This document shows, one piece after another, positions 1 to 64,000 of a stretch of 64,000 bases of DNA; position 1 is the stretch's first letter, and each line of letters opens with the position of its first letter. A program made the translations under genes and the position numbers. Source of the DNA: an uncultured virus (IMG/VR IMGVR_UViG_3300046385_000116) (lineage: Duplodnaviria; Heunggongvirae; Uroviricota; Caudoviricetes); the IMG/VR virus record IMGVR_UViG_3300046385_000116. The stretch is one strand, 5' to 3'. Below the pieces are notes generated by a model. It made no database searches, had not been told where the DNA came from, and saw only the letters and a program-made list of their open reading frames with translations.

Positions 1-2
1 CT

Positions 3-269
3 TTAGCTCACCGAAATGTTGATGATATGTTCTACCCTTGGGTAAATAAATTTAGTAAAAATAATTTTGAAAGTGAACATATTTCTGATGTAGCTAAAAA
101 AATAACTTGTCATGTTGAGGTATTACGCTACACGGATGACCCATATTCATCAGACGAACAATTGGTACTTTTAAAATCATCTATTCCTCATGCCACTTTA
201 ACACTGTTGAAGGGCTCATCACACACCATACATAAAAGAAGTCCTGAAGATATTATAAAATTACTATGA
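3..269 (+). CDS. alpha/beta-hydrolase-like protein, C-terminal part (5' end outside window)
   Basis: Frame is open back to the window start. C-terminal pattern 'DDPYS...IPHATLTLLKGSSHTIH...PE' matches the acid and catalytic-His region of alpha/beta hydrolases. Confidence 0.55.
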   Translation, partial: LAHRNVDDMFYPWVNKFSKNNFESEHISDVAKKITCHVEVLRYTDDPYSSDEQLVLLKSSIPHATLTLLKGSSHTIHKRSPEDIIKLL

Positions 270-1597
270 ATATTTGTGATTATTTTTTTGAACATGACAA
301 ACAATCCGTTGCAATTATAACACAGAATGGTAGTAAAACTACCTATGGTGAATTGGATGTTTTATCTAATCGTTCTGCTAATTGTTTAAATGCTGTTGGA
401 TTTACCAAAGGTGATTGTTTATTATTACAAGGTGATAATAGTTTAAATATGATTGTACTGTGGTGTGCAGCTGTTAAATGTGGTGGTTCTGTTGTCTTTA
501 CTTCTAATGTACATTCAGACGTACAAATTGATTCCATATCTGAACAAACTAAATCAAAAATAAAATTAAAAAATAAACAAATTGATTTATTTGTTGCTCA
601 ATCACAAGAGTTTAGTGATACTTTTGAAACGGTTCAAGTGGAATGTGAAGATATTTGTATATATACCTTATCATCAGGCACAACAGGTATCTTTTCTAAA
701 GTAATCAGTCATACACATGAAAGTGCTAGGTATTCTAGTATTAAAGCAATGGAGTTTGTTGGTGAACCTAATACCAAAGACGCTTTCTACAGCACAGCAC
801 ATCTATCATTTAGTTTAGGGTTAGCTTGTGGTTTGGTCACACCACTATTATATGGCAGTTCAACAGTAATGACACCAAAACTAGCATTAATAGATACATT
901 AAAAACTATCAAGTATTCAAATGTTACCAGATTTTTCTCATCACCATCTTTCTATAAAGAGGCCATAAAATTAAATGCTGGTGATTACTTCAAACTGGTC
1001 GATATCTGCATTAGTGGAGGAGATTTCTTATCGCCTAAAGTTAGAGAAGATTGGGAAAAACAAACTGGAAAATATTTAACTAACATTTTAGGTACAGCTG
1101 ATACACTATTTTATTTCATTTGTTCAAAACAAAACGAAACACCATTGAATTCAATTGGACTTATTGTACCTGGTTATAAAGTTGAATGTGACGATGATTC
1201 TTTAATGATTGTTGAAACACCTTTTTCCAAATTCACACCTGGTGATAAGATATATATTAAAGATGAATGTGTATATTATCTTGGTAGAGAAGATGATATC
1301 ATCAACACTCCATACGGTAAAGTTAATCCGGCTGAAGTGGAAAATATTTTAATGGAAACTGGTTTACTTAAAGATGTTTTTGTGATACAATATACGAAGA
1401 TGGATATTAATTTTTTACAGGTTTATGGTATTAAAAGTGATGAATTAAATGATATTGATGTTCGGGAAGAAATATTGGAATATTCTAAAAAATATTTACC
1501 TAAACATATGGTACCTAAAAAAATTAATTTTGTTAAATCATTACCACGAACATTTAGTGGTAAGCCGCAGAGAAAACTTATGAAAGGTTTAAAATGA
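266..1597 (+). CDS. AMP-dependent acyl/aryl-CoA ligase (ANL adenylation superfamily)
   Basis: P-loop YTLSSGTTG, PGD, YLGREDDII, KVNPAEVE and C-terminal LPRTFSGK motifs. 'AHLSFSLGLACGL' resembles the benzoate-CoA ligase-type substrate segment. Confidence 0.85.
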   Translation: MNICDYFFEHDKQSVAIITQNGSKTTYGELDVLSNRSANCLNAVGFTKGDCLLLQGDNSLNMIVLWCAAVKCGGSVVFTSNVHSDVQIDSISEQTKSKIKLKNKQIDLFVAQSQEFSDTFETVQVECEDICIYTLSSGTTGIFSKVISHTHESARYSSIKAMEFVGEPNTKDAFYSTAHLSFSLGLACGLVTPLLYGSSTVMTPKLALIDTLKTIKYSNVTRFFSSPSFYKEAIKLNAGDYFKLVDICISGGDFLSPKVREDWEKQTGKYLTNILGTADTLFYFICSKQNETPLNSIGLIVPGYKVECDDDSLMIVETPFSKFTPGDKIYIKDECVYYLGREDDIINTPYGKVNPAEVENILMETGLLKDVFVIQYTKMDINFLQVYGIKSDELNDIDVREEILEYSKKYLPKHMVPKKINFVKSLPRTFSGKPQRKLMKGLK

Positions 1598-2025
1598 AAT
1601 ATATTGATAGTCAGTTGAGGTCTATATCTAAGACATTCACATATCGAATTGGTGGTTCTTTAATTATGTTCTTCTTAATTATTGGTATGTTGGGTCTGGA
1701 TTCTTGGACATCATTTAATATGGTGTGGAAAATTTCTATTGTTGGATTAATTACATTCTATATTCATGAGATTATTTGGTCAAGAATACAATTTGGTAAA
1801 AAACAAACATTCGAAACACCATTAAGGTCTCTACTTAAAACGGTATCTTGGAGAACTTACTCATTTCTGATTCTTGCTTTTTTAACATGGTTCTTCTCAA
1901 AAACATCAGCCGAAGAAAGTTTATATTATTCAGCAGTATTGAATATACTTCTATTAGCATTTCACTATATACATGAAAGAGTTTGGAATGCAACAGATTG
2001 GCAAAAAAAGGCAGTATCTATTTAA
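1594..2025 (+). CDS. membrane protein with two tandem DUF2061-like repeats
   Basis: Two copies of RS(I/L)xKT(F/V)(T/S)(Y/W)R ... (F/H)YIHE(I/R)(I/V)W, each with hydrophobic helices. Confidence 0.75.
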   Translation: MKYIDSQLRSISKTFTYRIGGSLIMFFLIIGMLGLDSWTSFNMVWKISIVGLITFYIHEIIWSRIQFGKKQTFETPLRSLLKTVSWRTYSFLILAFLTWFFSKTSAEESLYYSAVLNILLLAFHYIHERVWNATDWQKKAVSI

Positions 2026-2043
2026 TTAACTATGGAGTAACAC

Positions 2044-2610
2044 ATGAAATCTAAATTATTTTTATCAGTATTAACATTATTAACAGCGAGTTCAGTATTC
2101 GCTGCTTCTGCAACAATTGAATTACAGGATATGAACTCTTTATATGGCCAAAAAGATACAAGAAATGTTGTATTTTCCGTGAGAGAAAATATTAACAAAT
2201 CTGTAATTGGTGACGTGACATTGGGACAAGTATCGGCAGTAGGTGCAGGCGTTGGTAGCACTCGTGTTGAGGTGGGTTTAACTGGTCTATTACCGGTTAC
2301 ATCATTCATGACATCATATACTCGTTTAGGTGTAGGTGACAAAACGACCACCACAACTTCATATCCATATTATAATATAGAAACCGGATTTAAAACACCG
2401 ACACCTATCGCTGGATTGAATACTACTTTTGGATTTCGTTTCCGAACAGCTTTTAGTGAAATGAATAAAGATACTACTCGTACAATAAGATTAGGTCTTG
2501 GATATGAATTAACCAAAGTTGATACAGTTGGTGTTCGTTTTGACGTTGTTCGTGGTGTTGCACCACAATCACAAAATGTATTTGCACTTAACTACTCCAG
2601 AGGTTTTTAG
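2044..2610 (+). CDS. outer-membrane beta-barrel (porin-like) protein
   Basis: N-terminal signal peptide (MKSKLFLSVLTLLTASSVFA), amphipathic beta-strands, C-terminal beta-signal ending in Phe (LNYSRGF), SD GGAG upstream. Confidence 0.75.
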   Translation: MKSKLFLSVLTLLTASSVFAASATIELQDMNSLYGQKDTRNVVFSVRENINKSVIGDVTLGQVSAVGAGVGSTRVEVGLTGLLPVTSFMTSYTRLGVGDKTTTTTSYPYYNIETGFKTPTPIAGLNTTFGFRFRTAFSEMNKDTTRTIRLGLGYELTKVDTVGVRFDVVRGVAPQSQNVFALNYSRGF

Positions 2611-2664
2611 TAGAAATTGAGACCAGAAAACGCCTAAATATAAAATAAAAACAGGAGTCTTATC

Positions 2665-2997
2665 TTGGCAGCATTTTCTGAAATTACAATTGAACAAGGT
2701 GCAACATTTTCTACAACCGTGAATGTTGAAGATGCTTACTCTAATCCGGTTAATTTGACTGGTTATAGTGCATCTTCACAAATGAGAAAATCTTATTACT
2801 CTGCAAGTTCTACAAACATAACCGCAACCGTAACCGGAACTGCAAATGGTGAGATTACTCTCTCCATGACTTCCGCAAACACAACAAGTTTAACACCAGG
2901 TAGATATGTTTATGACCTCATTATAAATGACGGTGCAAATACCATAACTCGGGTTGTTGAAGGTACGGTTACTGTTCTTCCTTCCGTTACGAGGTAA
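2665..2997 (+). CDS. small virion structural/adaptor protein (beta-sandwich)
   Basis: TTG start with AGGAG SD and upstream TAAATA. 'IEQGATF...NLTGYS...QMRKSY...GRYVYDL...RVVEG..TV.PSVTR' is a pattern commonly seen upstream of fibre genes in T4-like phages. Confidence 0.7.
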   Translation: MAAFSEITIEQGATFSTTVNVEDAYSNPVNLTGYSASSQMRKSYYSASSTNITATVTGTANGEITLSMTSANTTSLTPGRYVYDLIINDGANTITRVVEGTVTVLPSVTR

Positions 2998-2999
2998 TC

Positions 3000-3254
3000 A
3001 TGGCAATTGGAAAAATTGCGCCTAGAACTGGTGTGATTGGAAAGATTGTTGTTAGGCCAGTAACAGAAACAACAATCTCATCTCCCAATTATACACCAAA
3101 AATAAATGTAGCTTTCTCAGACATCCAGGATGTTGACGTAAGTTCACCACAAGATGGAGATATTTTAATTTATAATGCTGCATCAGGAAAGTATGAAACA
3201 AAAACATCCGCAACATTGTTAGAACTTACAAATATAGATGCAGGCCTATTCTAA
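3000..3254 (+). CDS. small virion-associated protein
   Basis: 'DVD...DGDILIYNAASGKY' fibre-type motif and IDAGLF end; tightly coupled to its neighbours. Confidence 0.6.
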   Translation: MAIGKIAPRTGVIGKIVVRPVTETTISSPNYTPKINVAFSDIQDVDVSSPQDGDILIYNAASGKYETKTSATLLELTNIDAGLF

Positions 3255-6200
3255 ATGGCAAATACAACACAAATACAGATTTTACGCTCGTCATCCAATG
3301 TTGCTCCACTAAGTCTAGCTAGTGGAGAATTAGCTTATTCCTTTTTATCAAACACATTATTCATTGGTGGTACATCAAATAATGTAATATCTATTGGTGG
3401 AAGATATTATTCCAATATCATAGACACCGCAACATCAAGTAACACACCATTCAGTCTTGTAAAGAGAGATGAATTTGGTTCTTCAAAATTCTATACATTA
3501 TCGGTAGACGGATGGCCAGGTAGTGCTAACAGTGTTACACATAAAGAATATGTTGATGCTGTAGTTTTAGGTTCATATGGATCCATCTATTATGGTACAG
3601 TAGGAACACCATTTTATTCTAATGTGTTAACATCAAGTGTTGGTGTTGATATTACCGCAAATACCACTCAAGTTGCTACGTATAGAGATTATGGCATCTA
3701 TTTTGTGCCAGATTTGCATGTAACTGGAAACACATACACTAATTATATCTTCGCCACAGGTCAAGTTGATGGTGAAGAATTCCATGCAAATACAAAGATA
3801 TTAGTTGGTGAAGCATCACGTCAAGCTGCAGCTTTACCAAATTCTCTAGCGCAATTCTCCGCAAACTCTGAATACTACGTTCAAATCAACGGACAGAATT
3901 TAAATGGTAATGGTTCTGCCGACTTTGTTATTACTGCCGATGTAGGAACAGACGTTGATTACTATATCGATATGGGTATGGGTGGTTCAACTTATTCATT
4001 CTATACTGGCAATAACTCACCAATGGAACCACTTGCTGGTTATCTATTGGTTCAGGGAAGTACAGTAGGCCTACCTGGTGGTAACCTTGTTATCGGTACA
4101 ACATCACCACAAACAAAATTAACATTTATGACTGGAGGTTATGAAACAGATAACATCCAGATGACAATGAGTAACAGTGGTGTCAATATTTGGCACACAC
4201 TAACTGCAACAGAAATAGTTAGTCCAACTATCAATGCAATTACTTCAAATTTATCCAGTTCATACACATATACTGATACTGCCAATACATATTTAAAAAA
4301 TCGTATTGATAGTTCTAATTCATATTCAATCTATTATACAGACACCGCCAATACATGGTTACAAGCCAATGATGCTGTAACATTAGAAGTGGCAAAATCT
4401 TGGACAAATTTCTATACTGATTCGGCCAATACATGGTTACAGGCAAATGATAGGTTGACATTAGCGGCAGCCAACTCATATACTGATACTGCTAATACAA
4501 ATTTAAAATCATATGTGGATAGTGAAATTACTGCCAATTTTGATGCAGCTAAATCATATACCGATGCAGCCAACACATGGTTACAAGCAAATGATAGGTT
4601 CACATTAACTGTTGCCAATTCATACACATTATCAACGAATACTTGGTTACAAGCTAATGACAAATTAACATTAACAGCTGCCAACTCATATACCGATGCA
4701 GCCAATACTTGGTTGCAATCCAATGACACAATAACATTGTTGGCTGCACAGTCTTATACTGATACTGCAAATACAAATTTAAAACTTTACACCGATAATA
4801 ATATCACTTCAAATATTAATTCGGCAAATGCATCTTTGGTTATATATGTTAACTCGAACATTACTGCCAATTTAAATACTGCACAGACATATACCGATAC
4901 CGCTAATACCAATTTGAGATTATATGTTGATGGTAAAGTTACATCTAATCTGGCCACAGCACAGTCTTATACCGATACGGCTAACACCAATCTAAGACTT
5001 TATACTGATGATAAAATTACAGCCAATCTGGCCACAGCACAATCTTATACAGACACCGCCAATACAAATTTAAGACTTTACACTGACAGCAAGATTTCTG
5101 CAAATTTATTTACTGCACAATCTTATACAGACACCGCCAATACAAATTTAAAATCATATGTGGATGGTGAAATTACTGCCAATTTCGATGCAGCCAAGGC
5201 ATACACTGATACAGCCAATACTTTTGTTACAAATTTATCAAATGGTAATTTAACAACTGCATTAAACTATACAAATACTGCTAATACATTCTTACAAGCC
5301 AATGATTCTATAACATTAGGTGTTGCAAAAAATTACACAGATATTGCAAATGTTTGGTTGCAAGGCAATATATTTAACACATTAACAACTGCAACAAATT
5401 ATACTGATACTGCCAACACATTCAATCAAGCAAATACGGGTGCAGGTTTAATTGGTGCCAATACTTACACTGATACATCAAATACTAGTTTGAGATTATA
5501 TGTTAATGATAAGATATCTTCAAATTTAGCATTAGCATATGCTAATACTGGTACGGCAAATATCATTGCAGTATCAGCCAGTTCTTATGCAAACGGTGCT
5601 TTCCAAGCAGCCAACTCTGCCAGTTCATATGCCAACTCAGCATACTCACAAGCAAACACCGCAAATTTAACTGCTGAAGCTGCTTACTCTTTTGCTAATA
5701 CATCCAATGTATATTTCTATGGTGTTAATGCTTATCAGAATACATTCATAACTACTGCAAATAATACAGCAAATGCGGCCTATGCTTTTGCCAACACAGT
5801 TAATGCCTATTCTTATGGTGTTAATGATACACAGAATACAAATATAACAATTATTGGTTCATATGCCAATAGTTCTTATATACACGCCAACTCAGCATTT
5901 GATACTGCCAATTTAAAACTTAATACATCTGGTGGTAATATTGCTTTCATTAATGTGGCATCAAATGTTTATGTTGGTAGCTCAATAGATTTTAATCCTA
6001 ATCCAACAGGTGAAGCATCAGCACAAGAAGGTCGCATATTCTACGATAAATTCTCTAAAGCTTTTGGTGGATACAATGATACACCAAGATACATACACTT
6101 TGGCCGTGATGTTGGTATTCGTGTATATAACAATACAGGATCCACAATTAATGCGGCTTCACCAGTATTCATTTTAAATGAACCTGCTTCCGGTGGTGCA

Positions 6201-7676
6201 CCTCATATTGCTATAGCTGATGCAACAACAGCTGCAAATTCTGAAGTAATTGGATTAACACAAACTGAAATTGCTAATGGCACATACGGTATGGTAATCT
6301 CTCAAGGTCTAATTGAATACCTTGATACAACATCATATAGTGTTGGACAGGAATTATACCTATCAACTACACCAGGACAATTTACAACAACCGTACCATC
6401 GAGTCCGAATATTCCTTTAAATTTAGGTTATATTGGAAGTGTTAGTCCTTTATATGGTGAAATTATTGTCAATATACACTTAATGGAAGGCAAAAATAAA
6501 ACCACAGGTTCTATTTTATTTGCAAGAAATCAGTTAATTGATGAGGATCCAGACCATTTATATTGGGACTATGCAAACAACTCTTTAGGTATCGGTACAA
6601 GTTCACCAGCTGCCAATTTACACGTTGTTGGTTCAGGTTTATTTACGGGCAATGTAATTATTTCTGGTAACTTATTAGTATCAAATGCTCAATCAATTAC
6701 AACAACAGAATTGACCGTTGGCGGTAATACAGTCATCTTGAATAGTGAAGTTACAGGAACACCAACATCTAATGCTGTTATTTTAGTTAATCGTGGAAGT
6801 TCTACAAATGTTTATATACAATGGAATGAAGTGGAAGACCATTGGTTCTTGTATAGTGGAATAGGAAATCCAGGACACATATTAGATTCTGAAGAAACTT
6901 TCTCAACTTGGATACAATATTCTGCTGCTGATGCTTATGAAAAATCAACTCACCCTATTGGTGGTGATTTAGCTAATGCCACAAATGAACACGCAACTGC
7001 TGGATTTGCTGTTGCTAATATTGCATATCATAATGCTTTATCTGGTTACATTCATGCCAACTCAGCCTATATTTCTCAGAATACAACAGGTGTTTATGCC
7101 AATACAGGTTTACAATTTGCCAACTCAGCTAGTTCATATGCCAATACGGCATTACAATATTCCAACAGTGCAAGTTCTTATTCTAACTCTGCTTATGTTC
7201 ATGCTAATAGTGCTTATGTAAGTCAAAACACCACTGGCGTATATGCCAATACTGGTTTACAATTTGCCAATTCAGCTGGAATATATGCAAATACTGGTCT
7301 ACAATTTGCTAATTCTGCCGGTTCATATGCCAATTCTGCATATTTACAAGCCAATGCAACAACACAATTTGCCCATAGTGGAACATTTACGACATCATCA
7401 ACATCACAAGTTGCAATCGATAGTTGGTCTAGTTCAACATATAGAAGTGCCACATACCAATTACAATTTACATCCGGTTCAAATTATCATGTTTTAGATA
7501 TGAAGTTTATGCATGATGGAACTACCGTTTGGTGGAATGGTTATGGTGAATTGTGGAATAATTCAAAATTGGCAACCTTTAGTGCAACAATAAATGGTGG
7601 AAATGTCGATGTATTGATAACACCTACAAACTCGGTAACTGTTATTAAGTTTGTTCGGTCGTTAATAAATACTTAA
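3255..7676 (+). CDS. long tail-fibre/virion appendage protein (1473 aa)
   Basis: N-terminal 'IQILRS...L..GELAYS' fibre-attachment motif; coiled-coil repeats (SYTDTANT, 22 and 26 aa periods); ANSAY repeats; GIGTSSP fibre motif. Confidence 0.8.
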   Translation: MANTTQIQILRSSSNVAPLSLASGELAYSFLSNTLFIGGTSNNVISIGGRYYSNIIDTATSSNTPFSLVKRDEFGSSKFYTLSVDGWPGSANSVTHKEYVDAVVLGSYGSIYYGTVGTPFYSNVLTSSVGVDITANTTQVATYRDYGIYFVPDLHVTGNTYTNYIFATGQVDGEEFHANTKILVGEASRQAAALPNSLAQFSANSEYYVQINGQNLNGNGSADFVITADVGTDVDYYIDMGMGGSTYSFYTGNNSPMEPLAGYLLVQGSTVGLPGGNLVIGTTSPQTKLTFMTGGYETDNIQMTMSNSGVNIWHTLTATEIVSPTINAITSNLSSSYTYTDTANTYLKNRIDSSNSYSIYYTDTANTWLQANDAVTLEVAKSWTNFYTDSANTWLQANDRLTLAAANSYTDTANTNLKSYVDSEITANFDAAKSYTDAANTWLQANDRFTLTVANSYTLSTNTWLQANDKLTLTAANSYTDAANTWLQSNDTITLLAAQSYTDTANTNLKLYTDNNITSNINSANASLVIYVNSNITANLNTAQTYTDTANTNLRLYVDGKVTSNLATAQSYTDTANTNLRLYTDDKITANLATAQSYTDTANTNLRLYTDSKISANLFTAQSYTDTANTNLKSYVDGEITANFDAAKAYTDTANTFVTNLSNGNLTTALNYTNTANTFLQANDSITLGVAKNYTDIANVWLQGNIFNTLTTATNYTDTANTFNQANTGAGLIGANTYTDTSNTSLRLYVNDKISSNLALAYANTGTANIIAVSASSYANGAFQAANSASSYANSAYSQANTANLTAEAAYSFANTSNVYFYGVNAYQNTFITTANNTANAAYAFANTVNAYSYGVNDTQNTNITIIGSYANSSYIHANSAFDTANLKLNTSGGNIAFINVASNVYVGSSIDFNPNPTGEASAQEGRIFYDKFSKAFGGYNDTPRYIHFGRDVGIRVYNNTGSTINAASPVFILNEPASGGAPHIAIADATTAANSEVIGLTQTEIANGTYGMVISQGLIEYLDTTSYSVGQELYLSTTPGQFTTTVPSSPNIPLNLGYIGSVSPLYGEIIVNIHLMEGKNKTTGSILFARNQLIDEDPDHLYWDYANNSLGIGTSSPAANLHVVGSGLFTGNVIISGNLLVSNAQSITTTELTVGGNTVILNSEVTGTPTSNAVILVNRGSSTNVYIQWNEVEDHWFLYSGIGNPGHILDSEETFSTWIQYSAADAYEKSTHPIGGDLANATNEHATAGFAVANIAYHNALSGYIHANSAYISQNTTGVYANTGLQFANSASSYANTALQYSNSASSYSNSAYVHANSAYVSQNTTGVYANTGLQFANSAGIYANTGLQFANSAGSYANSAYLQANATTQFAHSGTFTTSSTSQVAIDSWSSSTYRSATYQLQFTSGSNYHVLDMKFMHDGTTVWWNGYGELWNNSKLATFSATINGGNVDVLITPTNSVTVIKFVRSLINT

Positions 7677-7695
7677 CAATATATAATTTTATATC

Positions 7696-9276
7696 ATGAA
7701 CAAAGTAAAATTTCACACAATAGAACAACCAGATTCAGACATTACAACTTTCGTATTAAGTTGTAATCGTCTGGATGTTTTGGATAAAACCCTCACATCA
7801 TTTTTAAATACCAAAGAATATGCCACAAAGATGGTTATTGTGGATGATTCTGCTGAGCCAGGAGTATTCGAATCTCTTGTTGAGAAGTATGGAGATTTTT
7901 GTGATGTGATTTGTTTTTCTAAAAATAGGTCACAGTGGTGGGCAATGGATTTTATGGTATCTTATTGTGATACTGATTATATTTTCTACCTTGAAGATGA
8001 TTGGGAATTTGTAGAAAAGGGATATCTTCAAAAGTCCAAAGATATATTACAGAAATATAGAAATATAGGAACAGTAGATATATCATGGAGAACATTTGAA
8101 GATGAGGGTATTGATTCATATGAAAAAGAATTAGTCGATGATTTGTTTTATTATAAGAAAGCTTGGAAGATTACAGATTATCACCTCTGTTGGTATGGCT
8201 GGATTGGAAGTCCTAATTTAAAACGCAGAGAAGATTTAATTCTTTTAGGTCGAGTTGAAAAGTGGCACAATGAATGGAATATTGACCGCAGGTTTAGAGC
8301 TCTTGGATTCCGTGCGGTATTCCTAAACGGCAAATATGTGCAACACTTAGGTGATTATTGTTCCCGTATGGAAGGCAAAAGACCTGATGACGGTACAACT
8401 CCCGAACATTATTATCCAGCCGAACTACAAGCAGAAAGAACATGGCCAAAATTCGATTATATGTTCTTGGATGGCCATTGGAAGTCTCCGTGGGAAGTTA
8501 CTATGGTTACTGCTATGTTGGACATTCAACGAGAGGATAGAAGTTTTGAAGAACACTACCTTGAAGGCATTAAAAAGGTTTTACAATGCCGAAATCCTAT
8601 GGTTGTGTTTGCCGAAAGTAAATGGCATACTTGGATTAGGGAACAACGAGGAACATTACCGATTTATATCTATGATTTCTCTTTGACTGATTTGGAAAAT
8701 ACTGAATACTTCAATTCAATACAAAAGATTATATCAACACCAGAATGGCAGAACCAAGCTGAGTGGATGAAAACAAGTGTTATTAAAGACAAGTATTATA
8801 TACCTCTGACACTTATTAAGAATCAATTATTAGAAAAAGTTGTTAATGAAAACCCCTGTCATGGCCAAAAGTTTTATTGGATAGATTCAGGTATGTGTAG
8901 TAGTTATGGTATTGGTGAACATATTGATATGTTTAATTTTAATAAAATACCAGACGAGAAGTTCTTTCTGACATCTTATGCATATAATACCGATACAGAA
9001 ATACATGGTTATAATATTAATAAAATGACAGAAATGTGTGGTAGAAAACCAAATTATGTTTGTCGTGCAACTTTATTTGGTGGTAAACCAGAACAGATTA
9101 AAGAGTTTAATAAAAAGTATAATGAGTATCTTTACAAATCCATAGTTCGTGGAGATATAGGAACAGAAGAAGCAATATACACAATAGTTGATATTCTTCA
9201 TCCGGAATTAGTTCATAAATATGAAATGCCATATGGTGATATTAAATTATTTTTGAATACTATTAGGAGTAGGTGA
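7696..9276 (+). CDS. two-domain glycosyltransferase: GT-A (GT2-like) plus HtrL/WlaTC-like domain
   Basis: N-terminal 'SCNRLDVL...IVDDS...YLEDDW'; C-terminal 'TMVTAMLDI.RE...K...L......NP.....FYWIDSG...LFGG...GTEE'. Confidence 0.75.
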   Translation: MNKVKFHTIEQPDSDITTFVLSCNRLDVLDKTLTSFLNTKEYATKMVIVDDSAEPGVFESLVEKYGDFCDVICFSKNRSQWWAMDFMVSYCDTDYIFYLEDDWEFVEKGYLQKSKDILQKYRNIGTVDISWRTFEDEGIDSYEKELVDDLFYYKKAWKITDYHLCWYGWIGSPNLKRREDLILLGRVEKWHNEWNIDRRFRALGFRAVFLNGKYVQHLGDYCSRMEGKRPDDGTTPEHYYPAELQAERTWPKFDYMFLDGHWKSPWEVTMVTAMLDIQREDRSFEEHYLEGIKKVLQCRNPMVVFAESKWHTWIREQRGTLPIYIYDFSLTDLENTEYFNSIQKIISTPEWQNQAEWMKTSVIKDKYYIPLTLIKNQLLEKVVNENPCHGQKFYWIDSGMCSSYGIGEHIDMFNFNKIPDEKFFLTSYAYNTDTEIHGYNINKMTEMCGRKPNYVCRATLFGGKPEQIKEFNKKYNEYLYKSIVRGDIGTEEAIYTIVDILHPELVHKYEMPYGDIKLFLNTIRSR

Positions 9277-9827
9277 TGCTTGTGAAACACAAACACCACA
9301 TAATACCAAAACATATGGGTGGAACAGATGATCCATCCAATCTTATTGAGTTGACCATAGAAGAACATGCGGAAGAACATAGGATGTTATTTGAAAAATA
9401 TGGTAAAGAAGAAGATAGACTTGCATGGTTAGGGTTATCTAAACAAATATCTAAAGTTGAATTGTTGATTGAAATTAGAAAATCTGAATCATATAAACAA
9501 AAACACAAAAAAGCTGTAAATGATCCACAATATAAAAAAAGAATGAGTGAATTGTTTTCTGGCAAAAACCATCCAATGTATGGTAAAAAACACACCGAAG
9601 AATCTAAACAAAAAATTAGGCAAAAAAGAAAAAATCAAATTTTTACTTCCGAACAAATAGAAAAAAGAACAAAAAAATTATATAAATCATTACAAACACC
9701 GGATGGAATATTCGAAAGTCGTCAAAAAGCTGCTGAATATTATAATGTGGATCCTGCCACATTAAACCATCGGATGAAAACAAAACCAACTGAATATTAT
9801 TATATAAAGAAAGTGAAAAAAATATGA
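9273..9827 (+). mobile_element. free-standing HNH homing endonuclease with NUMOD3-like DNA-binding repeats
   Basis: HKHHIIPKHMGGTDDPSNLIELTIEEHAEEH (HNH) and GKNHPMYGKKHTEESKQKI (NUMOD3). Overlaps both flanking genes by 4 nt. Confidence 0.9.
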
Positions 9828-11497
9828 GATTTCATGTGTTATCGTTACCACATACAGTTTCAAGTAAAGAGTATGTAGCTTGTGCTTATACACAAAAGGC
9901 AGTTAAATTTGCCAAGATGATGACGGATAGAGGACATACTGTTATACATTATGGTCATGAAGATTCCGATTTACAATGTACAGAACACGTGACTGTAACA
10001 ACAAACAAAGATTTAGAAATTGCATATGGCAATTATGATTGGCGTAAAAACTTTTTTAAGTTTGACACGGGTGACCACGCATATCAAACATTTTATAAGA
10101 ACGCAATTATAGAAGTTGGTAAAAGAAAACAACCTAACGATTTTATTTTACCGTTTTGGGGTGCAGGAGTAAGACCTGTTTGTGATGCACATCCAGATTT
10201 AATTTGTGTAGAACCAGGAATTGGTTATGCTGGTGGCCATTGGGCTCGTTGGAAGATTTTTGAATCATATGCAATCTATCATGCATATTATGGATTAACG
10301 GCAGTAGGTCAATGCAAACAGGATTGGTATGATGTTGTCATTCCGAATTATTTTAATCCTGACGATTTTGAATATGCACCTCAAAAGAAAGAAGATTATT
10401 ATTTATTTTTAGGTAGAGTGTATACAGGTAAGGGTGTAGAAATTGCCATACAAGTAACAGAAAAAATAGGTGCAAAATTAATTATTGCTGGACAGAATCC
10501 AGATAATATGGAATTTCCATCTCATGTTGAATTTGTAGGTTATGCTGATATACCAAAAAGAAAAGAATTGATGTCGAAGGCTAAAGCAGCTTTTGTTCCA
10601 TCACAGTATGTAGAACCTTTTGGTGGTGTTCAAGTTGAATGTTTGTTTTCCGGCACACCAACAATCACAACAGATTGGGGTTCATTTACAGAAAACAATA
10701 TTCATGGTGTAACAGGTTATCGTTGCAGAACATTTGACCAATTTGTATGGGCTGCAAAGAACATTGACAAAATTAAACCATCAGATTGCCGACAGTTTGC
10801 AATTAATAATTTTTCATTGGAGGCTGTTGCTGCCAAGTATGAAGAATATTTCCAAATGGTAATGGATGTTTATGGTAAACAAGGTTGGTATGAACCTCAC
10901 CCTGAAAGACAAAATCTCGATTGGTTGAAAAAAGAATATCCGTACATGGAAGAAAAGATTGATTATGAAGCAATCTACAAAGAAGAAAGACCATTTGCTG
11001 ATAGATTGGCGACATGGATTAAAGATGAGATTCAACCTAAAAAAGTATTAGATTTAGGTTCAGGACCAGGAATTCATGTGTATGCTTTAGATGATGCTGG
11101 TGTAAATGTGATGGGTGTTGATATTGATGAAAGAGTTGATGGTAGAAATCTATTAGTTAAAGACAGTTTATTGGAACTTAATGGTAAGTATACTGCCGAC
11201 ACAGTTATCTGTTTTGAGGTTCTAGAACATATAGACCCACAGTATGGTGATGAAGCTGTACGAAACATTTATGAAGCTATGGAACCAGGTGGAACATTAA
11301 TATTTACAGCTGCACAACCAGGTCAAGGTGGTGTAGGACATATCAATAATAGACCAAAGAGGTTTTGGGCAGAAAAATTTGAAAATATTGGTCTAAAACA
11401 AGACAAGAAATTAGCTAAAAAGTTAGTAGAATATTGTAGACAAGGATATCATATGGGATGGTTCGTTAATAATGTTTTGATATTTCATAAGACATAA
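9824..11497 (+). CDS. GT4 (GT-B) glycosyltransferase fused to a class I SAM methyltransferase
   Basis: FLGRV..GKG and EPFGGVQVE...GTP GT4 motifs; C-terminal VLDLGSGPG ... CFEVLEHI ... GHIN methyltransferase domain. Confidence 0.88.
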
Positions 11498-11537
11498 ATA
11501 CACAATAAACTCAAAATAATAAAAAGGGTAATAAACC

Positions 11538-14500
11538 TTGGCGGCAAATAATTCCACATTCATTATAGAAAATGGTCTATCGATATCCGGTAATACGGTT
11601 ATCGATGCTGGTGGCAATTGGGTAGGTCCCGTATCTACACTTACAGGTGCCACAGGTGCAACTGGTCCTATTCCCGATACTATCACTTATACTCCATTGT
11701 ATATTACAATGGATCCAACACAGGTCACAGTACCTTCAGTCGGAACATCAACAACATACGGAACATACAATTTCGGTGATGTTACAAGTATTCAAACATA
11801 TGGTGATTATAATACTTCAGCTAATACTGGATTCTATAGCGTCAATGATGCTCCAGGCGCTCCCGCCCATGTTGAGTATATCGGTTTTACTTCTGTTCCA
11901 GAATTCAATAGACTCGTCTTAAATATAAACTATACTGCTCAGTCAGGACATATACAAGACATTGATTTGTATAACTATTCGACTGATGCTTGGGATACAT
12001 TTGGAACATTCTCAGGTTCAGGCACTTGGCAACAAATAGCTTTAGGTGTTATTGACCATACTCCTTATATTAGTAGTGGTAGTAGTAACGTAACTATGCG
12101 TATCTACCACGTTAATAGTGGTAATACTTCACACAGAACATGGATTGATTATATTGCGGTAGAAAAATCTATTGCTGGTGGTCAAGGTCCTCAAGGTAGA
12201 ACAGGTGCAACAGGTGTTACTGGAGCTTCAGGTGCTACAGGAACTCAAGGCGCTAGCGGTTCAACAGGACCTCAAGGTATTCAAGGTGCCTCAGGTATTC
12301 AAGGTGCTTCAGGTTCAACTGGTGTACAAGGTGCTTCAGGTTCAACTGGTCTTACAGGGGCAACAGGTGTTCAAGGTGAACAAGGTGCTAGTGGTTCTAC
12401 AGGATTTACGGGAGCTACTGGTACACAAGGTGCTAGTGGTTCAACTGGTGTACAAGGTGCTAGTGGTTCGACAGGATTTACCGGTGCAACAGGTTCAACT
12501 GGTGTACAAGGTGCCAGTGGTTCAACAGGTATCGATGGTGCTAGTGGTGCAACAGGTACTCAAGGTGCTTCAGGCTCAACAGGATTAACCGGTGCAACAG
12601 GACCACAAGGTATACAAGGTGCTAGTGGTTCTACAGGTTTAACTGGAGCTACTGGTTCTACCGGTGTTCAAGGTTCTAGTGGTTCAACAGGATTTACTGG
12701 CTCTACAGGTTCTACAGGACCAGGTTATAATAATTTAATTTCAACTTCTACAAATTTTGCAACAGGTTCCGGTACACTATCTTTTGCAACAAATTTAAGT
12801 AATACACAATCTGCTTTTACCGCATCACAAAGAGTTAGAATAGCAAACACTGCTGGCATTTTTGTTGAAGGTACAATATCTTCATTCGATGGATCCACAC
12901 TAGTATTAAATTCAGATTATGCTGTTGGTGCTTCTGGCCCACATAGTGTGTGGACAATTTCAAGTGCTGGTGAAATAGGTTCAACTGGTCTAACAGGAGC
13001 TACCGGTGTTCAAGGTGCTTCTGGTTCTACAGGAGTTCAAGGTGCTAGCGGCTCAACAGGTTTAACTGGAGCTACAGGAATTCAAGGTGCTTCTGGTTCA
13101 ACAGGATTAACAGGTGCCACCGGTGTTCAAGGTGCATCTGGTGCTAGTGGTTCAACTGGACCACAAGGTGGTATTGGTTTAACAGGTGCCACAGGAGCTC
13201 AAGGTGCTTCAGGTGTTACTGGAAATACAGGTGCTACAGGTTCTACTGGTGTGCAAGGTGCTTCTGGTTCAACAGGATTTACTGGTGCAACCGGTACTCA
13301 AGGTGCCAGTGGTTCTACAGGTACTCAAGGTGCTAGTGGTTCCACGGGTGTGCAAGGTGCCTCAGGTTCAACAGGTTTAACAGGCGCTACTGGAGTTCAA
13401 GGTGCCAGTGGCTCTACAGGTTTAACAGGAGCTACAGGAACTCAAGGTGCTTCAGGTTCTACTGGACCTACTGGTACAATTAGTGCAACCAGTGATTATA
13501 TTATAACCACAAACACAAGTCCATCAACATCAAATACCGATTCAACAGCTGCATTACAAGTTGCTGGTGGTGCAGCTATTTCTGGTAATGTCTATGCTGA
13601 TAAGATTTACACTACAGGTTTATATTATTCTGCAAATGGAGAACCAATACAAACTGGTGGTGGCGGTTTAGCTCCATGGATTAAAATAACAACATCACAA
13701 ACATTAAATGTTGCTTCACAATACCTAGCAAATACAATTACAGGTTCATTTGATGTTACATTACCAGCATCACCAGCATTAGGTGATACAGTTGTTATTG
13801 CTGATGATTGGTTCTGGCAAACAAATAATTTAAATGTTTTACGAAATGGTAATACAATTGAAGGACAATCACAAGATTTAGTTCTCGATGTATCAAGTGT
13901 TATAGTGTATATTATCTATAATGGTGATACTTGGCAAGTTGTATCAACAGTTGGTGCTGTTGGTGCTTCAGGTCCTACTGGTTCTCAAGGTGCCACTGGT
14001 TTACAAGGTGCTTCAGGATCCACAGGTCTAACAGGAACTACAGGTGTTACTGGTGCTTCAGGTTCTACAGGTGTACAAGGTGCTTCCGGTTCTACAGGTC
14101 TTACTGGTGCAACTGGTGCTCAAGGTATACAAGGTGCTAGTGGTTCTACCGGAGTTCAAGGTGCCAGTGGTTCTACCGGTGTTCAAGGTGCTTCAGGTTC
14201 TACTGGTGTACAAGGTGCTTCAGGTTCTACTGGTGTACAAGGTGCCAGTGGTTCTACCGGTGTTCAAGGTGCTTCAGGTTCTACTGGTGTACAAGGTGCC
14301 AGTGGTTCTACCGGTGTTCAAGGTGCTTCTGGTACACAAGGCGCCTCAGGAACACAAGGTATTCAAGGTTCTTCAGGCTCAACAGGTTTAACTGGTGCTA
14401 CTGGTGTTCAAGGTCCTACAGGTGGTGCTTCAGGTCCACCAGGTGCCACAGGTCCTACAGGTGCAACTGGAGTAGCAGGATTTTCAGGTGCTTCAGGTTC

Positions 14501-15182
14501 TACAGGACCAGTTCTATCGACTTATTCCAATGTTTCAACAAATACTTCTGTTCTTGTGGGACAAGCTATTTTAGCAAACACTTCAGCAGGACAATTCACG
14601 TTAACATTCCCAGCATCACCATCTACAGGAGATTCAATTCGTGTTGTTGATGGATGGGATTTTTCAATTAACAATTTATTAATTTCTCCAAATGGAAATT
14701 CATTTGAAGGTATATCGGACACTTTAGCTTTAAATGCTAAAGGTATAGAAGTTATATTTGCTTGGTCTGGTGCAACATGGAAAGTTTATCCGACACTAGG
14801 TAAAAAAGGAGCAACCGGTCCTACACCATCAATAGTTAAAACTATGAATATCATTATCGATGGTAATGGTTCTGTGGTATCAACAGGTTCAAAAGCAAAC
14901 GTGTTTTTTGATTATGCAGCCACAATAAATTCATGGGCAATTTTAAACGATGTTACTAGTTCAACAACAGTCAACGTATCAAAGGCAACCTACACAAACT
15001 ATCCAACATTTACTGCTTCAGGTGGTACAAGTCCTGGTGTAACTTCTGGTGTTAAAAATTCAGGCACAATCGATTGGTCTGGATTCACAACAGTAAGTGC
15101 CAATGATGTATTGCGATTCACTGTAAGTACTAATTCAGCCGCAACGAAAATAGCATTATCTTTGAAATTAACAACTTTATAA
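11538..15182 (+). CDS. collagen-like (Gly-X-Y) fibre protein with globular inserts
   Basis: Three long G-X-Y tracts ([15 protein letters not shown]) separated by globular domains, including two 'ANT..G.F..T.PASP..GD' fibre domains. TTG start after CATAAATA. Confidence 0.85.
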
Positions 15183-15183
15183 T

Positions 15184-15483
15184 ATGAAAATACCTACGAG
15201 AGACCGTACAGTTTTTATTATAGAACAGGAACCAGGTAGAGTTGTATATGAAACAATACTTGGTGAAAAATGGGAAATATTAGGCACATGCAATCAATGT
15301 GGATTATGTGAAGTAGGAAGTTCGGATCCACAGATATTTTGGGTTGAAGGAAAACAACCTGGAGAACCTGGAGCCTGTTATAATATTTTGGGAGAAGAAC
15401 GATTAGATAATCCTTGCAGACCTGAAATCAAACAAAATTTTCCTGAATGTACATTGAGTGGAAATTATTTGAATGGCAACTAG
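15184..15483 (+). CDS. small Cys-rich putative metal/Fe-S-binding protein
   Basis: CNQCGLC ... C ... PCRP ... FPEC. Confidence 0.6.
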   Translation: MKIPTRDRTVFIIEQEPGRVVYETILGEKWEILGTCNQCGLCEVGSSDPQIFWVEGKQPGEPGACYNILGEERLDNPCRPEIKQNFPECTLSGNYLNGN

Positions 15484-17107
15484 ATTATATCTACACGATT
15501 CTAGGTATGCTGTTGATACATTTACAGGTAAATATAACCAAGGTGCTAGAAACACCGTTATGTATGGTGGATTCTATGATGATACCTCAGGAGTTCATGT
15601 TGTCTGTGGTCAAGGAGCCGGAACAACCGATACAGCTGCATTATTAAAATCAACTAACGGATATGATTGGCGTCAAGGTCAATTATCAGGAGGTGGTGTA
15701 ATACCGCCTGATTCCTTTTCTCAAGTTACTTATGGTAATGGTGTATGGGTAGCAATTGATGTTATAGGTAAAATTTATTCTTCGACTGATGCATTTAATT
15801 GGACATTACGATTTACTGATACTAGTGCTAGATTTTTTGAAAAGGTTGTTTATAAAAATGGAACATTTGTAGCTGTTGGTGACACTAATACTGGTGTTAA
15901 TGGAATCATCGCTGTATCAACAGACGGAACAACTTGGTCGCTGGCAACAAACGCAAACGGCACAAATATTATTGGTGTTGATTATTCCCCCACATTAAAT
16001 CTTTGGTTAGCTGTTGGTAGTACTGGTGGTATATGGACAGCAACAAATCCGGCTGGCACATGGTCATATACAACTGTAGGGTCGGTTAGTAGGTATTGTG
16101 TTATATGGGATGCAGTTAATAGTTTATGGATTGCTGGTGGCATCAATGCTTTATTAGAAACATCAACAAATGGCACTACATGGACATCTAGGTCTCCAGC
16201 TGGATTATCAGCAACTGCCGACATATGGTCTATTGACGAAATAACTGGTTCTGGTATTGTGGCTGGTGGTACAGAAGGTACAATTTTAACATCCACCAAC
16301 GGAACAACTTGGACTATTAAATCACCCGGTACTAATCCTTTACCTGATGCAGTCGATTCTATTTACGCCGTTTGGTATGGAGAATCTGGTTCTGTGTATG
16401 TTACTGGTGGTGTTAGTATGATTTATAAATCCACCGATTTTTGCAATACATGGACAACAGTTGGTTCTGAATTATCAACTGCAACACCTGATGCAGATTC
16501 AACAAGTGCATTAGACCAATATGCATCAGAATTGAGGTTGATGAATACATCCCTTGGTGCAGGTCAAAATACTAGTGTATCAACGTCAGCATCAATATCA
16601 GGTACAGCACAACAACAACTATGTGGAATGTTTGCTAGTTTACCATTAAGTACAGCTCAAACTGTTGGTGGTGGTACAATGATATTGAATACTGCACAAA
16701 GCGGATCCTCAGCTGCAGCTGCATTTTCTGTAAACTCTCTTAACATATATGTATGGAGACCTAGTACGGGAGCAATTGTTGGTTATGTTAGAGATTCCGG
16801 AAGTGCATCGCTTGGTGGTGGCACTGGTGGTACTGGTGAAACAGTACAACATATAACAGATATTACAACAAGTGCCGTATCTGCACAAAAAGGTGACATC
16901 ATTGTATGTGAAATATGGGCAAATTCTACACAGACTATGGCATCACCCTATACTTGTACTTTTTACTTTGATGGTACTACTGCCACTACAACACAAGGAA
17001 CTACGGTTACAAATCATGCTTCATTTATTGAATTGGCCGAAACACTAACATTTAGTGCAACCCCAGTTACTTTAGGTTTTGAAACTGTATGGGTATTTAC
17101 AACATAA
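15473..17107 (+). CDS. beta-propeller (BNR/Asp-box-like repeats) virion protein with C-terminal beta domain
   Basis: Repeated S(T)(N/D)GxxW Asp-box-like motifs. Confidence 0.7.
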   Translation: MATRLYLHDSRYAVDTFTGKYNQGARNTVMYGGFYDDTSGVHVVCGQGAGTTDTAALLKSTNGYDWRQGQLSGGGVIPPDSFSQVTYGNGVWVAIDVIGKIYSSTDAFNWTLRFTDTSARFFEKVVYKNGTFVAVGDTNTGVNGIIAVSTDGTTWSLATNANGTNIIGVDYSPTLNLWLAVGSTGGIWTATNPAGTWSYTTVGSVSRYCVIWDAVNSLWIAGGINALLETSTNGTTWTSRSPAGLSATADIWSIDEITGSGIVAGGTEGTILTSTNGTTWTIKSPGTNPLPDAVDSIYAVWYGESGSVYVTGGVSMIYKSTDFCNTWTTVGSELSTATPDADSTSALDQYASELRLMNTSLGAGQNTSVSTSASISGTAQQQLCGMFASLPLSTAQTVGGGTMILNTAQSGSSAAAAFSVNSLNIYVWRPSTGAIVGYVRDSGSASLGGGTGGTGETVQHITDITTSAVSAQKGDIIVCEIWANSTQTMASPYTCTFYFDGTTATTTQGTTVTNHASFIELAETLTFSATPVTLGFETVWVFTT

Positions 17108-17134
17108 ATATAGAATAACAAATCTTTTTAAAAA

Positions 17135-17332
17135 ATGACAATATTCATAACCGATTTAGCTACTGCCGATTTAGTTGGCGCAACTGGAGCCACAGGTCCT
17201 GCTGGAGCTACAGGTCCAGCAGGTATAACAGGAGCATCAGGTGCTACCGGTGTTTTACCTTATAATTTTACAGTAGGACCAACACAACCATCAACACCAA
17301 GTCTTTATGATATTTGGGTAGATACTAATTAA
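17135..17332 (+). CDS. mini collagen-like protein
   Basis: Short G-X-Y tract and C-terminal 'P..P...DIWVDT' fibre motif; follows CATAAATA. Confidence 0.6.
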   Translation: MTIFITDLATADLVGATGATGPAGATGPAGITGASGATGVLPYNFTVGPTQPSTPSLYDIWVDTN

Positions 17333-17337
17333 ATAAT

Positions 17338-17523
17338 ATGGCAAAATATAAATTTTTATCATCAGATGTTACCGGAGTGTTAAGTCATATCGTGGCTTAT
17401 GATGCTACAATATTATCTATGACACCAGACGAAAATTATTATATTGTGGAGGTTGATATACAATTTCCCGAAGAAGAATATAATCATTTGGTCGAATCTT
17501 ATGATTTTGTGGAGATAGTCTAA
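17338..17523 (+). CDS. hypothetical protein (acidic)
   Basis: ORF packed between fibre-module genes. Confidence 0.5.
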   Translation: MAKYKFLSSDVTGVLSHIVAYDATILSMTPDENYYIVEVDIQFPEEEYNHLVESYDFVEIV

Positions 17524-18377
17524 TGGGTTTATTAGTTCCTGCCGGTCAAGACTTTCAATGGTATTATTCTAATACATTAACAACACGACCAAACGTAACA
17601 GCATTTGGTACATCAATAACTCCGGCAGTTGCACCAACTTTTGGTGCATGGACGCAAGTAGCTACAGCAGCTAATATTGCAAATGATGTTTATGGAGTAT
17701 TAATTTGTATAAACAACGCTGCCACATCTGCGGCAACAAGAAACATACTAATGGACCTTGGTGTTGATAATGCAGGTGGTACTACATACCTCACTAAAAT
17801 TCCATATCTACAAGGCGGAAGTGCTGCACCATATGGCACATCATTAGGTGGTATTTGGTATTATTTTCCACTGTATATCAATCGTGGTAGTTCTGTGGCT
17901 GTAAGAGCAATGGGTACTACAACAGCGGCATTCAACTGTTCGGTTTATTTTTATGGACAACCTAGGAGACCTGATGCCGTTCGAGCCGGTTCATATGTTG
18001 ATGCTTATGGATTCAATACCACAGGTGCATTAGGTACAGCAGTTACTCCAGGAACTACCGCAGAAGGAACCTGGACACAATTAGGAACCACAACATCAAG
18101 TTACTGGTGGTGGCAATGTGGATTTAATGTAAACGATACAACAATGACAGCTGCCACTATCCATGCGGATTTATCCGCAGGAACCGCAGCACAGAAAAAG
18201 ATTTTATTTGAAAATCAACTTTGGCAAACAACTGCTGCAGAACAAACAAGTTGTGCCATTAATACGGCCAATGCATATAACAATACCGCATCGGGTGATA
18301 TTATCTATGGTCGTCTACAACATTCCAGTACTGCCGATACGGGTAATGCAATGATAGCATATGGTTTAGGAGGATAA
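17523..18377 (+). CDS. putative virion fibre/receptor-binding protein (two related beta domains)
   Basis: Internal duplication (GT.(I/V)TP......G.WTQ twice); Thr/Ala/Gly-rich; located in the fibre module. Confidence 0.55.
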   Translation: MGLLVPAGQDFQWYYSNTLTTRPNVTAFGTSITPAVAPTFGAWTQVATAANIANDVYGVLICINNAATSAATRNILMDLGVDNAGGTTYLTKIPYLQGGSAAPYGTSLGGIWYYFPLYINRGSSVAVRAMGTTTAAFNCSVYFYGQPRRPDAVRAGSYVDAYGFNTTGALGTAVTPGTTAEGTWTQLGTTTSSYWWWQCGFNVNDTTMTAATIHADLSAGTAAQKKILFENQLWQTTAAEQTSCAINTANAYNNTASGDIIYGRLQHSSTADTGNAMIAYGLGG

Positions 18378-18378
18378 A

Positions 18379-18723
18379 ATGGCAATTACAGAAGCTTATA
18401 CAGGCACAGCAACAATATCAACTACAGAAATTAGTTTAGTTTCTGGTACTACTACACTTCAATCTATTACAACACCGGCAGTCATACAAGTCTTTATTGA
18501 TACTGCAAACATGGTTGCAGGTGATGAGTATTTAATTCAAATTAAAGATAAAGTTATTAGTGGTGGAACACAAAGAACAATATATTCAGCAACATTAGAT
18601 GGAGTTCAAAGTTCTCCGTTTGTTACACCAACATTAATATTATATCATGGTTGGGACATTACTATGGACTTAATAACAGGTACTGGTAGAAGTATTTCAT
18701 GGTCTATTCGTAAGGTTGGATAA
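18379..18723 (+). CDS. putative virion structural protein
   Basis: Thr-rich beta-type ORF with AGGAGG SD. Confidence 0.55.
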   Translation: MAITEAYTGTATISTTEISLVSGTTTLQSITTPAVIQVFIDTANMVAGDEYLIQIKDKVISGGTQRTIYSATLDGVQSSPFVTPTLILYHGWDITMDLITGTGRSISWSIRKVG

Positions 18724-18726
18724 TAA

Positions 18727-18927
18727 ATGGCTTGGTTATATCAACCGTTACTACCAGCAGCTACCGATTTACTATCAACACCCTCCACTGATGGTTTTGT
18801 TAAGTACTATGATGGTAGTCAATGGTTGTTAAAACCTTTTAAAATTTATGATGGTTCAACTTGGGTAACAAAACCCGTAAAATTTTGGGATGGTTCACAG
18901 TGGGTTCCTACTACATCTCCTCCTTAA
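18727..18927 (+). CDS. small fibre-associated protein with (Y/W)DGSxW repeats
   Basis: KYYDGSQW, KIYDGSTW, KFWDGSQW. Confidence 0.6.
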   Translation: MAWLYQPLLPAATDLLSTPSTDGFVKYYDGSQWLLKPFKIYDGSTWVTKPVKFWDGSQWVPTTSPP

Positions 18928-18962
18928 TCAGTCATAAATAAGAATATAATAATTAAAAAAAT

Positions 18963-19499
18963 ATGTCTATCAATTTAAGTTCTCTTGCTACTTCCGCATT
19001 AACAGGTCCATTTGGTGCTACCGGTTCAACTGGTCCACAAGGTGCTACTGGTGTTCAAGGTGCATCTGGCTCAACAGGCTTAACTGGTGCTACTGGTGTT
19101 CAAGGTCCAACAGGTGGTGCTTCAGGTCCACAAGGTGCAACCGGTTTATCTGGCTCAACAGGTCCAGGTGGTGCTGATTCAGTAACATCAATATCTATTT
19201 CCAGTGGTACTCTTGCAGTTGATATCTCTCAAGGTCCTGTTTACAACCTTACATTAAATCAAAATATTACATCAATTACATTTTCAAATTTAAACGCTTC
19301 CAATAAAGTCAGTACGGCAATATTAATAGTAACATACAATGGTACTGCATATAGTATCGTATGGCCAGCCAACGTGGAATGGCCAAACGGTGTGGCACCA
19401 ACTCTTACAACAACAAACGGCAAAAAGGACATATTCTCGTTGTTTACATCCGATTACGGAACAACTTGGAATGCAATCATCTCCGGTCAAAACCTTTAA
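18963..19499 (+). CDS. short collagen-like protein with C-terminal fibre domain
   Basis: G-X-Y tract followed by '[16 protein letters not shown]....KKDIFS...D.GTTW'. Confidence 0.7.
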
Positions 19500-19509
19500 G
19501 GTGTCATAG

Positions 19510-22500
19510 ATGTTATTGAATTATATTCTAACGCCTTCAGCAAATGTAGTAAACAATTCAAGTAATACATCACTATATGTTTGGGGTGATAATTCTGGTG
19601 GTCAATTAGGCACCGGTGATATTTCAACTTTGTCATATACTCAGCCTGTTGCGGTTACCAACTTTCTTCAAGGCAATTCATTTTCACAAATCAAAGCAGG
19701 TAGTTCTCATGCGTTAGCAATCGATACCAATAATCGTTTGTGGGCATGGGGTGATAATACTTTTGGCCAAATTGGTGATGGTACAAGTGGTTCAGCAGCC
19801 GATGCTTGGAAACCAGAACTGATTGAGATTGGTGGTAATTGGTACAGAGAAGTTTCCGCTGGTGGTTCACATACGGCTGCCATAAAAAATTCAGACAGTT
19901 CTCTATGGATATGGGGACTGAATAGTTCTGGTCAATTGGGTGATGGTACAACAATTAATAAATCTAGTCCGGTACAAGTTACGGCACAAGGTGATATTAC
20001 CGACACTAGAGGTTCATGGAAATATATTTCGTCCATTTCTTCTCATACAGCAGCTATTCGTTCTTCTGATTCTTCATTATGGGCATGGGGACTTAATGCT
20101 AATGGCCAATTAGGTGATGGAACCACCATAGATAAATTTTCTCCAGTTAAGATAGGAAATAGTAGCTGGAGTATGGTAAATGGTGGTGAATTAAATACAA
20201 CTGCTATAGACATTACTGGTGCTTTATATGCATGGGGACTTAATACTTCTGGCCAACTAGGTGATGGTACCACCATAGACAAATCCTCTCCAATACAAAT
20301 AGGAAGTTCTAGCTGGAGTATGGTGAGTGGTGGTGGTTCTCATACAACTGCTATAGACATTACTGGTGCTTTATATGCATGGGGATTTAATAGTTCTGGT
20401 CAATTAGGTGATGGTACCACCACCAACAAATCTTCTCCAGTAAAAATAGGAAGTTCCAGCTGGAGTATGGTAAGTGGTGGTGGTTTACATACAATTGCTA
20501 TAGACATTACTGGTGCTTTATATGCATGGGGAAGTAATCTTTATGGTCAACTAGGTGATGGTACCACCATAGACAAATCTTCTCCAATTAAAATAGGAAG
20601 TTCCAGCTGGAGTATGATAAGTGGTGGTGGTTCTTTAAATACAACTGCTATAGACATTACTGGTGCTTTATATGCATGGGGAAGAAATAATTTTGGTCAA
20701 TTAGGTGATAATACCACCACAAACAAATCTTCTCCAATTAAAATAGGAAGTAATAGCTGGAATATGGTGAATACTGGTAATCACTCAGCAGCTATTGATT
20801 CCACTGGTGCTTTATATACATGGGGAGCTGACACTTCTGGACAATTAGGTGATGGTACCACCACCAATAAATCTTCTCCAGTAAAAATAGGAAGTAGTAG
20901 CTGGAGTATGGTAAGTGTAGGTGTGGTATATTCATTAGCTATAGATGTTACTGGTGCTTTATATGCATGGGGAAGTAATGGTAATGGTCGATTAGGTAAC
21001 AATGACCCACAATATTATGTGTATAATAAATCTTCTCCTGTTTTGGTAGGCCAATATCCATATCAAAGAACAATCACAATCACTTCATGGAAATCTGTAA
21101 GTTGTGGAGTATTACACACAACTGCTATTGCAAATACAGGTATATTGTATACATGGGGAAGTAATGTTTCTGGTCAATTAGGTGATGGAACCACCATTGA
21201 TAAATCTTCTCCAGTGAAGATAGGAAGTAGTAGCTGGGGTATGATAAGTTCTGGTTGGGACAATTCAATGTCTATTGATATTACTGGTGCTTTGTATGCA
21301 TGGGGAGGTAATGGTTCTGGATCATTGGGGGATGGCACCACAGTATTCAAATCCTCTCCAGTAAAAATAGGAAATTCTAGCTGGAGTATGGTGAGTGCTG
21401 GATGGAATAACTTCACAACGGCTATAGATATTACTGGTGCTTTGTATGCATGGGGAAGTAACACTTATGGTACATTAGGAGATGGCACCAAAGTAAATAA
21501 ATCCAGTCCAATAAAAATAGGAAGTTCCAGCTGGAGTATGGTGAGTGCAGGTTATATAGCCGCTTCAGCTATTGATATTACTGGCGCTTTATATACATGG
21601 GGATATAATCTATATGGATCCTTAGGTGATGGTACCACCATTAATAAATCTTCTCCAGTAAAAATAGGAAGTTCTAGTTGGAATATAATAAGTTCTGGTA
21701 AGAATGGTCAAACGGCAGCTATTGACATTACAAGTTCTCTTTATACATGGGGATTAAATTTTAATGGTGAAATGGGAGATGGAACTCTGTTATCCAAATC
21801 ATCTCCTGTAAAAATAGGAACATCGAGTTGGAGTTTAACGAGCGCAGGATTTTATCACACCACGGCAATCAATTCTATTGGTTCAATTTATACATGGGGT
21901 AGAAATACTTCTGGACAATTAGGTGACGGCACCAAAGTAAATAAATCCTCTCCAGTCCAAATCGGACTTTCACAAACATTCTTCAAAGGTATTGGTACTG
22001 CCAATAATACATCACTTGCAATCACAACAGATAATAAACTGTATTCTTGGGGTGATAACTCTCAAGGTCAAGTGGGTGATGGTACAACGGTCAATCGTTC
22101 AAGACCAACACAAATTTACGGAAATTATTTAAGTAATTCTGGTGATTCTTGGAACATGATGATGAGTTCTGGAACACACACAGTAGCTATTCGTTCATCA
22201 GATAATTCATTGTGGATGTGGGGACATAATGGTAATGGTGCATTGGGTGATGGTACCACCACATCCAAATCTTATCCAGTAAAAATAGGATTAAATAGTT
22301 GGAATGTAGTGAATGTGGGTGTCTTCCATACACTGGCGATAAATTCTACTGGTGCTTTATACACATGGGGAAGTTCGGCATCTGGTGCTTTAGGTGATGG
22401 CGCCAACACCAATAAATCTTCTCCAGTATTAATCACAGTTGCAAAACCATTAACATACGATTCATGGAAAATAATATCTTCTGGAAATTCACACACAGTA

Positions 22501-25500
22501 GCCATTCGTGCATCAGATAGTTCATTGTGGGCATGGGGATTGAATACTACTGGTCAAGTAGGAGATGGTACTATTGGTAGTAAATCTTCTCCAGTAAAAA
22601 TAGGAAGTTCTAGCTGGAGTATGGTATTAGCTACTTCCAATTATTCAATAGCTATTGATATCACTGGTGCTTTGTATACATGGGGAAATAATAATAATGG
22701 TCAATTAGGTGATGGTACCACCATCAACAAATCTTCTCCAGTAAAAATTGGAAGTTCCAGTTGGAGTGTATTGGCTAGTTGTGGCGTGAGTGGACATTCA
22801 GCAGCTATTGATATTACTGGTGCTCTATATGCATGGGGAAGTAATAATGCTGGTCAGTTAGGAGATGGTACTACCGTATCTAAATCTTCTCCAGTAAAAA
22901 TAGGAAGTAGTAGCTGGAGTATGGTAGACGCAGGAGTCACACACACAATAGCTATTGATATAACTGGTGCTCTATATGCATGGGGAAGTAATAATATCGG
23001 TGCATTAGGTGATGGTACCACCATTAATAAATCTTCTCCAATACAAATAGGAAGTAGTAGCTGGACTATGGCAAGAGCAGGAAATCCCGAATCAGCAGCT
23101 ATTGATACCACTGGTGCTTTATATGTATGGGGATGGAATACTGCTGGTCAATTAGGAGATGGAACCACCATTAATAAATCTTCTCCAGTAAAAATAGGAA
23201 GTAGTAGTTGGAGTATGGTGAGTTCTGGAAGTACACATACAGTAGCTATAGATGTTACTGGTGCTTTGTATACATGGGGTGGTAATAGTAATGGTGCATT
23301 AGGTGATGGTACTACCGCATCTAAATCTTCTCCTGTAAAAATAGGAAGTTCCAGCTGGAGTATGGTGAGTACCACTTGGACCAATACATCAGCTATTGGT
23401 GTTGATGGCAATCTTTATATATGGGGAAATAATAGTTTAGGTCAAATAGGTGATGGTACTGCCATAGACAAATCTTCTCCAGTTCAAGTAGCAACAACAT
23501 ATGAAAGAATAAATTCATGGTCAGCAGTTGCTGGAGGTTCTTCTTATTCAGCAGCTATCGATTATTCAGGTTCTCTATGGACATGGGGATTGAATAGTTC
23601 AGGACAATTAGGTGATGGTACAACTGCAAACAGAAGTTATCCTGTAAATATTCCAGGTATATGGAGTTCAGTTGATATTGACCCGATTGGTTCAACTACA
23701 GCAGCCATAGATTCAACCGGTGCTTTATACACATGGGGTTCTAATGCTTCCGGTCAATTAGGTGATGTTACACAAGTAAACAAATCTTCTCCAGTAAAAA
23801 TAGGAAGTAGTAGTTGGAGTATAGCAACAGTAAGTAATGTAAACTCTGCAGCTATAGATATCACTGGTGCTTTATACACATGGGGTGGTAATAGTAATGG
23901 TGCATTAGGTGATGGTACCACTATCAACAAATCTTCTCCAGTACAAATAGGAACAAGTAGCTGGAGTAAAGTTGGTGTGGGTCAACACTGTATAGCAGCT
24001 ATAGATTCAACCGGTGCTTTATATACATGGGGTCAAAATAGTTCTGGTCAATTAGGTGATGGTACCACCATAGCCAAATCATCTCCAGTAAAAATAGGAA
24101 GTAGTAGTTGGAGTATGGTTTATGCAAATTTTGCTATAACACACATTAAAGATATAAATGGAATTTTTTATGCAATGGGTGCTTCAAATAGTGATGGACA
24201 ATTAGGTGATGGAACCACCACAAGCAAATCTTCTCCAGTTGTTGTTGGATACGCTTATGCACAAGAAACATCATTCTTACCTGTAGCTTCTTCTGGATAC
24301 GGAAATCATTTCACTGTTCTTGGAGGAAATGCAGCAAGTTATAATCTATATGCATGGGGTGTCAATACAACAGGACAATTAGGTGCAGCATTAGGTGTAA
24401 ACCAATATTCACCAACATCGGCTGTGGATTTGAGAAATAATAATTTTGCTTCAAAAAATCCAGATTCATGGAAACAAGTTTCTAATGGCCAAAATTATAC
24501 ATTAGCAATACGTTCTTCAGATTCATCATTATGGACATGGGGACTTAATACTAGTGGCCAATTAGGTGATGGTACCACAGTATCCAAATCTTCTCCGGTA
24601 AAAATAGGAAGTTCTAGCTGGAGTATGGTAAGTTCTGGCGGATTATACACAGTAGCTATTGATATTACTGGTGCTTTGTATGCATGGGGACAAAATAATA
24701 ATGGTCAACTAGGTGATGGTACCAACACCAGCAAATCTTCTCCTGTAAAAATAGGAAGTTCTAGCTGGAGTATGGTAAGTGCTGGTAGCATACACACATT
24801 GGCAATAGATTCCACTGGTGCTTTGTATGTGTGGGGTAGTAATTCGACAGGTCAATTAGGTGATGGTACCACAGTATCTAAATCTTCTCCAGTAAAAATA
24901 GGAAGTAGTAGTTGGAGTGTGGTGAGTGCTGGTGGTACGCATACAACAGCCATTGACACTAATGGAAGTTTGTATACATGGGGTTATGGTGGTTCTGGTG
25001 CTTTAGGTGATACTACCAGCACCAATAAATCTTCTCCAGTAAAAATAGGAAGTTCCAGCTGGAGTATCGTGGGTGCTAGTTCTCTTCATACCGCAGCTAT
25101 TGATACCACTGGTGCTCTATATGCATGGGGATTCAATAATAGTGGACAGTTAGGTGACGGCACTACTGTTTTTAAATTATCTCCAGTTAAGATAGGAAGT
25201 TCCAGCTGGAGTATGGTGAATAATGGTGAAGATTATACAGCAGCTATTGATGTTACTGGTGCTTTGTATGCATGGGGTACTAGTTTTAATGGTACATTAG
25301 GTGATGGTACCACCACAGCTAAATCTTCTCCAGTTAAAATAGGAAATAGTAGTTGGAGTATGGTGAATGCCGGAAGTTCTCATTCATCAGCTATTGATGT
25401 TACTGGTGCTTTGTATACATGGGGGAATAATGGTTTTGGTGCTTTAGGTGATAATACCACTGTATCTAAATCCAAACCAGTAACAATCATTACAACCAAT

Positions 25501-25839
25501 GCCAATCCATCCAATATAACACAAATAAATACTGGATTATCACACACTTCAATTCTTGATGGTTATTCAATATGGACAATTGGTGGCAATGCTTCAGGAC
25601 AATTAGGTGATGGTACTACTACCAATAAAAATTATTTAACTCGTCAATTTACAGGAATGTCACCAACAGTAACAACAGGTTATACTCATATGGCAGCTAT
25701 TGTAGATAAAACACTTTATACATGGGGTTTAAACACATCACATCAATTGGGTGATGGAACACAAGTAAGCAAATCTTCTCCATTGGTAGTTGGATTACCA
25801 ACACTAGACGAAAACCCAAATCAAGATACTTGGATATAA
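19510..25839 (+). CDS. giant RCC1/BLIP-II repeat beta-propeller protein (41 blades)
   Basis: About 50-aa repeats of consensus GALYAWGxNxxGQLGDGTTxxKSSPVKIGSSSWSMVSxGxxHTxAID; 41 counted by hand. Confidence 0.92.
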   Translation: MLLNYILTPSANVVNNSSNTSLYVWGDNSGGQLGTGDISTLSYTQPVAVTNFLQGNSFSQIKAGSSHALAIDTNNRLWAWGDNTFGQIGDGTSGSAADAWKPELIEIGGNWYREVSAGGSHTAAIKNSDSSLWIWGLNSSGQLGDGTTINKSSPVQVTAQGDITDTRGSWKYISSISSHTAAIRSSDSSLWAWGLNANGQLGDGTTIDKFSPVKIGNSSWSMVNGGELNTTAIDITGALYAWGLNTSGQLGDGTTIDKSSPIQIGSSSWSMVSGGGSHTTAIDITGALYAWGFNSSGQLGDGTTTNKSSPVKIGSSSWSMVSGGGLHTIAIDITGALYAWGSNLYGQLGDGTTIDKSSPIKIGSSSWSMISGGGSLNTTAIDITGALYAWGRNNFGQLGDNTTTNKSSPIKIGSNSWNMVNTGNHSAAIDSTGALYTWGADTSGQLGDGTTTNKSSPVKIGSSSWSMVSVGVVYSLAIDVTGALYAWGSNGNGRLGNNDPQYYVYNKSSPVLVGQYPYQRTITITSWKSVSCGVLHTTAIANTGILYTWGSNVSGQLGDGTTIDKSSPVKIGSSSWGMISSGWDNSMSIDITGALYAWGGNGSGSLGDGTTVFKSSPVKIGNSSWSMVSAGWNNFTTAIDITGALYAWGSNTYGTLGDGTKVNKSSPIKIGSSSWSMVSAGYIAASAIDITGALYTWGYNLYGSLGDGTTINKSSPVKIGSSSWNIISSGKNGQTAAIDITSSLYTWGLNFNGEMGDGTLLSKSSPVKIGTSSWSLTSAGFYHTTAINSIGSIYTWGRNTSGQLGDGTKVNKSSPVQIGLSQTFFKGIGTANNTSLAITTDNKLYSWGDNSQGQVGDGTTVNRSRPTQIYGNYLSNSGDSWNMMMSSGTHTVAIRSSDNSLWMWGHNGNGALGDGTTTSKSYPVKIGLNSWNVVNVGVFHTLAINSTGALYTWGSSASGALGDGANTNKSSPVLITVAKPLTYDSWKIISSGNSHTVAIRASDSSLWAWGLNTTGQVGDGTIGSKSSPVKIGSSSWSMVLATSNYSIAIDITGALYTWGNNNNGQLGDGTTINKSSPVKIGSSSWSVLASCGVSGHSAAIDITGALYAWGSNNAGQLGDGTTVSKSSPVKIGSSSWSMVDAGVTHTIAIDITGALYAWGSNNIGALGDGTTINKSSPIQIGSSSWTMARAGNPESAAIDTTGALYVWGWNTAGQLGDGTTINKSSPVKIGSSSWSMVSSGSTHTVAIDVTGALYTWGGNSNGALGDGTTASKSSPVKIGSSSWSMVSTTWTNTSAIGVDGNLYIWGNNSLGQIGDGTAIDKSSPVQVATTYERINSWSAVAGGSSYSAAIDYSGSLWTWGLNSSGQLGDGTTANRSYPVNIPGIWSSVDIDPIGSTTAAIDSTGALYTWGSNASGQLGDVTQVNKSSPVKIGSSSWSIATVSNVNSAAIDITGALYTWGGNSNGALGDGTTINKSSPVQIGTSSWSKVGVGQHCIAAIDSTGALYTWGQNSSGQLGDGTTIAKSSPVKIGSSSWSMVYANFAITHIKDINGIFYAMGASNSDGQLGDGTTTSKSSPVVVGYAYAQETSFLPVASSGYGNHFTVLGGNAASYNLYAWGVNTTGQLGAALGVNQYSPTSAVDLRNNNFASKNPDSWKQVSNGQNYTLAIRSSDSSLWTWGLNTSGQLGDGTTVSKSSPVKIGSSSWSMVSSGGLYTVAIDITGALYAWGQNNNGQLGDGTNTSKSSPVKIGSSSWSMVSAGSIHTLAIDSTGALYVWGSNSTGQLGDGTTVSKSSPVKIGSSSWSVVSAGGTHTTAIDTNGSLYTWGYGGSGALGDTTSTNKSSPVKIGSSSWSIVGASSLHTAAIDTTGALYAWGFNNSGQLGDGTTVFKLSPVKIGSSSWSMVNNGEDYTAAIDVTGALYAWGTSFNGTLGDGTTTAKSSPVKIGNSSWSMVNAGSSHSSAIDVTGALYTWGNNGFGALGDNTTVSKSKPVTIITTNANPSNITQINTGLSHTSILDGYSIWTIGGNASGQLGDGTTTNKNYLTRQFTGMSPTVTTGYTHMAAIVDKTLYTWGLNTSHQLGDGTQVSKSSPLVVGLPTLDENPNQDTWI
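24732..24837 (+). repeat. 106-nt exact direct repeat (second copy at 28062-28167)
   Basis: Identical stretch shared by the two RCC1 ORFs, compared by eye. Confidence 0.8.
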
Positions 25840-28800
25840 ATGCCATTAAATAGTCAACAACTTATCATAAGAAAATCTGATAATGCTCTGTATGCATGGG
25901 GTGTTGGTTTTGGTGGTCAATTAGGTGACAATACTTCTGTTAATAAATCTTCTCCAGTACAAATAGGAACAAGTAGTTGGAGTTCTGTTTCAGCAGGAGC
26001 AACAATGGGTTCAGCCATTGATGTTAATGGTATTCTATACGCTTGGGGTAGTAATAACGGAAATTTGGGTGATAATACTGTTGCCAGTAAATCTTCTCCA
26101 GTATTAATCGGAGCTGCTAAACCTTTAACATATGATTCGTGGAAAGAAATTTCATCTGGTGGTTCACACACTGTAGCAATCCGCTCTTCCGATTCTTCAT
26201 TATGGACATGGGGTCAAAATAGTGTTGGCCAATTAGGTGATGGTACCACCATAGCCAAATCATCTCCAGTAAAAATAGGAAGTAGTAGTTGGAGTATGGT
26301 AAGTGCTGGAGGATTTCATACATTAGTTATCGATATCACTGGTGCTTTATATACATGGGGTAGAGGTAATGAAGGTCAATTAGGTGATGGTACCACCATT
26401 AACAAATCTTCTCCAGTACAAATAGGAAGTTCCAGCTGGAGTATGGTGAATGCCGGAAGTTCTCATTCAGCAGCTATAGATACTACTGGTTCTTTGTATA
26501 CATGGGGTTATAATACTAACGGTCAATTAGGTGATGGTACCACCACCAATAGGTCATCTCCAGTACAAATAGGAAGTAGTAGCTGGAGTATGGTGAGTGG
26601 CGGTGTTGTTCACACAGTAGCCATCGATGTTACTGGTGCTTTATATACGTGGGGACTTGGTAGTAATGGTCGATTGGGTGATGGTACCACCATTAACAAA
26701 TCTTCTCCAGTACAAATAGGAAGTTTCAGCTGGAGTATGGTGAGTGCTAGTAGTGGTCATTCGACAGCTATAGATATCACTGGTGCTTTATATGCATGGG
26801 GAAATAATTCATTTGGTCAATTAGGTGATGGATCCACCGTAGGCAAATCTAGTCCAGTAAAAATAGGAAGTTCCAGCTGGAGTATGGTGACTGTTGGTGA
26901 TAATGATTACACATCCGCTATTGATATTACTGGTGCTTTGTATGCATGGGGATTTAATGGTAGTGGCCAATTAGGTGATGGTACCACCACATCCAAATCT
27001 TCTCCAGTGAAAATTGGAAGTTCCAGCTGGAGTATGGTAAGTGATGGATTCACATATACAATGGCTATTGATATCACAGGTGCTTTATATGCATGGGGAC
27101 TTAATTCGAATAGCCAATTAGGTGATGGTACAGCCATCAATAAATCCTCTCCTGTACAAGTTGCTACGACATACGAAACATTAAATTCATGGACAGCTGT
27201 TTCTGCTGGAGTAAACCAAATTGCAGAGATTGCTTATAATAATAATTTATGGACACAAGGACAAAATACTGTTGGCCAATTAGGTGATGGCACAACTGCA
27301 AATAGAAGTTATCCAGTTCAAGTGTATTATAATGTTCCTTCCGTGTATGATTCATGGAAGTCCATATCTCTTGGTGGTGACCACGTTGTCGCTATTCGGT
27401 CTTCTGATTCTTCTTTGTGGGCATGGGGAGATAACCTTCGAGGACAATTGGGTGATGGAACTCAAACAGATAAATTATGGCCAGTAAAAATAGGAAGTAG
27501 TAGCTGGAGTATGGTGAGTGCTGGTTATTCACATACAGCAGCTATTGATATTACTGGTGCTTTATATACATGGGGAATTAATACTGGTGGTCGATTAGGT
27601 GATGGTACCACGACACAAAGATTATCTCCGGTAAAAATAGGAAATAGTAGCTGGAGTATGGTGAGTGGTGGTCATGGTGGTTACTCATCAGCTATTGATA
27701 TTACTGGTGCTTTATATATGTGGGGTAATAATAGTACTGGTGAATTAGGTGATGGTACTACCATAGATAAATCTTCTCCAGTAAAAATAGGAAGTAATAG
27801 CTGGAGTAAGGTAAATAGTGGTGCTAATCATACATTAGCTATAGATTCCACAGGAGCTCTATATGCTTGGGGTGGCAATGTAGCTGGTCAATTAGGTGAT
27901 AGAACAACTATCAATAAATCTTCTCCAATACAAATAGGAACAAGTAGCTGGAGTATGGTTGAATGTGGATATTCTAATAGTTTTGCAATAGATTCTACTG
28001 GAGCTCTTTATGCATGGGGACAAAATAATATTGGTCAATTAGGTGATAATACCGGCTTAACCAAATCTTCTCCTGTAAAAATAGGAAGTTCTAGCTGGAG
28101 TATGGTAAGTGCTGGTAGCATACACACATTGGCAATAGATTCCACTGGTGCTTTGTATGTGTGGGGTTACAATGCTCAAGGACAATTAGGTGATGGAACG
28201 ACCATAGAAAAATTTTCTCCAGTAAAAATTGGTAGTTCTAGTTGGAGTGTTGTAGGTGCTGGTGCTTATGGTTCTGGAGGTATAACTTCTGATGGTGTTT
28301 TATATACATGGGGTCTTAATAACTCTGGCCAATTAGGACAATATAATTTAATAGACAGAAGTTCACCAGTTCAAGTTGCAACCAGTTTTGCACAAATAAA
28401 TTCATGGTCACAGGTTTCTGTAGGAAATTCATTTGTGGCCGCATTGAATACACAAAAACTTTTATACACATGGGGTCTTAGTAATTCTGGCCAATTAGGT
28501 GATGGTCTAAATGCAAATAGATTTTTTCCTATGTTAATTTCAGAATCAAGTTGGAACTTTGTGACTGTTGGTGGCACACATGGAGCTGCAATTGATACGA
28601 CAGGAAATTTATATACATGGGGTCAAAATGGCAATGGCCAATTAGGTGATAGTACTGCTACAAATCGTCCATCACCAGTATTAATTACTGCGGTTGACCC
28701 AATTCAGTATGATTCATGGAAACAAATTTCGGTAGGTTATTCTTTTACATCAGCCATTCGTGCTTCAGATTCTTCATTGTGTGCATGGGGAGTTAATATT

Positions 28801-30321
28801 GTAGGTCAATTAGGTGATGGCACCACCGTATCCAAATCTTCTCCAGTAAAAATAGGAAATAGTAGCTGGAGTATGGTGAGTGCTGGTCCTTCACATTCAG
28901 CAGCTATAGATTCCACTGGTGCTTTATATGCATGGGGATTTAATGCTTCTGGCCAATTAGGTGATGGAACCACCATAAACAAATCTTCTCCAGTAAAAAT
29001 AGGAAGTTCTAGCTGGAGTATAGTAGAAGTTAGTAATTCTAATTCAATGGCTATTGATATTACTGGTGCTTTGTATACATGGGGACTTAATTCGTCTGGT
29101 CAATTAGGTGATGGTACCACAGTATCCAAATCTTCTCCAGTTAAAATAGGAAGTAGTAGCTGGAGTAAAGTTGGTAGAGGATTATCACATTCAGCAGCTA
29201 TCGATATCACTGGCGCTTTGTATGCATGGGGTGGTAATTCTGTTGGCAATTTAGGTGATGGTACCACCACAGATAAATCTTCTCCAGTAAAAATAGGAAA
29301 TTCTAGCTGGAGTATGGTAAGTGCTGGATTCACATATACAACAGCCATTGATTCTACTGGTGCTTTATATACATGGGGTGGTAATATTGGTGCACAATTA
29401 GGTGATGGTACCACCGTAAACAAATCTTCTCCAGTTAAAATTGGAAGTTCTAGCTGGAGTATAGTGAGTCCTGGCATTTCTTATACATTAGCCATTGATT
29501 CTACTGGCACTTTATATGCATGGGGAAATAATTCATTTGGTCAATTAGGTGATGGTACCACCACCAGCAAATCTTCTCCAGTACAAATAGGAAGTAGTAA
29601 ATTTGTAAAAGCATACGCAGGAGGAACACATCAAGCTTCTTTGACTATTAATGGAGATTTATATACATGGGGTAATAATAATGCTGGTCAATTAGGTCAT
29701 GGTGAACTTGTCAGTAAATCTTCTCCTGTACAAGTTGCCACCACATACAATATTATTTCTTCATGGACTATGGTAGGTTGTGGTAATGATTTTACTGCTA
29801 TGCTTTCCTATGATGGAAATATTTACACAACAGGTTATAATCTTTATGGTATGTTGGGTGATGGAAATACAGCAAGTAGAGGTTATCCAAATAAAATTTC
29901 ACCAATTAAAACACCGGTTGGATATGGAACTTCTCCTGTCTTTGTGAGAATTGATGTTGGTGCATCTCATGTGGCTGCCATTACAGGATGGGGTACTTTG
30001 TACACATGGGGATACAATACTTCTGGCCAACTTGGTTTAAATTCAACCGTTTCATATATTCCTGTTCCAACAAATATTAATACATTGTCAGCATCACCAA
30101 CATTAGTTGCGGCTGGAATATCACACACAGTTGTTTCAGGACAATATGCAAATACAAACTATCTGTATGCAGTAGGTGGTAATACTCTTGGACAATTAGG
30201 TGATGGTACTACACTATCTACAACATTTTCAGGTAATCAATCGTTTGAACAAGTTCCTAAAAACACATATAAATATATCAATGATTTAATTGCTGGTGGA
30301 AACTTCACCATTAAGAAATAG
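25840..30321 (+). CDS. giant RCC1/BLIP-II repeat beta-propeller protein (29 blades), in frame with the preceding ORF
   Basis: Same repeat consensus; 29 counted by hand. ATG directly follows the upstream TAA in the same frame. Confidence 0.92.
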   Translation: MPLNSQQLIIRKSDNALYAWGVGFGGQLGDNTSVNKSSPVQIGTSSWSSVSAGATMGSAIDVNGILYAWGSNNGNLGDNTVASKSSPVLIGAAKPLTYDSWKEISSGGSHTVAIRSSDSSLWTWGQNSVGQLGDGTTIAKSSPVKIGSSSWSMVSAGGFHTLVIDITGALYTWGRGNEGQLGDGTTINKSSPVQIGSSSWSMVNAGSSHSAAIDTTGSLYTWGYNTNGQLGDGTTTNRSSPVQIGSSSWSMVSGGVVHTVAIDVTGALYTWGLGSNGRLGDGTTINKSSPVQIGSFSWSMVSASSGHSTAIDITGALYAWGNNSFGQLGDGSTVGKSSPVKIGSSSWSMVTVGDNDYTSAIDITGALYAWGFNGSGQLGDGTTTSKSSPVKIGSSSWSMVSDGFTYTMAIDITGALYAWGLNSNSQLGDGTAINKSSPVQVATTYETLNSWTAVSAGVNQIAEIAYNNNLWTQGQNTVGQLGDGTTANRSYPVQVYYNVPSVYDSWKSISLGGDHVVAIRSSDSSLWAWGDNLRGQLGDGTQTDKLWPVKIGSSSWSMVSAGYSHTAAIDITGALYTWGINTGGRLGDGTTTQRLSPVKIGNSSWSMVSGGHGGYSSAIDITGALYMWGNNSTGELGDGTTIDKSSPVKIGSNSWSKVNSGANHTLAIDSTGALYAWGGNVAGQLGDRTTINKSSPIQIGTSSWSMVECGYSNSFAIDSTGALYAWGQNNIGQLGDNTGLTKSSPVKIGSSSWSMVSAGSIHTLAIDSTGALYVWGYNAQGQLGDGTTIEKFSPVKIGSSSWSVVGAGAYGSGGITSDGVLYTWGLNNSGQLGQYNLIDRSSPVQVATSFAQINSWSQVSVGNSFVAALNTQKLLYTWGLSNSGQLGDGLNANRFFPMLISESSWNFVTVGGTHGAAIDTTGNLYTWGQNGNGQLGDSTATNRPSPVLITAVDPIQYDSWKQISVGYSFTSAIRASDSSLCAWGVNIVGQLGDGTTVSKSSPVKIGNSSWSMVSAGPSHSAAIDSTGALYAWGFNASGQLGDGTTINKSSPVKIGSSSWSIVEVSNSNSMAIDITGALYTWGLNSSGQLGDGTTVSKSSPVKIGSSSWSKVGRGLSHSAAIDITGALYAWGGNSVGNLGDGTTTDKSSPVKIGNSSWSMVSAGFTYTTAIDSTGALYTWGGNIGAQLGDGTTVNKSSPVKIGSSSWSIVSPGISYTLAIDSTGTLYAWGNNSFGQLGDGTTTSKSSPVQIGSSKFVKAYAGGTHQASLTINGDLYTWGNNNAGQLGHGELVSKSSPVQVATTYNIISSWTMVGCGNDFTAMLSYDGNIYTTGYNLYGMLGDGNTASRGYPNKISPIKTPVGYGTSPVFVRIDVGASHVAAITGWGTLYTWGYNTSGQLGLNSTVSYIPVPTNINTLSASPTLVAAGISHTVVSGQYANTNYLYAVGGNTLGQLGDGTTLSTTFSGNQSFEQVPKNTYKYINDLIAGGNFTIKK

Positions 30322-30329
30322 GAGAATAT

Positions 30330-30557
30330 ATGAATATTGAAATTAGAGATGCTATGGATTTTGCTGGTTACTGTCATTTATACCATCAACAGTATATTAT
30401 TGACCAACAGATTGACCATGCCGAATTTGTGAATCGTTTAGGCTGGATTGATTTTGAAAATAATTATATTAAATTTGCCGAAGAATTGGCCAAAGAAGAC
30501 CACATGAATCAGTTTGTACAAACAGCTAAACAACTTATGGAGAGCCCTCCAGCGTAA
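30330..30557 (+). CDS. hypothetical protein
   Basis: ORF with AGGAG SD. Confidence 0.55.
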   Translation: MNIEIRDAMDFAGYCHLYHQQYIIDQQIDHAEFVNRLGWIDFENNYIKFAEELAKEDHMNQFVQTAKQLMESPPA

Positions 30558-30599
30558 CACATATATATTTCTATAGGATGATTTTATTATTAGGAGATT

Positions 30600-32363
30600 T
30601 TGATGCACGACATTGACTTGGAATTAAAACTGATGCTTGAAGGCCGTATGAAAGAGGCTCGAGCAATTTCAGACAAACTTGAAAAATTGGGACCAGAAGG
30701 AATACCAGATCCCGAAGGTAATATTGGTAATCCTGAAATGTGGACCAGACATTGTTTTAATCGTGGTTGGTTCATGATACAAGATGGTGATTATCAAAAA
30801 GGTTGCCGTCTTTTAGAATCAGGCCGTTTCATTAATGTCTATGGTTCTCCTCCTTTAAAAACTTCCGCCCCAATTTTTAATCCCGAAGAACATGATATTA
30901 AGGGTAAATCAATTATTATTTCCCTTGAAGGTGGTTTTGGTGATGAGATTATTCACGCCCGATTCTGTCAATCTTATAAGGACATGGGTGCGGCCAAAGT
31001 TTATCTAGCTGCCAGTCCAGAAGTAGTATCCATTTTTGAACGAATTCCTGGTTGCGATGGAGTAATCCTACGCAATCAAATGCACACAGTTCAACATGAT
31101 TTTTGGGTACCAGGATTCTCAGCCGGTTGGGTTGCAGGTCACACATTCAAAAACTTTCCAAATAAACCTTACCTATTCGCCAAACCTGATTCAGTTAATG
31201 TTTGGAAAGAAGTTATCAAAGGTGATAAAGTCAAAGTTGGTATTCGTTGGGCAGGTAATCCAAAATTTGAACACCAACAATTCCGTAGATTCCCACCTAA
31301 GTTTTTAACAGAACTTTCTAAGTATGAAAATGTCCAGTTGTATTCATTACAGCGTGACCAAAATATTATTACTTTACCAGAAGATGTTATTGATTTACAA
31401 CATCTATTAATTTCATGGGAAGATACATTAGCTGCCATTGAGAATTTAGATATTGTTATCACATCATGTACGAGTGTGGCTCATGCGGCTGCAGCTCTAG
31501 GTAAAGAAACATGGGTGATTGTACCAATTCTACCATATCATACATGGACATTTGGTGCACCTCATTCTAAGAAATCTCCATATTATGAATGTGTCAACCT
31601 TTATCGTCAAGATGAAGCCAAATCATGGAACTCAACATTTCAAAGATTATACAAAGACTTCGAGAAGAAGTTTAATCTAGAGAAAGTAGAACATCCAAAC
31701 CACGATAAAGAAGGTAAAAAACTTAATCTTGGCTGTGGATTCATGAAACTTGAAGGCTACTTGAATGTGGATGGTTCTGATATTTGTGAACCAGATATGA
31801 AAGTGGACTTGAATCAATTACCATGGCCATTTGAAGATGATGAGTTCCAACATATTGTTGCCAAAGATGTATTAGAACATTTAGGTAATGATAAAGTTTC
31901 TCTTGTAGATATCATCAAAGAAATGCATCGTGTATCAGAGAATGGTGCCGTATGGGAAGTTGCCGTACCACATCATCGTTGTGACCATGCCTATGATGAC
32001 CCAACACACCGCAATGTTATCACACCAAGAACATTCCAGTTGTTCAATCAAAAAGAATTGATGGATGGTTATGCAATTGGTCGTTCAGAAACTCCATTGG
32101 CATTTGAAACTGGTGTTGACTTAGATGTATGCGAAACTAAGTTTGAATATGTTGGTCAGATTAAACAAGCTATCATGAATAAACAAATGACAGAAGAACA
32201 ATTGACGATGTTGTTGAACACACAAAACAATATTGCCGAATCTACTGTGATGTTAATTCAAACACATAAACCAGGTAGATATTCAATTAAAGAATTGCAA
32301 GACACAATTAAAACTACCAATGAAAGAAAAAATGAACTGATTCGTAAACAATTAGAAAAGTAA
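30600..32363 (+). CDS. GT9-like (heptosyltransferase-type GT-B) glycosyltransferase fused to a SAM methyltransferase
   Basis: EGGFGDEI..ARF, VGIRWAGNP, LDIVITSCTSVAHAAAALG; C-terminal LNLGCG...DVLEHL...DDPTH. Start is 30600 (TTG) or 30603 (ATG). Confidence 0.82.
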   Translation: MMHDIDLELKLMLEGRMKEARAISDKLEKLGPEGIPDPEGNIGNPEMWTRHCFNRGWFMIQDGDYQKGCRLLESGRFINVYGSPPLKTSAPIFNPEEHDIKGKSIIISLEGGFGDEIIHARFCQSYKDMGAAKVYLAASPEVVSIFERIPGCDGVILRNQMHTVQHDFWVPGFSAGWVAGHTFKNFPNKPYLFAKPDSVNVWKEVIKGDKVKVGIRWAGNPKFEHQQFRRFPPKFLTELSKYENVQLYSLQRDQNIITLPEDVIDLQHLLISWEDTLAAIENLDIVITSCTSVAHAAAALGKETWVIVPILPYHTWTFGAPHSKKSPYYECVNLYRQDEAKSWNSTFQRLYKDFEKKFNLEKVEHPNHDKEGKKLNLGCGFMKLEGYLNVDGSDICEPDMKVDLNQLPWPFEDDEFQHIVAKDVLEHLGNDKVSLVDIIKEMHRVSENGAVWEVAVPHHRCDHAYDDPTHRNVITPRTFQLFNQKELMDGYAIGRSETPLAFETGVDLDVCETKFEYVGQIKQAIMNKQMTEEQLTMLLNTQNNIAESTVMLIQTHKPGRYSIKELQDTIKTTNERKNELIRKQLEK

Positions 32364-32366
32364 ATT

Positions 32367-33788
32367 ATGGAATTTTTGATAGCGTTACAAACGCATAATT
32401 TGTCCAACAATCAGGATGATTACCAACCTTATGAAGGTTTTGAGTTTAAGAGATACGGGTGCAATGATAAGACGGAAGTAATCAAGCGTTGCACTCGGTC
32501 AATGATTAAGGCCATCAATTACGCACAAGATAAATTACCTCATTGGAAATTTAAACTGAATTTATTTGATGACCGCTCAACCGATTTTGGTTTACAGGTC
32601 ATCAAAGACAACTTGGCATTGGCCAACTTTCCCACCAAACTATATCATAATGAAACACCTGGTTTATTGCCATCATTAAGATATTGTTATGAGAATATGC
32701 GTGATGAGGGTAAAGATATTGTCATGCAGGCTCAAGATGATTATCTATATGATGAACAGTGTTTTTATCAGGTGATATTATTTTGGGAAAGATATCAGCC
32801 AAAGTTTCCTAAACCACTATCAATTTTACCTTATAATGACCCATACAGATATTGGGACCACAATGTAGTTCCAGTTCGCATAGTTCAAGGTCCAGACAGA
32901 CATTGGCGACAAACCTATCAGGTGCCTTGTACATTTATGACAACTCACCAGGTGGTTGTGGATGAGTGGGATTTATTTGATAAGATTTGTAATGGGCATC
33001 CTCATGACCCTAAGCTGGAAGATAATTCGGTTAATCGTTTATGGCAAGAAAGAGATTATGTGGTCATGGCACCGTTACCCTCTTTGTCTTTACATTTCCA
33101 AACTGAAAATGAAAAAGACCCATACATTGATTGGCAATCTTGGTGGGACAAACACGGTGATGATACTGTCAATAAAGAAAGAGAAGAACACAAAGACTTG
33201 TTCGATACAGATAAAAAAATTGTATTGAATGTGGGTTGTGGTAAAACAAAACTAGAATATCAGTCTGGTTATTTTAAAGATTGGAAAGAAGTTCGTATTG
33301 ATGCCTTTGAAAATGATTCAGCTCATCTGATTACTTCTATTGTAGATTTAAATAAAGTTCCTAATGAATCAGTAGATGCTATTTGGGCATCTCATGTTGT
33401 TGAACACAATTACTGGCATGATTTACCAAAAGTATTTAACAATATGCTTCGTGTAATGAAAGAAGATGGATTTGGTGTCATTCGTGTACCAGATTTAGGT
33501 TCTATTGCTGAAAAAATAGAAGAAGGTCTTTTAGATACTGTCTATGAGAGTTCAGCTGGTCCCGTATCTGTTATAGATATGATATATGGCCATAGAGGTT
33601 TTGTTGAATCTTGGGGTGATGGTATGTGTCACAAGACAGGATTTACCAAGAAATCTATGGAACAATTATTGAGCGCCTTTCAAATAAAAGGCTTTGTTAA
33701 ATCTGATGGTGGTGAAGTTGTTGCCATTATCTTTAAAGGTGAACCACCGATGGATGCGATGGTGGATCCAGAATTGATTATATCATGA
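32367..33788 (+). CDS. GT-A glycosyltransferase-like domain fused to a SAM methyltransferase
   Basis: FDDRS ... AQDDYLY; C-terminal VLNVGCG ... ASHVVEH ... IRVPDL ... HKTGFT. Confidence 0.78.
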   Translation: MEFLIALQTHNLSNNQDDYQPYEGFEFKRYGCNDKTEVIKRCTRSMIKAINYAQDKLPHWKFKLNLFDDRSTDFGLQVIKDNLALANFPTKLYHNETPGLLPSLRYCYENMRDEGKDIVMQAQDDYLYDEQCFYQVILFWERYQPKFPKPLSILPYNDPYRYWDHNVVPVRIVQGPDRHWRQTYQVPCTFMTTHQVVVDEWDLFDKICNGHPHDPKLEDNSVNRLWQERDYVVMAPLPSLSLHFQTENEKDPYIDWQSWWDKHGDDTVNKEREEHKDLFDTDKKIVLNVGCGKTKLEYQSGYFKDWKEVRIDAFENDSAHLITSIVDLNKVPNESVDAIWASHVVEHNYWHDLPKVFNNMLRVMKEDGFGVIRVPDLGSIAEKIEEGLLDTVYESSAGPVSVIDMIYGHRGFVESWGDGMCHKTGFTKKSMEQLLSAFQIKGFVKSDGGEVVAIIFKGEPPMDAMVDPELIIS

Positions 33789-35137
33789 AATTAGATGTTA
33801 TATTGAGAACTTGTCAAAAGTCCCAATTTGATAATAAAATGGGCAACAAAGATACCGCATATGTTCGTATCTGTGGTTCTGACCGTGAACAGATGGTCTA
33901 TCGTTGTGTTATGTCATTAATCAATTCAATTAATAGAGCTAATTACAATATTAAATTTACCATATTGGATGATAATTCCGATGAATTGTTTATTGATAAG
34001 TTGAATATATTATTGAAGCGTTGTAATAAAGAAACAGAATTGGTTCGTTTAGAAAAAACAGGACCAAACAATTCGGCATATGAACAATTCTATCGTGCAT
34101 CTCAATGTGAAGATTTGGTGTATTCAGTAGAAGATGATTTTCTACATGAGCCAGATGCCATCACATACATGATTAATGCCTATCAATATTTCAATAGTAA
34201 ATACCAAGAAGATACCGTTATATTCCCATTTGACTGCCCATTCAGATATGAAGAAGGTCGTCAAGATACCACACAACTATACCATGATGGTTTAAGATAT
34301 TGGCGCCATGTTCGATATACAACCAATACATTTCTAACAACAGGTTCACAACTGCGTAGAGATTTTGATACCTATAAAGATTTGGCTTTAAATTATCCTA
34401 ATGTACTAGAAGATGATACGATTAATAAACTGTATCATAACTTAGACACAGGTGAAGGACAAGTTAGAGTTTTCAGTCCTATACCATCATGTGCATATCA
34501 TCTATCATATCAAGAACCATTTTCTATTCATACACCACAATTACAATGGCAACATCTGTGGGATTCAAATCACTATCTACAACTGTTTGAAGGTTGGTTT
34601 AATTATGACCCATTCTTTAATATGATTGTAAATAATTTACCTGATAATGCCAAAGTTATTGAGGTTGGTAGTTGGTTGGGTAAATCAACTATAGGTATGG
34701 TCAACACATCTAAACGATTTGGTAAGAACTTTGATTTCTATGCCATCGATACATGGGAAGGCAGTGAAGAACCAAAACACTATGAAACGATTGCTGAATT
34801 AAAAGAACACAATCATACACCATATGACGAGTTTATGGCTAATTTAGAATTGTATGGTGTCAAAGGTTCAATCGTACCCATACAAAAGACCAGTGAAGAA
34901 GCCAGTAACGATTTTCATGATGAATATGCTGAACTAATTATTATTGATGCGGCTCATGATTATGATAATGTTACCAATGATATCAAACATTGGTTACCTA
35001 AAGTTAAAAAAGGTGGCATATTGTGTGGTGATGATTATGATGAAAAGTGGCCAGAGGTTATGGCAGCCGTCAAGGATTATTTTGGAGAAGGTAACTATCA
35101 AGTTTATGGTAGTACATGGTATAAGGTCATTCAATGA
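33785..35137 (+). CDS. GT-A glycosyltransferase-like domain fused to a class I SAM methyltransferase (Methyltransf_24-like)
   Basis: LDDNS ... YSVEDDFLH; C-terminal IEVGSWLGKS ... IDAAHDY ... GGILCGDDY. Confidence 0.8.
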   Translation: MKLDVILRTCQKSQFDNKMGNKDTAYVRICGSDREQMVYRCVMSLINSINRANYNIKFTILDDNSDELFIDKLNILLKRCNKETELVRLEKTGPNNSAYEQFYRASQCEDLVYSVEDDFLHEPDAITYMINAYQYFNSKYQEDTVIFPFDCPFRYEEGRQDTTQLYHDGLRYWRHVRYTTNTFLTTGSQLRRDFDTYKDLALNYPNVLEDDTINKLYHNLDTGEGQVRVFSPIPSCAYHLSYQEPFSIHTPQLQWQHLWDSNHYLQLFEGWFNYDPFFNMIVNNLPDNAKVIEVGSWLGKSTIGMVNTSKRFGKNFDFYAIDTWEGSEEPKHYETIAELKEHNHTPYDEFMANLELYGVKGSIVPIQKTSEEASNDFHDEYAELIIIDAAHDYDNVTNDIKHWLPKVKKGGILCGDDYDEKWPEVMAAVKDYFGEGNYQVYGSTWYKVIQ

Positions 35138-35907
35138 AATTAGAAATTATATTACGAACACACGACCAGTCAAATGTTCACACAGATAGGCAAAGATATT
35201 GTGGTTTTGATAAGAAAACCTTGATACTTGGATGTTTGACATCACTGATTAAGTCATCAAATTTAGTATTCAATCATGAAGTCAATTTTAAAATATTGGA
35301 TGACCATAGTTCACCAGAATTTATAGAACAGGTACACAATGTATTTAATGGTTGTAAATGGCCATATGAGTTATATAACCTATCACAAACAGGATATAAC
35401 TATTCAGCATTAAAACAATTTGAATATTGTCGAGATTCGGAAGCAGATTTGGTGTATTCTGTTGAAGATGATTACCTGCATTGTCCGTCAGCCTTGGCGG
35501 AAATGTTAGAATCTTATGAGTTATTCAAAGCTAAATCTGGCCAAGAAGTTGTTATGTACCCATTTGATATGCCAGACGATTATGTTCCACCACATATGCA
35601 ACCTTGTTTTGTGGTTCACGGTTCACATAGACATTGGAAAACAGGCATCTGGACTACCAACACTTTCATGTTAAGACCTCAAGTATTAATTGACCACTGG
35701 CCAGTATTTGAGAAGTTGGCCACCCAATATGACCCTGATTATAGTCGACCAGGTGAACACATTCATGAAGGTAATACTATCTGTAATATATGGAAAGACC
35801 ATGCTTTAAGGTTTAGTCCTGTACAAAGTCTAGCTTTACATATGCAGTTTGACACACAAATGGATCCATATATCAATTGGGAACAGTGGTGGAAAGACTA
35901 TACATAA
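35134..35907 (+). CDS. GT-A glycosyltransferase-like protein
   Basis: LDDHS ... YSVEDDYLH; paralogous to the N-terminal domains of the two preceding ORFs. Confidence 0.78.
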   Translation: MKLEIILRTHDQSNVHTDRQRYCGFDKKTLILGCLTSLIKSSNLVFNHEVNFKILDDHSSPEFIEQVHNVFNGCKWPYELYNLSQTGYNYSALKQFEYCRDSEADLVYSVEDDYLHCPSALAEMLESYELFKAKSGQEVVMYPFDMPDDYVPPHMQPCFVVHGSHRHWKTGIWTTNTFMLRPQVLIDHWPVFEKLATQYDPDYSRPGEHIHEGNTICNIWKDHALRFSPVQSLALHMQFDTQMDPYINWEQWWKDYT

Positions 35908-35912
35908 GAAAG

Positions 35913-35920
35913 CATAAATA
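35913..35920 (+). promoter_or_regulatory. late promoter variant upstream of gp13
   Basis: CATAAATA in the intergenic gap. Confidence 0.7.
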
Positions 35921-35947
35921 GGTGATTAAATCTATGGGTAAAAAAAT

Positions 35948-36904
35948 ATGGCCAAACCAACAACAAGAGCTCAATTCAAAGACTATTGCTTACGCAAACT
36001 AGGTCACCCCGTAATTCAAATCAATTTAGACGATGACCAGATTGATGACAGAATAGACGAAGCACTCCAATTCTTCCACGATTACCACTTTGATGGTTGT
36101 GAGAAGATTTACATGAAACACCAATTCACGCAAGCTGATATTGACCGCAGATGGATTTATTGTCCAGATGCAGTTATGTTCGTAACTGGTGTTCTTCCTT
36201 TTGATGATTCCAATTCATCAGTCAATATGTTTGACTTGAGATATCAATTAAGACTACACGACCTCTATGACTTTACATCAGTTTCTTATGTGTCATATGA
36301 AGTTACCATGCAACATATTCGAACATTGAACCTATTGTTCTCTGGTACTCCTCAATTTAGATTCAACCGTAAACAGAATAAAGTGTTCCTCGATATCGAT
36401 TGGGAAAGAGATGCAACTGTTGGTGAATATGTTATCGTTGAGTGTTACCGTAAATTAGACCCGTCAAATATTACTCTAACTGGTACAATAACAGGCAATA
36501 CAACATCAAATACAATCACTGGTTATAGTACAACGTTTGACCAAGAATTGATTGAAAATGATTTTATTCTTTTAGGTGACGGACAAGAAGTTCAAATTAG
36601 AAAGATTAATTCTCCAACTGAAATCATATTGTCGGCTCCGTTAACAACAAATGTAGCAAACACATCAATTACCAAACAAGGCATTACTGATGTTTGGGAT
36701 GACCGTATGTTGAAAAAGTATGCCACTGCTCTGTTGAAAAAACAATGGGGTGAAAATCTTAAAAAATTTAGTGGTATTCAAATGCCAGGTGGTGTAACAT
36801 TAAACGGTAAAGAAATTTGGGACGAAGCAGTAGAAGAAATAAAAGAAATTGAAGAAGATATGTTTAACTTCAATAGTTTGCCTAGTGAAATCTTTACTGG
36901 ATAA
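35948..36904 (+). CDS. gp13: neck protein gp13
   Basis: YCLRKLGHPVIQINLDDDQIDDRIDEAL...FDG; KKQWGENLKKF.G.QMPGGVTLNG; synteny. Confidence 0.93.
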   Translation: MAKPTTRAQFKDYCLRKLGHPVIQINLDDDQIDDRIDEALQFFHDYHFDGCEKIYMKHQFTQADIDRRWIYCPDAVMFVTGVLPFDDSNSSVNMFDLRYQLRLHDLYDFTSVSYVSYEVTMQHIRTLNLLFSGTPQFRFNRKQNKVFLDIDWERDATVGEYVIVECYRKLDPSNITLTGTITGNTTSNTITGYSTTFDQELIENDFILLGDGQEVQIRKINSPTEIILSAPLTTNVANTSITKQGITDVWDDRMLKKYATALLKKQWGENLKKFSGIQMPGGVTLNGKEIWDEAVEEIKEIEEDMFNFNSLPSEIFTG

Positions 36905-36906
36905 TA

Positions 36907-37485
36907 ATGAAACTATATAGAATTTATAAATGCACAAATTCAATTAATGGTAAAACTTATATAGGTTTCACCAATAAAGAATTGAATAAGAGGATTACAG
37001 AACATAAATGTGCAGCTAAAAATGGTAGTGAATATCTGATACATAAATCAATAAGAAAATATGGTTTAGAATCATTTGTATGGGAATGTTTATACGAATC
37101 TACAGATAAAGAATATGTGTTGACGTTTATGGAAAAATATTTTATACATGAATACAATTCTTATTATGAGAATGGTTTTGGTTATAATATGACTTTTGGT
37201 GGTCAAGGAGGTATGTTAGGTAAAAAACATACAGACAAAACAAAACAAAAATTAAAAGAAGCAAGAGCAAAAAGAACTGTGGAACCTATGTTAGGTAAAA
37301 AACATAGTAATTCTTCTAAAGAAAAAATGAGTTTAACTAGACTTAATAATCCCGATAAAGTATCTCAAGCAAAAAAAGCAGGTCAAATTTCAGCTGAAAA
37401 ACGTAAAAATGATCCAGAATATAGATTGAAACTTTCACAAAAAATAAAAGAATGTTGGGCATTAAGAAAGGCAATGGGTAACTAA
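36907..37485 (+). mobile_element. free-standing GIY-YIG (seg-like) homing endonuclease with NUMOD3 repeats
   Basis: RIYKCTNSINGKTYIGFT ... R..EH ... GYNMT.GG; two GKKH(T/S) NUMOD3 motifs. Confidence 0.9.
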
Positions 37486-37486
37486 A

Positions 37487-38389
37487 ATTTCCACAAATTT
37501 TTATTTCAATAATTTTCCAACAAATCAAATAACACCAGAGCAACTTCTGGTGGAAGATTTGGTTATTGAAGCCATGCAAATTCATGGCATGGATGTTTTC
37601 TATCTAGCTAGAACAAGTCGTGATGTTGTTGATGGTCTCTATGGTGAGGATCCTTTAAAAGAATACCGTTATGCCTACGCTATCGAAATGTATATGGAAA
37701 ATGTTACAGGTATGGATGGTGAAGGAGATTTCATTTCTAAATTTGGATTAGAAATTAGAGATGAAGTTACCATGCTTGTTTCTCGTAGAAGATTTGCTTC
37801 AACGGCAACAATACCAAGACCTAGAGAAGGTGACTTAGTTTATATTCCTTTGGTTCAAAACTTTTTTGAAATTACTTTTGTTGAACATGAGAATGACCAA
37901 GCAATGTTTCATACATTAGGCCGTGGTCGTGGTGGTAATGTTTATCTGTATGCATTAAAAATGAAACAATATGTATTCTCAGAAGAAATTATCAATACTG
38001 GAATACCAGAAATAGATACTCAAGTATTAGAACATTACAAGAGAACTAGAATTGCCGTTGCGAACAATTACTCTGGTGGCACTGGAGTTTTTGTACCAGG
38101 CGAAATAATTTACCAAGGCACTTCAGTTGCAAACTCTACAGCTAGGGCTGTTGTTTATAGTTACGAAGCAAATTCTGCTGTCAATATTATACAGATGGTT
38201 GGTGAATTTACAAATGGTGTTTATATGAAAGGTAACACTTCGAGTGCAAACCGCATATGTCTATCTGTTAACACCGACACACAAGTTAATGAATCAGTAT
38301 TTGAAGATGATGCAGACAACTTTATCATCGAACAAGAAGCTGATGGTATTATCGACTTCACAGAATCCAACCCATTTGGTGAACCATAA
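37487..38389 (+). CDS. gp14: neck protein gp14 (probable ATT start at 37487; ORF track start 37550)
   Basis: EDLVIEAMQIHG.DV.YL.R; FISKFGLEIRDE; PREGDLVY. The frame extends upstream to ATT-TCC-ACA-AAT-TTT-TAT-TTC. Confidence 0.9.
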   Translation: MSTNFYFNNFPTNQITPEQLLVEDLVIEAMQIHGMDVFYLARTSRDVVDGLYGEDPLKEYRYAYAIEMYMENVTGMDGEGDFISKFGLEIRDEVTMLVSRRRFASTATIPRPREGDLVYIPLVQNFFEITFVEHENDQAMFHTLGRGRGGNVYLYALKMKQYVFSEEIINTGIPEIDTQVLEHYKRTRIAVANNYSGGTGVFVPGEIIYQGTSVANSTARAVVYSYEANSAVNIIQMVGEFTNGVYMKGNTSSANRICLSVNTDTQVNESVFEDDADNFIIEQEADGIIDFTESNPFGEP

Positions 38390-39390
38390 TGTTAGGTAAT
38401 AATCATTTTTACAATCGTACAATTAGAAAAATTGTAGTTGCCTTTGGTACACTATTCAATGACTTAACATTGATTCGTTACAATAAAGCAGGTACTGTTG
38501 AATACGAAAGAACTAGAGTTCCTTTGACTTATGCAGCCAAAGAGAAATTCATGGTTCGTTTGGCTAATGACCCCGATTTAATTAAATCTATTGCAACTGC
38601 ATTACCAAGAATGTCTTTTGAAATGACAGGATTGGAATATGATGTGTCTCGCAAACAACAATCACTTGTTAAGAATTTTGGATATAACAACACAACAGGT
38701 AAAATCAATTCTCAATATGCACCTATTCCATATAACTTTAATTTTACATTATCACTATATGTAAGAAATCAAGAAGATGGTACACAAATATTGGAACAAA
38801 TATTGCCATTCTTTACACCAGATTTTACAGTAACAGTAGATTTAATTCCTAGTATGGACCAAAAGTATGACATGCCTATCATACTAAATTCAGTATCACC
38901 TGAAATTGATTATGAAGGTGACATGTTAACAACCAGAACTATTATTTGGACATTAGACTTTACAGTTAAAGGATATATTTTTCCACCGGTTAATACATCA
39001 GGTAAAATAATTAAACAAGCCAATACAAATATTCTTATTGATTCACAGTCACGCCAAGCACAACAAGTTTATGTTGATTATGCAAACGGAATTGGTGTAT
39101 TCACAACAGGTGAAACTGTTAGAGTTGCCAAAAGAGGGGTTACTGGTTTCGTAACATACTTTGCCAATAATTCTACAGGCACTTTGGTCGTTGAAGAATT
39201 GAATGATTTATTAAAAGAAGATGATATACTTGTAGGTGATTATTCAAATGCAATATATACCATAGATACGGTGGATTTAAATCCATTAAAAACTGTACAA
39301 GTTATTGTTACACCGAATCCATCAACTGCCAATGGTGATGGAGATTATGGATACACAACAACTATTGATGAATGGCCTGATACATTATAA
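38389..39390 (+). CDS. gp15: tail sheath stabilizer/terminator gp15
   Basis: HFYNRTIRKIVVAFGTLFN, LPRMSFE, QILEQILPFF. Confidence 0.93.
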   Translation: MLGNNHFYNRTIRKIVVAFGTLFNDLTLIRYNKAGTVEYERTRVPLTYAAKEKFMVRLANDPDLIKSIATALPRMSFEMTGLEYDVSRKQQSLVKNFGYNNTTGKINSQYAPIPYNFNFTLSLYVRNQEDGTQILEQILPFFTPDFTVTVDLIPSMDQKYDMPIILNSVSPEIDYEGDMLTTRTIIWTLDFTVKGYIFPPVNTSGKIIKQANTNILIDSQSRQAQQVYVDYANGIGVFTTGETVRVAKRGVTGFVTYFANNSTGTLVVEELNDLLKEDDILVGDYSNAIYTIDTVDLNPLKTVQVIVTPNPSTANGDGDYGYTTTIDEWPDTL

Positions 39391-39794
39391 TGAAGAAACT
39401 TAATGATAATCTCTCTGAGATTTTTGATGTGGAACCAATGGAATTAATAGAAGCACCAAAAACACAAATAGTTCCTGTAGATGAAACCAATTCTACGGTA
39501 ACTAATGATTTTGAAGAAGCAAGAAAGAATACCAAATCTCTAATACAGAAGGCTGACACCGCTTTGGATAATCTATTGATGGTTGCCAACCAATCAGAAC
39601 ATCCGAGAGCATATGAAGTTGCAGCCAACCTAATTAAAACATTAGGAGATTTAAATAAAGATTTATTGGAGTTACAAAAACGCAAAATGGATTTAACTGG
39701 TGAGAAAAAAGATGCCGGTAAAACTGTTATAGATAAAGCCGTTTTTGTTGGCAACACTTCAGAACTATTAAAAATGATTAAGGAAAAAAAGTAA
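39390..39794 (+). CDS. gp16: terminase small subunit gp16
   Basis: DFEEAR ... SEHPRAYEVA ... FVGNTSELLK. Confidence 0.92.
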   Translation: MKKLNDNLSEIFDVEPMELIEAPKTQIVPVDETNSTVTNDFEEARKNTKSLIQKADTALDNLLMVANQSEHPRAYEVAANLIKTLGDLNKDLLELQKRKMDLTGEKKDAGKTVIDKAVFVGNTSELLKMIKEKK

Positions 39795-40229
39795 ATGGAA
39801 CAACTTATTCAACAACTAAAAGTAATCCTTGGTACAAATTTTGGATTATATTTCAAAGCTCATTCATTCCACTGGAATGTTGAAGGTTCAGATTTTTCAC
39901 AATATCATGGTTTCTTAGGTGATTTCTATGAATCTGTATTTGGTAATGTTGATACAATTGCAGAAAAGATTCGCATGTTAGGTTCTTATACACCAACAAC
40001 ATTACCTAGAATATTAGAATTATCTGACATTGAAGATACTGAAACTATTCCATCAGCACTTGCTATGTTGAATCAATTGAAACAGGATAATGACCGTTTC
40101 ATTATTCATCTTCGTGCAGGTATTGTTGCGGCTGAACAAGCTAATGAACCAGCAATTGGTAATTTCTTACAAGACGTATTAGACCAACATCAGAAACACG
40201 CATGGATGCTTCGTAGTTTTACTAAGTAA
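39795..40229 (+). CDS. dps: Dps-family ferritin-like protein
   Basis: HSFHWNVEG..F...H ... DTIAEKIRMLG ... KHAWMLRS ferroxidase signature. Confidence 0.9.
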   Translation: MEQLIQQLKVILGTNFGLYFKAHSFHWNVEGSDFSQYHGFLGDFYESVFGNVDTIAEKIRMLGSYTPTTLPRILELSDIEDTETIPSALAMLNQLKQDNDRFIIHLRAGIVAAEQANEPAIGNFLQDVLDQHQKHAWMLRSFTK

Positions 40230-40234
40230 TTATA

Positions 40235-41926
40235 ATGAGTGATTATGGTTATTTGGGTAACCCACACTTAAAGAAGGCAGGTGTTGAGTTACATTATACT
40301 GAAGAACAGATTGTTGAATTATCCAAATGTTCGGAAGACCCAATTTATTTTATTGACAATTATTGTATGATTGTTACACTTGACCACGGTATTCAACCGT
40401 TCAAGTTATATGATTGTCAAAAGAAAAAAATTAAACTGATACATGATAACCGTAAGGTTATTTTGATGGAAGGCCGTCAGCAAGGCAAAACAACTTCAGC
40501 TGCGGCTTATATTCTTTGGTACACATTATTTCAAGAATCTAAATCTGTTGCCATTCTAGCTAATAAATCTTCAACTGCTCGTGAGATTATGTCCCGTTAT
40601 CAGTTGATGTATGAACATCTTCCCATTTGGATGCAACAAGGTATTCGAAACTGGAATAAAGGTGACGTAGAACTAGAAAATGGTTCTAAAGTATTTACAT
40701 CAGCAACTACCGCATCAGGTATTCGTGGTAAGTCTGTTAATATGTTATATATTGACGAGGCTGCAATTATTCCAAATAATATTGCTGATGCTTTCTTTAC
40801 TGCGGTATATCCAGTTATTTCTGCTGGTACCACAACAAAGATTCTAATTACATCAACACCATTAGGTTACAATCACTTTTGGAAGTTTTGGAATGATGCA
40901 GTCAATAAGAACAATGACTTTATACCTATGTTCATTCCTTATTCTGAAATTCCAGGTAGAGATGCAAAGTGGGCAGAAGAACAACGTAGACAACTTGGTG
41001 ACCTAAAGTATAACCAAGAGGTTCTCTGTAAGTTCTTAGGTTCAAGTTTAACGTTGATTAATTCAGATACCATTGAATATATGTCAACTTGTCCAACTGT
41101 GTATTCTAAAGATGGTTTGGACTTATATGAGTGGCCAATTAAAGGTCAAAGAGATGATGATGAAAAACTTGTTGTCAAACCACACACATATTGTATAGTT
41201 GCGGATACTGCCAAGGGTGTTGGTGGTGACTATTCAGCTTTTGTAATCATAGATATTACCGAAGTACCATATAAACTTGTAGGTAAGTATAGAGATAATA
41301 AGATTGCACCTATGCTTTACCCAACAGTTATACATAAGGTTGCACATGATTTCAATATGGCTTATGTTCTAATAGAGATTAACTCATCAGAACAAGTTGC
41401 ACATATCATGTATAACGAGTTGGAGTATGAAAATATACTATTCGTTAACCGTGACAGTAAACGAGGCCAGATAGTATCTGGTGGTTTTGGTGGTGGTAAA
41501 GCACAATATGGTGTTGTTACCGATAAAAAAGTTAAACGTATTGGTTGTTTTACTTTCAAGTCCATGATGGAAGAACGAAAGTTAATCATTAATGACCCCG
41601 ATGTTATATCAGAATTGTCTACTTTTATTCAAGTAAAAGACAGTTATCAGGCTGACGAAGGTTACCACGATGACCTTGTTATGCCGTTAGTGTTATTCAG
41701 TTGGTTATCTACAAATCCTTACTTTAGAGATTTGAACAATATCAACATTCGTGAAGCAATGTATCAAGATAAGATTAAAAATATCGAAGAAAATATCACA
41801 CCATTCGGGTTCATCATCGATGGTAGTGAAGAAGAAATTTATGCAGATGGGCAAGATGTTTGGACAACCAACAAATCCGATGATAAACCTATGTTACCAC
41901 CAGGTTATTATCCATCAAATCTGTAA
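40235..41926 (+). CDS. gp17: terminase large subunit gp17
   Basis: Walker A GRQQGKT, Walker B LYIDEAA, TSTP, nuclease motifs DTAKG.GGDYS and HDDLVM. Confidence 0.96.
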   Translation: MSDYGYLGNPHLKKAGVELHYTEEQIVELSKCSEDPIYFIDNYCMIVTLDHGIQPFKLYDCQKKKIKLIHDNRKVILMEGRQQGKTTSAAAYILWYTLFQESKSVAILANKSSTAREIMSRYQLMYEHLPIWMQQGIRNWNKGDVELENGSKVFTSATTASGIRGKSVNMLYIDEAAIIPNNIADAFFTAVYPVISAGTTTKILITSTPLGYNHFWKFWNDAVNKNNDFIPMFIPYSEIPGRDAKWAEEQRRQLGDLKYNQEVLCKFLGSSLTLINSDTIEYMSTCPTVYSKDGLDLYEWPIKGQRDDDEKLVVKPHTYCIVADTAKGVGGDYSAFVIIDITEVPYKLVGKYRDNKIAPMLYPTVIHKVAHDFNMAYVLIEINSSEQVAHIMYNELEYENILFVNRDSKRGQIVSGGFGGGKAQYGVVTDKKVKRIGCFTFKSMMEERKLIINDPDVISELSTFIQVKDSYQADEGYHDDLVMPLVLFSWLSTNPYFRDLNNINIREAMYQDKIKNIEENITPFGFIIDGSEEEIYADGQDVWTTNKSDDKPMLPPGYYPSNL

Positions 41927-41929
41927 AAA

Positions 41930-41937
41930 CATAAATA
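41930..41937 (+). promoter_or_regulatory. late promoter variant upstream of gp18
   Basis: CATAAATA. The same variant occurs at 11493, 17103, 18933 and 35913, each just upstream of a virion gene. Confidence 0.7.
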
Positions 41938-41988
41938 CATAATAAAATGATGAAATAAGTTCTATGAATATTCAAAGGAGAACATAAT

Positions 41989-43656
41989 ATGGCTTTTCAA
42001 TTATCACCAGGAGTAAACGTCTCCGAAGTAGACTTGACAACAGTTGTTCCTTCTGTTGCAACTACTGTTGGTGGTTTGGCCGGTAATTTTGCATGGGGAC
42101 CAGTTGAGGAAGTATCTATTGTAACAAATGAAATCCAACTTGCAGATAAATTCGGTAAACCAGACGCCAACACATACGGTTTTTTCTTCACAGCAGCCAA
42201 CTTCCTATCTTACGGTAGTGATTTGCGTATAGCTCGTGCAGCTAATACCGGTACATTAAATGCTACAACTTCAGGTACTGGAGTTCAAGTAAAGAATGTA
42301 TTAGATTACAATCAAAATCACGCATCAGGTTCAGGTAGTGATGACTTTATCGCTAAATGGCCAGGTGCAATCGGTAACGCATTAGGTGTTTCTATTTCTG
42401 ATGCTAACACACACGTTGGTTGGACATATGCATCTAATTTCGATTCAGTACCATCAACATCTGACTATGTAACAAACAAAGGTGGTTCACGAGATGAATT
42501 ACACATTGTTGTTTACGATAGAACAGGTCAATTATCTGGAACAGCAGGTACAGTTTTAGAGAAATTTGCATATGTTTCTAAAGCTTCAGATGCTAAAAAT
42601 TCAGATGGATCTTCAAACTACTATAAAGATGTAGTTAACAACCGTTCTAAGTATATCTGGTGGGCAAAACATAACTCTGATGGTACAAATTGGGGTAATG
42701 AAGCTTACGGAACAACATTTGCATACCTAACCGCATACGACACATACACACTATCAGGTGGTGTTGATGCACCAGTTACAACAGGCGATATTCAACGTGC
42801 AATCGATTTGTTCGCAAATCCTGATTCAGTTGATGTTTCATTGTTGATGGCAGGTCCTGCAACAGGTAACACAATTCCTAACTACTTAACTACTGTTGCT
42901 GAATCTCGAAAAGATTGTTTAGTGTTTATTTCACCAGAGCAATCAGATGTTGTTGATGCTGTAGGTTCAGAAGCAACAAATATTACTTCATACCGTGATA
43001 CATTAACTTCATCTTCATATGCAGTTATGGATTCAGGTTACAAATATCAATACGACAAATACAACGATACATACCGTTGGGTTCCATTGAACGGTGATGT
43101 TGCTGGTCTTTGTGTTCGCACAGATGTTGAACGTGACCCATGGTTCTCACCAGCTGGTTTCAACCGTGGTGTAATCAAGAATGTTGTTAAATTATCTTGG
43201 AATCCTACTAAAGCAGAACGTGATACACTTTACAAAAAAGGTGTAAACCCTGTTGTAACATTCCCAGGTGAAGGCACAGTTCTTTATGGTGACAAGACAA
43301 TGTTGGCAAAACCATCAGCGTTTGACCGTATCAATGTTCGCCGTTTATTCATCGTGTTAGAGAAGGCAGTTGCTCGTGCGGCTCGTTCTTCATTGTTTGA
43401 ATTCAACGATGAGTTTACTCGTGCAGCTTTTGTAAACTTAGTAGAGCCATACTTGCGTGATGTACAAGGTCGCCGTGGTATCTATGACTTCCGTGTTGTT
43501 TGTGACACTACAAATAATACTGCTGAAGTTATTGACCAAAACCAATTCATTGGTGATATTTACATCAAACCGGCTCGTTCAATCAACTACATTCAACTTA
43601 ACTTTGTGGCAGTTCGCACTGGTGTAAGCTTTGAAGAAGTTGTTGGACAGTTCTAA
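41989..43656 (+). CDS. gp18: contractile tail sheath protein gp18
   Basis: SPGVNVSEVDLT, PWFSPAG.NRG, FDRINVRRLF, FEFND, IKPARSINYI. Confidence 0.96.
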   Translation: MAFQLSPGVNVSEVDLTTVVPSVATTVGGLAGNFAWGPVEEVSIVTNEIQLADKFGKPDANTYGFFFTAANFLSYGSDLRIARAANTGTLNATTSGTGVQVKNVLDYNQNHASGSGSDDFIAKWPGAIGNALGVSISDANTHVGWTYASNFDSVPSTSDYVTNKGGSRDELHIVVYDRTGQLSGTAGTVLEKFAYVSKASDAKNSDGSSNYYKDVVNNRSKYIWWAKHNSDGTNWGNEAYGTTFAYLTAYDTYTLSGGVDAPVTTGDIQRAIDLFANPDSVDVSLLMAGPATGNTIPNYLTTVAESRKDCLVFISPEQSDVVDAVGSEATNITSYRDTLTSSSYAVMDSGYKYQYDKYNDTYRWVPLNGDVAGLCVRTDVERDPWFSPAGFNRGVIKNVVKLSWNPTKAERDTLYKKGVNPVVTFPGEGTVLYGDKTMLAKPSAFDRINVRRLFIVLEKAVARAARSSLFEFNDEFTRAAFVNLVEPYLRDVQGRRGIYDFRVVCDTTNNTAEVIDQNQFIGDIYIKPARSINYIQLNFVAVRTGVSFEEVVGQF

Positions 43657-43681
43657 TAAATAGAGAGATAGGAGAAATCAA

Positions 43682-44227
43682 ATGGCATTTAATGTAAACG
43701 AATTCCGCTCTCAGATGGTTGGAGACGGTGCTCGCCCAAATTTATTTGAGGTGAGTATGCCGTTCCCTGCTTTTGCACTGCCAGGAAACGCACAACAAAA
43801 ATTAACATTTATGTGTAAGACTGCACAATTACCAGGTTCAACTGTTAATACGGTACCTGTGCAGTATTTTGGTCGTGAATTGAAGTTTGCGGGTAACAGA
43901 ACTTTCCAAGATTGGACAATTTCTGTAATCAATGATGAAGATTTTACTATTCGTAACGCCTTCGAAAGATGGTTGAATGGTATGAATAGTCATGCAACAA
44001 ACATCCGCACACCAGCTGCATCTACACCTAATGGATATACTGTTGACGCTGGCGTTACTCAGTATGGTAAAGGTGGCAACACATTGAAGAAATACAAGTT
44101 TATCGGTGTATTCCCAACAGATTTGAGTCCAATCGATGTTGATTGGGGTTCAAATGACACCATTGAAGAGTTTACAGTAACTCTATCATATCAGTGGTGG
44201 GAATCAGCTGAGGACAACGTAGCATAA
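43682..44227 (+). CDS. gp19: tail tube protein gp19
   Basis: GARPNLFEV, GRELKFAGNRTF.DW, IEEFTVT. Confidence 0.95.
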   Translation: MAFNVNEFRSQMVGDGARPNLFEVSMPFPAFALPGNAQQKLTFMCKTAQLPGSTVNTVPVQYFGRELKFAGNRTFQDWTISVINDEDFTIRNAFERWLNGMNSHATNIRTPAASTPNGYTVDAGVTQYGKGGNTLKKYKFIGVFPTDLSPIDVDWGSNDTIEEFTVTLSYQWWESAEDNVA

Positions 44228-44261
44228 GTATAGGGAGAGTTAATCTCTCCCTTACTTTTTA
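44227..44261 (+). terminator. terminator after gp19
   Basis: AGGGAGAG-TTAAT-CTCTCCCT stem, extended by AAGTA/TACTT, then Ts. Confidence 0.7.
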
Positions 44262-44284
44262 TAATGATATAAAGGACAAGATAA

Positions 44285-45946
44285 GTGGCTGCAATCAAAC
44301 TATTTGGCTTCACATTAGGCAATAAAGACATTGTTCAGAAAGAAAAACCTGAACAGGCTTCTTTCGCACTTCCGACCGAATCATTAGACGATGGTGCGGT
44401 AACAATCACACAGAACGCACACTATGGTACATATGTTGACCTAGAAGGTGCTGTTCGTAACGAATTAGAACTCATCACAAGATATCGTGAAATGGCAAAT
44501 CACCCTGAGTGTGACCAAGCCGTTACAGAAATTGTGGATGAGGCAATCACACATGATGATGATGGTACAGTTGTTGACATTAAGATGGACAACTTGAAAC
44601 AACCAGATTCAATCAAAAAGAAAATTGAAGAAGAATTCAAAACTGTTTTGAAGATGATGAACTTCAATAATCTTGCCGATGATATCTTTAGACGCTGGTA
44701 TATTGATGGTCGTTTATACTATCATGTAATAGTTAATGAAAAGAATTCTAAAGAAGGCATACAAGAATTGCGATACATTGACCCACGAAAGATTCGTAAG
44801 GTCAGAGAAATCAAAAAAGGCAGAGATGCTAAAACTGGTGCAGAAATCATTGCATCAACGGCTGAATATTATGTGTACAATGAAAGACCTTCAGCTGCAC
44901 AGAACTACACTGCCGGAACAAATTCAGGTTTAAGAATTGCACCAGAATCGGTTATCAACGTTAACTCTGGTTTGATGGATGCAAAAAATACATTTGTAAT
45001 CTCATACTTGCACAAAGCAATCAAAGCTTTAAATCAATTAAGAATGATTGAAGATGCGATTGTAATTTATCGATTATCACGAGCACCAGAACGCCGTATA
45101 TTTTATATTGACGTAGGTAACTTACCAAAAGGTAAGGCAGAACAATATCTTCGTGATATTATGATTAAGTATAAAAACAAAATGGTTTATGATGCAGCTA
45201 CAGGTGAGTTGCGTGATGACCGTAAACATATGTCGATGTTGGAAGATTTTTGGTTGCCTCGCCGTGAAGGTGGTAAAGGTACCGAAATTACAACATTACC
45301 TGCTGGACAAAACTTAGGTGAATTGGCCGATGTGCAATACTTCCAAAAGAAGTTATTACAATCAATGAATGTGCCATACTCAAGAATGGATCCAGCAAAC
45401 GCAGGTGGCGGCCTGGTTGGTTTAGGTCGCACAACTGAAGTAACTAGAGATGAACTTAAATTTAATAAGTTTGTTCAGAAACTTCGTAATAAATTCTCAC
45501 AGATATTCGACCATGCCCTCGGTATTCAATTAGCTCTAAAAGGTATTTGTACAAGAGATGAATGGGAAGAATTCAAAGAACAAATCTATTACGATTATAA
45601 AAAAGATAATAACTTTGTTGAATTGCGTGATGCAGAATTATTACAACAACGTATTCAAATGGTCACAATGATTGACCCATTCGTAGGTCGTTACTACTCA
45701 GCTGAGTGGGTTAAGAAGAATGTTCTTAGAATGACTGAAGAAGAAATTGAAGAAATGGAGAAACAAATTGAAGAAGAGGGACCACGGGATCCTGTTGACG
45801 CCCAAGGTAATCCAATCCAACCTGAAGTTTCACCAGACCAATACCCACCAGAAGATAATGTATCCGAACAAGATGGAACAGAATCAATGACACCAGAACT
45901 TGATGCGATGGTACAAAAGTTTTCTACTGGTATAAATAAGAAATAA
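44285..45946 (+). CDS. gp20: portal vertex protein gp20
   Basis: YRLSRAPERRIFYIDVGNLP, EDFWLPRREGGKGTEITTLP. Confidence 0.97.
   Translation: MAAIKLFGFTLGNKDIVQKEKPEQASFALPTESLDDGAVTITQNAHYGTYVDLEGAVRNELELITRYREMANHPECDQAVTEIVDEAITHDDDGTVVDIKMDNLKQPDSIKKKIEEEFKTVLKMMNFNNLADDIFRRWYIDGRLYYHVIVNEKNSKEGIQELRYIDPRKIRKVREIKKGRDAKTGAEIIASTAEYYVYNERPSAAQNYTAGTNSGLRIAPESVINVNSGLMDAKNTFVISYLHKAIKALNQLRMIEDAIVIYRLSRAPERRIFYIDVGNLPKGKAEQYLRDIMIKYKNKMVYDAATGELRDDRKHMSMLEDFWLPRREGGKGTEITTLPAGQNLGELADVQYFQKKLLQSMNVPYSRMDPANAGGGLVGLGRTTEVTRDELKFNKFVQKLRNKFSQIFDHALGIQLALKGICTRDEWEEFKEQIYYDYKKDNNFVELRDAELLQQRIQMVTMIDPFVGRYYSAEWVKKNVLRMTEEEIEEMEKQIEEEGPRDPVDAQGNPIQPEVSPDQYPPEDNVSEQDGTESMTPELDAMVQKFSTGINKK
45931..45938 (+). 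promoter_or_regulatory. T4-type late promoter (gp55-dependent)
   Basis: TATAAATA upstream of the gp67-like gene. Confidence 0.8.
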
Positions 45947-45956
45947 GGAGATTATT

Positions 45957-46151
45957 ATGGAACAAGTTCGCAATTTTATAGATTTAGTAGGACAAGGTAA
46001 TAACGTAGAAGCTAAAGCTGCTTTAGATGAGTTATTATCTGCTCGTGCTTTTGAAGCATTAGATGCTAAGAAACAAGAAATTGGTTCAACACTATTTGGT
46101 GGTCAACCAGAAGTTACTGAAGAACCTGCAACAGAAGAACCTACAGAGTAA
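45957..46151 (+). CDS. small acidic prohead core protein (gp67-like)
   Basis: Position after the portal gene, acidic C-terminus, TATAAATA promoter and AGGAG SD upstream. Confidence 0.65.
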   Translation: MEQVRNFIDLVGQGNNVEAKAALDELLSARAFEALDAKKQEIGSTLFGGQPEVTEEPATEEPTE

Positions 46152-46152
46152 T

Positions 46153-46974
46153 ATGAAGTCGTTACAAGAATTCAAATACAATCTTACCGAAGAAGAAAAA
46201 CAAGACTATCAGAAGTTTGATACTCTTGTACGTGCCGGTTTGGCAAACAAATCTCAGATTAATCGTTTGCATAAAATCTTGGGTAAAATGGGTGAAGATA
46301 AACCTGTTTTTAACCAACAAGACCGTCAGTTAATGCAAGACTTATTTAATAAGATGGTTGACCTTGTAACGAACAATAAACAAATCTTCCAACAAACTCG
46401 TAGAGCTGTTAGAGAAGAATTAGAAGAAGGTATACTTGATACGTCTGACTATAAAGTTGGACCATCTGGCCGTAAAGTAAAAGCACACCGAATTAAAGTT
46501 GGTGATAAAGCATACGGCAAAGAAGATGATATCAAAGAAGCAGAAATTGTTGAAGCTGAAACAATGAAAGGTGACCCGCCTTTTACTTTGGTGTTAAAAC
46601 GCAAAGCAATTCGTATGTATCCTAATGATACTAAAATTGCTCTGTATTATAGTGACCGATTAAAAAAGTACTTTAGTATTCCTTATTCTGATAAAGAAAA
46701 TATTGATGCACCGTTACAATCCGAAGAAACACAGATTGATGAAGCTGTAGATGTTGTTGGTAAATTACAAAAGATTAAAGATACACATCAACACGGCACA
46801 ATTAGTCATAAAGATGGTTCAGCTAGTAAAATAGATGTTCAAACTGCTCATGCATTATTAACGGTACATAAAGCACTAAACGATGAGAATAAAAAGAAGT
46901 TCTCAGATATGATGGCAAGGTCTAATCACCATATGAAGAAGGCTTCAGATTTTGCTTGGAAACAAGTTAAATGA
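46153..46974 (+). CDS. putative prohead/internal head protein
   Basis: ATG at 46153 directly after the upstream stop; within the head assembly block; contains L.EE-type protease-site-like motifs. Confidence 0.55.
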   Translation: MKSLQEFKYNLTEEEKQDYQKFDTLVRAGLANKSQINRLHKILGKMGEDKPVFNQQDRQLMQDLFNKMVDLVTNNKQIFQQTRRAVREELEEGILDTSDYKVGPSGRKVKAHRIKVGDKAYGKEDDIKEAEIVEAETMKGDPPFTLVLKRKAIRMYPNDTKIALYYSDRLKKYFSIPYSDKENIDAPLQSEETQIDEAVDVVGKLQKIKDTHQHGTISHKDGSASKIDVQTAHALLTVHKALNDENKKKFSDMMARSNHHMKKASDFAWKQVK

Positions 46975-47405
46975 ATTTGATAGATTTAATTGCACAGAAT
47001 AAACTATCAGAAGCAAAAGAGTTAGTATATAATCAACTCAATAGTATTGCTGCTGGTGCTTTAGAAGAATTAAAACCTATTGTAGTTGAAAATACTTATG
47101 TTGAAACTTTAGATGAAGCAGGTTCACCCAATAGAATTAAAATGGGTAGAGTTGTTAAGATTCGCAGACGTATTCGTAGAAATAAAAAAGGTAGAATTGT
47201 TGTTCAACGAAATGTTCGTAAATCAGCAATTAAAGGTTATAGAATTTCTGGTAACTCGGTTAAAAGAGTACCAGCTATTCAGAGAATTAATAAAGCAAGA
47301 AAATTAAAAAGATATTGGAAAACAAAAGGTAAGGCAAAATTAGGCAGAACACTCTTAAAGAGAAAGATGTCAATGCGCCGCCGCACATCGATGGGAATAC
47401 GATAA
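46971..47405 (+). CDS. basic prohead core protein (gp68-like)
   Basis: Very Arg/Lys-rich C-terminal half ending 'RKMSMRRRTSMG'; position before gp21. Confidence 0.65.
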   Translation: MNLIDLIAQNKLSEAKELVYNQLNSIAAGALEELKPIVVENTYVETLDEAGSPNRIKMGRVVKIRRRIRRNKKGRIVVQRNVRKSAIKGYRISGNSVKRVPAIQRINKARKLKRYWKTKGKAKLGRTLLKRKMSMRRRTSMGIR

Positions 47406-47774
47406 ATGGCCTATGAAATTGTAAACGCAAAGCGTTCTAAGTCAACAATTACCGTTACAGGTAATACTGCGACTAGAATTAATTTGTCACAACTATCAAC
47501 AAATACACAAACAGAAACAATTACATCTGCTTCTATTGGAGCCGTTGCAAGTAGTACCGATGGATTTTGGAAAATCTATCGTGGTAATGATGCAACTGGT
47601 ACATTAGTTTTAGATTTGAAAGATAATCATTATTTACCTTTCACACAAACAGATATTGCTATAGCTAACAGTGCAACATCAAATATCTATGTAACAAACT
47701 CAGGTACAGGTGGAACTTTAATTATACAATTATCTAAGACAGCTACTTACTCAACAGATTTGGACGCATCTTAA
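47406..47774 (+). CDS. hypothetical virion protein
   Basis: Coupled ORF within the head module. Confidence 0.55.
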   Translation: MAYEIVNAKRSKSTITVTGNTATRINLSQLSTNTQTETITSASIGAVASSTDGFWKIYRGNDATGTLVLDLKDNHYLPFTQTDIAIANSATSNIYVTNSGTGGTLIIQLSKTATYSTDLDAS

Positions 47775-47775
47775 A

Positions 47776-48426
47776 ATGAAACTAATCAGAGAAAGAGTTG
47801 AAGATGTTAATTATTTAACAGAATCAACGGAAGACGGTAAAAAAGCATTATACATACAAGGACCTTTCTTAGTTGCTGAACAAGGCAATAAGAATCGCCG
47901 CATGTACAAAATCGACACTCTACAACGTGAAGTTGACCGTTATGTAAAAGAGTATGTAGATACTAAACGTGCATTAGGTGAGTTAGGTCATCCAGATACA
48001 CCATCTATTAATTTAGAACGTGTGTCACATTTAATTACAGAATTAACACAAGACGGAAACGTTTTTGTTGGTAAGGCAAAAATTCTTGATACACCTTATG
48101 GTAACATCGTTAAGAACTTTATTGAATCTGGCGTAAACTTAGGTGTTTCTTCAAGAGGTATGGGTTCTTTGATACCAGGCGACAATGGTCTTAGTATTGT
48201 TCAAGACGATTTCCGTTTGGCTACCGCAGCTGATATTGTTGCTGACCCATCCGCACCAGGTGCTTTTGTTAACGGCATCATGGAAGGCAAAGAATGGCTG
48301 TTTGTCGAAGGTCGATACGTAGAGGTTGACATTGATAACGCAAAACGACAAATTAGAAAAGCCTCAAGTAAACAATTAGAAGAGGTTGCAATTAAGCTCT
48401 TCGACAATTTCATTTCAAAACTTTAA
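47776..48426 (+). CDS. gp21: prohead core protease gp21
   Basis: ALGELGHP, GVSSRGMGS, ADIVADPSAPGAFV. Confidence 0.96.
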   Translation: MKLIRERVEDVNYLTESTEDGKKALYIQGPFLVAEQGNKNRRMYKIDTLQREVDRYVKEYVDTKRALGELGHPDTPSINLERVSHLITELTQDGNVFVGKAKILDTPYGNIVKNFIESGVNLGVSSRGMGSLIPGDNGLSIVQDDFRLATAADIVADPSAPGAFVNGIMEGKEWLFVEGRYVEVDIDNAKRQIRKASSKQLEEVAIKLFDNFISKL

Positions 48427-48430
48427 TTTA

Positions 48431-48438
48431 TATAAATA
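48431..48438 (+). promoter_or_regulatory. T4-type late promoter (gp22-gp23)
   Basis: TATAAATA in the intergenic gap. Confidence 0.85.
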
Positions 48439-48463
48439 AGCAATCAATAAAAGGAGATTCCTA

Positions 48464-49459
48464 ATGTCACAAAACAAACTTTTTGAGGCTGCTGCTGAAA
48501 TCCTTGCTGGAACAAAAGGCAAGAACGCTGAACCAATGCCAAGCGCTGGTGCAGCCGTTGTAGATTTAGGCGGACCAACACCACAAAATTCAAAACCAGA
48601 TGATGACTCTAATAAGATTGATGCAACTAAAGCTGCTAAGTCAGCAACTGCACCAACTACTAAGCCATCTGATGCTTCACCAGATACACAAAATTCTATG
48701 AAAAAAGAAGAAGCTGAAACTCAAACTTCAGTATTTGCAGAAGATGTTAACGCATTATTCGCAGATGATTCAACTATTTCTGAAGAATTTAAATCTAAAG
48801 TTTCTACAATTTTTGAAGCACGTGTTAATGACCGTATTTCTCAAATCGCTGAAGAAACAGAAGAAAAATATGCAGGTATGTTAGAAGAAGCTGTTGAATC
48901 AGTTAAAGCTGACTTGACAGAAAAAGTTAATGATTACCTATCATATGTTGTAGAACAATGGATTGCAGACAATGAAATTGCTATCGAAACTGGCTTACGT
49001 TCAGAATTGACAGAAGATTTTATTTCTGGTTTACGTAATCTATTCGCAGAACATTATATTGATGTTCCTGCCGAGAAGGTTGACCTTGTTGAAGAATTGG
49101 CAACTAAAGTTGAAGAACTTGAAAGTCAGTTAAATGAGGAAATCGAGCGTGGCATCGAAACTAAGAAGTCATTAGTTGAATCACGCAAACAAGAAATTAC
49201 CCGTGAAGTTAGCGAAGGTTTAACAGCTACCCAAGTTGAAAAAATCAAATCACTCGCAGAGAGTGTTGAATTCTCCACAGAGGAAGAATACAAAGGTAAG
49301 TTGGAAACAATTCGTGAAAACTATTTCCCATCTGGTGTTAAAAAGGCAGATGAAGAACAACTTCATGAAGAAGTAAATATTGCTGAAGATAAAAAGCAAG
49401 TCATTAATGACCCTTATATCGCCGCAGCTATGGCAGCAATTACAAAATCAGCTAAATAA
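48464..49459 (+). CDS. gp22: prohead core scaffold protein gp22
   Basis: SEEFK.K..TIFEA, YL.YVVEQW...N..AIE.GLR.E..E.F..GL..LF.EHYI. Confidence 0.93.
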   Translation: MSQNKLFEAAAEILAGTKGKNAEPMPSAGAAVVDLGGPTPQNSKPDDDSNKIDATKAAKSATAPTTKPSDASPDTQNSMKKEEAETQTSVFAEDVNALFADDSTISEEFKSKVSTIFEARVNDRISQIAEETEEKYAGMLEEAVESVKADLTEKVNDYLSYVVEQWIADNEIAIETGLRSELTEDFISGLRNLFAEHYIDVPAEKVDLVEELATKVEELESQLNEEIERGIETKKSLVESRKQEITREVSEGLTATQVEKIKSLAESVEFSTEEEYKGKLETIRENYFPSGVKKADEEQLHEEVNIAEDKKQVINDPYIAAAMAAITKSAK

Positions 49460-49492
49460 TTAATTAAAAACAACTCTAAGGAGATAACGATA

Positions 49493-50818
49493 ATGTATCT
49501 ATCAGAATCATTACAACAGAAATGGGCACCAGTGTTAGAACACACTGATATGCCTGCAATTAAAGACCCATACAAGAGAGCTGTTACAGCTGTTGTATTG
49601 GAAAATCAAGTTCAAGCTATGCAAAAAGAAGCAGGTATCTTGAATGAAGCAACTCCAACAAACTCAGCAGGTACAGGCGGTTTCGGTAGCGGTGCTACTG
49701 CAACAGGTCCAGTTGCTGGTTTTGACCCAATCCTAATCAGTTTGGTTCGCCGTTCATTGCCTAACCTAATCGCTTATGATATTTGCGGTGTTCAGCCAAT
49801 GACAGGTCCAACAGGTTTGATTTTCGCAATGCGTTCAACATACGGTACAAGCCGCACTGTTGGTAACGAATCATTCTACAGCGAAGCTAACACAGCTTGG
49901 TCTGGTACTGGTTCACACGATGCTGTTTCATTAGCTTCTGATACATCATTAGGTAACGATAACGTATTTGCATCTGGTATGCAAACTGGTTCAGCGATGG
50001 CTACCGCAGTTGCTGAAGATTTGACACCTAACGAAATGGGTTTCATGATTGAGAAAGTTTCTGTAACTGCAAAGACACGTGCTTTGAAGGCAGAATACTC
50101 AATGGAACTTGCACAAGACTTGAAGGCAGTTCATGGTCTTGACGCTGAAACAGAATTGGCAAACATTTTGTCTGCTGAAATTCTTGCTGAAATTAACCGT
50201 GAAGTTCTTCGCACAATCTACACTTCTGCTAAAGTTGGTGCTCAAGTTGGTACAACAACAGTTGGTACTTTTGACTTGGATACAGATTCTAACGGTCGTT
50301 GGATGGTTGAAAAGATTAAAGGTTTGGCATTCCAAATCGAGCGTGAAGCAAATACAATTGCTAAGCAAACTCGCCGTGGTAAGGGTAACACATTGATTTG
50401 TTCTTCAGACGTAGCTTCTGCTTTGGCAATGGCTGGTTTGTTAGACTATCAATCAGCTCTTAACTCACAAGTTAACTTGACTGTTGACGATACAGGTAAC
50501 ACATTTGCTGGTACTTTGTTTGGTCGCATCAAGGTGTATATTGACCCGTATTTCCCTGTATCATCAACAGCTGAATTTGCTGTAGTTGGTTACAAAGGTA
50601 CAAATGCTTATGACGCTGGCTTGTTCTACTGCCCATACGTTCCATTACAAATGGTTCGTGCAGTTGACACAAATAACTTCCAACCTAAGATTGGTTTCAA
50701 AACTCGTTACGGTTTGGTTGCTAACCCATTTGCAAACGGTTCTTCACAAGGTTCAGGCGCTATTACTGCGATGAGCAACGTTTACTACCGTGGTTTCAAA
50801 GTTTCAAACATCATGTGA
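49493..50818 (+). CDS. gp23: major capsid protein gp23
   Basis: LIAYDICGVQPMTGPTGLIFAMR, ELAQDLKAVHGLDAE, YCPYVPL, FQPKIGFKTRYG. Confidence 0.98.
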   Translation: MYLSESLQQKWAPVLEHTDMPAIKDPYKRAVTAVVLENQVQAMQKEAGILNEATPTNSAGTGGFGSGATATGPVAGFDPILISLVRRSLPNLIAYDICGVQPMTGPTGLIFAMRSTYGTSRTVGNESFYSEANTAWSGTGSHDAVSLASDTSLGNDNVFASGMQTGSAMATAVAEDLTPNEMGFMIEKVSVTAKTRALKAEYSMELAQDLKAVHGLDAETELANILSAEILAEINREVLRTIYTSAKVGAQVGTTTVGTFDLDTDSNGRWMVEKIKGLAFQIEREANTIAKQTRRGKGNTLICSSDVASALAMAGLLDYQSALNSQVNLTVDDTGNTFAGTLFGRIKVYIDPYFPVSSTAEFAVVGYKGTNAYDAGLFYCPYVPLQMVRAVDTNNFQPKIGFKTRYGLVANPFANGSSQGSGAITAMSNVYYRGFKVSNIM

Positions 50819-50844
50819 TAAAACTCCCGTTAAGAGGAGTAATT

Positions 50845-50873
50845 AAAAGACCACCTTCGGGTGGTCTTTTTTT
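50845..50873 (+). terminator. rho-independent terminator after gp23
   Basis: AAAAGACCACC-TTCG-GGTGGTCTTTT followed by a T run. Confidence 0.9.
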
Positions 50874-50891
50874 ATATGGATAAATACAAGT

Positions 50892-51425
50892 ATGACTGCG
50901 ATTACTAGAAACCCAACCAATCCTAATATGTTACATCCTAATAAGTTCTCTTTGAACTTTTCTAGGCTGCCTAATATGCAATACTTTTGCCAAGGTGTTT
51001 CCGTACCTGGTATTTCATTGAGTGAGGTTGTTCAAACAAACCCATTTATCGACATTTATTCTCCAGGTGAGAAAGCAATCTATGATTTAATGAATGTCAC
51101 ATTCTATGTTGATGAAGAATTGACAGCTTGGAAAGAAATACATGATTGGATTCGTGCTATGACTTTTCCTACCGAATTTGCCGAATATCGTCAGTTAGGT
51201 AGATTGTCAAAAAATATTGGTAATCCAAAAACTCCACAATTTTCGGATGCAACTCTTACCTTACACTCATCATCAAATACACCACTTTACCGATTCAAAC
51301 TTAAAGATTGTTTCCCAACAACTTTATCTACCTTCGTCATGAGTGCAACTGATAGTCCAGATACCATCATAACGGCTGATGCGACATTCAGATTTGCCTA
51401 TTATGATATTGAAAAACTGTTTTAA
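50892..51425 (+). CDS. gp3: tail tube terminator gp3-like protein
   Basis: N.LHPNKF ... YFCQ....PGISL ... F.VDE.L..W.EIHDW ... DATL ... FPT.LS; position after gp23. Confidence 0.85.
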   Translation: MTAITRNPTNPNMLHPNKFSLNFSRLPNMQYFCQGVSVPGISLSEVVQTNPFIDIYSPGEKAIYDLMNVTFYVDEELTAWKEIHDWIRAMTFPTEFAEYRQLGRLSKNIGNPKTPQFSDATLTLHSSSNTPLYRFKLKDCFPTTLSTFVMSATDSPDTIITADATFRFAYYDIEKLF

Positions 51426-51437
51426 TTATGTTATAAT
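51409..51437 (+). promoter_or_regulatory. sigma70-type promoter for uvsY-uvsW
   Basis: TTGAAA-17 nt-TATAAT with extended TG. Confidence 0.65.
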
Positions 51438-51456
51438 CCTTTAAGGAGGATTCTAT

Positions 51457-51894
51457 ATGATGAATAAACTTGAAGAACTACTTGAGATGTGGCGTAAAGA
51501 TTCTGTTATTGACAGAACAGAACCAGGCAAAGAACTAATCAATATACCGCAATTACACAGTAAGTATTTGAATATACTTTCTCGTCACCGTCTTTTGGCT
51601 AAAGAAGCCGAATTCAAGTATAACAAAATGAAAAAGATTAAATGGGAATACTTTACAGGTAAACTCGATGATGAACAACTGAAACATTATGGTTGGGAGC
51701 CATTTCAATTTGTGTTGAAATCCGACATCACTACATATATGGAGAGTGATGATGATTTAAATAAATTTATGGCAAGCAAAATTATGCATGAAGAAATTGT
51801 TGATGTGTGTCAGGCAATTCTCAAAGAGTTGAATAGTCGAGTGTGGGAAATTAAATCATTTATAGATTGGGAAAAATTTATTCAAGGAATTTAA
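51457..51894 (+). CDS. uvsY: recombination mediator UvsY
   Basis: W.KDS.ID ... IPQLHSKYL ... WEYFTGK ... IK..IDW.KF..G. Confidence 0.9.
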   Translation: MMNKLEELLEMWRKDSVIDRTEPGKELINIPQLHSKYLNILSRHRLLAKEAEFKYNKMKKIKWEYFTGKLDDEQLKHYGWEPFQFVLKSDITTYMESDDDLNKFMASKIMHEEIVDVCQAILKELNSRVWEIKSFIDWEKFIQGI

Positions 51895-53363
51895 TGACTG
51901 ATACGATTATAATTACTAAGGTCGATGAGGCCTTTGTTCATATAGATTGTGAAAAACATATAGCACAAGAACTATCTAATTATTTTTGTTTTTTTGTTCC
52001 AGGATATCAATTCGTTCCAGCTTATAAAAATAGAATTTGGGATGGAAAGATACGTATGCTGGATTTAAGAACCAGTAAGATGTATCATGGTCTTGTTCCT
52101 TACATTGAAAAGTTCTGTGAAGAAAGAAATTATAAAATCTTTGTTGAACCAAAGATAAGTCTTACAGAAAATTTTTCAATTAAAGAAGCTAAAGAATTCG
52201 TTTCTACCTTAAATGTTCCTTTTGAACCACATGACTATCAGTTAAGTTCATTTGTTCATGCCATTCGTAACAAACGAATACTATTACTTTCTCCTACCGC
52301 ATCAGGTAAATCATTCATACAATATCTTATTCTTCGTAAGATACAAGATTCTGATTTTAAAAAAGGTTTACTAATTGTTCCCACAACATCATTGGTTGAA
52401 CAGATGTATTCTGATTTTGAATCTTATGGTTATGATGCCGAACAGTATTGTCACCGACAGTATGCAGGTAAAGATAAGTTTTCTAATAAGTTTTTAACTA
52501 TCACAACTTGGCAATCTATTTACAAGAACCCACAAGAATACTTTGAACAGTTCGACTTTGTTCTTGGTGATGAGGCACATCAGTTCAAGGCCAAATCATT
52601 AACTACTATTATGACTGGTTTAAATCGTGCATCTTACCGAATTGGTTGCACAGGCACATTAGATGGTACTCAGACACACCGATTAGTATTAGAAGGTTTA
52701 TTTGGTCCAGTTTATAAGGCAGTAACAACAAAAGAGTTGATTGATAATGACCATCTTGCCGCTTTTAAAATTAAATGTTTAGTATTAAAATATGATGAGG
52801 CAATCTGTAAACAAGCTAGAGATTGGGACTATCATACTGAAATGGACTACATAGTAGGAAATGCATCAAGAAACCAATTCATTAAGAATCTTGCCTTGTC
52901 ATTAAAAGGCAACTCCCTTGTATTATTCCAGTTCGTAGAAAAACATGGAAAAATATTATATCAACTAATCAACGAAGAAAAGAAGAAACGGAAAGTATTC
53001 TTTGTATTCGGAGGAACAGATGTTGAAGTTCGTGAATCAATACGTGCCATTACTGAAAAAGAAAATGACGCTATTATTATTGCATCGTATGGTACCTTTT
53101 CTACTGGTATTAACATTCGCAATTTGCATAATGTGGTATTTGCAAGCCCTAGTAAAAGTCGTGTTCGCAATCTACAATCCATAGGCCGTGGATTACGTAA
53201 AGGTGATAACAAAGAAGAGGCAGTATTATATGATATTGCAGATGACTTTAGAGTAGGCAAATTTACCAACTACACCTTGAAACATTTTGTTGAACGTGTT
53301 AAAATATATGACGATGAAAAGTTTGAATATAAATTCTATAACATAGAGCTCAAAAATGGATAA
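51894..53363 (+). CDS. uvsW: DNA helicase UvsW (SF2)
   Basis: WDGKIR, SPTASGKS, GDEAHQF, TGTL, QSIGRGLR. Confidence 0.95.
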   Translation: MTDTIIITKVDEAFVHIDCEKHIAQELSNYFCFFVPGYQFVPAYKNRIWDGKIRMLDLRTSKMYHGLVPYIEKFCEERNYKIFVEPKISLTENFSIKEAKEFVSTLNVPFEPHDYQLSSFVHAIRNKRILLLSPTASGKSFIQYLILRKIQDSDFKKGLLIVPTTSLVEQMYSDFESYGYDAEQYCHRQYAGKDKFSNKFLTITTWQSIYKNPQEYFEQFDFVLGDEAHQFKAKSLTTIMTGLNRASYRIGCTGTLDGTQTHRLVLEGLFGPVYKAVTTKELIDNDHLAAFKIKCLVLKYDEAICKQARDWDYHTEMDYIVGNASRNQFIKNLALSLKGNSLVLFQFVEKHGKILYQLINEEKKKRKVFFVFGGTDVEVRESIRAITEKENDAIIIASYGTFSTGINIRNLHNVVFASPSKSRVRNLQSIGRGLRKGDNKEEAVLYDIADDFRVGKFTNYTLKHFVERVKIYDDEKFEYKFYNIELKNG

Positions 53364-53805
53364 TATAAAAATAATTAGATTACAGAGTGGTGAAGATATC
53401 ATAGCAGCTTACCGAGAAGAAAACGGAGAAGGTACAGTTCTTCTAGCTAATCCAATGACTTTATTATTTAAAAGACTTCCAACAGGCAAAGCAATCATGT
53501 TAATGTCACCTTGGTTGCCTGTAGAATTAATTGAAAGTAATGCCACATGGGTATACACAGATGATATTTTATCTGTTATGCAACCTAAGGCAAATCTAAT
53601 TGATTATTACAACAAGTCAATTAAAGATTTAGAAATTGAAATGTTGGCTTCAAGTAACGATGTCGACCAAGCACTGTCATCTTACGATGACCTTCCAGAA
53701 TATGAGGGTGATGAGTTGGATGTAGAAGAAGAAATCAACGAAGAAGAATTAATGGAAGAACTTAACCAATTAAGACAAGATGTTAAGAAGAGGTTGTTAC
53801 ATTAA
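53356..53805 (+). CDS. conserved T4-like hypothetical protein (Sm-like fold, acidic tail)
   Basis: IRLQSGEDII ... L.NP ... PWLP; conserved position between uvsW and gp55. Confidence 0.65.
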   Translation: MDNIKIIRLQSGEDIIAAYREENGEGTVLLANPMTLLFKRLPTGKAIMLMSPWLPVELIESNATWVYTDDILSVMQPKANLIDYYNKSIKDLEIEMLASSNDVDQALSSYDDLPEYEGDELDVEEEINEEELMEELNQLRQDVKKRLLH

Positions 53806-53902
53806 TTAGGTATTGGATAACTTATATTCAAACCCAACACCGAGAGAATAACACTTGTCAAGCACCAAATGAGGCAAAGGTGCTAATAGATTGTAAATAT
53901 AT

Positions 53903-53931
53903 TTGCCATTAGTATTTTGATGTTATATAAT
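53903..53931 (+). promoter_or_regulatory. sigma70-type early promoter for gp55
   Basis: TTGCCA-17 nt-TATAAT. Confidence 0.7.
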
Positions 53932-53954
53932 GATTACATAACTTGGAACATATT

Positions 53955-54536
53955 ATGAGTAAAAAAACTAAACACTATATTAATAACGCAGACTTCTTAA
54001 AGGCCTTGATAGACTATCGTGCTGCCTGTGATGAAGCTAAACGAAACGATAAACAAGACCCAATAGTACCCAATTATATTGGTGAATGTTTCATCAAGAT
54101 TGCGGAACACCTATCCCGCAAACCAAACTTTGTATCTTACTCTTTCCGAGATGAGATGATTGCGGATGGTATTGAAAACTGTATCATGTATTTCCGTAAT
54201 TTCAATCCAGACAAATCAACAAATCCATTTGCCTACTTCACTCAAATTATTTACTTTGCCTTTCTACGAAGAATTACAAGAGAGAAGAAACAACTTTATG
54301 TAAAATACAAAGCTACTGAACAGTTCGGTATTTTAGATGAAGGTGAAATGTATGAAGATTCTGAAGGCAATATGCAACAGTTCGTTATGTATGATAATAT
54401 TGCAGAGTTCATTCATACCTTTGAAGAAAACAAAAAGGCAAAGAAGAAAACAAAAACAAAAGGCCTTGAAAACTTCATTGAGGCAGAGTTGCCAATAGAC
54501 GTAGAACAAGTGCCTGAAATTCCACCCGAATTGTAG
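53955..54536 (+). CDS. gp55: late-transcription sigma factor gp55
   Basis: HYINNADF, NFVSYSFRDEMIADGIENC, NPFAYFTQIIYFAFLRRI..EKKQ. Confidence 0.95.
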   Translation: MSKKTKHYINNADFLKALIDYRAACDEAKRNDKQDPIVPNYIGECFIKIAEHLSRKPNFVSYSFRDEMIADGIENCIMYFRNFNPDKSTNPFAYFTQIIYFAFLRRITREKKQLYVKYKATEQFGILDEGEMYEDSEGNMQQFVMYDNIAEFIHTFEENKKAKKKTKTKGLENFIEAELPIDVEQVPEIPPEL

Positions 54537-54551
54537 TATAATTAATAGATT

Positions 54552-55622
54552 ATGAAAATAGCTATCATTTCAGATACCCACGCAGGTGCTCGAGGAGACA
54601 ATCCTTTATTTAATGAATACTTCTTTAAGTTTTGGGAAGGCACATTCTTTCCTTATTTGGAACAGAATAACATTACTCATATTTGCCATCTTGGTGATGT
54701 GGTTGACCGTAGAAAGTTTATCAACTTTGTTACATTAAATTCTTGGCGTAAACGATTCTTTGATGTATTGGCTCAGAGAAATATCTCGATGGATGTTATT
54801 GTTGGTAACCATGATGTTACTTACAAGAATACCAATGAGATTAATGCTATGCAAGAATTGTTTGACCATTATGATAACATTAATGTTTACACAGAACCTT
54901 TAACAAAAGAATATGAAGGTTGTAAAGTTGCATTGACACCTTGGATTAATTCAGGTAATTATGAACAATCATTAGAGTTTCTAAAGACTACTGAAGCACA
55001 GATTTGTTTTGGCCATTTTGAGATTGCAGGCTTTGAAATGGACAGAGGCAATATCTGCCACACAGGTATGAATAAACAAACCTTTGATAGGTTTGATTTG
55101 GTTCTATCTGGACATTTTCATCACAAATCTACACATGATAATATCTATTACCTTGGTAATCAATATGAAATTACTTGGGCAGATTATGGTGATGAACGTG
55201 GTTTCCATGTGTTCGATACTGAAACTAGAGAACTAACATTTGTTCCTAATCCATTTAAGATGTTCCATAAAATATCTTATGATGATGGTGTAACTGATTT
55301 TGAATATTGGAAAGGTGTTGACTTCGAACAATACCGTGACACATATGTTAAGATTGTTGTAGTCAATAAACAAAACCCATATTTGTTTGATAATGTCTTA
55401 GATAGATTATATAAAGCTGGTGTTGCTGATATTGCCGTTGTTGAAGATTTTACGGATAATTCGGTAGACTTAGATGAAGAAATTGTAAATCAGGCAGAAG
55501 ATACTATGACAATTCTAAACAAGTACATTGACGGCTTGACATTGAATGTTGAACCTGATAAACTGAAGAATATTATGAAAGAATTATATATTGAATCTTT
55601 AAATGTGGAAGTTAATGAATGA
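54552..55622 (+). CDS. gp47: recombination endonuclease subunit gp47 (Mre11/SbcD-like)
   Basis: SDTH, GDVVDRR, GNHD, GHFE, SGHFHH phosphoesterase motifs. Confidence 0.95.
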   Translation: MKIAIISDTHAGARGDNPLFNEYFFKFWEGTFFPYLEQNNITHICHLGDVVDRRKFINFVTLNSWRKRFFDVLAQRNISMDVIVGNHDVTYKNTNEINAMQELFDHYDNINVYTEPLTKEYEGCKVALTPWINSGNYEQSLEFLKTTEAQICFGHFEIAGFEMDRGNICHTGMNKQTFDRFDLVLSGHFHHKSTHDNIYYLGNQYEITWADYGDERGFHVFDTETRELTFVPNPFKMFHKISYDDGVTDFEYWKGVDFEQYRDTYVKIVVVNKQNPYLFDNVLDRLYKAGVADIAVVEDFTDNSVDLDEEIVNQAEDTMTILNKYIDGLTLNVEPDKLKNIMKELYIESLNVEVNE

Positions 55623-57331
55623 TTGTATTCCGAAAGTTACGTTTTAAGAACTTCTTAAGCACTGGTAATTTCTTCACAGAAATACAATTTGATAAATCTC
55701 CTAACACACTAATTGTTGGTAGTAATGGTGCAGGTAAATCTACAATGCTTGATGCGTTGTGTTTTGCCTTATTCAACAAAGCATTCCGTAACATTACTAA
55801 ACCACAACTAGTCAACTCAATCAACGAGAAAGAATGTGTTGTTGAGATTGAGTTTGATGCCCATAACAAATCATATAAGATTGTTCGTGGTATCAAACCT
55901 AATACATTTGAAATTTATTGTAATGGTGAATTGATTAATCAAGATGCGGCTATTCGTGATTATCAAGAGTATCTTGAAAAGTTTATTCTTAAATTAAACT
56001 ACAAATCATTCACACAGATTGTTATTCTTGGTTCGGCATCATTTGTTCCTTTCATGCAACTATCAGCAACTGACCGAAGAGCCATCATTGAGGACTTACT
56101 CGATATCGGCATCTTTTCTACGATGAATGGTTTGTTGAAAGACAAAGTTGCGATGAACAAAGAAGAATTAACTGCCAACAAATATGATATTGAAATCTCA
56201 ACACAGAAATTTGAGATGCAAGAAAAACATATTCAACAGGTGAAACAAAATAATGATGATAAGGTAAAAGAATATGAGGCCGAGATATTATCAAATAACG
56301 ATACCGTGCAGTCCCTTCATGGAAAGATTGGGACAATCCAGGAAGAAATTGATATTCTTCAAGGACAGATATCGTCTAAAACTCAACTGGAAGCGAAACT
56401 CAAAGAAATATCTAAGATTGAATCAAAGGTTGAAACAAACTTATCCAAATTTCGTAAAGATATCGGTTTCTTTGAACAGAATGACCATTGTCCAACGTGT
56501 AGGCAAACCATTACCATGGAAGTTAAGGAGAAAGAACTTGAAACTTTACAAGGGAAGGTTACAGAGTGCGAACATGGTCTATCGCAAATAGAATCTAAAT
56601 TAGTAGAAGAACAAAACAAATTAAATGCCATGATTGAAGTACAGAAACAAATTCAGTCATTGAACATTCAAGTGGCTCAGAATAATACCACAATCAATGA
56701 AACTAACAAGTATATTGGTAAGTTACAGAAACAAATTGAGGCATTACAGAATACACAACATAATTTAGAAGATGCTACTGAAAAGTTAAATCAGATTAAA
56801 GAACTTGTTGCCTTGAATGAGAGTAAACGTAAAGAGTTGATTGATGAGAAAACTTATTATGATGCAGCTTCAATTCTATTAAAAGACACTGGTATCAAAA
56901 CTAAGATTGTCAGACAGTATTTGCCTGTTATCAATAAACTGGTAAACAAATATTTGGCAAGTATGGATTTCTTTGTCAACTTTAATTTAGACGAATCATT
57001 CAAAGAAACAATTAAATCAAGGCATCGTGATGAGTTTAGTTATGCCTCATTCAGTGAGGGTGAGAAACAAAGAATTGATATGGCTTTGATGTTGACTTGG
57101 CGTGCTGTTGCTAAGTTGAAGAATAGTGCCAACACAAATCTATTAATTTTAGATGAAGTGTTTGATAGTAGTTTAGATGCAAACGGTACAGAATATCTGA
57201 TGAACCTATTGCACCTATTAGAGGATGTAAACTTATTTGTTATCTCCCACAAAGGAGATATTCTACAAGATAAGTTTAGGTCTATTATTAAATTCGAGAA
57301 GGTCAACAATTTCAGTAGGATTGCAAAATGA
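55619..57331 (+). CDS. gp46: recombination ATPase subunit gp46 (Rad50/SbcC-like)
   Basis: GSNGAGKST, zinc hook CPTC, FSEGEK, LILDEVFD. Confidence 0.96.
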   Translation: MIVFRKLRFKNFLSTGNFFTEIQFDKSPNTLIVGSNGAGKSTMLDALCFALFNKAFRNITKPQLVNSINEKECVVEIEFDAHNKSYKIVRGIKPNTFEIYCNGELINQDAAIRDYQEYLEKFILKLNYKSFTQIVILGSASFVPFMQLSATDRRAIIEDLLDIGIFSTMNGLLKDKVAMNKEELTANKYDIEISTQKFEMQEKHIQQVKQNNDDKVKEYEAEILSNNDTVQSLHGKIGTIQEEIDILQGQISSKTQLEAKLKEISKIESKVETNLSKFRKDIGFFEQNDHCPTCRQTITMEVKEKELETLQGKVTECEHGLSQIESKLVEEQNKLNAMIEVQKQIQSLNIQVAQNNTTINETNKYIGKLQKQIEALQNTQHNLEDATEKLNQIKELVALNESKRKELIDEKTYYDAASILLKDTGIKTKIVRQYLPVINKLVNKYLASMDFFVNFNLDESFKETIKSRHRDEFSYASFSEGEKQRIDMALMLTWRAVAKLKNSANTNLLILDEVFDSSLDANGTEYLMNLLHLLEDVNLFVISHKGDILQDKFRSIIKFEKVNNFSRIAK

Positions 57332-57900
57332 GTAATGAATTAATTATTGATACAGGTAGTAATGTAGTAAAAGAAAATCGGACAGAACCATTAACTGTTT
57401 TTAATGAAAAACATCCTATGTTGTCGGCTGTAATGCCTGAATATGATGTATCTTCTTTACCTAATTCACATATGAATGAATTGACGGCAAGACTTAAATT
57501 GACCATGAAGTTATATTCAGGCATCGGCTTGTCTGCTAATCAATGTGCCGTGCAGGAAAGAGTATTTGTCATCGGCACAGACCATTTTCAAATGGTTTGT
57601 ATCAACCCTAAAGTTATTAACAAGTCGGCAGAAGAAACAAAACGCAAAGAAGGTTGCCTCTCTAGTCCAGGCTTATTTGTTACAATACCAAGAAGTAACT
57701 CAATAGATGTTGAATACTATACCGAACTAGGTGAATTAAAACAACTCACACTTGATGGTGTAACAGCTCAATGCTTTCAACATGAACTTGACCACTTGAA
57801 TGGTATCACATTTACCTCTAAAGCTGGTCCTGTTGCGTTACAATTAGCAAAGAAGAAACAACAGAAATTAATTAAAAAAGTAAAGAAACTATACAAATAA
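57328..57900 (+). CDS. def: peptide deformylase
   Basis: GIGLSANQ, EGCLS, QHELDHLNG. Confidence 0.95.
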   Translation: MSNELIIDTGSNVVKENRTEPLTVFNEKHPMLSAVMPEYDVSSLPNSHMNELTARLKLTMKLYSGIGLSANQCAVQERVFVIGTDHFQMVCINPKVINKSAEETKRKEGCLSSPGLFVTIPRSNSIDVEYYTELGELKQLTLDGVTAQCFQHELDHLNGITFTSKAGPVALQLAKKKQQKLIKKVKKLYK

Positions 57901-59243
57901 TGGCATATGCATTTGACCCTAAAGATGATGTAGAAGCACAATGGCAGAAGTGGCAAGAAGCCAACCCACCATCAACATATTTAAATATTGATGAGGGTGA
58001 TTTGCGTGAAACAGTTATCCGAGATTTAACTTATGTTTCTAAAATGGATGTGAAAGAATACACACTTTACCAAAAGTGGTGTGAAATTCAACAGAAATAT
58101 CCGACACAAAGAAACATGACTGTCTTTGGGGAAGAAGAAGTATTCCTTGTTGACCCATCACAACAGAAACTTGTTGATGAGGTAAAGAGTAACATTTGGG
58201 TTCCACAGAATCCAGATTCTTACCTTGACTTAGAGCCTGTATTGGAATATACAGACGATTCTGGTGAAACAACTCGCATCGCAGTTGACGGCACAGAGGT
58301 TAAGGTTGACAGAAAACGAAATAAAGAACTACCTGAAAAGTGGAATACTATCAGAAACTTTATTTCTACAATGAAGAACAATAGTAATATTGGCCGTAAT
58401 CTAAACTTTATCGTTAAAGATAATAAAACAGGTAAATATCTTGGTGTGATTTGTATCTCATCAGACTTTCTTGATTTAACTCCACGTGATGACAAGATTG
58501 GTTGGCCAAGAGATTTGAAAACTACTGGCGGTATGATTAATCACACTGCTATTGGTTCTACTATTGTTCCATTCCAACCACTAGGTTATAACTATGTGGG
58601 TGGTAAACTACTAGCTTTACTTTGCCTTTCAGATGAAGTGCAAAATCTTTGGAAGAAACAATATGGTGATACACTTATCGGTGTAACTACAACATCATTG
58701 TATGGCAAAACTAAAGCTGGTGGTCTTTCTCAGTATGATAACCTTGACCATTGGCAACCGATGGGATTCACAAGTGGTTCAGTATCATTTGAACCAGAAC
58801 GTGATACTCGTTATAAGATTCGTGAATGGTTAAAGGCTAATCATACAAGAAAATACTTTGAGTGGTATGTTGCGAAGAAGCCTTCAGGACAACCACACAA
58901 ACGTGACCATAAGAATCGGTCTCTAGCGTTTACATACTCTAAGATGAGTGTGCCAAAAGAACTAATCAGAACCGAACACGCAAGAGGTATATACTTTAGC
59001 CCGTTATACGACAACTCCTATGAATTCTTGCGAGGTGAGATTAAAGAAACTGAATTGGTAAAATCTTTTGATACATCATACGAATCCCTAGTCAAGATTT
59101 GGAAAGAGAAACACGCTAGAGGCCGAATTGGTTTTCTAAAGAAGAAAGATAAAGTATCAAGTGAAGTTTTATTTTATGATGACCTCATATATTTGGATTG
59201 GGAACAGACCAAGGCAAAATACTTAGGGCAAGTCGGTAGATAA
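57900..59243 (+). CDS. DUF4338/DruA-family (Mom-like, GNAT-fold) protein
   Basis: GRNLNFIVKD..TGKYLGVI.ISSD..DL..RD..IGW; VP.QP.GYN.VGGKLLALL; TTTSLYGK...SQY; W..MGFTSG. Motifs recognised by eye. Confidence 0.7.
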   Translation: MAYAFDPKDDVEAQWQKWQEANPPSTYLNIDEGDLRETVIRDLTYVSKMDVKEYTLYQKWCEIQQKYPTQRNMTVFGEEEVFLVDPSQQKLVDEVKSNIWVPQNPDSYLDLEPVLEYTDDSGETTRIAVDGTEVKVDRKRNKELPEKWNTIRNFISTMKNNSNIGRNLNFIVKDNKTGKYLGVICISSDFLDLTPRDDKIGWPRDLKTTGGMINHTAIGSTIVPFQPLGYNYVGGKLLALLCLSDEVQNLWKKQYGDTLIGVTTTSLYGKTKAGGLSQYDNLDHWQPMGFTSGSVSFEPERDTRYKIREWLKANHTRKYFEWYVAKKPSGQPHKRDHKNRSLAFTYSKMSVPKELIRTEHARGIYFSPLYDNSYEFLRGEIKETELVKSFDTSYESLVKIWKEKHARGRIGFLKKKDKVSSEVLFYDDLIYLDWEQTKAKYLGQVGR

Positions 59244-59265
59244 AAACAATTGCCTCGAAAAGGGC

Positions 59266-59294
59266 TTGATTTTAATAAAAAAGTCCTATATAAT
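59266..59294 (+). promoter_or_regulatory. sigma70-type promoter driving the tRNA-like RNA
   Basis: TTGATT (59266-59271)-17 nt-TATAAT (59289-59294); predicted start about 59301. Confidence 0.75.
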
Positions 59295-59303
59295 TATATC
59301 AAT

Positions 59304-59371
59304 GCGGTGTAGTACAGACTAGAGTAGGTGTCCAATCTACTTGCTTGGTGCGAATCCAAGACACCGCTCCA
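59304..59371 (+). tRNA. non-canonical tRNA-Gly(TCC)-like RNA with reduced D-arm and encoded CCA
   Basis: Acceptor GCGGTGT/ACACCGC plus T plus CCA; anticodon arm GTAGG-TGTCCAA-TCTAC; T arm CTTGG-TGCGAAT-CCAAG; only 13 nt between the acceptor and anticodon stems. Confidence 0.85.
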
Positions 59372-59378
59372 AATTCTG

Positions 59379-59403
59379 AACCCTACCTTTCGGTAGGGTT
59401 TTT
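59379..59403 (+). terminator. rho-independent terminator after the tRNA-like RNA
   Basis: AACCCTACC-TTTC-GGTAGGGTT followed by TTT. Confidence 0.85.
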
Positions 59404-59464
59404 CTTTATTGCCTCAAATAAATACCAGTTGTGTTATACTATCTTCTTTGAATAGGAGAATAAT

Positions 59465-59653
59465 ATGTATGATGGCCAATTAATCGAAGATTATTCCCAT
59501 ACCCTTATCGATCAAGAAGAAATGCACTTTTATTCTTGTATTGCCGATGTCTTGGATGCCTTTAAAACTCACGGAGTAGACCATGTCCTCAATGAGGTAT
59601 CTAAAAATACCGTTATGAAACAACAGCTTAGAGAGTGGCTTGCCAAACAGTGA
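59465..59653 (+). CDS. hypothetical protein
   Basis: AGGAG SD; extended -10 element TGTTATACT upstream. Confidence 0.55.
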   Translation: MYDGQLIEDYSHTLIDQEEMHFYSCIADVLDAFKTHGVDHVLNEVSKNTVMKQQLREWLAKQ

Positions 59654-59668
59654 TATTTGTGTTATAAT
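59640..59668 (+). promoter_or_regulatory. sigma70-type early promoter
   Basis: TTGCCA-17 nt-TATAAT with extended TG. Confidence 0.7.
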
Positions 59669-59700
59669 GGTAATTATTATAGTGGAAAAGTATAGAAAAT

Positions 59701-62031
59701 ATGACATTTACAGTTGAACAAAAATCTCAATTAGCAAAGCTTCTTGCTACTGAAAATATTACAATCGAACACCAAAAGATTCCAACGGCTTCTTTTGACC
59801 CTAAGAATCGTATTCTCTATTGTCCTATTTGGCAAGATATGTCTGGCTCACTGTATGACTTATTAATGGGTCATGAGGTTGGTCATGCTCTGTATACTCC
59901 TGCCGAAGGTTGGCATGATGCTATATCAAATCGTGGTGCCAATTTCAAAGGCTTCTTGAATGTAGTTGAAGATGCCCGTATCGAGAAGAAAATTCGTAGA
60001 AAATATCCTGGTCTCCGTAACTCATTCGTTAAAGGTTATCAATCATTAATCGACAATAACTTTTTTGATGTTGAAGGTCGTGATTTAAATGAATTGTGTT
60101 TTATTGACCGTGTTAATGTGCATACTAAACTTGGTTCATTGGTTGATATCAAATTTGCGGAAGGTGAAGAACAAGACTTATTGAAACAAGTTGAATCTTG
60201 CGAAACATGGAATGATGTGCTTCGTGTTACTGAAGCTATCTTCTCATATTCAAAAGAAGAACAATATGAAACACTACAAAAACTAATTGCCTCTCAAATG
60301 CAAGATGCGGCTGACCGTGGTGAAGAATTTGATTCTGATGATTTATTTGATAGTGAATCTGACGGTGAAGAATATGAAGAAGGTACACAGTCAGTTGGTG
60401 AACAAAGAAAACCATCCGATAACGGTAATGAAGGCGAAGAAAAACAAGTTTCTGGTAAATCAAAAGAAGATGATGGTGATTCTGATGAAGAAGATGAAGA
60501 TTCTCAAATATATCGTTATAAAAATTCATCAAACTCATTTGTTGACCAAACAAACTTTGAACCTACTTGTGAAACTGATAAGTCTTTCCGTAAAAACGAA
60601 GGCACCTTGTTAGATGAACAATGTAAACCTTATTTGTATTTGAAGTTGCCTACTCCTATTCTAAAAAACATTATTACACCAGTTAAAGATGTTCAACGAA
60701 TTCTAAGTAATTATTATGACAATGAAGGTCGTCAAACTCAAATTGAAAAGGCTGTTGCTGAGTTCAAGAGCAAGAATGACCGTTATATCAGTTTACTTGC
60801 CAAAGAATTTGAAATGAAGAAAGCAGCTAAGGCATATGCGAAAGCTAAAGTGTCAAACACTGGTGATATTGATATCAACCGTCTATACAAATACCAAGTT
60901 GACGATAATATCTTCCGTAAATCAATGCGTGTGCCTAAAGGTAAATCACACGGATTAGTGTTGTTACTTGACCGTTCCGGTTCTATGGTCAATAACATGG
61001 CTGGTTCTATCGAACAGATTTTGGTGTTATCTGCCTTCTGTCGCAAAGTGAACATTCCTTTCGTAGTATATGGTTTTGGTAATGCGGTTGATGGTCGTAT
61101 GCATGACTATGGTAAAGATGAGTATTCTAAAAAATGTTTTACTGAAAATCTTAATGAATTTTCCTTTGATAATGTTTACTTGCGTGAGTACCTTAATTCT
61201 AAAATGAGTGGTGCTGATTACAATAAAGCTTTGCGTAACATGATTGCATTGAAGATGTCATATGAACAGCGTTACTTTGGTCGTCCAGAAAATGAAACAT
61301 TATCTAATACACCATTAAATGAAGCGATGGTTGCTTTAGAACCAATTGTTAATCAGTTCCGCAAAGTGAACAATTTAGATTTAATTAACTTGGTTGTAGT
61401 ACATGATGGTGATGCTGATAACTCATGCAGCTATATGACTGATAATGATATTACACCTGAATCTAATGTATTGCGCTCTAAGCGATTCTGGTTGGATGAG
61501 ACTAATGTAATTATCAATCATGGTAAACAACAGTTGAAAGTTAATAAAGTTATGCACGACCATTACAATTATGATGATGGTATGCGTATTGCTATATTTG
61601 ACTGGTTCAAGAAACAAACTGGTGCTAAGATTTTTGGTTTCTTTATTGCTGGTGACAAATACCGTCAACGTGATTCTGTAACTCAAAGGTTTGTTAATGA
61701 AAATGGCCAAACAGTTTATTCAATTGTGAAGAAACAATTTAGTGAATCAGGTGTAAACAATTATAGATATATCAATTATAGTAAAAGTGAATATGTTAAA
61801 GAATTGGTAAATCAAATGCGTGAAAATAAATTCATTCAATCATATAATAAAGGCTATGAATCATTCTTTATTATGCCTGGTGGTTCTGATTTGTCAATTG
61901 AAAATGATGAATTGGTTATCAATGGTACGGTTACGGCAAGTAAATTGAAAAATGCCTTTATGAAAATGAACAAGAAAAAACAATTTTCCCGTGTGATGGT
62001 ATCACGGTTCATAGATGGTATTGCTGCCTAA
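59701..62031 (+). CDS. CobT-like protein: N-terminal HExxH domain, acidic linker, vWA domain
   Basis: HEVGHALYT, NVVEDARIE, MIDAS motif LLDRSGSM, TPL, HDGD. Confidence 0.85.
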   Translation: MTFTVEQKSQLAKLLATENITIEHQKIPTASFDPKNRILYCPIWQDMSGSLYDLLMGHEVGHALYTPAEGWHDAISNRGANFKGFLNVVEDARIEKKIRRKYPGLRNSFVKGYQSLIDNNFFDVEGRDLNELCFIDRVNVHTKLGSLVDIKFAEGEEQDLLKQVESCETWNDVLRVTEAIFSYSKEEQYETLQKLIASQMQDAADRGEEFDSDDLFDSESDGEEYEEGTQSVGEQRKPSDNGNEGEEKQVSGKSKEDDGDSDEEDEDSQIYRYKNSSNSFVDQTNFEPTCETDKSFRKNEGTLLDEQCKPYLYLKLPTPILKNIITPVKDVQRILSNYYDNEGRQTQIEKAVAEFKSKNDRYISLLAKEFEMKKAAKAYAKAKVSNTGDIDINRLYKYQVDDNIFRKSMRVPKGKSHGLVLLLDRSGSMVNNMAGSIEQILVLSAFCRKVNIPFVVYGFGNAVDGRMHDYGKDEYSKKCFTENLNEFSFDNVYLREYLNSKMSGADYNKALRNMIALKMSYEQRYFGRPENETLSNTPLNEAMVALEPIVNQFRKVNNLDLINLVVVHDGDADNSCSYMTDNDITPESNVLRSKRFWLDETNVIINHGKQQLKVNKVMHDHYNYDDGMRIAIFDWFKKQTGAKIFGFFIAGDKYRQRDSVTQRFVNENGQTVYSIVKKQFSESGVNNYRYINYSKSEYVKELVNQMRENKFIQSYNKGYESFFIMPGGSDLSIENDELVINGTVTASKLKNAFMKMNKKKQFSRVMVSRFIDGIAA

Positions 62032-62055
62032 GCTCTTGATTTTCAAGAGCTTTTT
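62030..62055 (+). terminator. probable terminator hairpin
   Basis: AAGCTCTTGA-TTT-TCAAGAGCTT followed by TTT. Confidence 0.65.
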
Positions 62056-62061
62056 AGCTGG

Positions 62062-62090
62062 TTGCCAAATGGTATTAATTGTGTTATAAT
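62062..62090 (+). promoter_or_regulatory. sigma70-type early promoter
   Basis: TTGCCA-17 nt-TATAAT with extended TG. Confidence 0.7.
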
Positions 62091-62125
62091 GGTAGTATCT
62101 AGTGAAAAATGGAGTTTTATATATT

Positions 62126-63346
62126 ATGCGTAATGTGAATTTGTCTGCTCGTGAGAAATTTGTTAAGGTTGCTGTTAAGACTGGTAAAGAATTTTTAACT
62201 TTACAAGAGCTTCATGCCTTATGTGATAAAAACGATTTAAAGTTCCCACAATGGTATGCTAAGGATATGTCTTATCGTGCTGGTCGTGGTTTGTATCGTG
62301 TGCCTACTGAATTAGTATCTGGTGCTTCTACACCTGCACCTGTTGTTGAAACTGTTAATATGACTGCTCAGGTTATGAAAATGCCAAGTGAAAAAATATC
62401 CCACGGTAATCGTATTACCAATGTCGTAACTGATTTAGAAACTGAAGATTTGGTTCCTAAAATCTATAAGAATTATGTACCGTTTGGTAACTTTGAAGAT
62501 TTGGTTTCAATTGTTGCAAGTAAAAAATTCTACCCTATCTTTATTACTGGACATTCTGGTAACGGCAAAACAATGTCTGCTGAGCAAGCTTGTGCTAAAC
62601 TTGGTCGTAAATTCGTTTGCGTATCCATGACACCTGAAACCGATGAATCAGATTTACTTGGTAACTTTGTATTGATTAATGGTCAGATGGAATGGCGTGA
62701 TGGTCCCGTTACTGTTGCGGCTCGACAAGGTGCTGTATTATGTATTGATGAGATTGATTATGGTGCTCAAAACTTATCTTGCCTACAGCGTGTTCTTGAA
62801 GGTAAACCATTCTTGTTGAAGAAAAAGAATGAGATGGTTGTACCTGCTGATGGTTTCACTGTCATCGCCACTGCCAATACCAAAGGTAAGGGTTCTGATG
62901 ATGGTCGTTATATGTTTACTAATGTACTTAACGAAGCCTTCTTGGAACGATTCCTAAACACTTATGAACAAGACTGGCCACCAGTTGCTATTGAGCGTAA
63001 GATTATCAAAAAAGAATTGACTAATCATGGCAAGACTGATGATGAATTTGCTGAGAAGCTTGTTACTTGGGCTGATGTGATTCGCAAAACCTTTGTTGAG
63101 GGTGGTGTTGATGAAGTGATTTCTACCCGCCGTTTGGTTCATATTGCAAAAACTTATGGTGTATTTGGTACTAGAATGAAGGCAATTGAATTGTGTTTGA
63201 ATCGTTTTGATGATGATACTAAGGCAAGTTTCCTTGATTTGTATACCAAAGTTGATGCTGGTGCCAATACTGAAACAATCATGGCTCAGACTGCCGAAAG
63301 TAATGTTGAACCAGTTACCGAACAGGATAACGCAATTACAATGTAA
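62126..63346 (+). CDS. MoxR/CobS-like AAA+ ATPase
   Basis: GHSGNGKT, LCIDEID, ATANTKG.G, AFLERF, ISTRRL. ATG at 62126 with GGAG SD. Confidence 0.9.
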   Translation: MRNVNLSAREKFVKVAVKTGKEFLTLQELHALCDKNDLKFPQWYAKDMSYRAGRGLYRVPTELVSGASTPAPVVETVNMTAQVMKMPSEKISHGNRITNVVTDLETEDLVPKIYKNYVPFGNFEDLVSIVASKKFYPIFITGHSGNGKTMSAEQACAKLGRKFVCVSMTPETDESDLLGNFVLINGQMEWRDGPVTVAARQGAVLCIDEIDYGAQNLSCLQRVLEGKPFLLKKKNEMVVPADGFTVIATANTKGKGSDDGRYMFTNVLNEAFLERFLNTYEQDWPPVAIERKIIKKELTNHGKTDDEFAEKLVTWADVIRKTFVEGGVDEVISTRRLVHIAKTYGVFGTRMKAIELCLNRFDDDTKASFLDLYTKVDAGANTETIMAQTAESNVEPVTEQDNAITM

Positions 63347-63377
63347 GGCAAATGTGAGTATGTCTGCCTTAAAACGC

Positions 63378-63406
63378 TTGACATACTCATGTAATAATGT
63401 TATTAT
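63378..63406 (+). promoter_or_regulatory. sigma70-type promoter
   Basis: TTGACA-17 nt-TATTAT with extended TG. Confidence 0.7.
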
Positions 63407-63413
63407 TATACAT

Positions 63414-63458
63414 ATCTGAGGTTTGGACTACACCTTAGATTCTTTTGAAAGTAGTTCA
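63414..63458 (+). promoter_or_regulatory. H-type RNA pseudoknot in the 5' leader
   Basis: Stem 1 ATCTGAGGT/ACCTTAGAT; stem 2 TGGACTAC/GTAGTTCA. Confidence 0.6.
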
Positions 63459-63479
63459 TTTAATTTATGGAGTTTTACA

Positions 63480-63752
63480 ATGTCTGCAAAATCTAAAGTA
63501 TTAGCTTACCTTTCAAAGGACAGCGCTTATAACACACTAACAGCTGCTAAAATGCAATCTATGTTTGGTGTTCAGAACCCTTCAGCAACAATCGACACGT
63601 TGCGTAAAGAAGGTCACGCTATCTATTTGAATTCACGTATTAATGCCAATGGTGAGAAGATTTCTTTCTACCGTTTAGGCACACCAACTAAGCGTATCGT
63701 TGCCGCTGGTATCTTGGCACTACGTCAACACGGTGTTGCAACATTCGCCTAA
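63480..63752 (+). CDS. small winged-helix/HTH nucleic-acid-binding protein
   Basis: KVLAYL ... LTAAKM.S.FGV.NPSATI..LRKEG.AIY ... YRLG. GGAG SD at 63469. Confidence 0.7.
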   Translation: MSAKSKVLAYLSKDSAYNTLTAAKMQSMFGVQNPSATIDTLRKEGHAIYLNSRINANGEKISFYRLGTPTKRIVAAGILALRQHGVATFA

Positions 63753-63772
63753 TTTAGAGGCGTTTTACTAGT

Positions 63773-63809
63773 AGAGGAGAGATATATATTAGTATCTCTC
63801 CTCTTTTTT
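63773..63809 (+). terminator. rho-independent terminator
   Basis: AGAGGAGAGATA / TATCTCTCCTCT stem followed by a T run. Confidence 0.8.
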
Positions 63810-63825
63810 ATTTAATGGGTATACT

Positions 63826-64000
63826 ATGGAAATCAAAGTCAAAGTTGATGATTTGAAACTTAATAGACTATTCGTGGCTACACCGATGTATGGTGGTATG
63901 AATCACGGTATGTATATGAAGTCTTGTTTAGATTTACAAAACATTTTAACACGTTATGGTGTTGAAGTGAAGTTTTCTTTCTTGTTCAATGAATCACTAA
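63826..64000 (+). CDS. GT-A-like conserved phage protein, N-terminal part (truncated by window end)
   Basis: MEIKVK...LFVATPMYGG...Y..SCLDL...FLFNESL; open to the window end. Confidence 0.6.
   Translation, partial: MEIKVKVDDLKLNRLFVATPMYGGMNHGMYMKSCLDLQNILTRYGVEVKFSFLFNESL

Follow-up and report, generated by a model that had tools for sequence, protein, structure and literature searches.

A giant gene of RCC1-like repeats, found on the + strand of a 64,000-nucleotide stretch of DNA from an uncultured virus (the window), appears to have grown as complete seven-blade cassettes were inserted into it again and again, and at the level of sequence this cassette-wise insertion is well supported. 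Each cassette would have an entry blade and be flanked on either side by a long linker, and its landing site would be the loop that leads from strand D of one blade to strand A of the next in an existing propeller. What would such a protein look like? If every seven-blade bracket forms a separate seven-bladed propeller of the RCC1-like type, the result would be ten propellers arranged as a tree, a reading towards which we lean slightly. Its root, propeller A, would be made of blades 1, 2, 17, 32, 40, 41 and 70, and would bear B with C inside it, D with E inside it, F, and G with H, I and J inside it. We infer a nested three-dimensional topology and an interlocked assembly of two chains. The complete recursive version, a branched tree of ten propellers that descends two levels from its root, or three in the relative P0246, produced by copy-and-insert and with its root ring on two interlocked polypeptides, strikes us as evenly balanced between right and wrong; as part of it, the copy-and-insert rule would give the sequence a true bracket (context-free) grammar. 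The grammar could also record the insertion history only, since a sequential array, too, stays in phase when 7n blades are added.

One gene split into two ORFs

The repeats occupy a single frame over 10.8 kb, with one stop only and an ATG directly after it. The parts are listed below, where bracket names are those predicted by the parse described in the next section.

19510..25839, + strand: ORF1, blades 1-41, 2109 aa, terminating in TAA
25840..30321, + strand: ORF2, blades 42-70, 1493 aa
25831..25845, + strand: split point, TGG ATA TAA ATG CCA, inside strand A of blade 42 (G1)
19510..19833, + strand: strands C and D of A1, plus A2 (ORF1 aa 1-108), putative root propeller A; conserved N-terminus, orthology
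19834..20004, + strand: B1, entry blade 3 (ORF1 aa 109-165); signature, stack parse
20005..21075, + strand: C1-C7, blades 4-10, tight seven-blade run; spacing, parse
21076..21966, + strand: B2-B7, blades 11-16; spacing, parse
21967..22128, + strand: A3, blade 17, motif GTANNTS at aa 829; orthology
22129..22449, + strand: D1-D2, blades 18-19; parse
22450..23520, + strand: E1-E7, blades 20-26, tight seven-blade run with the VQVATTY exit linker at its end
23521..24249, + strand: D3-D7, blades 27-31; parse
24250..24453, + strand: A4, blade 32, motif TSFLPVASSGYG; orthology
24454..25500, + strand: F1-F7, blades 33-39, tight seven-blade run; parse, UVR8 alignment in AlphaFold2 model 2
25501..25836, + strand: A5 and A6 (blades 40-41) and the stub of G1 strand A
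25840..26112, + strand: remainder of G1, plus G2 (blades 42-43); parse
26113..27180, + strand: H1-H7, blades 44-50; spacing, parse
27181..27339, + strand: G3, lone blade 51 between two seven-blade runs; parse
27340..28380, + strand: I1-I7, blades 52-58; spacing, parse
28381..28704, + strand: G4-G5, blades 59-60; parse
28705..29751, + strand: J1-J7, blades 61-67; spacing, parse
29752..30075, + strand: G6-G7, blades 68-69; parse
30076..30318, + strand: A7 (blade 70) and terminal strands A and B, which would complete A1; conserved C-terminus

An earlier sequence-only reading had counted 41 plus 29 blades, and the total of 70 holds: regular-expression anchors reach it once two blades are added by eye (blade 31, FYAMG, and blade 41, LYTWGLNTSH), and a blade HMM trained on 40 regular ones independently recovers 41 in ORF1 and 29 in ORF2. 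Both products belong to the RCC1-like repeat family. Pfam RCC1 (PF00415) matches 39 stretches of ORF1 and 28 of ORF2 with 1149 and 877 bits (curated cut-off 21.7), and PF25390 scores 1622 and 1062 bits (cut-off 150). The half-blades claimed for the two ends are also there, as ORF1 begins at strand C and ORF2 stops after strands A and B.

Are these two genes or one? The ORF1 stop (TAA, 25837-25839) is directly adjoined, in frame, by the ATG of ORF2, and the split point aligns in frame and ungapped with the paralogous entry blades (TGG AAA CAA ATT ...). Two further runs, X3 (649 nt) and X5 (151 nt), supply contigs that span the TAA-ATG junction with 0 differences. The N-terminus of ORF1 is kept at residue 1 of P0075, P0013, P0044, P0010, P0246 and P0250, and the C-terminus of ORF2 at the C-end of P0075, P0013, P0044, P0010, P0027, P0022, P0246 and P0250. 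Since single-chain relatives have the N-terminus of the one and the C-terminus of the other, ORF1 and ORF2 are, judged from sequence, one gene cut by an in-frame TAA-ATG, and the relatives show that the split is the derived state. The data also support placing both ends of the split gene in the same conserved root set A. The root would close in RCC1 style, from the first two strands of ORF1 and the last two of ORF2, and the nonsense-plus-restart at 25837-25842 cuts strand A of G1. With that strand cut and the root ring shared, the two chains would have to co-fold, each lending strands to the other's propeller.

In this T4-like freshwater cyanophage the gene is part of the tail-fibre cluster and neighbours collagen-like tail-fibre genes. 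PHROG matches, which cover the RCC1 repeats alone, include the tail or tail-fibre families phrog_20500 (E 8e-32 and 8e-27) and phrog_11922 (5e-08 and 8e-07), and the best-matching PHROGs carry the name 'regulator of chromosome condensation'. Gene neighbourhood and PHROG names suggest that the products may serve as an adhesin, a many-headed surface-binding part of the virion.

The bracket grammar and its recurrence in relatives

How are the blades ordered? The nine entry-signature blades of the earlier reading are recovered exactly by the expression [AGI]I[RK].{4,6}L[WFYC].WG, which matches blades 3, 4, 18, 20, 33, 42, 44, 52 and 61 and no others. There are six exact seven-blade runs with 48-51 aa spacing (4-10, 20-26, 33-39, 44-50, 52-58 and 61-67), each opening with a signature blade. 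A stack parse given the nine entries and a 'close at seven' rule, and nothing else, regenerates the proposed bracket string and closes exactly, including the assignment of blades 68, 69 and 70 to G6, G7 and A7. The claim that long linkers mark the exits stands for eight of the nine predicted exits and fails at 16/17, which measures only 51 aa. With long junctions defined as at least 53 aa, this compares with 2 of the 51 remaining junctions that are not entries (Fisher p = 1.5e-7). Junctions 1/2 and 68/69 (59 aa) are long and unforeseen by the parse; 31/32 (60 aa) and 69/70, also long, are both foreseen by it. When nine entries are placed at random, 8.7% of placements close at all, and 0 of 50,000 close with at least eight long exits. 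By hmmalign, 14 of the 15 junctions whose D-to-A linker has at least two extra residues are predicted entries or exits. The boundaries that a sequential array would use (7/8 to 63/64) all nine fall on minimal junctions of 49-51 aa, and a sequential phase would put every long linker within a propeller. At the sequence level these counts support a grammar that is real and far above chance.

The family ranges from 28 to 70 blades (28, 42 and 70, plus P0250 at 55) in freshwater cyanophage-like contigs. P0246 is a single chain of 3650 aa with 70 blades and nine WK-preceded signature blades; a tenth match to the plain expression, blade 69, was excluded as it has no upstream WK. Its bracket string differs from that of ORF1/ORF2, reaches three levels below the root, and closes, with long junctions at 9 of 9 exits against 9 of 51 others (p = 3.3e-6). 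P0075, likewise unsplit, has 28 blades. SWK is found in it exactly three times, its parse A1-3 [7] A4 [7] A5-6 [7] A7 closes, long junctions fall at 3 of 3 exits against 3 of 21 others (p = 0.0099), and one host set only is possible. In P0250, for which 55 blades were counted, one entry-to-exit run has six blades, which counts against the rule. The sequences support a grammar that recurs in independent relatives of differing bracket shape.

Can the root blades be followed from one protein to the next? After double-centring, the top matches of P0075 host blades a1-a5 are A1-A5 of ORF1. Orthology is supported for A5 and not for A6; a6 does not map to A6, and for a7 the blade A1 (70) ranks above A7 (61). 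The A3 motif stands at aa 829 in ORF1 and at aa 108-110 in P0075, P0013 and P0010, and the distance from A3 to A4 is 758, 421, 761 and 764 aa in ORF1, P0075, P0013 and P0010, equal to 15, 8, 15 and 15 blades. Seven blades separate A2 from A3 in P0246; across the relatives, the number of blades between orthologous root blades is 0, 7 or 14. The A set is the most diverged, with a mean of 14.4 of 37 identities to the consensus against 27-29 for C, E, F, H, I and J. Within brackets, the nested partition yields an identity of 0.484 and the sequential partition 0.456; of 2000 random closing parses, 0.15% reach the nested value. The first blades of units C, E, F, H, I and J (C1, E1, F1, H1, I1 and J1) resemble one another, which points to copying of whole cassettes.

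Structure models and competing readings

Do the brackets fold as predicted? The nesting had been proposed as a matter of structure, and an AlphaFold2 model of blades 18-31 goes against it there, giving two sequential propellers, 18-24 and 25-31 (pLDDT 87, pTM 0.53, with pLDDT falling to 55-70 at the boundary), an outcome that the earlier reading had named in advance as refuting. UVR8 aligns to residues 4..361 of this first model (351 aa, rmsd 1.6, Z 46.8) and to 360..714 (350 aa, rmsd 2.1, Z 49.2); superposition of its rings over 350 aa gives rmsd 1.5-2.1 and Z 46-49. Among the sequences in the underlying alignment were 32 foreign 14-blade proteins of the same length, and these may have biased the model towards a mid-point boundary. 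In a second AlphaFold2 model, UVR8 aligns to the fragment 779..1131 (349 aa, Z 40.5, rmsd 3.8), which corresponds to blades 33-39, unit F, and not to 32-38. RCC1 and HERC2 rows extend to both flanks of F (739..1146), and the third domain resembles an eight-bladed ring that includes flanking half-blades of A4 and A5 (rmsd 3.5-4, with many eight-bladed proteins among the rows). As modelled, this ring would be neither the nested nor the sequential form, and the D/E part has no readable topology. Judged by the UVR8 alignments of the model rings, the units are predicted to take the seven-bladed propeller fold. Of the claim of repeated propeller insertion, the cassette-wise insertion of seven-blade units is upheld by grammar and relatives, and against the nested fold stands the first model, sequential in the one case that could be read.

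In a four-chain test, root propeller A with the ORF2 C-terminus as partner scored 0.43 against 0.02 for the best of three controls, with at least 86% of contacts agreeing among three runs and a partner pLDDT of at least 74. Of 78 solved complexes 51 reached the mark used, as did 2 of 108 mismatched pairs; with a score of 0.60 or lower, it was attained by only 5 of the 78 solved complexes and by all 4 mismatches that passed. The test lends weak support to a root assembled with the ORF2 C-terminus, and its pass could stem from a resemblance to solved RCC1-like propellers.

Could the blades simply form ten sequential propellers, like beads on a string, with the grammar as a fossil of duplications of 7n-blade blocks, the array being foldable only in multiples of seven? 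The canonical geometry of both propellers in the first model agrees with this, as does the tandem arrangement usual in RCC1 proteins. Among 117 relatives of 640-1160 aa, 55 have 14 blades and 6 have 21; a clearly long seventh junction (59-370 aa) occurs in 9 of the 55, and the uniform 50-52 aa spacing in many relatives shows that tight tandem junctions are possible. But this arrangement would place its nine boundaries on minimal junctions and all of the roughly 20 long linkers inside propellers, gives no reason for exit linkers at count-to-seven closures in three proteins with differing bracket shapes, and would have each propeller combine diverged root blades with near-identical young ones. 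The low boundary pLDDT of the first model and the 33-39 propeller of the second also speak against it, and we hold it to be unlikely. In a mixed arrangement, runs C, E, F, H, I and J would fold as propellers and the 28 scattered blades would not form hosts A, B, D and G. These could instead form a propeller 11-17 and hosts of blades 1, 2, 3, 18, 19, 27 and 28, of 29-32, 40, 41 and 42, and of 43, 51, 59, 60, 68, 69 and 70, a grouping that by our own count likewise totals sevens; or they could pair between oligomer subunits, oligomers being common among phage fibres, or join the inserted ring, as the half-blades flanking F do in the second model. This solution disregards the signature on blades 3, 18 and 42, conflicts with the orthology of blades 17 and 32 to the contiguous a3 and to a4 of P0075, whose sequence permits one host set only, and does not foresee the long junctions 31/32 and 69/70, unlike the stack parse; it seems to us rather unlikely too.

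Is the fine structure meaningless, the stop being the mark of a pseudogene or the array an assembly artefact? The split is indeed derived, as single-chain relatives show, near-identical repeats can collapse in short-read assemblies, and the six-blade run of P0250 may be such a collapse. Against decay or misassembly stand the 10.8 kb kept in one frame with a lone stop and an immediate ATG, and the identical junction in contigs of two other runs. An exact 70 with six exact runs of seven speaks against collapse, and we regard this explanation as very improbable.

Known propellers and meaning of the proposed tree

RCC1, UVR8, the RLDs of HERC2 and RPGR share the same repeat (PF00415, PF25390), and the modelled rings superpose on UVR8. 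As in RCC1, the ORF1/ORF2 chain begins at strand C and finishes after strand B. Canonical RCC1-like domains form one propeller, whereas ORF1/ORF2 hold ten propellers' worth of near-identical blades, with ends about 3600 residues apart on two chains, and a role in nucleotide exchange is not expected. HERC1, HERC2 and bacterial and phage RCC1 proteins of 14 and 21 blades have several propellers in one chain, and their blade numbers, too, are multiples of seven. In tandem multi-RLD proteins, however, a visible spacer follows the seventh blade, whereas in ORF1/ORF2 the sequential seventh junctions are minimal and linkers follow the brackets.

Propellers that hold inserts are known. The integrin alpha I-domain is inserted in a propeller, and in the part of the UBR5 description covered here an inserted domain separates the blades of the host RLD, as proposed for ORF1/ORF2; in structure comparison, the UBR5 rows align about 270 residues spread across chain residues 7..873. 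Compared with these cases, as far as that description goes, the insert in ORF1/ORF2 would be a propeller of the same family with further inserts inside, and a single host would contain three or four such inserts. Propellers may also be completed from elsewhere, as in Sec13 with Nup145C or Sec31, Apaf-1 with its late closing strand, and the intertwined propellers of the DDB1 type. In these the ring is closed by a sequence-distant piece or by another chain, as proposed for root A; they involve one strand or blade, whereas ORF1/ORF2 would show reciprocal exchange and a root ring from six stretches.

RCC1/BLIP-II is the third largest group of highly repetitive propellers in the part of the text of Pereira and Lupas (2022, PMC9218822) covered here, where amplification from single blades is described for such proteins. 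Their blades are near-identical, as in ORF1/ORF2, which point instead to whole-cassette copying. The words 'nested', 'inserted' and 'insertion' are absent from the text of that paper, and our literature search found nothing on a propeller nested in or inserted into a propeller.

What would the tree mean? If it is true, very large proteins would arise by inserting the same domain into itself at several levels, of which we found no description. The family would offer protein evolution and design a natural series (28, 42 and 70 blades) in which whole-propeller insertion into loops is tolerated and counted in sevens, and a natural system where binding heads are added by inserting a propeller into the loop of another. 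For the phage, it would mean a host-binding protein with many heads, their number varying as cassettes are inserted, and a split gene with two products that can fold only together. Even if the fold is sequential, the bracket grammar is a clear record of the way in which repeat proteins grow.

Blades and brackets

How are the RCC1 repeats of this phage arranged? They are carried by two adjacent genes:

19510..25839, + strand: ORF1, 2109 aa, nearly all RCC1 repeats, terminating in TAA
25840..30321, + strand: ORF2, 1493 aa, nearly all RCC1 repeats, beginning at the codon right after the ORF1 stop

Motif anchors (two of them added by eye) and a blade HMM both give 41 + 29 = 70 blades, the number counted by hand in the sequence-only reading, and the nine entry blades picked out there are recovered by a single regular expression that matches exactly blades 3, 4, 18, 20, 33, 42, 44, 52 and 61. 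At most junctions the anchors are spaced 48-51 aa apart, and six runs of exactly seven blades with this spacing each have a signature blade first. Every long junction is a D-to-A linker, joining strand D of a blade to strand A of its successor. Can the nesting of ten seven-bladed brackets (root A, blades 1, 2, 17, 32, 40, 41 and 70, and inserts B-J) be derived from the entries alone? A stack parse leaves no freedom: a signature blade opens a bracket, blades are counted and the bracket closes at seven. Applied to the nine entries, it returns the bracket string as first proposed and leaves the stack empty; when nine entries are placed at random, closure is reached in only 8.7% of sets. The parse, which ignores linkers, predicts exits after blades 10, 16, 26, 31, 39, 50, 58, 67 and 69. 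The proposal that long linkers mark exits holds for eight of these nine (at least 53 aa, vs 2 of 51 among the remaining non-entry junctions, p = 1.5e-7) and fails at 16|17, which has only 51 aa; the model also misses junctions 1|2 and 68|69, which are long though unpredicted. Closure with eight long exits was seen in 0 of 50,000 random entry sets, and 14 of the 15 junctions with at least two extra linker residues (hmmalign) are entries or exits under the bracket model. Were the blades simply counted off in sevens from the start, the nine boundaries (7|8 to 63|64) would all sit on junctions of 49-51 aa. That the bracket grammar lies far beyond chance is well supported.

The brackets also differ in divergence. 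Identities to the consensus, of 37, are 14.4 for the A set (the most diverged), 16.4 for G (the next) and 27-29 for the six tight runs. Blades of one bracket share an identity of 0.484 in the nested partition, vs 0.456 in the sequential one; of 2000 random closing parses, 0.15% exceed the nested value. By sequence divergence, the nested partition sorts the blades by age. The first blades C1, E1, F1, H1, I1 and J1 are mutual best matches (0.69-0.78), a likeness that fits whole-cassette copying.

Relatives, cassette growth and the split gene

Is the same grammar found elsewhere? The single-chain relative P0246 (3650 aa) has 70 blades (71 HMM matches, one blade being hit as two halves). The plain signature matches ten times and a parse with all ten cannot close; the match at blade 69 was dropped because it is not preceded by W-K, as the other nine are. 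The nine-entry parse closes as A1 A2 [7] A3 [7] A4 [X1-3 [Y1-3 [Z1-7] Y4-7] X4-7] A5 A6 [G...] A7, in which the G bracket reads [G1 G2 [H1 H2 [I1-7] H3-7] G3 G4 [J1-7] G5-7]. Each of its nine exits is long (55-60 aa), vs 9 of 51 other junctions (p = 3.3e-6), and random sets equal this parse once in 100,000. In P0075 (1501 aa), SWK occurs three times, ahead of blades 4, 12 and 21, and the parse closes with exits of 62, 61 and 63 aa (3/3 of at least 55 aa vs 3/21 others, p = 0.0099). Recurrence of the bracket grammar with other shapes in these two relatives is well supported. Four more (P0013, P0010, P0044 and P0022) have 42 blades, if every gap of ~100-115 aa in them is taken as one missed blade. 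Against the grammar stands P0250 (2846 aa, 55 blades), where one run from an entry to a VQVATTY-type exit linker (residues ~266-610) holds six blades; the run may reflect either a genuine unit of six or assembly collapse of a repeat. A permissive anchor expression for the blades of relatives was too noisy and was abandoned.

Where do the cassettes enter? Raw blade-to-blade scores are dominated by the consensus motif and therefore needed double-centring, after which the P0075 host blades a1-a5 pair best with A1-A5 of the window; a7 scores 70 to A1 and 61 to A7, and a6 fails to map. The window has its A3 motif at aa 829, P0075, P0013 and P0010 have theirs at aa 108-110, and the A3-to-A4 distance is 758 aa in the window and 421, 761 and 764 aa in those three, respectively. 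P0246 has seven blades from A2 to A3 and seven from A3 to A4. Depending on the family member, therefore, 0, 7 or 14 blades occupy A2|A3 and 7 or 14 occupy A3|A4. Blade 17 and the contiguous a3 of P0075 correspond in strands A and B, which means that the insert consists of whole blades placed in the D-to-A loop; given this orthology, a 'velcro-insert' (cassette within the B-C hairpin) was set aside for the B insert. It is well supported that the gene grew by seven-blade cassettes entering the D-to-A loops that separate conserved root blades.

Giant RCC1 proteins are abundant: ORF2 is matched at E <=1e-20 by 7800 of the 7999 candidates of 821-2613 aa that were scored, none above 49% identity, and its C-terminal part by another 141 proteins of 2614-5000 aa. 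Among the 120 RCC1 matches listed, no complete family member is shorter than 1200 aa, and a 218-aa fragment (P0155) is the only listed short protein sharing the ORF1-type N-terminus; in the viral loci found with this N-terminus the match starts at residue 16 or later. The blade counts of 117 RCC1 proteins of 640-1160 aa are mainly multiples of seven (14 blades in 55, 21 in 6); 32 have 13, most of them with one ~100-aa gap that is likely a missed blade.

Why does the window have two ORFs? The ORF1 N-terminus (at residue 1) and the ORF2 C-terminus (at the extreme end) are both present in P0075, P0027, P0010, P0013, P0044, P0250 and P0246, and P0022 has the ORF2-type C-terminus. Because single-chain relatives join both conserved termini, ORF1 and ORF2 were once one gene, and its division by a genuine stop codon is well supported. 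The junction aligns with paralogous entry blades without gaps by codon (TGG ATA TAA ATG vs TGG AAA CAA ATT), so that the stop replaces the second residue after W-K in strand A of blade 42, where Met stands for the Ile or Val of those blades. Contigs of two other sequencing runs, X3 (649 nt) and X5 (151 nt), bridge the junction without differences; the X6 contig terminates at 25837 and X4 has no cover there. No RNA runs are among the listed matches to this stretch. No close relative spans the junction in viral contigs, and metagenome contigs gave only pieces 34-46% identical, so the split can be compared only with distant single-chain relatives. The split point (25832..25840) reads ATATAAATG and contains TATAAAT, which we take to resemble the T4 late-promoter box TATAAATA; its distance to the ATG is too short for the box to serve ORF2. 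Two further RCC1 giants, at 4251..9992 (1913 aa) and 9899..19477 (3192 aa) of a 101-kb viral contig, L001, hold roughly 100 blades together and overlap by 94 bases in different frames; they may be another split or frameshifted giant from a different lineage.

Nested or sequential propellers

Do the brackets fold as propellers? Topology was read from the ranges aligned to solved structures. An AlphaFold2 model of blades 18-31 (model 1), whose alignment combined 5 paralogues from the window with 32 foreign proteins of 662-809 aa, has pLDDT 87.0 and pTM 0.53, with pLDDT 55-70 around fragment residues 331-380. UVR8 aligns to it twice, at 4..361 (351 aa, rmsd 1.6) and 360..714 (350 aa, rmsd 2.1), that is, as sequential propellers 18-24 and 25-31. 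This outcome goes against nested D and E and is the one the sequence-only reading had named as refuting. The 14-blade foreign rows, aligned end to end, may push the model to a mid-point boundary if they are tandem propellers. Model 2 (AlphaFold2, blades 18-39 plus strands A and B of blade 40; 46-row alignment, 45 rows being giants of mixed phase) has pLDDT 84.7 and pTM 0.45, with 92-97 across F and very low confidence at fragment residues 690-739 and 771-779. All 50 rows of both fold searches, the wider one included, fall on its third domain. Here nesting fares better in part: UVR8 aligns at 779..1131, which is the F unit (blades 33-39) and not the running sequential 32-38. The D/E part took no row and is thus less canonical than in model 1 (Z 46-49). 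RCC1 and HERC2 rows span 739..1146, from strands C and D of A4 through strands A and B of A5. The rmsd of the third-domain rows (3.5-4) and the many lower rows that we take to be eight-bladed proteins suggest that the model closes an eight-bladed ring from F and the two flanking half-blades. The ring itself is probably a fragment artefact; F's two flanks nonetheless appear to be brought together.

Can root A assemble from its scattered blades? Four chains (ORF1 1-109, 820-873 and 1581-2109, with ORF2 1413-1493 as partner) make up the seven A blades and retain F. The complex scored 0.43 vs 0.02 for the best of 3 controls, weakly supporting such an assembly; 51 of 78 solved complexes attain the mark, as do 2 of 108 mismatched pairs, and scores <=0.60 at the mark belong to only 5 of those 78 and to all 4 of the passing mismatches. 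Between runs, at least 86% of contacts agree, and partner pLDDT is at least 74. This job differs from those on which the tool was calibrated. For RCC1-like ring pieces a pass may also stem from likeness to solved propellers.

On balance, it seems reasonable to assume that a bracket corresponds to one propeller and that the propellers nest as a tree, because every native blade-to-blade interface is kept after an insertion and because this accounts both for long linkers at the two cassette ends and for exits falling at stack closure. Beads on a string, in which consecutive blades form the propellers, are the outcome of model 1, the one interpretable prediction for a two-level unit, but such a fold explains none of these three features and is improbable. 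A hybrid fold is a shade less probable again, and an artefact or pseudogene very improbable. Partial precedents for the nested fold are Apaf-1, DDB1 and Sec13. In the literature searched, outside which most subscription journals lie, neither the insertion of one propeller into another nor phage proteins of this kind are described; within that scope, a propeller-in-propeller phage protein is apparently undescribed.

Phage setting and probable role

By its genes the window reads as a T4-like cyanophage, and the sequencing runs that contain the locus are labelled freshwater metagenome. It has 60 ORFs of at least 100 aa, all but seven on the + strand. Downstream of the RCC1 genes lie a neck protein, sheath stabiliser, large terminase, tail sheath, portal and major head protein, the last with 64.7% identity to its counterpart in Synechococcus phage S-H38. 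Upstream of ORF1 are collagen-type fibre proteins and several glycosyl-/methyltransferase genes. Genes on either side of the RCC1 locus include:

7696..9276, 9824..11497, 30600..32363, 32367..33788 and 33785..35137: five glycosyltransferase and/or methyltransferase genes
11538..15182: collagen-repeat tail-fibre protein, 1214 aa, 10 collagen stretches, upstream of ORF1
15473..17107: 544-aa ORF, weak match to BNR/Ycf48-type propellers (PF14870, 25.9 bits, below the cut-off of 27)
18963..19499: collagen and fibre-tip protein, 178 aa (phrog_9017, E 6e-19)

The 544-aa ORF may, on this sub-threshold match, be a second propeller type within the same cluster, and only 10 bases separate the gene of the 178-aa protein from the ORF1 start. 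One of the five transferase genes is a glycosyltransferase-methyltransferase fusion (phrog_3408, E 2e-200). The position of the transferase genes around the fibre and RCC1 genes hints at modification of fibre proteins or host sugars. Pfam and PHROG searches gave no match worth naming for a 1473-aa ORF (3255..7676), no tRNA genes were found across window 1..64000, and no near-identical DNA for the RCC1 locus or the terminase-to-portal stretch was found in the phage collection. What, then, is the giant for? The RCC1 locus is placed straight after a collagen-like fibre gene, inside a fibre and sugar-modification cluster, and its closest named phage relative, a 700-aa RCC1 protein of Synechococcus phage BUCT-ZZ01 (48% identity), is encoded beside a gene annotated 'tail fiber protein'. 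Because of this neighbourhood and this relative, the RCC1 giant is most likely a virion-borne protein with many binding faces.

What the first reader, a model, noticed from the sequence alone, without database searches (positions are those of the whole stretch)
57900..59403. Mom-like (DUF4338/DruA) enzyme plus a private, ribosome-incompetent tRNA-Gly: candidate tRNA-dependent DNA glycylation system
Seen: a 447-aa DUF4338/DruA-type ORF in the DNA replication/recombination block (after gp47, gp46 and def). It is followed 60 nt later by a 68-nt tRNA-Gly-like gene with its own promoter (59266-59294) and terminator (59379-59403). Established (from recall): DUF4338/DruA proteins share the C-terminal W..xG.T.G region of Mom-family GNAT-fold proteins; phage Mu Mom makes N6-carbamoylmethyl-adenine and has been reported to take glycine from Gly-tRNA-Gly; staphylococcal Fem GNAT ligases use dedicated non-proteinogenic tRNA-Gly species. 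Inference: the phage supplies a tRNA that host GlyRS can charge but that EF-Tu and the ribosome largely ignore. This would channel activated glycine to the adjacent enzyme to hypermodify phage DNA (anti-restriction) or another target. I know of no description of such an enzyme plus dedicated-tRNA pair in phages.
Basis: partly seen in the sequence, partly recalled or inferred. Interest (0 to 1): 0.92.

Follow-up and report, generated by a model that had tools for sequence, protein, structure and literature searches.

The report
Phage GNAT enzyme with private tRNA-Gly mimic
A freshwater T4-like phage carries a DruA-type acyltransferase gene followed by its own stripped-down glycine-tRNA look-alike, a conserved pair that may supply activated glycine outside protein synthesis.

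Summary
ORF 57900-59243 (447 aa) is a Pfam DruA/DUF4338 protein. Sixty nt downstream lie a sigma-70-like promoter, a 68-nt RNA (59304-59371) and a terminator.

The RNA is no chance fold. The 66 of 76 close viral loci that extend far enough downstream carry one copy directly after the gene. There are 36 distinct sequences, and 18 of 23 pairs of a four-helix cloverleaf covary. The ends GCGG...CCGC-U-CCA and a CC in the second loop never change. These match the published bacterial GlyRS identity set. A model of the family picks out canonical tRNA-Gly genes in related phage genomes. Standard tRNA finders and Rfam miss the RNA.

The protein has a GNAT fold. Phage Mu Mom, which takes glycine from Gly-tRNA, is the nominal best structural match (Z 9.3), but it ties with ordinary GNATs. 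Profile comparison shows no Mom kinship. A glycine-rich motif A looks like a CoA site.

Best reading (about 0.4): the RNA is a glycine carrier charged by host GlyRS, unused in translation, that feeds the adjacent GNAT; DNA is a plausible target. Charging, transfer and target are all untested. The pair is confined to one phage clade. I found no published description.

The parts
57900..59243 (+). DruA/DUF4338-type GNAT-fold protein, 447 aa. The GNAT core spans about residues 106-392. The N-terminal ~105 residues have no structural match.
   Evidence: ORF. Pfam DruA 1.2e-18. PADLOC DruA1 5.5e-17. AF2 model with pLDDT 93, pTM 0.90. VIA-align gives GNATs at Z 7.7-9.3, with Mu Mom 8bv8_B on top (Z 9.3, rmsd 4.0, 172 aligned). 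The N-terminal domain alone gives a best Z of 3.6.
59266..59294 (+). Sigma-70-like promoter of the RNA gene (TTGATT, 17-nt spacer, TATAAT).
   Evidence: 10 of 12 consensus matches. The region had 9 promoter-like sites against 10.5 expected from shuffles, so the scan alone is weak. A -10-like box ends 1-20 nt before the RNA in 55 of 66 related loci.
59304..59371 (+). 68-nt tRNA-Gly-like RNA with an encoded UCCA end. Segments: acceptor 59304-59310 with 59361-59367; mini D hairpin 59311-59320; second ('anticodon') hairpin 59322-59342 with UCC in its loop; T-like arm 59344-59360; discriminator U plus CCA 59368-59371.
59378..59411 (+). Intrinsic terminator: a 10-bp stem followed by a T run.
59465..59653 (+). 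62-aa ORF with no family match. It follows the RNA in some related loci but not in others. Probably not part of the pair.

Best explanation
Shown: the RNA at 59304-59371 is a descendant of a tRNA-Gly gene. It keeps only the acceptor stem, the U discriminator, the encoded CCA, a T-arm-like hairpin and a CC-bearing second loop.

Inferred: host glycyl-tRNA synthetase charges it. RNase P and 3' exonucleases process it. Its miniature D arm, non-canonical T loop and irregular 'anticodon' loop keep it out of translation. The adjacent DruA-type GNAT enzyme then uses the glycyl-RNA as its private acyl donor. This is the chemistry shown for Mu Mom, and the logic shown for the staphylococcal Fem ligases with their non-proteinogenic tRNA-Gly.

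The acceptor is not known. Phage DNA is the leading guess, which would make this an anti-restriction mark. That guess rests on the gene's place in the replication/recombination block and on the use of this domain in DNA-conflict systems.
For: 1. Linkage. One RNA copy lies on the same strand, 2-69 nt after the stop codon, in 66 of 76 usable close loci. In 11 of these the gap is only 2 or 6 nt, so the RNA must be co-transcribed with the gene. The gene that follows the RNA differs between lineages, so the RNA travels with the GNAT gene. The RNA-less close loci that are in the tree (9 of the 10) form one clade with 100% SH-like support. RNA types track the protein tree, with 19 label changes against 54.7 in shuffles.

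2. Selection on structure. 86.6% of cells are paired, against 63.8% in shuffles and 42-52% when the partners are slid. 18 of 23 pairs change on both sides.

3. What never changes. G1-C72, C2-G71, G3-C70, G4-C69, U73 and CCA are identical in 36 of 36 distinct sequences. A CC sits in the apical loop of hairpin 2 in 36 of 36. The published bacterial Gly identity set is U73, G1-C72, C2-G71, C35 and C36. The GNAT toxin TacT reads U73 plus G71 (PMC9976931 passages).

4. Specific likeness to tRNA-Gly. Model R1 hits 3 of the 4 canonical tRNA-Gly genes of two related phage records (31.8-41.7 bits). It hits only 1 of about 55 other tRNAs (Tyr, E 0.022). All 4 canonical tRNA-Gly genes have the same GCGG..CCGC-U-CCA ends.

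5. Not an ordinary tRNA. ARAGORN in bacterial mode of 36. RF00005 does not list it in three related records or in the window. Rfam at gathering thresholds gives 0 matches in 14 RNA-bearing loci. The D loop has GG in only 4 of 36, and no T loop reads UUCRANY. A related complete phage (168.9 kb) has 33 canonical tRNAs, including Gly-UCC and Gly-GCC, in separate arrays, so the RNA is an extra.

6. Enzyme. It has a GNAT fold, with Mu Mom as the nominal best match and the longest alignment. Mom transfers Gly from Gly-tRNA-Gly to dsDNA (PMC13219725).
Against: - No RNA-level data. The four metatranscriptome contig sets I laid gave nothing informative for the RNA.
- Charging, transfer and target are all untested.
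- There is no sequence-level kinship with Mom. The structural match ties with CoA-dependent GNATs.
- By eye, the family keeps a glycine-rich motif-A-like loop: Q226-P-x-G229 ... G234-G235-K236, conserved at 95-100%. It sits right after strand 216-224. In classical GNATs this is where the CoA pyrophosphate binds (recalled). Mom has no glycines there. This favours an acyl-CoA donor.
- Most of the DruA family has no private RNA: Pelagibacter phages, cyanophages, 121 distant viral loci, 12 loci from bacterial genome assemblies and MAGs, and one close clade. So the enzyme does not need one in principle.
- No DNA-binding domain was identified.
Confidence: 0.4

Rival explanations
1. The RNA is the enzyme's substrate, not its donor. 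The GNAT uses acetyl- or acyl-CoA and acylates either the glycine on the charged RNA (as the TacT/AtaT toxins do to aminoacyl-tRNA) or a base of the RNA, such as a loop cytidine (as TmcA does).
For: The family keeps a glycine-rich motif-A-like loop and a Y279...GF motif, both typical of CoA-dependent GNATs (the motif reading is by eye and from recall). One family member weakly hits Acetyltransf_1 at E 0.0042. TacT3 (6g96, Z 7.9) and another GNAT toxin (7byy, Z 8.1) tie with the other structural hits. TacT recognises exactly U73 plus G71 of tRNA-Gly (PMC9976931). The loop CC is invariant.
Against: There is no obvious use for an N-acylated glycyl-RNA or an acetylated mini-RNA in a lytic phage. 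Known GNAT toxins pair with protein antitoxins (recalled). RNA-less relatives keep the same conserved residues, so the RNA cannot be the family's general substrate.
Confidence: 0.2
2. The RNA works on its own, and its place next to the GNAT gene is inherited gene order. It might be a sponge for host tRNA-Gly-targeting defence enzymes, or it might act on GlyRS or RNase P.
For: Phage tRNA genes are mobile, and related phages carry large tRNA arrays. In most lineages the RNA has its own promoter and terminator. One close clade lost the RNA yet kept the enzyme.
Against: The adjacency holds across protein divergence down to 66% identity, while the downstream neighbour changes. In 11 loci the RNA sits 2-6 nt after the stop codon, inside the same transcript. 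In the three larger RNA-bearing phage records, R1 matched no further mini-RNA away from the gene; its only other matches were canonical tRNAs.
Confidence: 0.15
3. It is a cis-acting tRNA-like element of the GNAT transcript. It would act as a processing or stability signal cut by RNase P, or as a small regulatory RNA whose C-rich loop pairs with a Shine-Dalgarno sequence.
For: The RNA is co-transcribed in 11 loci. The second-hairpin loops are C-rich.
Against: 55 of 66 loci have a -10-like box just upstream of the RNA. A processing or pairing signal does not explain strict conservation of U73, CCA and four acceptor pairs. I saw no target complementarity, though I did not search for it systematically.
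Confidence: 0.1
4. It is a working tRNA-Gly of unusual shape that decodes GGN codons on the ribosome.
For: ARAGORN in mitochondrial mode of 36 as tRNA-Gly (UCC or CCC). D-arm-less tRNAs do function in some mitochondria (recalled; the listing shows such papers).
Against: In 14 of 36 sequences the second loop has an even size (4, 6 or 8 nt) and cannot form a 7-nt anticodon loop. U33 is missing in many, including the window's RNA. ARAGORN in bacterial mode of 36. Related phages already carry canonical tRNA-Gly UCC and GCC.
Confidence: 0.05

Closest known systems
Phage Mu Mom (Pfam PF25680; PDB 8bv8)
   Same: A GNAT-fold phage enzyme and the nominal best structural neighbour (Z 9.3, 172 of 202 residues aligned). 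Mom uses Gly-tRNA-Gly as its acyl donor (PMC13219725). A tRNA-Gly-type partner is implied here too.
   Different: No sequence or profile similarity. Mom uses the host's ordinary tRNA-Gly and has no private RNA. Mom lacks the glycine-rich loop that this family keeps. This protein is 447 aa, with an extra N-terminal ~105 residues and C-terminal helices. It sits with early/middle-type replication genes behind sigma-70-like promoters, whereas mom is a late gene.
Staphylococcal FemXAB ligases with non-proteinogenic tRNA-Gly
   Same: The logic of a glycine carrier that GlyRS charges and that is withheld from EF-Tu and the ribosome, feeding a GNAT-fold transferase (PMC9976931 passage). FemA is among the structural hits (Z 7.9).
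   Different: The Fem tRNAs are full-size cloverleaves encoded by the cell. This RNA is 63-69 nt with a 3-bp D hairpin, it is phage-encoded, and it sits next to the enzyme gene. The FemA match is weak (rmsd 5.9) and ties with other hits.
DruA of type I Druantia (Pfam PF14236, PADLOC DruA1)
   Same: Same protein family by HMM.
   Different: There are no DruB-E neighbours; the gene sits in a T4-like phage replication block. DruA's biochemical function is not described in any paper I found.
TacT/AtaT-type GNAT toxins
   Same: GNAT enzymes that recognise the tRNA-Gly acceptor end through U73 plus G71. Structural hits at Z 7.9-8.1.
   Different: They acetylate charged tRNA using acetyl-CoA in order to poison translation, and they pair with protein antitoxins.
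Aminoacylatable tRNA-like structures of plant RNA viruses, and tmRNA
   Same: Partial tRNA mimics that keep an acceptor end a synthetase can charge (abstracts listed).
   Different: Those are 3' ends of viral genomes or a ribosome-rescue RNA. None is a free small RNA paired with a GNAT gene.

Membership tests
Pfam DruA/DUF4338 (PF14236) | HMM match above the gathering score | tested here: met
   67.7 bits against a cutoff of 27, E 1.2e-18. 82 of 82 aligned homologs also match. PADLOC DruA1 matches at 5.5e-17.
Type I Druantia defence system | DruA is encoded together with DruB, DruC, DruD and the DruE helicase | tested here: not met
   The five neighbouring proteins have no PADLOC match. The neighbours are gp47/gp46-like, a deformylase, a CobT-like peptidase and CobS-like.
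GNAT superfamily | GNAT fold | tested here: met
   AF2 model with pLDDT 93. 20 chains reach Z>=8 and the listed top 50 are nearly all GNATs, spanning model residues 107-392. Foldseek hits are GNATs but weak, with E>=0.013.
GNAT superfamily | Acyl-CoA binding (motif A pyrophosphate loop) | tested here: inconclusive
   Q226-P-x-G229 ... G234-G235-K236 is 95-100% conserved after strand 216-224. The reading as motif A is by eye, with no superposition or binding test.
Mom family (PF25680) | Sequence or profile membership | tested here: not met
   None of 82 members hits PF25680 at E<=1. hhalign against Mu Mom gives probability 1%. hhalign against a 43-sequence Mom alignment gives probability 0.14%.
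Mom family (PF25680) | Catalytic residues R111, S124, D149, R151 and the HTH-like insertion (PMC13219725) | tested here: inconclusive
   The structural aligner gives ranges only, not residue pairs. No profile alignment exists from which to transfer residues.
Mom family (PF25680) | Transfers Gly from Gly-tRNA-Gly to N6 of adenine in dsDNA | not testable with these tools
   Needs biochemistry or nucleoside LC-MS.
Canonical bacterial tRNA (Rfam RF00005, ARAGORN) | Detected by standard tRNA models | tested here: not met
   ARAGORN finds 0 in the window and 0 of 36 in bacterial mode. There is no RF00005 match at E<=10 in 59150-59500. RF00005 does not list the RNA in 3 related records. Rfam at gathering thresholds gives 0 matches in 14 loci.
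tRNA-Gly (bacterial identity set) | G1-C72, C2-G71, U73, CCA end, C35 and C36 | tested here: met
   The acceptor pairs, U73 and CCA are invariant in 36 of 36, and CC is in the second loop in 36 of 36. The identity set comes from PMC9976931. Caveat: the seed sequences were first picked with a pattern that required these ends, but the model search found no variants.
tRNA-Gly (bacterial identity set) | Is aminoacylated with glycine | not testable with these tools
   Needs a charging assay.
Non-proteinogenic tRNA-Gly (Fem-type) | Escapes EF-Tu and the ribosome | not testable with these tools
   Only indirect evidence. T-stem pairs 49-65 and 51-63 are unpaired in 16 and 13 of 36 sequences. The D loop lacks GG in 32 of 36.

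The most novel reading that the evidence does not exclude
DUF4338/DruA enzymes are aminoacyl-RNA-dependent transferases that glycylate DNA. One clade of abundant freshwater T4-like phages has evolved an orthogonal, translation-proof glycyl carrier RNA to feed the enzyme. This would be the first private donor RNA for a nucleic-acid-modifying enzyme. By extension, DruA of type I Druantia would mark DNA with an amino-acid-derived group, which would give that defence system a self/non-self mark.
Probability: 0.2. Interest if true: 0.92.

Novelty: new variant of a known kind. Interest (0 to 1): 0.8.

Why it matters
The RNA is a new, well-supported family of tRNA-Gly mimics that standard tRNA finders and Rfam 15 miss. 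It is common in freshwater viral metagenomes.

Its strict pairing with a DruA/DUF4338 gene gives a direct, cheap experimental handle on a protein family of unknown function that is also a component of type I Druantia defence.

If the glycyl-donor reading is right, it extends the recently established Mom chemistry (DNA modification fed by charged tRNA) to a second, unrelated GNAT family. It would also show that a virus can build its own amino-acid carrier insulated from translation. Such a carrier could be useful as an orthogonal acyl-carrier module.

Tried and rejected
- Whole genome of the window: none is held.
- Expression. Four metatranscriptome runs, held as contigs only, covered the 3' part of the GNAT gene and the downstream ORF but nothing over 59332-59466. 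Contigs cannot show small RNAs or RNA ends, so this says nothing either way.
- N-terminal domain (residues 1-112) folded alone: pLDDT 80, pTM 0.43, best Z 3.6. My guess of a winged helix got no support.
- PDB search by sequence profile: only a spurious Nup58 hit at E 0.061.
- Foldseek against the PDB: only weak GNAT rows, nothing at E<=0.001.
- ESM Atlas: one lead under 0.9, GNAT-phage-like PF22559 at 0.82.
- Search with P0127 in viral contigs: no pattern match.
- Alignment A3 was too diverse for a locus scan, so I used single proteins instead.
- The first tree run timed out and was repeated with FastTree.
- A conserved hairpin downstream of the Pelagibacter-phage homologs caught my eye as a possible minihelix. 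Model R1 does not match it, and I dropped it.
- A pattern scan of whole collections for the RNA was not run. The invariant bases are too few, and I estimated thousands of chance hits.
- Complex prediction was not used, because the report claims no protein-protein binding.
Full report
**What is there**

The window is part of a T4-like myophage. It carries tail, terminase, portal, capsid, UvsY, helicase, gp55, gp47 and gp46 genes, all on the + strand. The stretch around the finding is held, fully or in large part, by freshwater metagenome runs. The closest cultured relatives are the Pelagibacter myophages HTVC008M and Mosig of the Kyanoviridae, which share the order gp46, deformylase, DUF4338 gene, CobT-like gene, CobS.

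ORF 57900-59243 encodes 447 aa. It matches Pfam DruA/DUF4338 (E 1.2e-18) and PADLOC DruA1. Sixty nt after its stop lie three features: a promoter-like site at 59266-59294, a 68-nt RNA at 59304-59371, and a terminator at 59378-59401.

**The RNA is a conserved family**

A search of IMG/VR found 366 relatives of the protein, and the best 80 loci were kept (66-100% identity). Four of these end too early to judge. Of the other 76, 66 have one RNA of 63-69 nt on the same strand, 2-69 nt after the stop codon, and 10 have none.

There are 36 distinct sequences. A covariance model built from them (R1) finds exactly these 66 plus the window's copy. It finds nothing else in 508 kb of loci.

On the model-fitted alignment, 86.6% of cells are paired. 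Shuffles give 63.8%, and sliding the partners gives 42-52%. Of the 23 pairs, 18 change on both sides, including 8 of 8 in the second hairpin and 3 of 3 in the mini D hairpin. The alignment was fitted to the structure, which favours it. Per-sequence MFE folds show the same four helices in most of the 36 sequences.

Among near-identical phages (proteins 98% alike), the T stem differs by two compensated pairs between the window and L003.

**What is conserved and what is not**

Conserved:
- In 36 of 36 sequences: G1-C72, C2-G71, G3-C70, G4-C69, discriminator U, CCA, the G53-C61-equivalent pair, and an A at the fifth T-loop position.
- In 36 of 36 sequences: a CC in the apical loop of hairpin 2, in the context UCC, ACC or CCC.

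The seeds were first collected with a pattern that demanded the GCGG and CCGCTCCA ends. The later model search, which tolerates changes, found no variants.

Passages of Giegé and Eriani (PMC9976931) give the bacterial glycine identity set as U73, G1-C72, C2-G71, C35 and C36. They also state that the GNAT toxin TacT reads U73 plus G71, a combination found only in tRNA-Gly.

Not conserved:
- The D arm is a 3-bp hairpin with a 3-4-nt loop, and GG is present in only 4 of 36.
- No T loop reads UUCRANY.
- The second loop has an even size in 14 of 36 sequences.
- U33 is often missing, as in the window's U-G-U-C-C-A-A.

**It derives from tRNA-Gly but is not an ordinary tRNA**

- ARAGORN finds no tRNA in the window and 0 of 36 in bacterial mode.
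- In metazoan-mitochondrial mode ARAGORN of 36: 10 as Gly and 6 as other types. The window's RNA is called 'D-loop mtRNA-Gly(tcc)'.
- Rfam's tRNA model does not match at E<=10.
- No Rfam family reaches its gathering score in 14 RNA-bearing loci.
- In the other direction, R1 hits 3 of the 4 canonical tRNA-Gly genes of two related phage records (41.7, 38.9 and 31.8 bits). It hits only one of about 55 other tRNAs (Tyr, E 0.022).
- Those canonical genes share the GCGG..CCGC-U-CCA ends.
- A complete related phage (168.9 kb, with terminal repeats) has 33 canonical tRNAs in arrays far from the GNAT gene, including Gly-UCC and Gly-GCC, and carries the mini-RNA as well.

**Linkage to the enzyme gene**

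The gene after the RNA differs between lineages. It can be a 62-aa ORF, a small hydrophobic ORF, the CobT-like gene directly, or further promoters. The gene before it is always the GNAT gene.

In 11 loci the RNA starts 2 or 6 nt after the stop codon, so it must be cut out of the mRNA. In 55 of 66 loci a -10-like box ends 1-20 nt upstream of the RNA.

The close RNA-less loci that are in the protein tree (9 of the 10) form one clade (100% SH-like support, FastTree, midpoint root). RNA types cluster on the tree.

The pairing stops at this clade. I found no R1 match in any of the following:
- beside the homologs of two Pelagibacter phages and four cyanophages, where the gene sits between gp44 and gp62 or near gp47;
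- in 121 loci of more distant viral homologs, apart from one contig already counted;
- in 12 loci from bacterial genome assemblies and MAGs, which also have no tRNA.

**The protein**

The family is large. There are 3757 hits among 90% clusters and 899 representatives of 50% clusters.

With 82 diverse homologs, AlphaFold2 gives pLDDT 93 and pTM 0.90. Foldseek finds only weak GNAT rows. VIA-align against 48,161 chains puts Mu Mom S124A (8bv8_B) first: Z 9.3, rmsd 4.0, 172 of 202 residues, model residues 106-380. Dozens of ordinary GNATs follow at Z 8.8-7.7, with FemA at 7.9 and TacT3 at 7.9. So the fold is GNAT, and Mom is only nominally the closest.

At the sequence level there is no link to Mom:
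- Pfam Mom is hit by none of 82 members at E<=1.
- hhalign against Mu Mom gives probability 1%.
- hhalign against 43 Mom homologs gives probability 0.14%.

The most conserved residues are Q226, P227, G229, G234, G235, K236, T264-S266, G269, Y279, R362, G363, W401 and R409. By eye, Q226..G229..G234-G235-K236 sits where GNAT motif A binds the pyrophosphate of CoA. Mom has no glycines there. This counts against a Mom-like donor and keeps a CoA-dependent reaction in play.

The N-terminal 112 residues folded alone match nothing.

**Literature**

- For Silva et al. 2026 (PMC13219725) I read the abstract, passages and the structure section. Mom transfers glycine from Gly-tRNA-Gly to N6-adenine of dsDNA and has a GNAT fold. 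The main text never mentions DruA, Druantia or tRNA-like RNAs.
- For the 2023 preprint of that work I saw only the search listing.
- One passage of PMC10853773 calls DUF4338 a GNAT domain that is fused to DndF in some systems.
- Searches for DUF4338 (4 papers), for Mom-like + tRNA + GNAT + phage (3 papers), and for phage-encoded tRNA / tRNA-like / D-arm turned up no description of such a pair.
- I read no supplementary files.

**Reading**

The parts selection has kept are the parts that I infer GlyRS, RNase P and an enzyme reading the acceptor end would need. The parts it has let drift are those I infer the ribosome needs. Together with the tight, partly co-transcribed linkage to a GNAT gene, and with the Mom and Fem precedents, this makes a private non-translational glycyl carrier the best single explanation (about 0.4). 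DNA is the favoured acceptor, but that is unproven.

The main rival is a CoA-dependent reaction on the RNA itself (about 0.2). Independent function, a cis or regulatory role, and true decoding are less likely.

Nothing about charging, transfer or product has been shown.

Noticed in passing
L022, L024, L039, L040, L042, L076, L078-L082 (RNA at about locus 3832-3911): In these 11 loci the mini-RNA starts 2 or 6 nt after the GNAT stop codon, with no promoter in between. It must be released from the mRNA, presumably by RNase P.
   Followed up: partly
L187:2503-2700: Downstream of a distant DruA-like homolog, a promoter is followed by a G+C-rich stretch of ~200 nt that looks structured. It has no Rfam match at gathering thresholds.
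   Followed up: partly
L001:5320-5345 and L002:4815-4840: A short conserved hairpin lies in the spacer before the CobT-like gene of both Pelagibacter phages. It is not related to the mini-RNA by model R1.
   Followed up: partly
L227, L230, L231, L232, L235 (Acidithrix ferrooxidans); L228, L229 (a Desulfobulbaceae MAG): Short DUF4338-like segments recur on five contigs of one genome and at two places in another. This suggests a repeated or mobile element.
   Followed up: no
L224 and L225: A 98-100% identical DruA-like protein (P0227) sits on short contigs binned into MAGs of two different phyla, Dojkabacteria and Cloacimonadota. These are probably viral contigs binned by mistake.
   Followed up: no
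window 19510-25836 and 25840-30318: Two giant adjacent ORFs (2109 and 1493 aa) are full of RCC1-like repeats and also have tail-protein matches.
   Followed up: no
window 9273-9824 and 36907-37482: Homing-endonuclease-like ORFs are inserted among structural genes. At 9824-11494 there is a glycosyltransferase with a methyltransferase-like tail.
   Followed up: no
window 63423-63749: This 109-aa ORF (phrog_4973) looks, by eye, like the ORF that directly follows the DruA-like gene in many of the more distant viral loci (starting MKK.SAK.K.L...GYNTFS). This may be plain synteny or a further partner.
   Followed up: no
Record PQ898602.1 (Synechococcus phage S-SCSM2R), hit H59: The DruA-like homolog in this record is annotated 'methylcarbamoylase mom'. 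It belongs to the DruA-like group, which shows no profile-level kinship to Mom.
   Followed up: no
Record MZ577097.1 (Methylophilales phage Melnitz), hit H12: This T4-like marine phage carries a true Mom homolog (32% identity over 81% of Mu Mom), annotated only as DUF465.
   Followed up: no

What the first reader, a model, noticed from the sequence alone, without database searches (positions are those of the whole stretch)
59304..59371. 68-nt tRNA-Gly(UCC) that keeps aminoacylation identity but breaks universal translation features
Seen, retained: G1-C72, C2-G71, G3-C70, discriminator U73, anticodon C35-C36 and an encoded CCA, which are the bacterial GlyRS identity elements. Seen, lost or altered: no U8; the D-arm shrinks to a 3-bp mini-hairpin (AGT-ACAG-ACT) with no G18G19; the T-loop reads UGCGAAU instead of UUCGAAU; position 33 is G rather than the invariant U; the variable loop is 3 nt; the T-stem has U50-A64 and U51-A63, weak EF-Tu-binding pairs. 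All stems are fully paired (one G-U) and the promoter and terminator are intact, which argues for selection rather than decay. Loss of GG and GUGC in place of GT-Psi-C parallels staphylococcal non-proteinogenic tRNA-Gly. Standard tRNA scanners may miss it or call it a pseudogene.
Basis: partly seen in the sequence, partly recalled or inferred. Interest (0 to 1): 0.82.

Follow-up and report, generated by a model that had tools for sequence, protein, structure and literature searches.

The report
Phage mini tRNA-Gly that cannot decode
An abundant group of freshwater T4-like phages carries a shrunken glycine tRNA that keeps the parts needed to be loaded with glycine but has lost the parts needed by the ribosome, so it probably hands glycine to an enzyme instead of to protein synthesis.

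Summary
Window 59304-59371 (+) is a 68-nt mini-cloverleaf with its own promoter and terminator. ARAGORN (bacterial mode) and Rfam miss it; ARAGORN's mitochondrial mode calls exactly these bases a D-armless tRNA-Gly(UCC).

It belongs to a large family: 71 distinct sequences of 63-70 nt from uncultured T4-like phage contigs. Covariation supports all four helices (83% of cells paired against 41-53% in slid controls; 17 of 22 pairs with double changes).

The invariant bases are G1-C72, C2-G71, G3-C70, G4-C69, U73, CCA and two loop cytosines. These match the published bacterial GlyRS identity set. U8, G18G19, U33, the 7-nt anticodon loop and T54-Psi55-C56 are lost, although canonical tRNA-Gly genes of the same phages keep them.

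The gene sits in two places: 2-69 nt behind a DruA/DUF4338-type GNAT gene (66 of 76 informative loci, as here), or inside the phage tRNA cluster beside canonical tRNA-Gly(UCC). The GNAT's best structural match is phage Mu Mom, which uses Gly-tRNA-Gly to modify DNA, but ordinary GNATs score within the tie margin.

Best reading: a non-decoding glycine carrier, possibly feeding that GNAT. Charging, expression and the partner are untested. I found no published description. Earlier scan notes cover the GNAT only.

The parts
57900..59243 (+). DruA/DUF4338-type GNAT gene (447 aa), candidate user of the RNA
   Evidence: Pfam PF14236 DruA, E 1.2e-18. AF2 model pLDDT 91. VIA-align over 48,161 chains: Mom 8bv8_B ranks first (Z 9.5, rmsd 4.1, 173 aligned), tied with ordinary GNATs at Z 9.0-8.0. 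DUF4338 is called a GNAT in PMC10853773 (passage).
59266..59294 (+). sigma-70-like promoter TTGATT-17-TATAAT, 9 nt before G1
   Evidence: 10 of 12 matches. Relatives have other promoters at the same distance or none.
59304..59371 (+). 68-nt mini tRNA-Gly-like RNA, whole gene with encoded CCA
   Evidence: (R1 73.8 bits).
59304..59310 (+). acceptor stem 5' strand; pairs with 59361-59367. G1-C72, C2-G71, G3-C70 and G4-C69 are invariant in the family.
   Evidence: GC/CG/GC/GC in 37 of 37 distinct sequences.
59311..59320 (+). 3-bp D-side mini-hairpin AGU-ACAG-ACU, with no U8 and no G18G19
   Evidence: Helix 2 has double changes in 3 of 3 pairs.
59322..59342 (+). long anticodon-side stem-loop. Loop 59329-59335 (or 59330-59334 if U32-A38 pair); invariant CC at 59332-59333.
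   Evidence: CC is present in all 37 distinct sequences.
59344..59360 (+). T arm CUUGG-UGCGAAU-CCAAG, with G55 in place of Psi55
   Evidence: G53-C61 in 37 of 37; A58 in 71 of 71; a UUC T loop in 1 of 71.
59361..59371 (+). acceptor 3' strand, discriminator U (59368) and CCA
   Evidence: Invariant CCGCUCCA.
59378..59409 (+). intrinsic terminator (10-bp stem, then a T run)

Best explanation
The element is a phage gene for a tRNA-Gly-derived carrier RNA that no longer decodes.

Shown:
- It is a real, selected, structured RNA gene.
- It descends from, or is modelled on, tRNA-Gly.
- It keeps every sequence determinant that bacterial GlyRS is known to read.
- It lacks the features that the ribosome needs.

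Inferred mechanism:
- It is transcribed from its own promoter, or behind the upstream gene where a promoter is missing.
- It is trimmed at the 5' end by RNase P and ends in its encoded CCA.
- The host's GlyRS loads it with glycine.
- Without the D/T elbow and without a 7-nt U33 anticodon loop, it stays out of translation and forms a private pool of activated glycine.

Most speculative step: this glycine is used by the DruA-type GNAT encoded directly upstream, acting as an aminoacyl-tRNA-dependent transferase in the way Mom of phage Mu uses Gly-tRNA-Gly. The target is unknown; DNA is one possibility.

My odds for each step: real structured tRNA-Gly derivative 0.95; not a decoder 0.85; glycylated 0.65; donor for the neighbouring GNAT 0.35.
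For: Family and structure:
- 66 of 80 loci fetched with the GNAT protein carry the RNA 2-69 nt after its stop codon. Four more loci are cut off there.
- There are 37 distinct sequences with mean column identity 65%.
- 83.1% of cells are paired against 41-53% when partners are slid. 17 of 22 pairs show changes on both sides. The covariation score is 0.429 against 0.148 shuffled, reached by 0 of 500 shuffles.

What is conserved:
- The invariants are G1-C72, C2-G71, G3-C70, G4-C69, U73, CCA, two loop Cs, G53-C61 and A58.
- PMC10464925 (abstract and passages) gives G1-C72, C2-G71, C35, C36, U73 and purine4-pyrimidine69 as the determinants for bacterial GlyRS. It also reports that D, T and V loop sequences matter little.
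- The base before CC is U, A, C or G, so only the GlyRS-read part of the 'anticodon' is fixed.

Derivation from tRNA-Gly:
- Model R1 also picks out canonical tRNA-Gly genes in the phage tRNA clusters, at about 24-46 bits. The only other canonical tRNA it touched overlaps a tRNA-Tyr (25 bits).
- The phages' canonical tRNA-Gly genes share GCGG...CCGCUCCA.

Not a decoder:
- 26 distinct canonical tRNA-Gly genes from the same loci have U33 in 26 of 26, GG in the D loop in 26 of 26, a UUCRANN T loop in 26 of 26 and U8 in 25 of 26.
- The 71 minis have a UUC T loop in 1 of 71 and U8 in 6 of 71.
- Their C-rich loops are 3-6 nt (CCCA, UACCC, GUCCA, UUCCC and others).
- Positions 32 and 38 pair with covariation: UA 11, AU 9, GC 2 of 37.
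- A complete relative (G003, 168.9 kb) has the mini plus canonical tRNA-Gly(UCC) and (GCC) among more than 25 tRNAs.

Partner:
- The GNAT fold is confident, and Mom is the top structural match.
- Mom transfers glycine from Gly-tRNA-Gly and seems to read only the acceptor end (PMC13219725, abstract and sections 10 and 14).
- Both near-complete genomes that hold a mini (G003; and G011, whose copy is a divergent one, 32 bits with R1) also hold the GNAT.
Against: - No data on expression or charging. Two metatranscriptome runs gave contigs only over 59486-59700, not over the RNA.
- PMC10464925 also states that its GlyRS needs the arms and the whole L shape, so a reduced body may be a poor substrate.
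- Adjacency to the GNAT is not universal. In the pattern scan that did not use the GNAT, 15 of the first 29 strong hits lie behind the GNAT, but 13 lie in tRNA clusters 8-15 kb from it.
- The GNAT exists without the RNA. This holds for both cultured pelagiphages, for a clade of 10 loci, and for G002 and G004.
- The GNAT looks near-universal in this phage group and T4-like gene order is conservative, so co-occurrence and adjacency are weak evidence.
- RNA types do not track the GNAT tree. Window and L004 GNATs are 90% identical, yet their RNAs differ in every arm.
- The Mom match is tied with ordinary acetyltransferases (Z 9.5 against 9.0-8.0). There is no sequence link to Mom.
Confidence: 0.38

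Rival explanations
1. It is a glycine carrier as above, but for another enzyme than the neighbouring GNAT. This could be a host or phage aminoacyl-tRNA-dependent transferase encoded elsewhere. The position behind the GNAT gene would then be an accident of a conserved gene order.
For: About half of the strong hits in the GNAT-independent scan sit in tRNA clusters, not by the GNAT. RNA types are shuffled relative to the GNAT tree. The GNAT occurs without the RNA.
Against: No other candidate transferase was seen in the window. Near-identical RNA alleles occur both in the tRNA cluster and behind the GNAT (L128 against L050; L104 against L120). The same two sites are therefore re-used.
Confidence: 0.2
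2. It is a decoy or sponge. As a harmless look-alike of (Gly-)tRNA-Gly, it soaks up a host factor that attacks or senses tRNA-Gly. Candidates are a GNAT toxin that acetylates Gly-tRNA-Gly, an acceptor- or anticodon-directed nuclease, a T-box, or GlyRS itself.
For: Only the acceptor end and the CC loop are fixed, which is what a mimic of tRNA-Gly would need. Very different RNA alleles sit behind near-identical neighbours, a pattern common at arms-race loci. tRNA-acetylating toxins are GNATs that act on charged tRNA-Gly (mentioned in PMC13219725, section 14).
Against: No host or defence system is known for these phages. A decoy for an anticodon nuclease should keep a normal anticodon loop, and here it is 3-6 nt. 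Allele shuffling is also what neutral drift plus recombination gives.
Confidence: 0.2
3. It is an RNA processing or stability element. This would be a tRNA-shaped RNase P site and/or terminator that defines the 3' end of the GNAT mRNA or the 5' end of the tRNA operon, with no role for charging.
For: In several loci it starts 2-6 nt after the stop codon with no promoter of its own (L020, L074, L037). In others CCA is followed directly by a U run (L013). In tRNA clusters it is the first gene after a promoter.
Against: A processing signal does not need U73, an encoded CCA, G1-G4 identity pairs or an invariant CC in a distant loop.
Confidence: 0.07
4. It is an odd but working decoder tRNA-Gly, comparable to D-armless mitochondrial tRNAs.
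For: ARAGORN's mitochondrial mode accepts it as a D-loop tRNA-Gly(UCC). The window's copy can be drawn with a 7-nt loop, and its acceptor and T stems stack to the normal 12 bp. Some copies lie in tRNA clusters.
Against: Family loops are 3-6 nt, 32-38 pair, and U33 is not conserved. The same genomes carry canonical tRNA-Gly(UCC) right beside it. From general knowledge, bacterial ribosomes and EF-Tu are not known to use armless tRNAs.
Confidence: 0.07
5. It is a decaying tRNA-Gly pseudogene.
For: It has lost universal tRNA features and scanners reject it.
Against: All four helices are kept by compensatory changes across 37-71 distinct sequences. 13 bases are invariant while the rest turns over.
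Confidence: 0.02

Closest known systems
Non-proteogenic tRNA-Gly (NP1-3) of Staphylococcus aureus and S. epidermidis, donors for FmhB/FemA/FemB (PMC7826273, abstract and passages read)
   Same: Extra tRNA-Gly copies that GlyRS still charges. They carry UGC/UGU instead of UUC in the T loop, lack pseudouridine, and bind EF-Tu and the ribosome poorly. They supply glycine to GNAT-fold transferases.
   Different: The staphylococcal RNAs are full-size cloverleaves with a normal UCC anticodon arm. They are cellular, serve cell-wall synthesis and are confined to staphylococci. The phage RNA is 63-70 nt with a 3-bp D hairpin and a 3-6-nt loop. It is viral, and no Fem gene is nearby (FemA scores only Z 7.9 to the neighbouring GNAT).
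Mom of phage Mu with host Gly-tRNA-Gly (PMC13219725, abstract and sections 10, 13 in part, 14 read)
   Same: A phage GNAT that takes glycine from charged tRNA-Gly and seems to read mainly the acceptor end. It is the best structural match of the gene next to the RNA (Z 9.5).
   Different: Mom uses ordinary host tRNA-Gly isoacceptors, and no dedicated RNA is described. The paper does not mention DruA, DUF4338 or phage tRNAs. The DruA-type protein is twice as long and shows no sequence match to Mom. Its substrate is unknown.
D-armless and otherwise reduced mitochondrial tRNAs of animals
   Same: The shape is the same: ARAGORN's mitochondrial model accepts the window's RNA as a D-loop tRNA-Gly.
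   Different: Those RNAs decode with co-evolved mitochondrial factors and keep a 7-nt anticodon loop. This family does not keep such a loop, and it lives beside canonical tRNAs.
Stable RNAs 'species 1 and 2' (rnaC, rnaD) in the tRNA cluster of phage T4 (recalled, not checked in any call)
   Same: Small stable non-tRNA RNAs of unknown role encoded within a T4-type tRNA cluster. That is one of the two places where this family sits.
   Different: As I recall, the T4 RNAs are longer and not tRNA-Gly-like. No comparison was made here.

Membership tests
Canonical bacterial/phage elongator tRNA (Rfam RF00005, ARAGORN bacterial model) | Recognised by the standard models | tested here: not met
   ARAGORN found 0 genes in the window and 0 in the 42 loci tested, 36 of which hold the RNA. 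Rfam gave no tRNA match even at E<=10. ARAGORN finds it only at -ps80.
Canonical bacterial/phage elongator tRNA | U8, a 4-bp D stem and G18G19 in the D loop | tested here: not met
   3-bp hairpin with a 3-5-nt loop. U8 in 6 of 71 minis, against 25 of 26 canonical tRNA-Gly genes from the same loci; those have GG in 26 of 26.
Canonical bacterial/phage elongator tRNA | 7-nt anticodon loop with U33 | tested here: not met
   G at 33 in the window. Family loops are 3-6 nt in MFE folds. 32-38 pair as UA 11, AU 9, GC 2 of 37. The aligned '33' column reads U 15, G 9, A 7, C 6.
Canonical bacterial/phage elongator tRNA | T54-Psi55-C56 (UUC) in a 7-nt T loop; G53-C61; A58 | tested here: not met
   UUC in 1 of 71. 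G53-C61 (37 of 37) and A58 (71 of 71) are kept, and the loop stays 7 nt.
Substrates of bacterial GlyRS | G1-C72, C2-G71, U73, C35, C36 and purine4-pyrimidine69 (PMC10464925) | tested here: met
   All are invariant in the 37 distinct sequences found through the GNAT gene. For the 34 further sequences the search pattern itself demanded the acceptor bases.
Substrates of bacterial GlyRS | L-shaped body that reaches both binding sites; actual glycylation | not testable with these tools
   Needs an aminoacylation assay or a 3-D RNA model.
Staphylococcal non-proteogenic tRNA-Gly | UGC/UGU in place of UUC in the T loop | tested here: met
   The window has UGCGAAU. Across the family position 55 is G or U and position 56 is C, A or U.
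Staphylococcal non-proteogenic tRNA-Gly | Full-size cloverleaf with a normal UCC anticodon arm; staphylococcal lineage; used by Fem transferases | tested here: not met
   63-70 nt with a reduced D arm and a small loop. It lies in phage contigs, and no Fem gene was seen in the window.
Mom-type tRNA-dependent GNAT (for the neighbouring gene) | GNAT fold closest to Mom | tested here: inconclusive
   The GNAT fold is clear. Mom 8bv8_B ranks first (Z 9.5, rmsd 4.1, 173 of 202 aligned), but ordinary GNATs follow within 1 Z unit. Foldseek gave only weak GNAT rows, E >= 0.02.
Mom-type tRNA-dependent GNAT | Equivalents of Mom R111 and S124 and of its HTH-like insertion; glycyl transfer | not tested
   No residue-level structural alignment was available. 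The profile search of PDB sequences did not reach Mom.

The most novel reading that the evidence does not exclude
These phages run a private, two-part aminoacyl-transfer system. One part is a translation-blind glycyl carrier RNA. The other is a DruA-type GNAT that uses it to glycylate a non-protein target such as phage DNA. This would be the first virus-encoded non-proteinogenic tRNA. It would also give the first biochemical handle on DruA, the unexplained enzyme-like component of type I Druantia defence.
Probability: 0.3. Interest if true: 0.92.

Novelty: new variant of a known kind. Interest (0 to 1): 0.8.

Why it matters
- Until now, dedicated non-decoding tRNAs that feed transferases were, according to PMC7826273, known only from staphylococci. 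Here the same solution appears in a virus, in a far more reduced form, in a widespread group of uncultured freshwater phages.
- Standard annotation tools do not see the gene.
- The family is a natural experiment on the minimum that GlyRS needs. Everything except the acceptor end, two loop cytosines and the helix pattern has drifted.
- If the neighbouring GNAT is the user, that would extend the newly found Mom chemistry (charged tRNA as a donor for DNA modification). It would also suggest what DruA proteins do.

Tried and rejected
- Similar DNA in cultured phages: none for 59200-59460. Only two pelagiphages carry a close GNAT homolog. They lack the RNA both behind the gene and genome-wide (best 14.9 bits).
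- Whole genome of the window: none is held.
- Expression: the run search found 2 metatranscriptome runs of one study with a 0.05 share of words. Their contigs lie only on 59486-59700, from relatives at 90-99% likeness, and none covers the RNA. This says nothing either way, since small structured RNAs are usually lost from such libraries.
- N-terminal domain of the GNAT folded alone (22 sequences): pLDDT 60, too poor to search with.
- RNAalifold on the raw MAFFT alignment recovered only the acceptor stem because the inner arms were misaligned. The structure was therefore given by hand from the window's fold and refitted with Infernal. That alignment leans towards the model, so I rely on the slid-partner control.
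- Association test in other lineages: five weak R1 hits (25-37 bits) lie in contigs with no DruA-type gene. Three of these contigs are proviruses. These RNAs are probably ordinary or fragmentary tRNA-Gly, so the test is uninformative.
- Literature: searches found no description of a phage mini tRNA-Gly or of an RNA partner of DruA/DUF4338. Subscription journals are not covered. I opened no supplements.
- The careful maximum-likelihood tree did not finish, so only the quick tree is used.

Full report
WHAT IS THERE

Window 59304-59371 (+) reads GCGGUGU-AGUACAGACU-A-GAGUAGG-UGUCCAA-UCUACUU-G-CUUGG-UGCGAAU-CCAAG-ACACCGC-U-CCA. It folds on its own into a four-way junction: a 7-bp acceptor stem, a 3-bp D-side hairpin, a long anticodon-side stem and a 5-bp T stem with a 7-nt loop. 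The energy is -24.2 kcal/mol, z -2.89, with 2 of 200 shuffles as good. With the downstream hairpin included it is -39.9 kcal/mol, z -5.28, 0 of 200.

A TTGATT-17-TATAAT promoter ends 9 nt before G1, and a 10-bp terminator with a T run follows 6 nt after CCA. The promoter scan as a whole is not above chance: 7 sites against 5.5 +/- 2.2 expected.

ARAGORN in bacterial mode and Rfam find nothing. ARAGORN's metazoan-mitochondrial mode calls exactly these 68 bases a D-loop tRNA-Gly(UCC). The bacterial mode does so only with its threshold lowered to 80%.

SETTING

The window (36% G+C) is a piece of a T4-like myovirus. It holds the portal, sheath, tube, major head protein, UvsY, UvsW-like helicase and late sigma factor genes. 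These are followed by gp47/gp46 (SbcD/SbcC), peptide deformylase, a DruA/DUF4338-type protein (57900-59243), the RNA, a 62-aa ORF, a large 'peptidase' (phrog_459) and a CobS-like ATPase. The nearest cultured relatives are Pelagibacter phages Mosig and HTVC008M, at about 68-70% DNA identity over a fifth of the region.

A LARGE FAMILY UNDER SELECTION

I used the DruA-type protein to fetch related loci from IMG/VR. 366 stretches encode a relative, and the best 80 were kept. In 66 of the 80 loci an element GCGG...CCGC-U-CCA of 63-69 nt starts 2-69 nt after the stop codon. In 4 loci the contig ends there. In 10 loci it is absent.

The 37 distinct sequences are only 65% identical per column on average. 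They differ in every arm, yet nearly all fold to the same shape one by one. I built a covariance model from them with the window's structure (R1) and refitted the sequences to it. On that alignment:
- 83.1% of cells are standard pairs, against 41-53% when the 3' partners are slid by 1-3 columns.
- 17 of 22 pairs have changes on both sides.
- The covariation score is 0.429 against 0.148 +/- 0.014 in shuffles, reached by 0 of 500.
- The D-side hairpin (3 of 3 pairs), the long stem (7 of 7) and the T stem (4 of 5) all show double changes.

The refitted alignment leans towards the model, so the slid control is the fair comparison. This excludes a decaying pseudogene.

WHAT IS FIXED AND WHAT IS FREE

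Invariant in all 37 distinct sequences are G1-C72, C2-G71, G3-C70, G4-C69, U73, CCA, two adjacent Cs in the middle loop, the G53-C61 pair and A58.

A study of bacterial alpha2beta2 GlyRS names G1-C72, C2-G71, C35, C36 and U73 as determinants, plus a purine at 4 with a pyrimidine at 69. It finds that D, T and variable loop sequences hardly matter (PMC10464925, abstract and passages). The fixed bases of the family are therefore the GlyRS identity set.

The base 5' of the CC is U, A, C or G in different members. The part of the 'anticodon' that GlyRS ignores is thus free. The same paper says that the enzyme needs the arms and the L shape, which is a caveat for so small a body.

LOST TRANSLATION FEATURES, WITH AN INTERNAL CONTROL

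I ran a second scan of IMG/VR that did not use the GNAT, with the pattern GCGG N34-42 G NNNRANN C N6-7 CCGCUCCA. It yielded 29 plus 13 further R1 hits at or above 48 bits, the lowest score among the founding sequences. That makes 71 distinct sequences in all.

Feature | 71 minis | 26 canonical tRNA-Gly from the same loci
UUC at the start of the T loop | 1 of 71 | 26 of 26 (UUCRANN)
U at position 8 | 6 of 71 | 25 of 26
GG in the D loop | lost | 26 of 26
U33 | not conserved | 26 of 26
Loop holding the anticodon bases | C-rich, 3-6 nt (CCCA, UACCC, GUCCA, UUCCC, CCCC, CACCC and others) | not tabulated
Start GCGG and end CCGCUCCA | all (partly forced by the pattern) | 24 of 26

Positions 32 and 38 form Watson-Crick pairs that covary: UA 11, AU 9, GC 2 of 37. 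The remaining 15 are mostly rows of the shortest class that the model misaligns.

A complete relative (G003, 168.9 kb, terminal repeats) has the mini next to its GNAT gene. It also has more than 25 canonical tRNAs, including tRNA-Gly(UCC) and (GCC). The mini is therefore an extra copy, not the phage's decoder.

Among the canonical tRNAs of these clusters, R1 hits essentially only tRNA-Gly, at about 24-46 bits. The one other canonical tRNA touched overlaps a tRNA-Tyr (25 bits). This fits descent from tRNA-Gly.

TWO GENOMIC HOMES

Of the first 29 strong hits of the GNAT-independent scan:
- 15 lie behind a DruA-type gene; one of these is 547 nt away.
- 13 lie inside tRNA clusters.
- 1 is cut off.

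In the clusters the mini usually follows its own TTGACA-type promoter. In 7 loci it stands 1-6 nt from a canonical tRNA-Gly(UCC). Seven more of the later hits also have a canonical tRNA-Gly beside them. One locus has two minis in tandem (L177).

Contigs with the cluster arrangement carry a DruA-type gene 8-15 kb away. Four of 5 have a full-length copy at 70-73% identity. The fifth, only 29% complete, has just a distant paralog. A 98%-complete genome with a divergent mini also has the gene.

On a quick tree of 75 GNAT proteins the loci without an adjacent RNA fall into three groups (the careful search did not finish):
- the two pelagiphages;
- the clade with the cluster arrangement;
- one nested clade of 8 rows that appears to have lost the RNA.

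RNA types do not follow this tree. The window's GNAT is 90% identical to that of L004, yet the RNAs differ in every arm: GUCCA/UGCGAAU against CACCC/AGCAAAG. Conversely, nearly identical RNAs occur in both homes (L050 and L128; L120 and L104). So RNA alleles are exchanged between phages and between the same two sites.

THE NEIGHBOUR

The 447-aa protein matches Pfam DruA. It has 899 relatives at E<=0.001 among 1.84 billion cluster representatives. Its AlphaFold model is confident (pLDDT 91, pTM 0.87).

Foldseek gives only weak GNAT rows. VIA-align against 48,161 representative chains puts the crystal structure of phage Mu Mom first (8bv8_B: Z 9.5, rmsd 4.1, 173 residues aligned). Ordinary acetyltransferases follow at Z 9.0-8.0, the tRNA-acetylating toxin TacT3 at 8.0 and FemA at 7.9. 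A profile search of PDB sequences does not reach Mom.

A published domain survey also calls DUF4338 a GNAT (PMC10853773, one passage). Two earlier notes of this scan reached the same 'Mom ranks first within a tie' result on other DNA. I repeated the test here and do not count those notes as independent support.

Mom was recently shown to transfer glycine from Gly-tRNA-Gly to adenine in double-stranded DNA. It accepts all three E. coli isoacceptors and probably reads only the acceptor end (PMC13219725, abstract and sections 10 and 14). That paper does not mention DruA, DUF4338 or phage tRNAs.

MOST LIKELY MECHANISM

Shown: a selected, tRNA-Gly-derived RNA that keeps the GlyRS determinants and has lost the ribosome-facing ones.

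Inferred:
- RNase P trims the 5' end. This is needed where the RNA starts 2-6 nt after the stop codon without a promoter.
- The host GlyRS charges the RNA.
- The missing elbow and the small loop keep it off EF-Tu and the ribosome, as argued for the staphylococcal non-proteogenic tRNA-Gly (PMC7826273).

Speculative: the DruA-type GNAT draws glycine from this pool.

Arguments for the link:
- The two genes are adjacent in 66 of 76 informative loci across GNAT identities from 63 to 100%.
- That site is re-used by different RNA alleles.
- The GNAT resembles Mom.
- The only parts of the RNA that never change are those a Mom-like enzyme and GlyRS would read.

Arguments against the link:
- The RNA is often elsewhere.
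- The GNAT occurs without it: in both pelagiphages (best R1 hit genome-wide 14.9 bits), in G002 and in G004.
- There is no co-evolution between the RNA body and the GNAT.
- Gene order in T4-like phages is conservative.
- The GNAT is near-universal in this group.

Rivals are a glycine carrier for another enzyme, a decoy for a tRNA-Gly-directed host factor, a processing element, and an odd decoder. Their odds are given in their own sections.

COMPARISON AND NOVELTY

The RNA works like the staphylococcal non-proteogenic tRNA-Gly but is not a member of that lineage. It is viral, 63-70 nt long, has no real D arm and has no anticodon loop. It has the shape of D-armless mitochondrial tRNAs but sits beside canonical tRNAs in a bacterial virus.

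I found no description of it, nor of any RNA partner of DruA, in eight literature searches. Those searches do not cover most subscription journals.

I did not check it.

I class the finding as a new variant of a known kind.

LIMITS

- All relatives are uncultured contigs, and the host is unknown.
- There are no data on expression or charging.
- The acceptor invariance of the 34 sequences from the pattern scan is forced by the pattern.
- Loop sizes come from MFE folds and a simple helper script.
- The GNAT tree is the quick version.

Noticed in passing
window 59465-59653 (+): A 62-aa ORF directly after the RNA's terminator. The same small ORF follows the RNA in relatives (for example L048). It is the only part of 59150-59700 covered by contigs of two metatranscriptome runs. 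It has no family match.
   Followed up: partly
L083 9215-9250 and L084 9748-9775: Pelagiphages Mosig and HTVC008M lack the mini tRNA. In the equivalent gap before the 'peptidase' gene they share a conserved hairpin-like stretch (GCUGUGCGA...CGCA). It may be a different small RNA.
   Followed up: no
L177 287-355 and 362-430 (- strand): Two mini tRNA-Gly genes of different type in tandem, 6 nt apart (54.5 and 62.0 bits).
   Followed up: no
window and L004 (and L120 against L013): Near-identical GNAT genes (90% identity) are followed by RNAs of wholly different type, each with a different promoter. The promoter-plus-RNA unit seems to be swapped as a cassette.
   Followed up: partly
L103 1501-1569 (- strand): A 69-nt tRNA-Gly-like gene in a 98%-complete, 38-kb phage contig (the RNA itself has 67% G+C). 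It has a 3-bp D stem, a 6-nt loop AUCCAA and a normal UUCAAUC T loop. ARAGORN misses it, and the contig has no DruA-type gene.
   Followed up: partly
L150 1501-1570 (- strand): A 70-nt tRNA-like gene in a provirus tRNA cluster. Its acceptor end is the glycine type (GCGG...CCGCUCCA) but its loop CUCCUAA would read as anticodon CCU.
   Followed up: no
G006-G012, e.g. G011:C1:117165-118112: A second, shorter DruA-type paralog (about 370-382 aa, 36-42% identical over residues 144-285) is present in the same phage contigs.
   Followed up: no
window 59283-59299 and the same place in L011, L018, L044, L047, L066, L069, L075: A shared AUAUAUAAUUAUA-like motif lies just upstream of the RNA, in some loci with no room for a -35 box. 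It may be a late-type (gp55) promoter rather than a sigma-70 one.
   Followed up: no
window 9273-9827 and 36907-37485 (+): Two homing-endonuclease-like ORFs lie among tail-fibre and head-tail connector genes.
   Followed up: no
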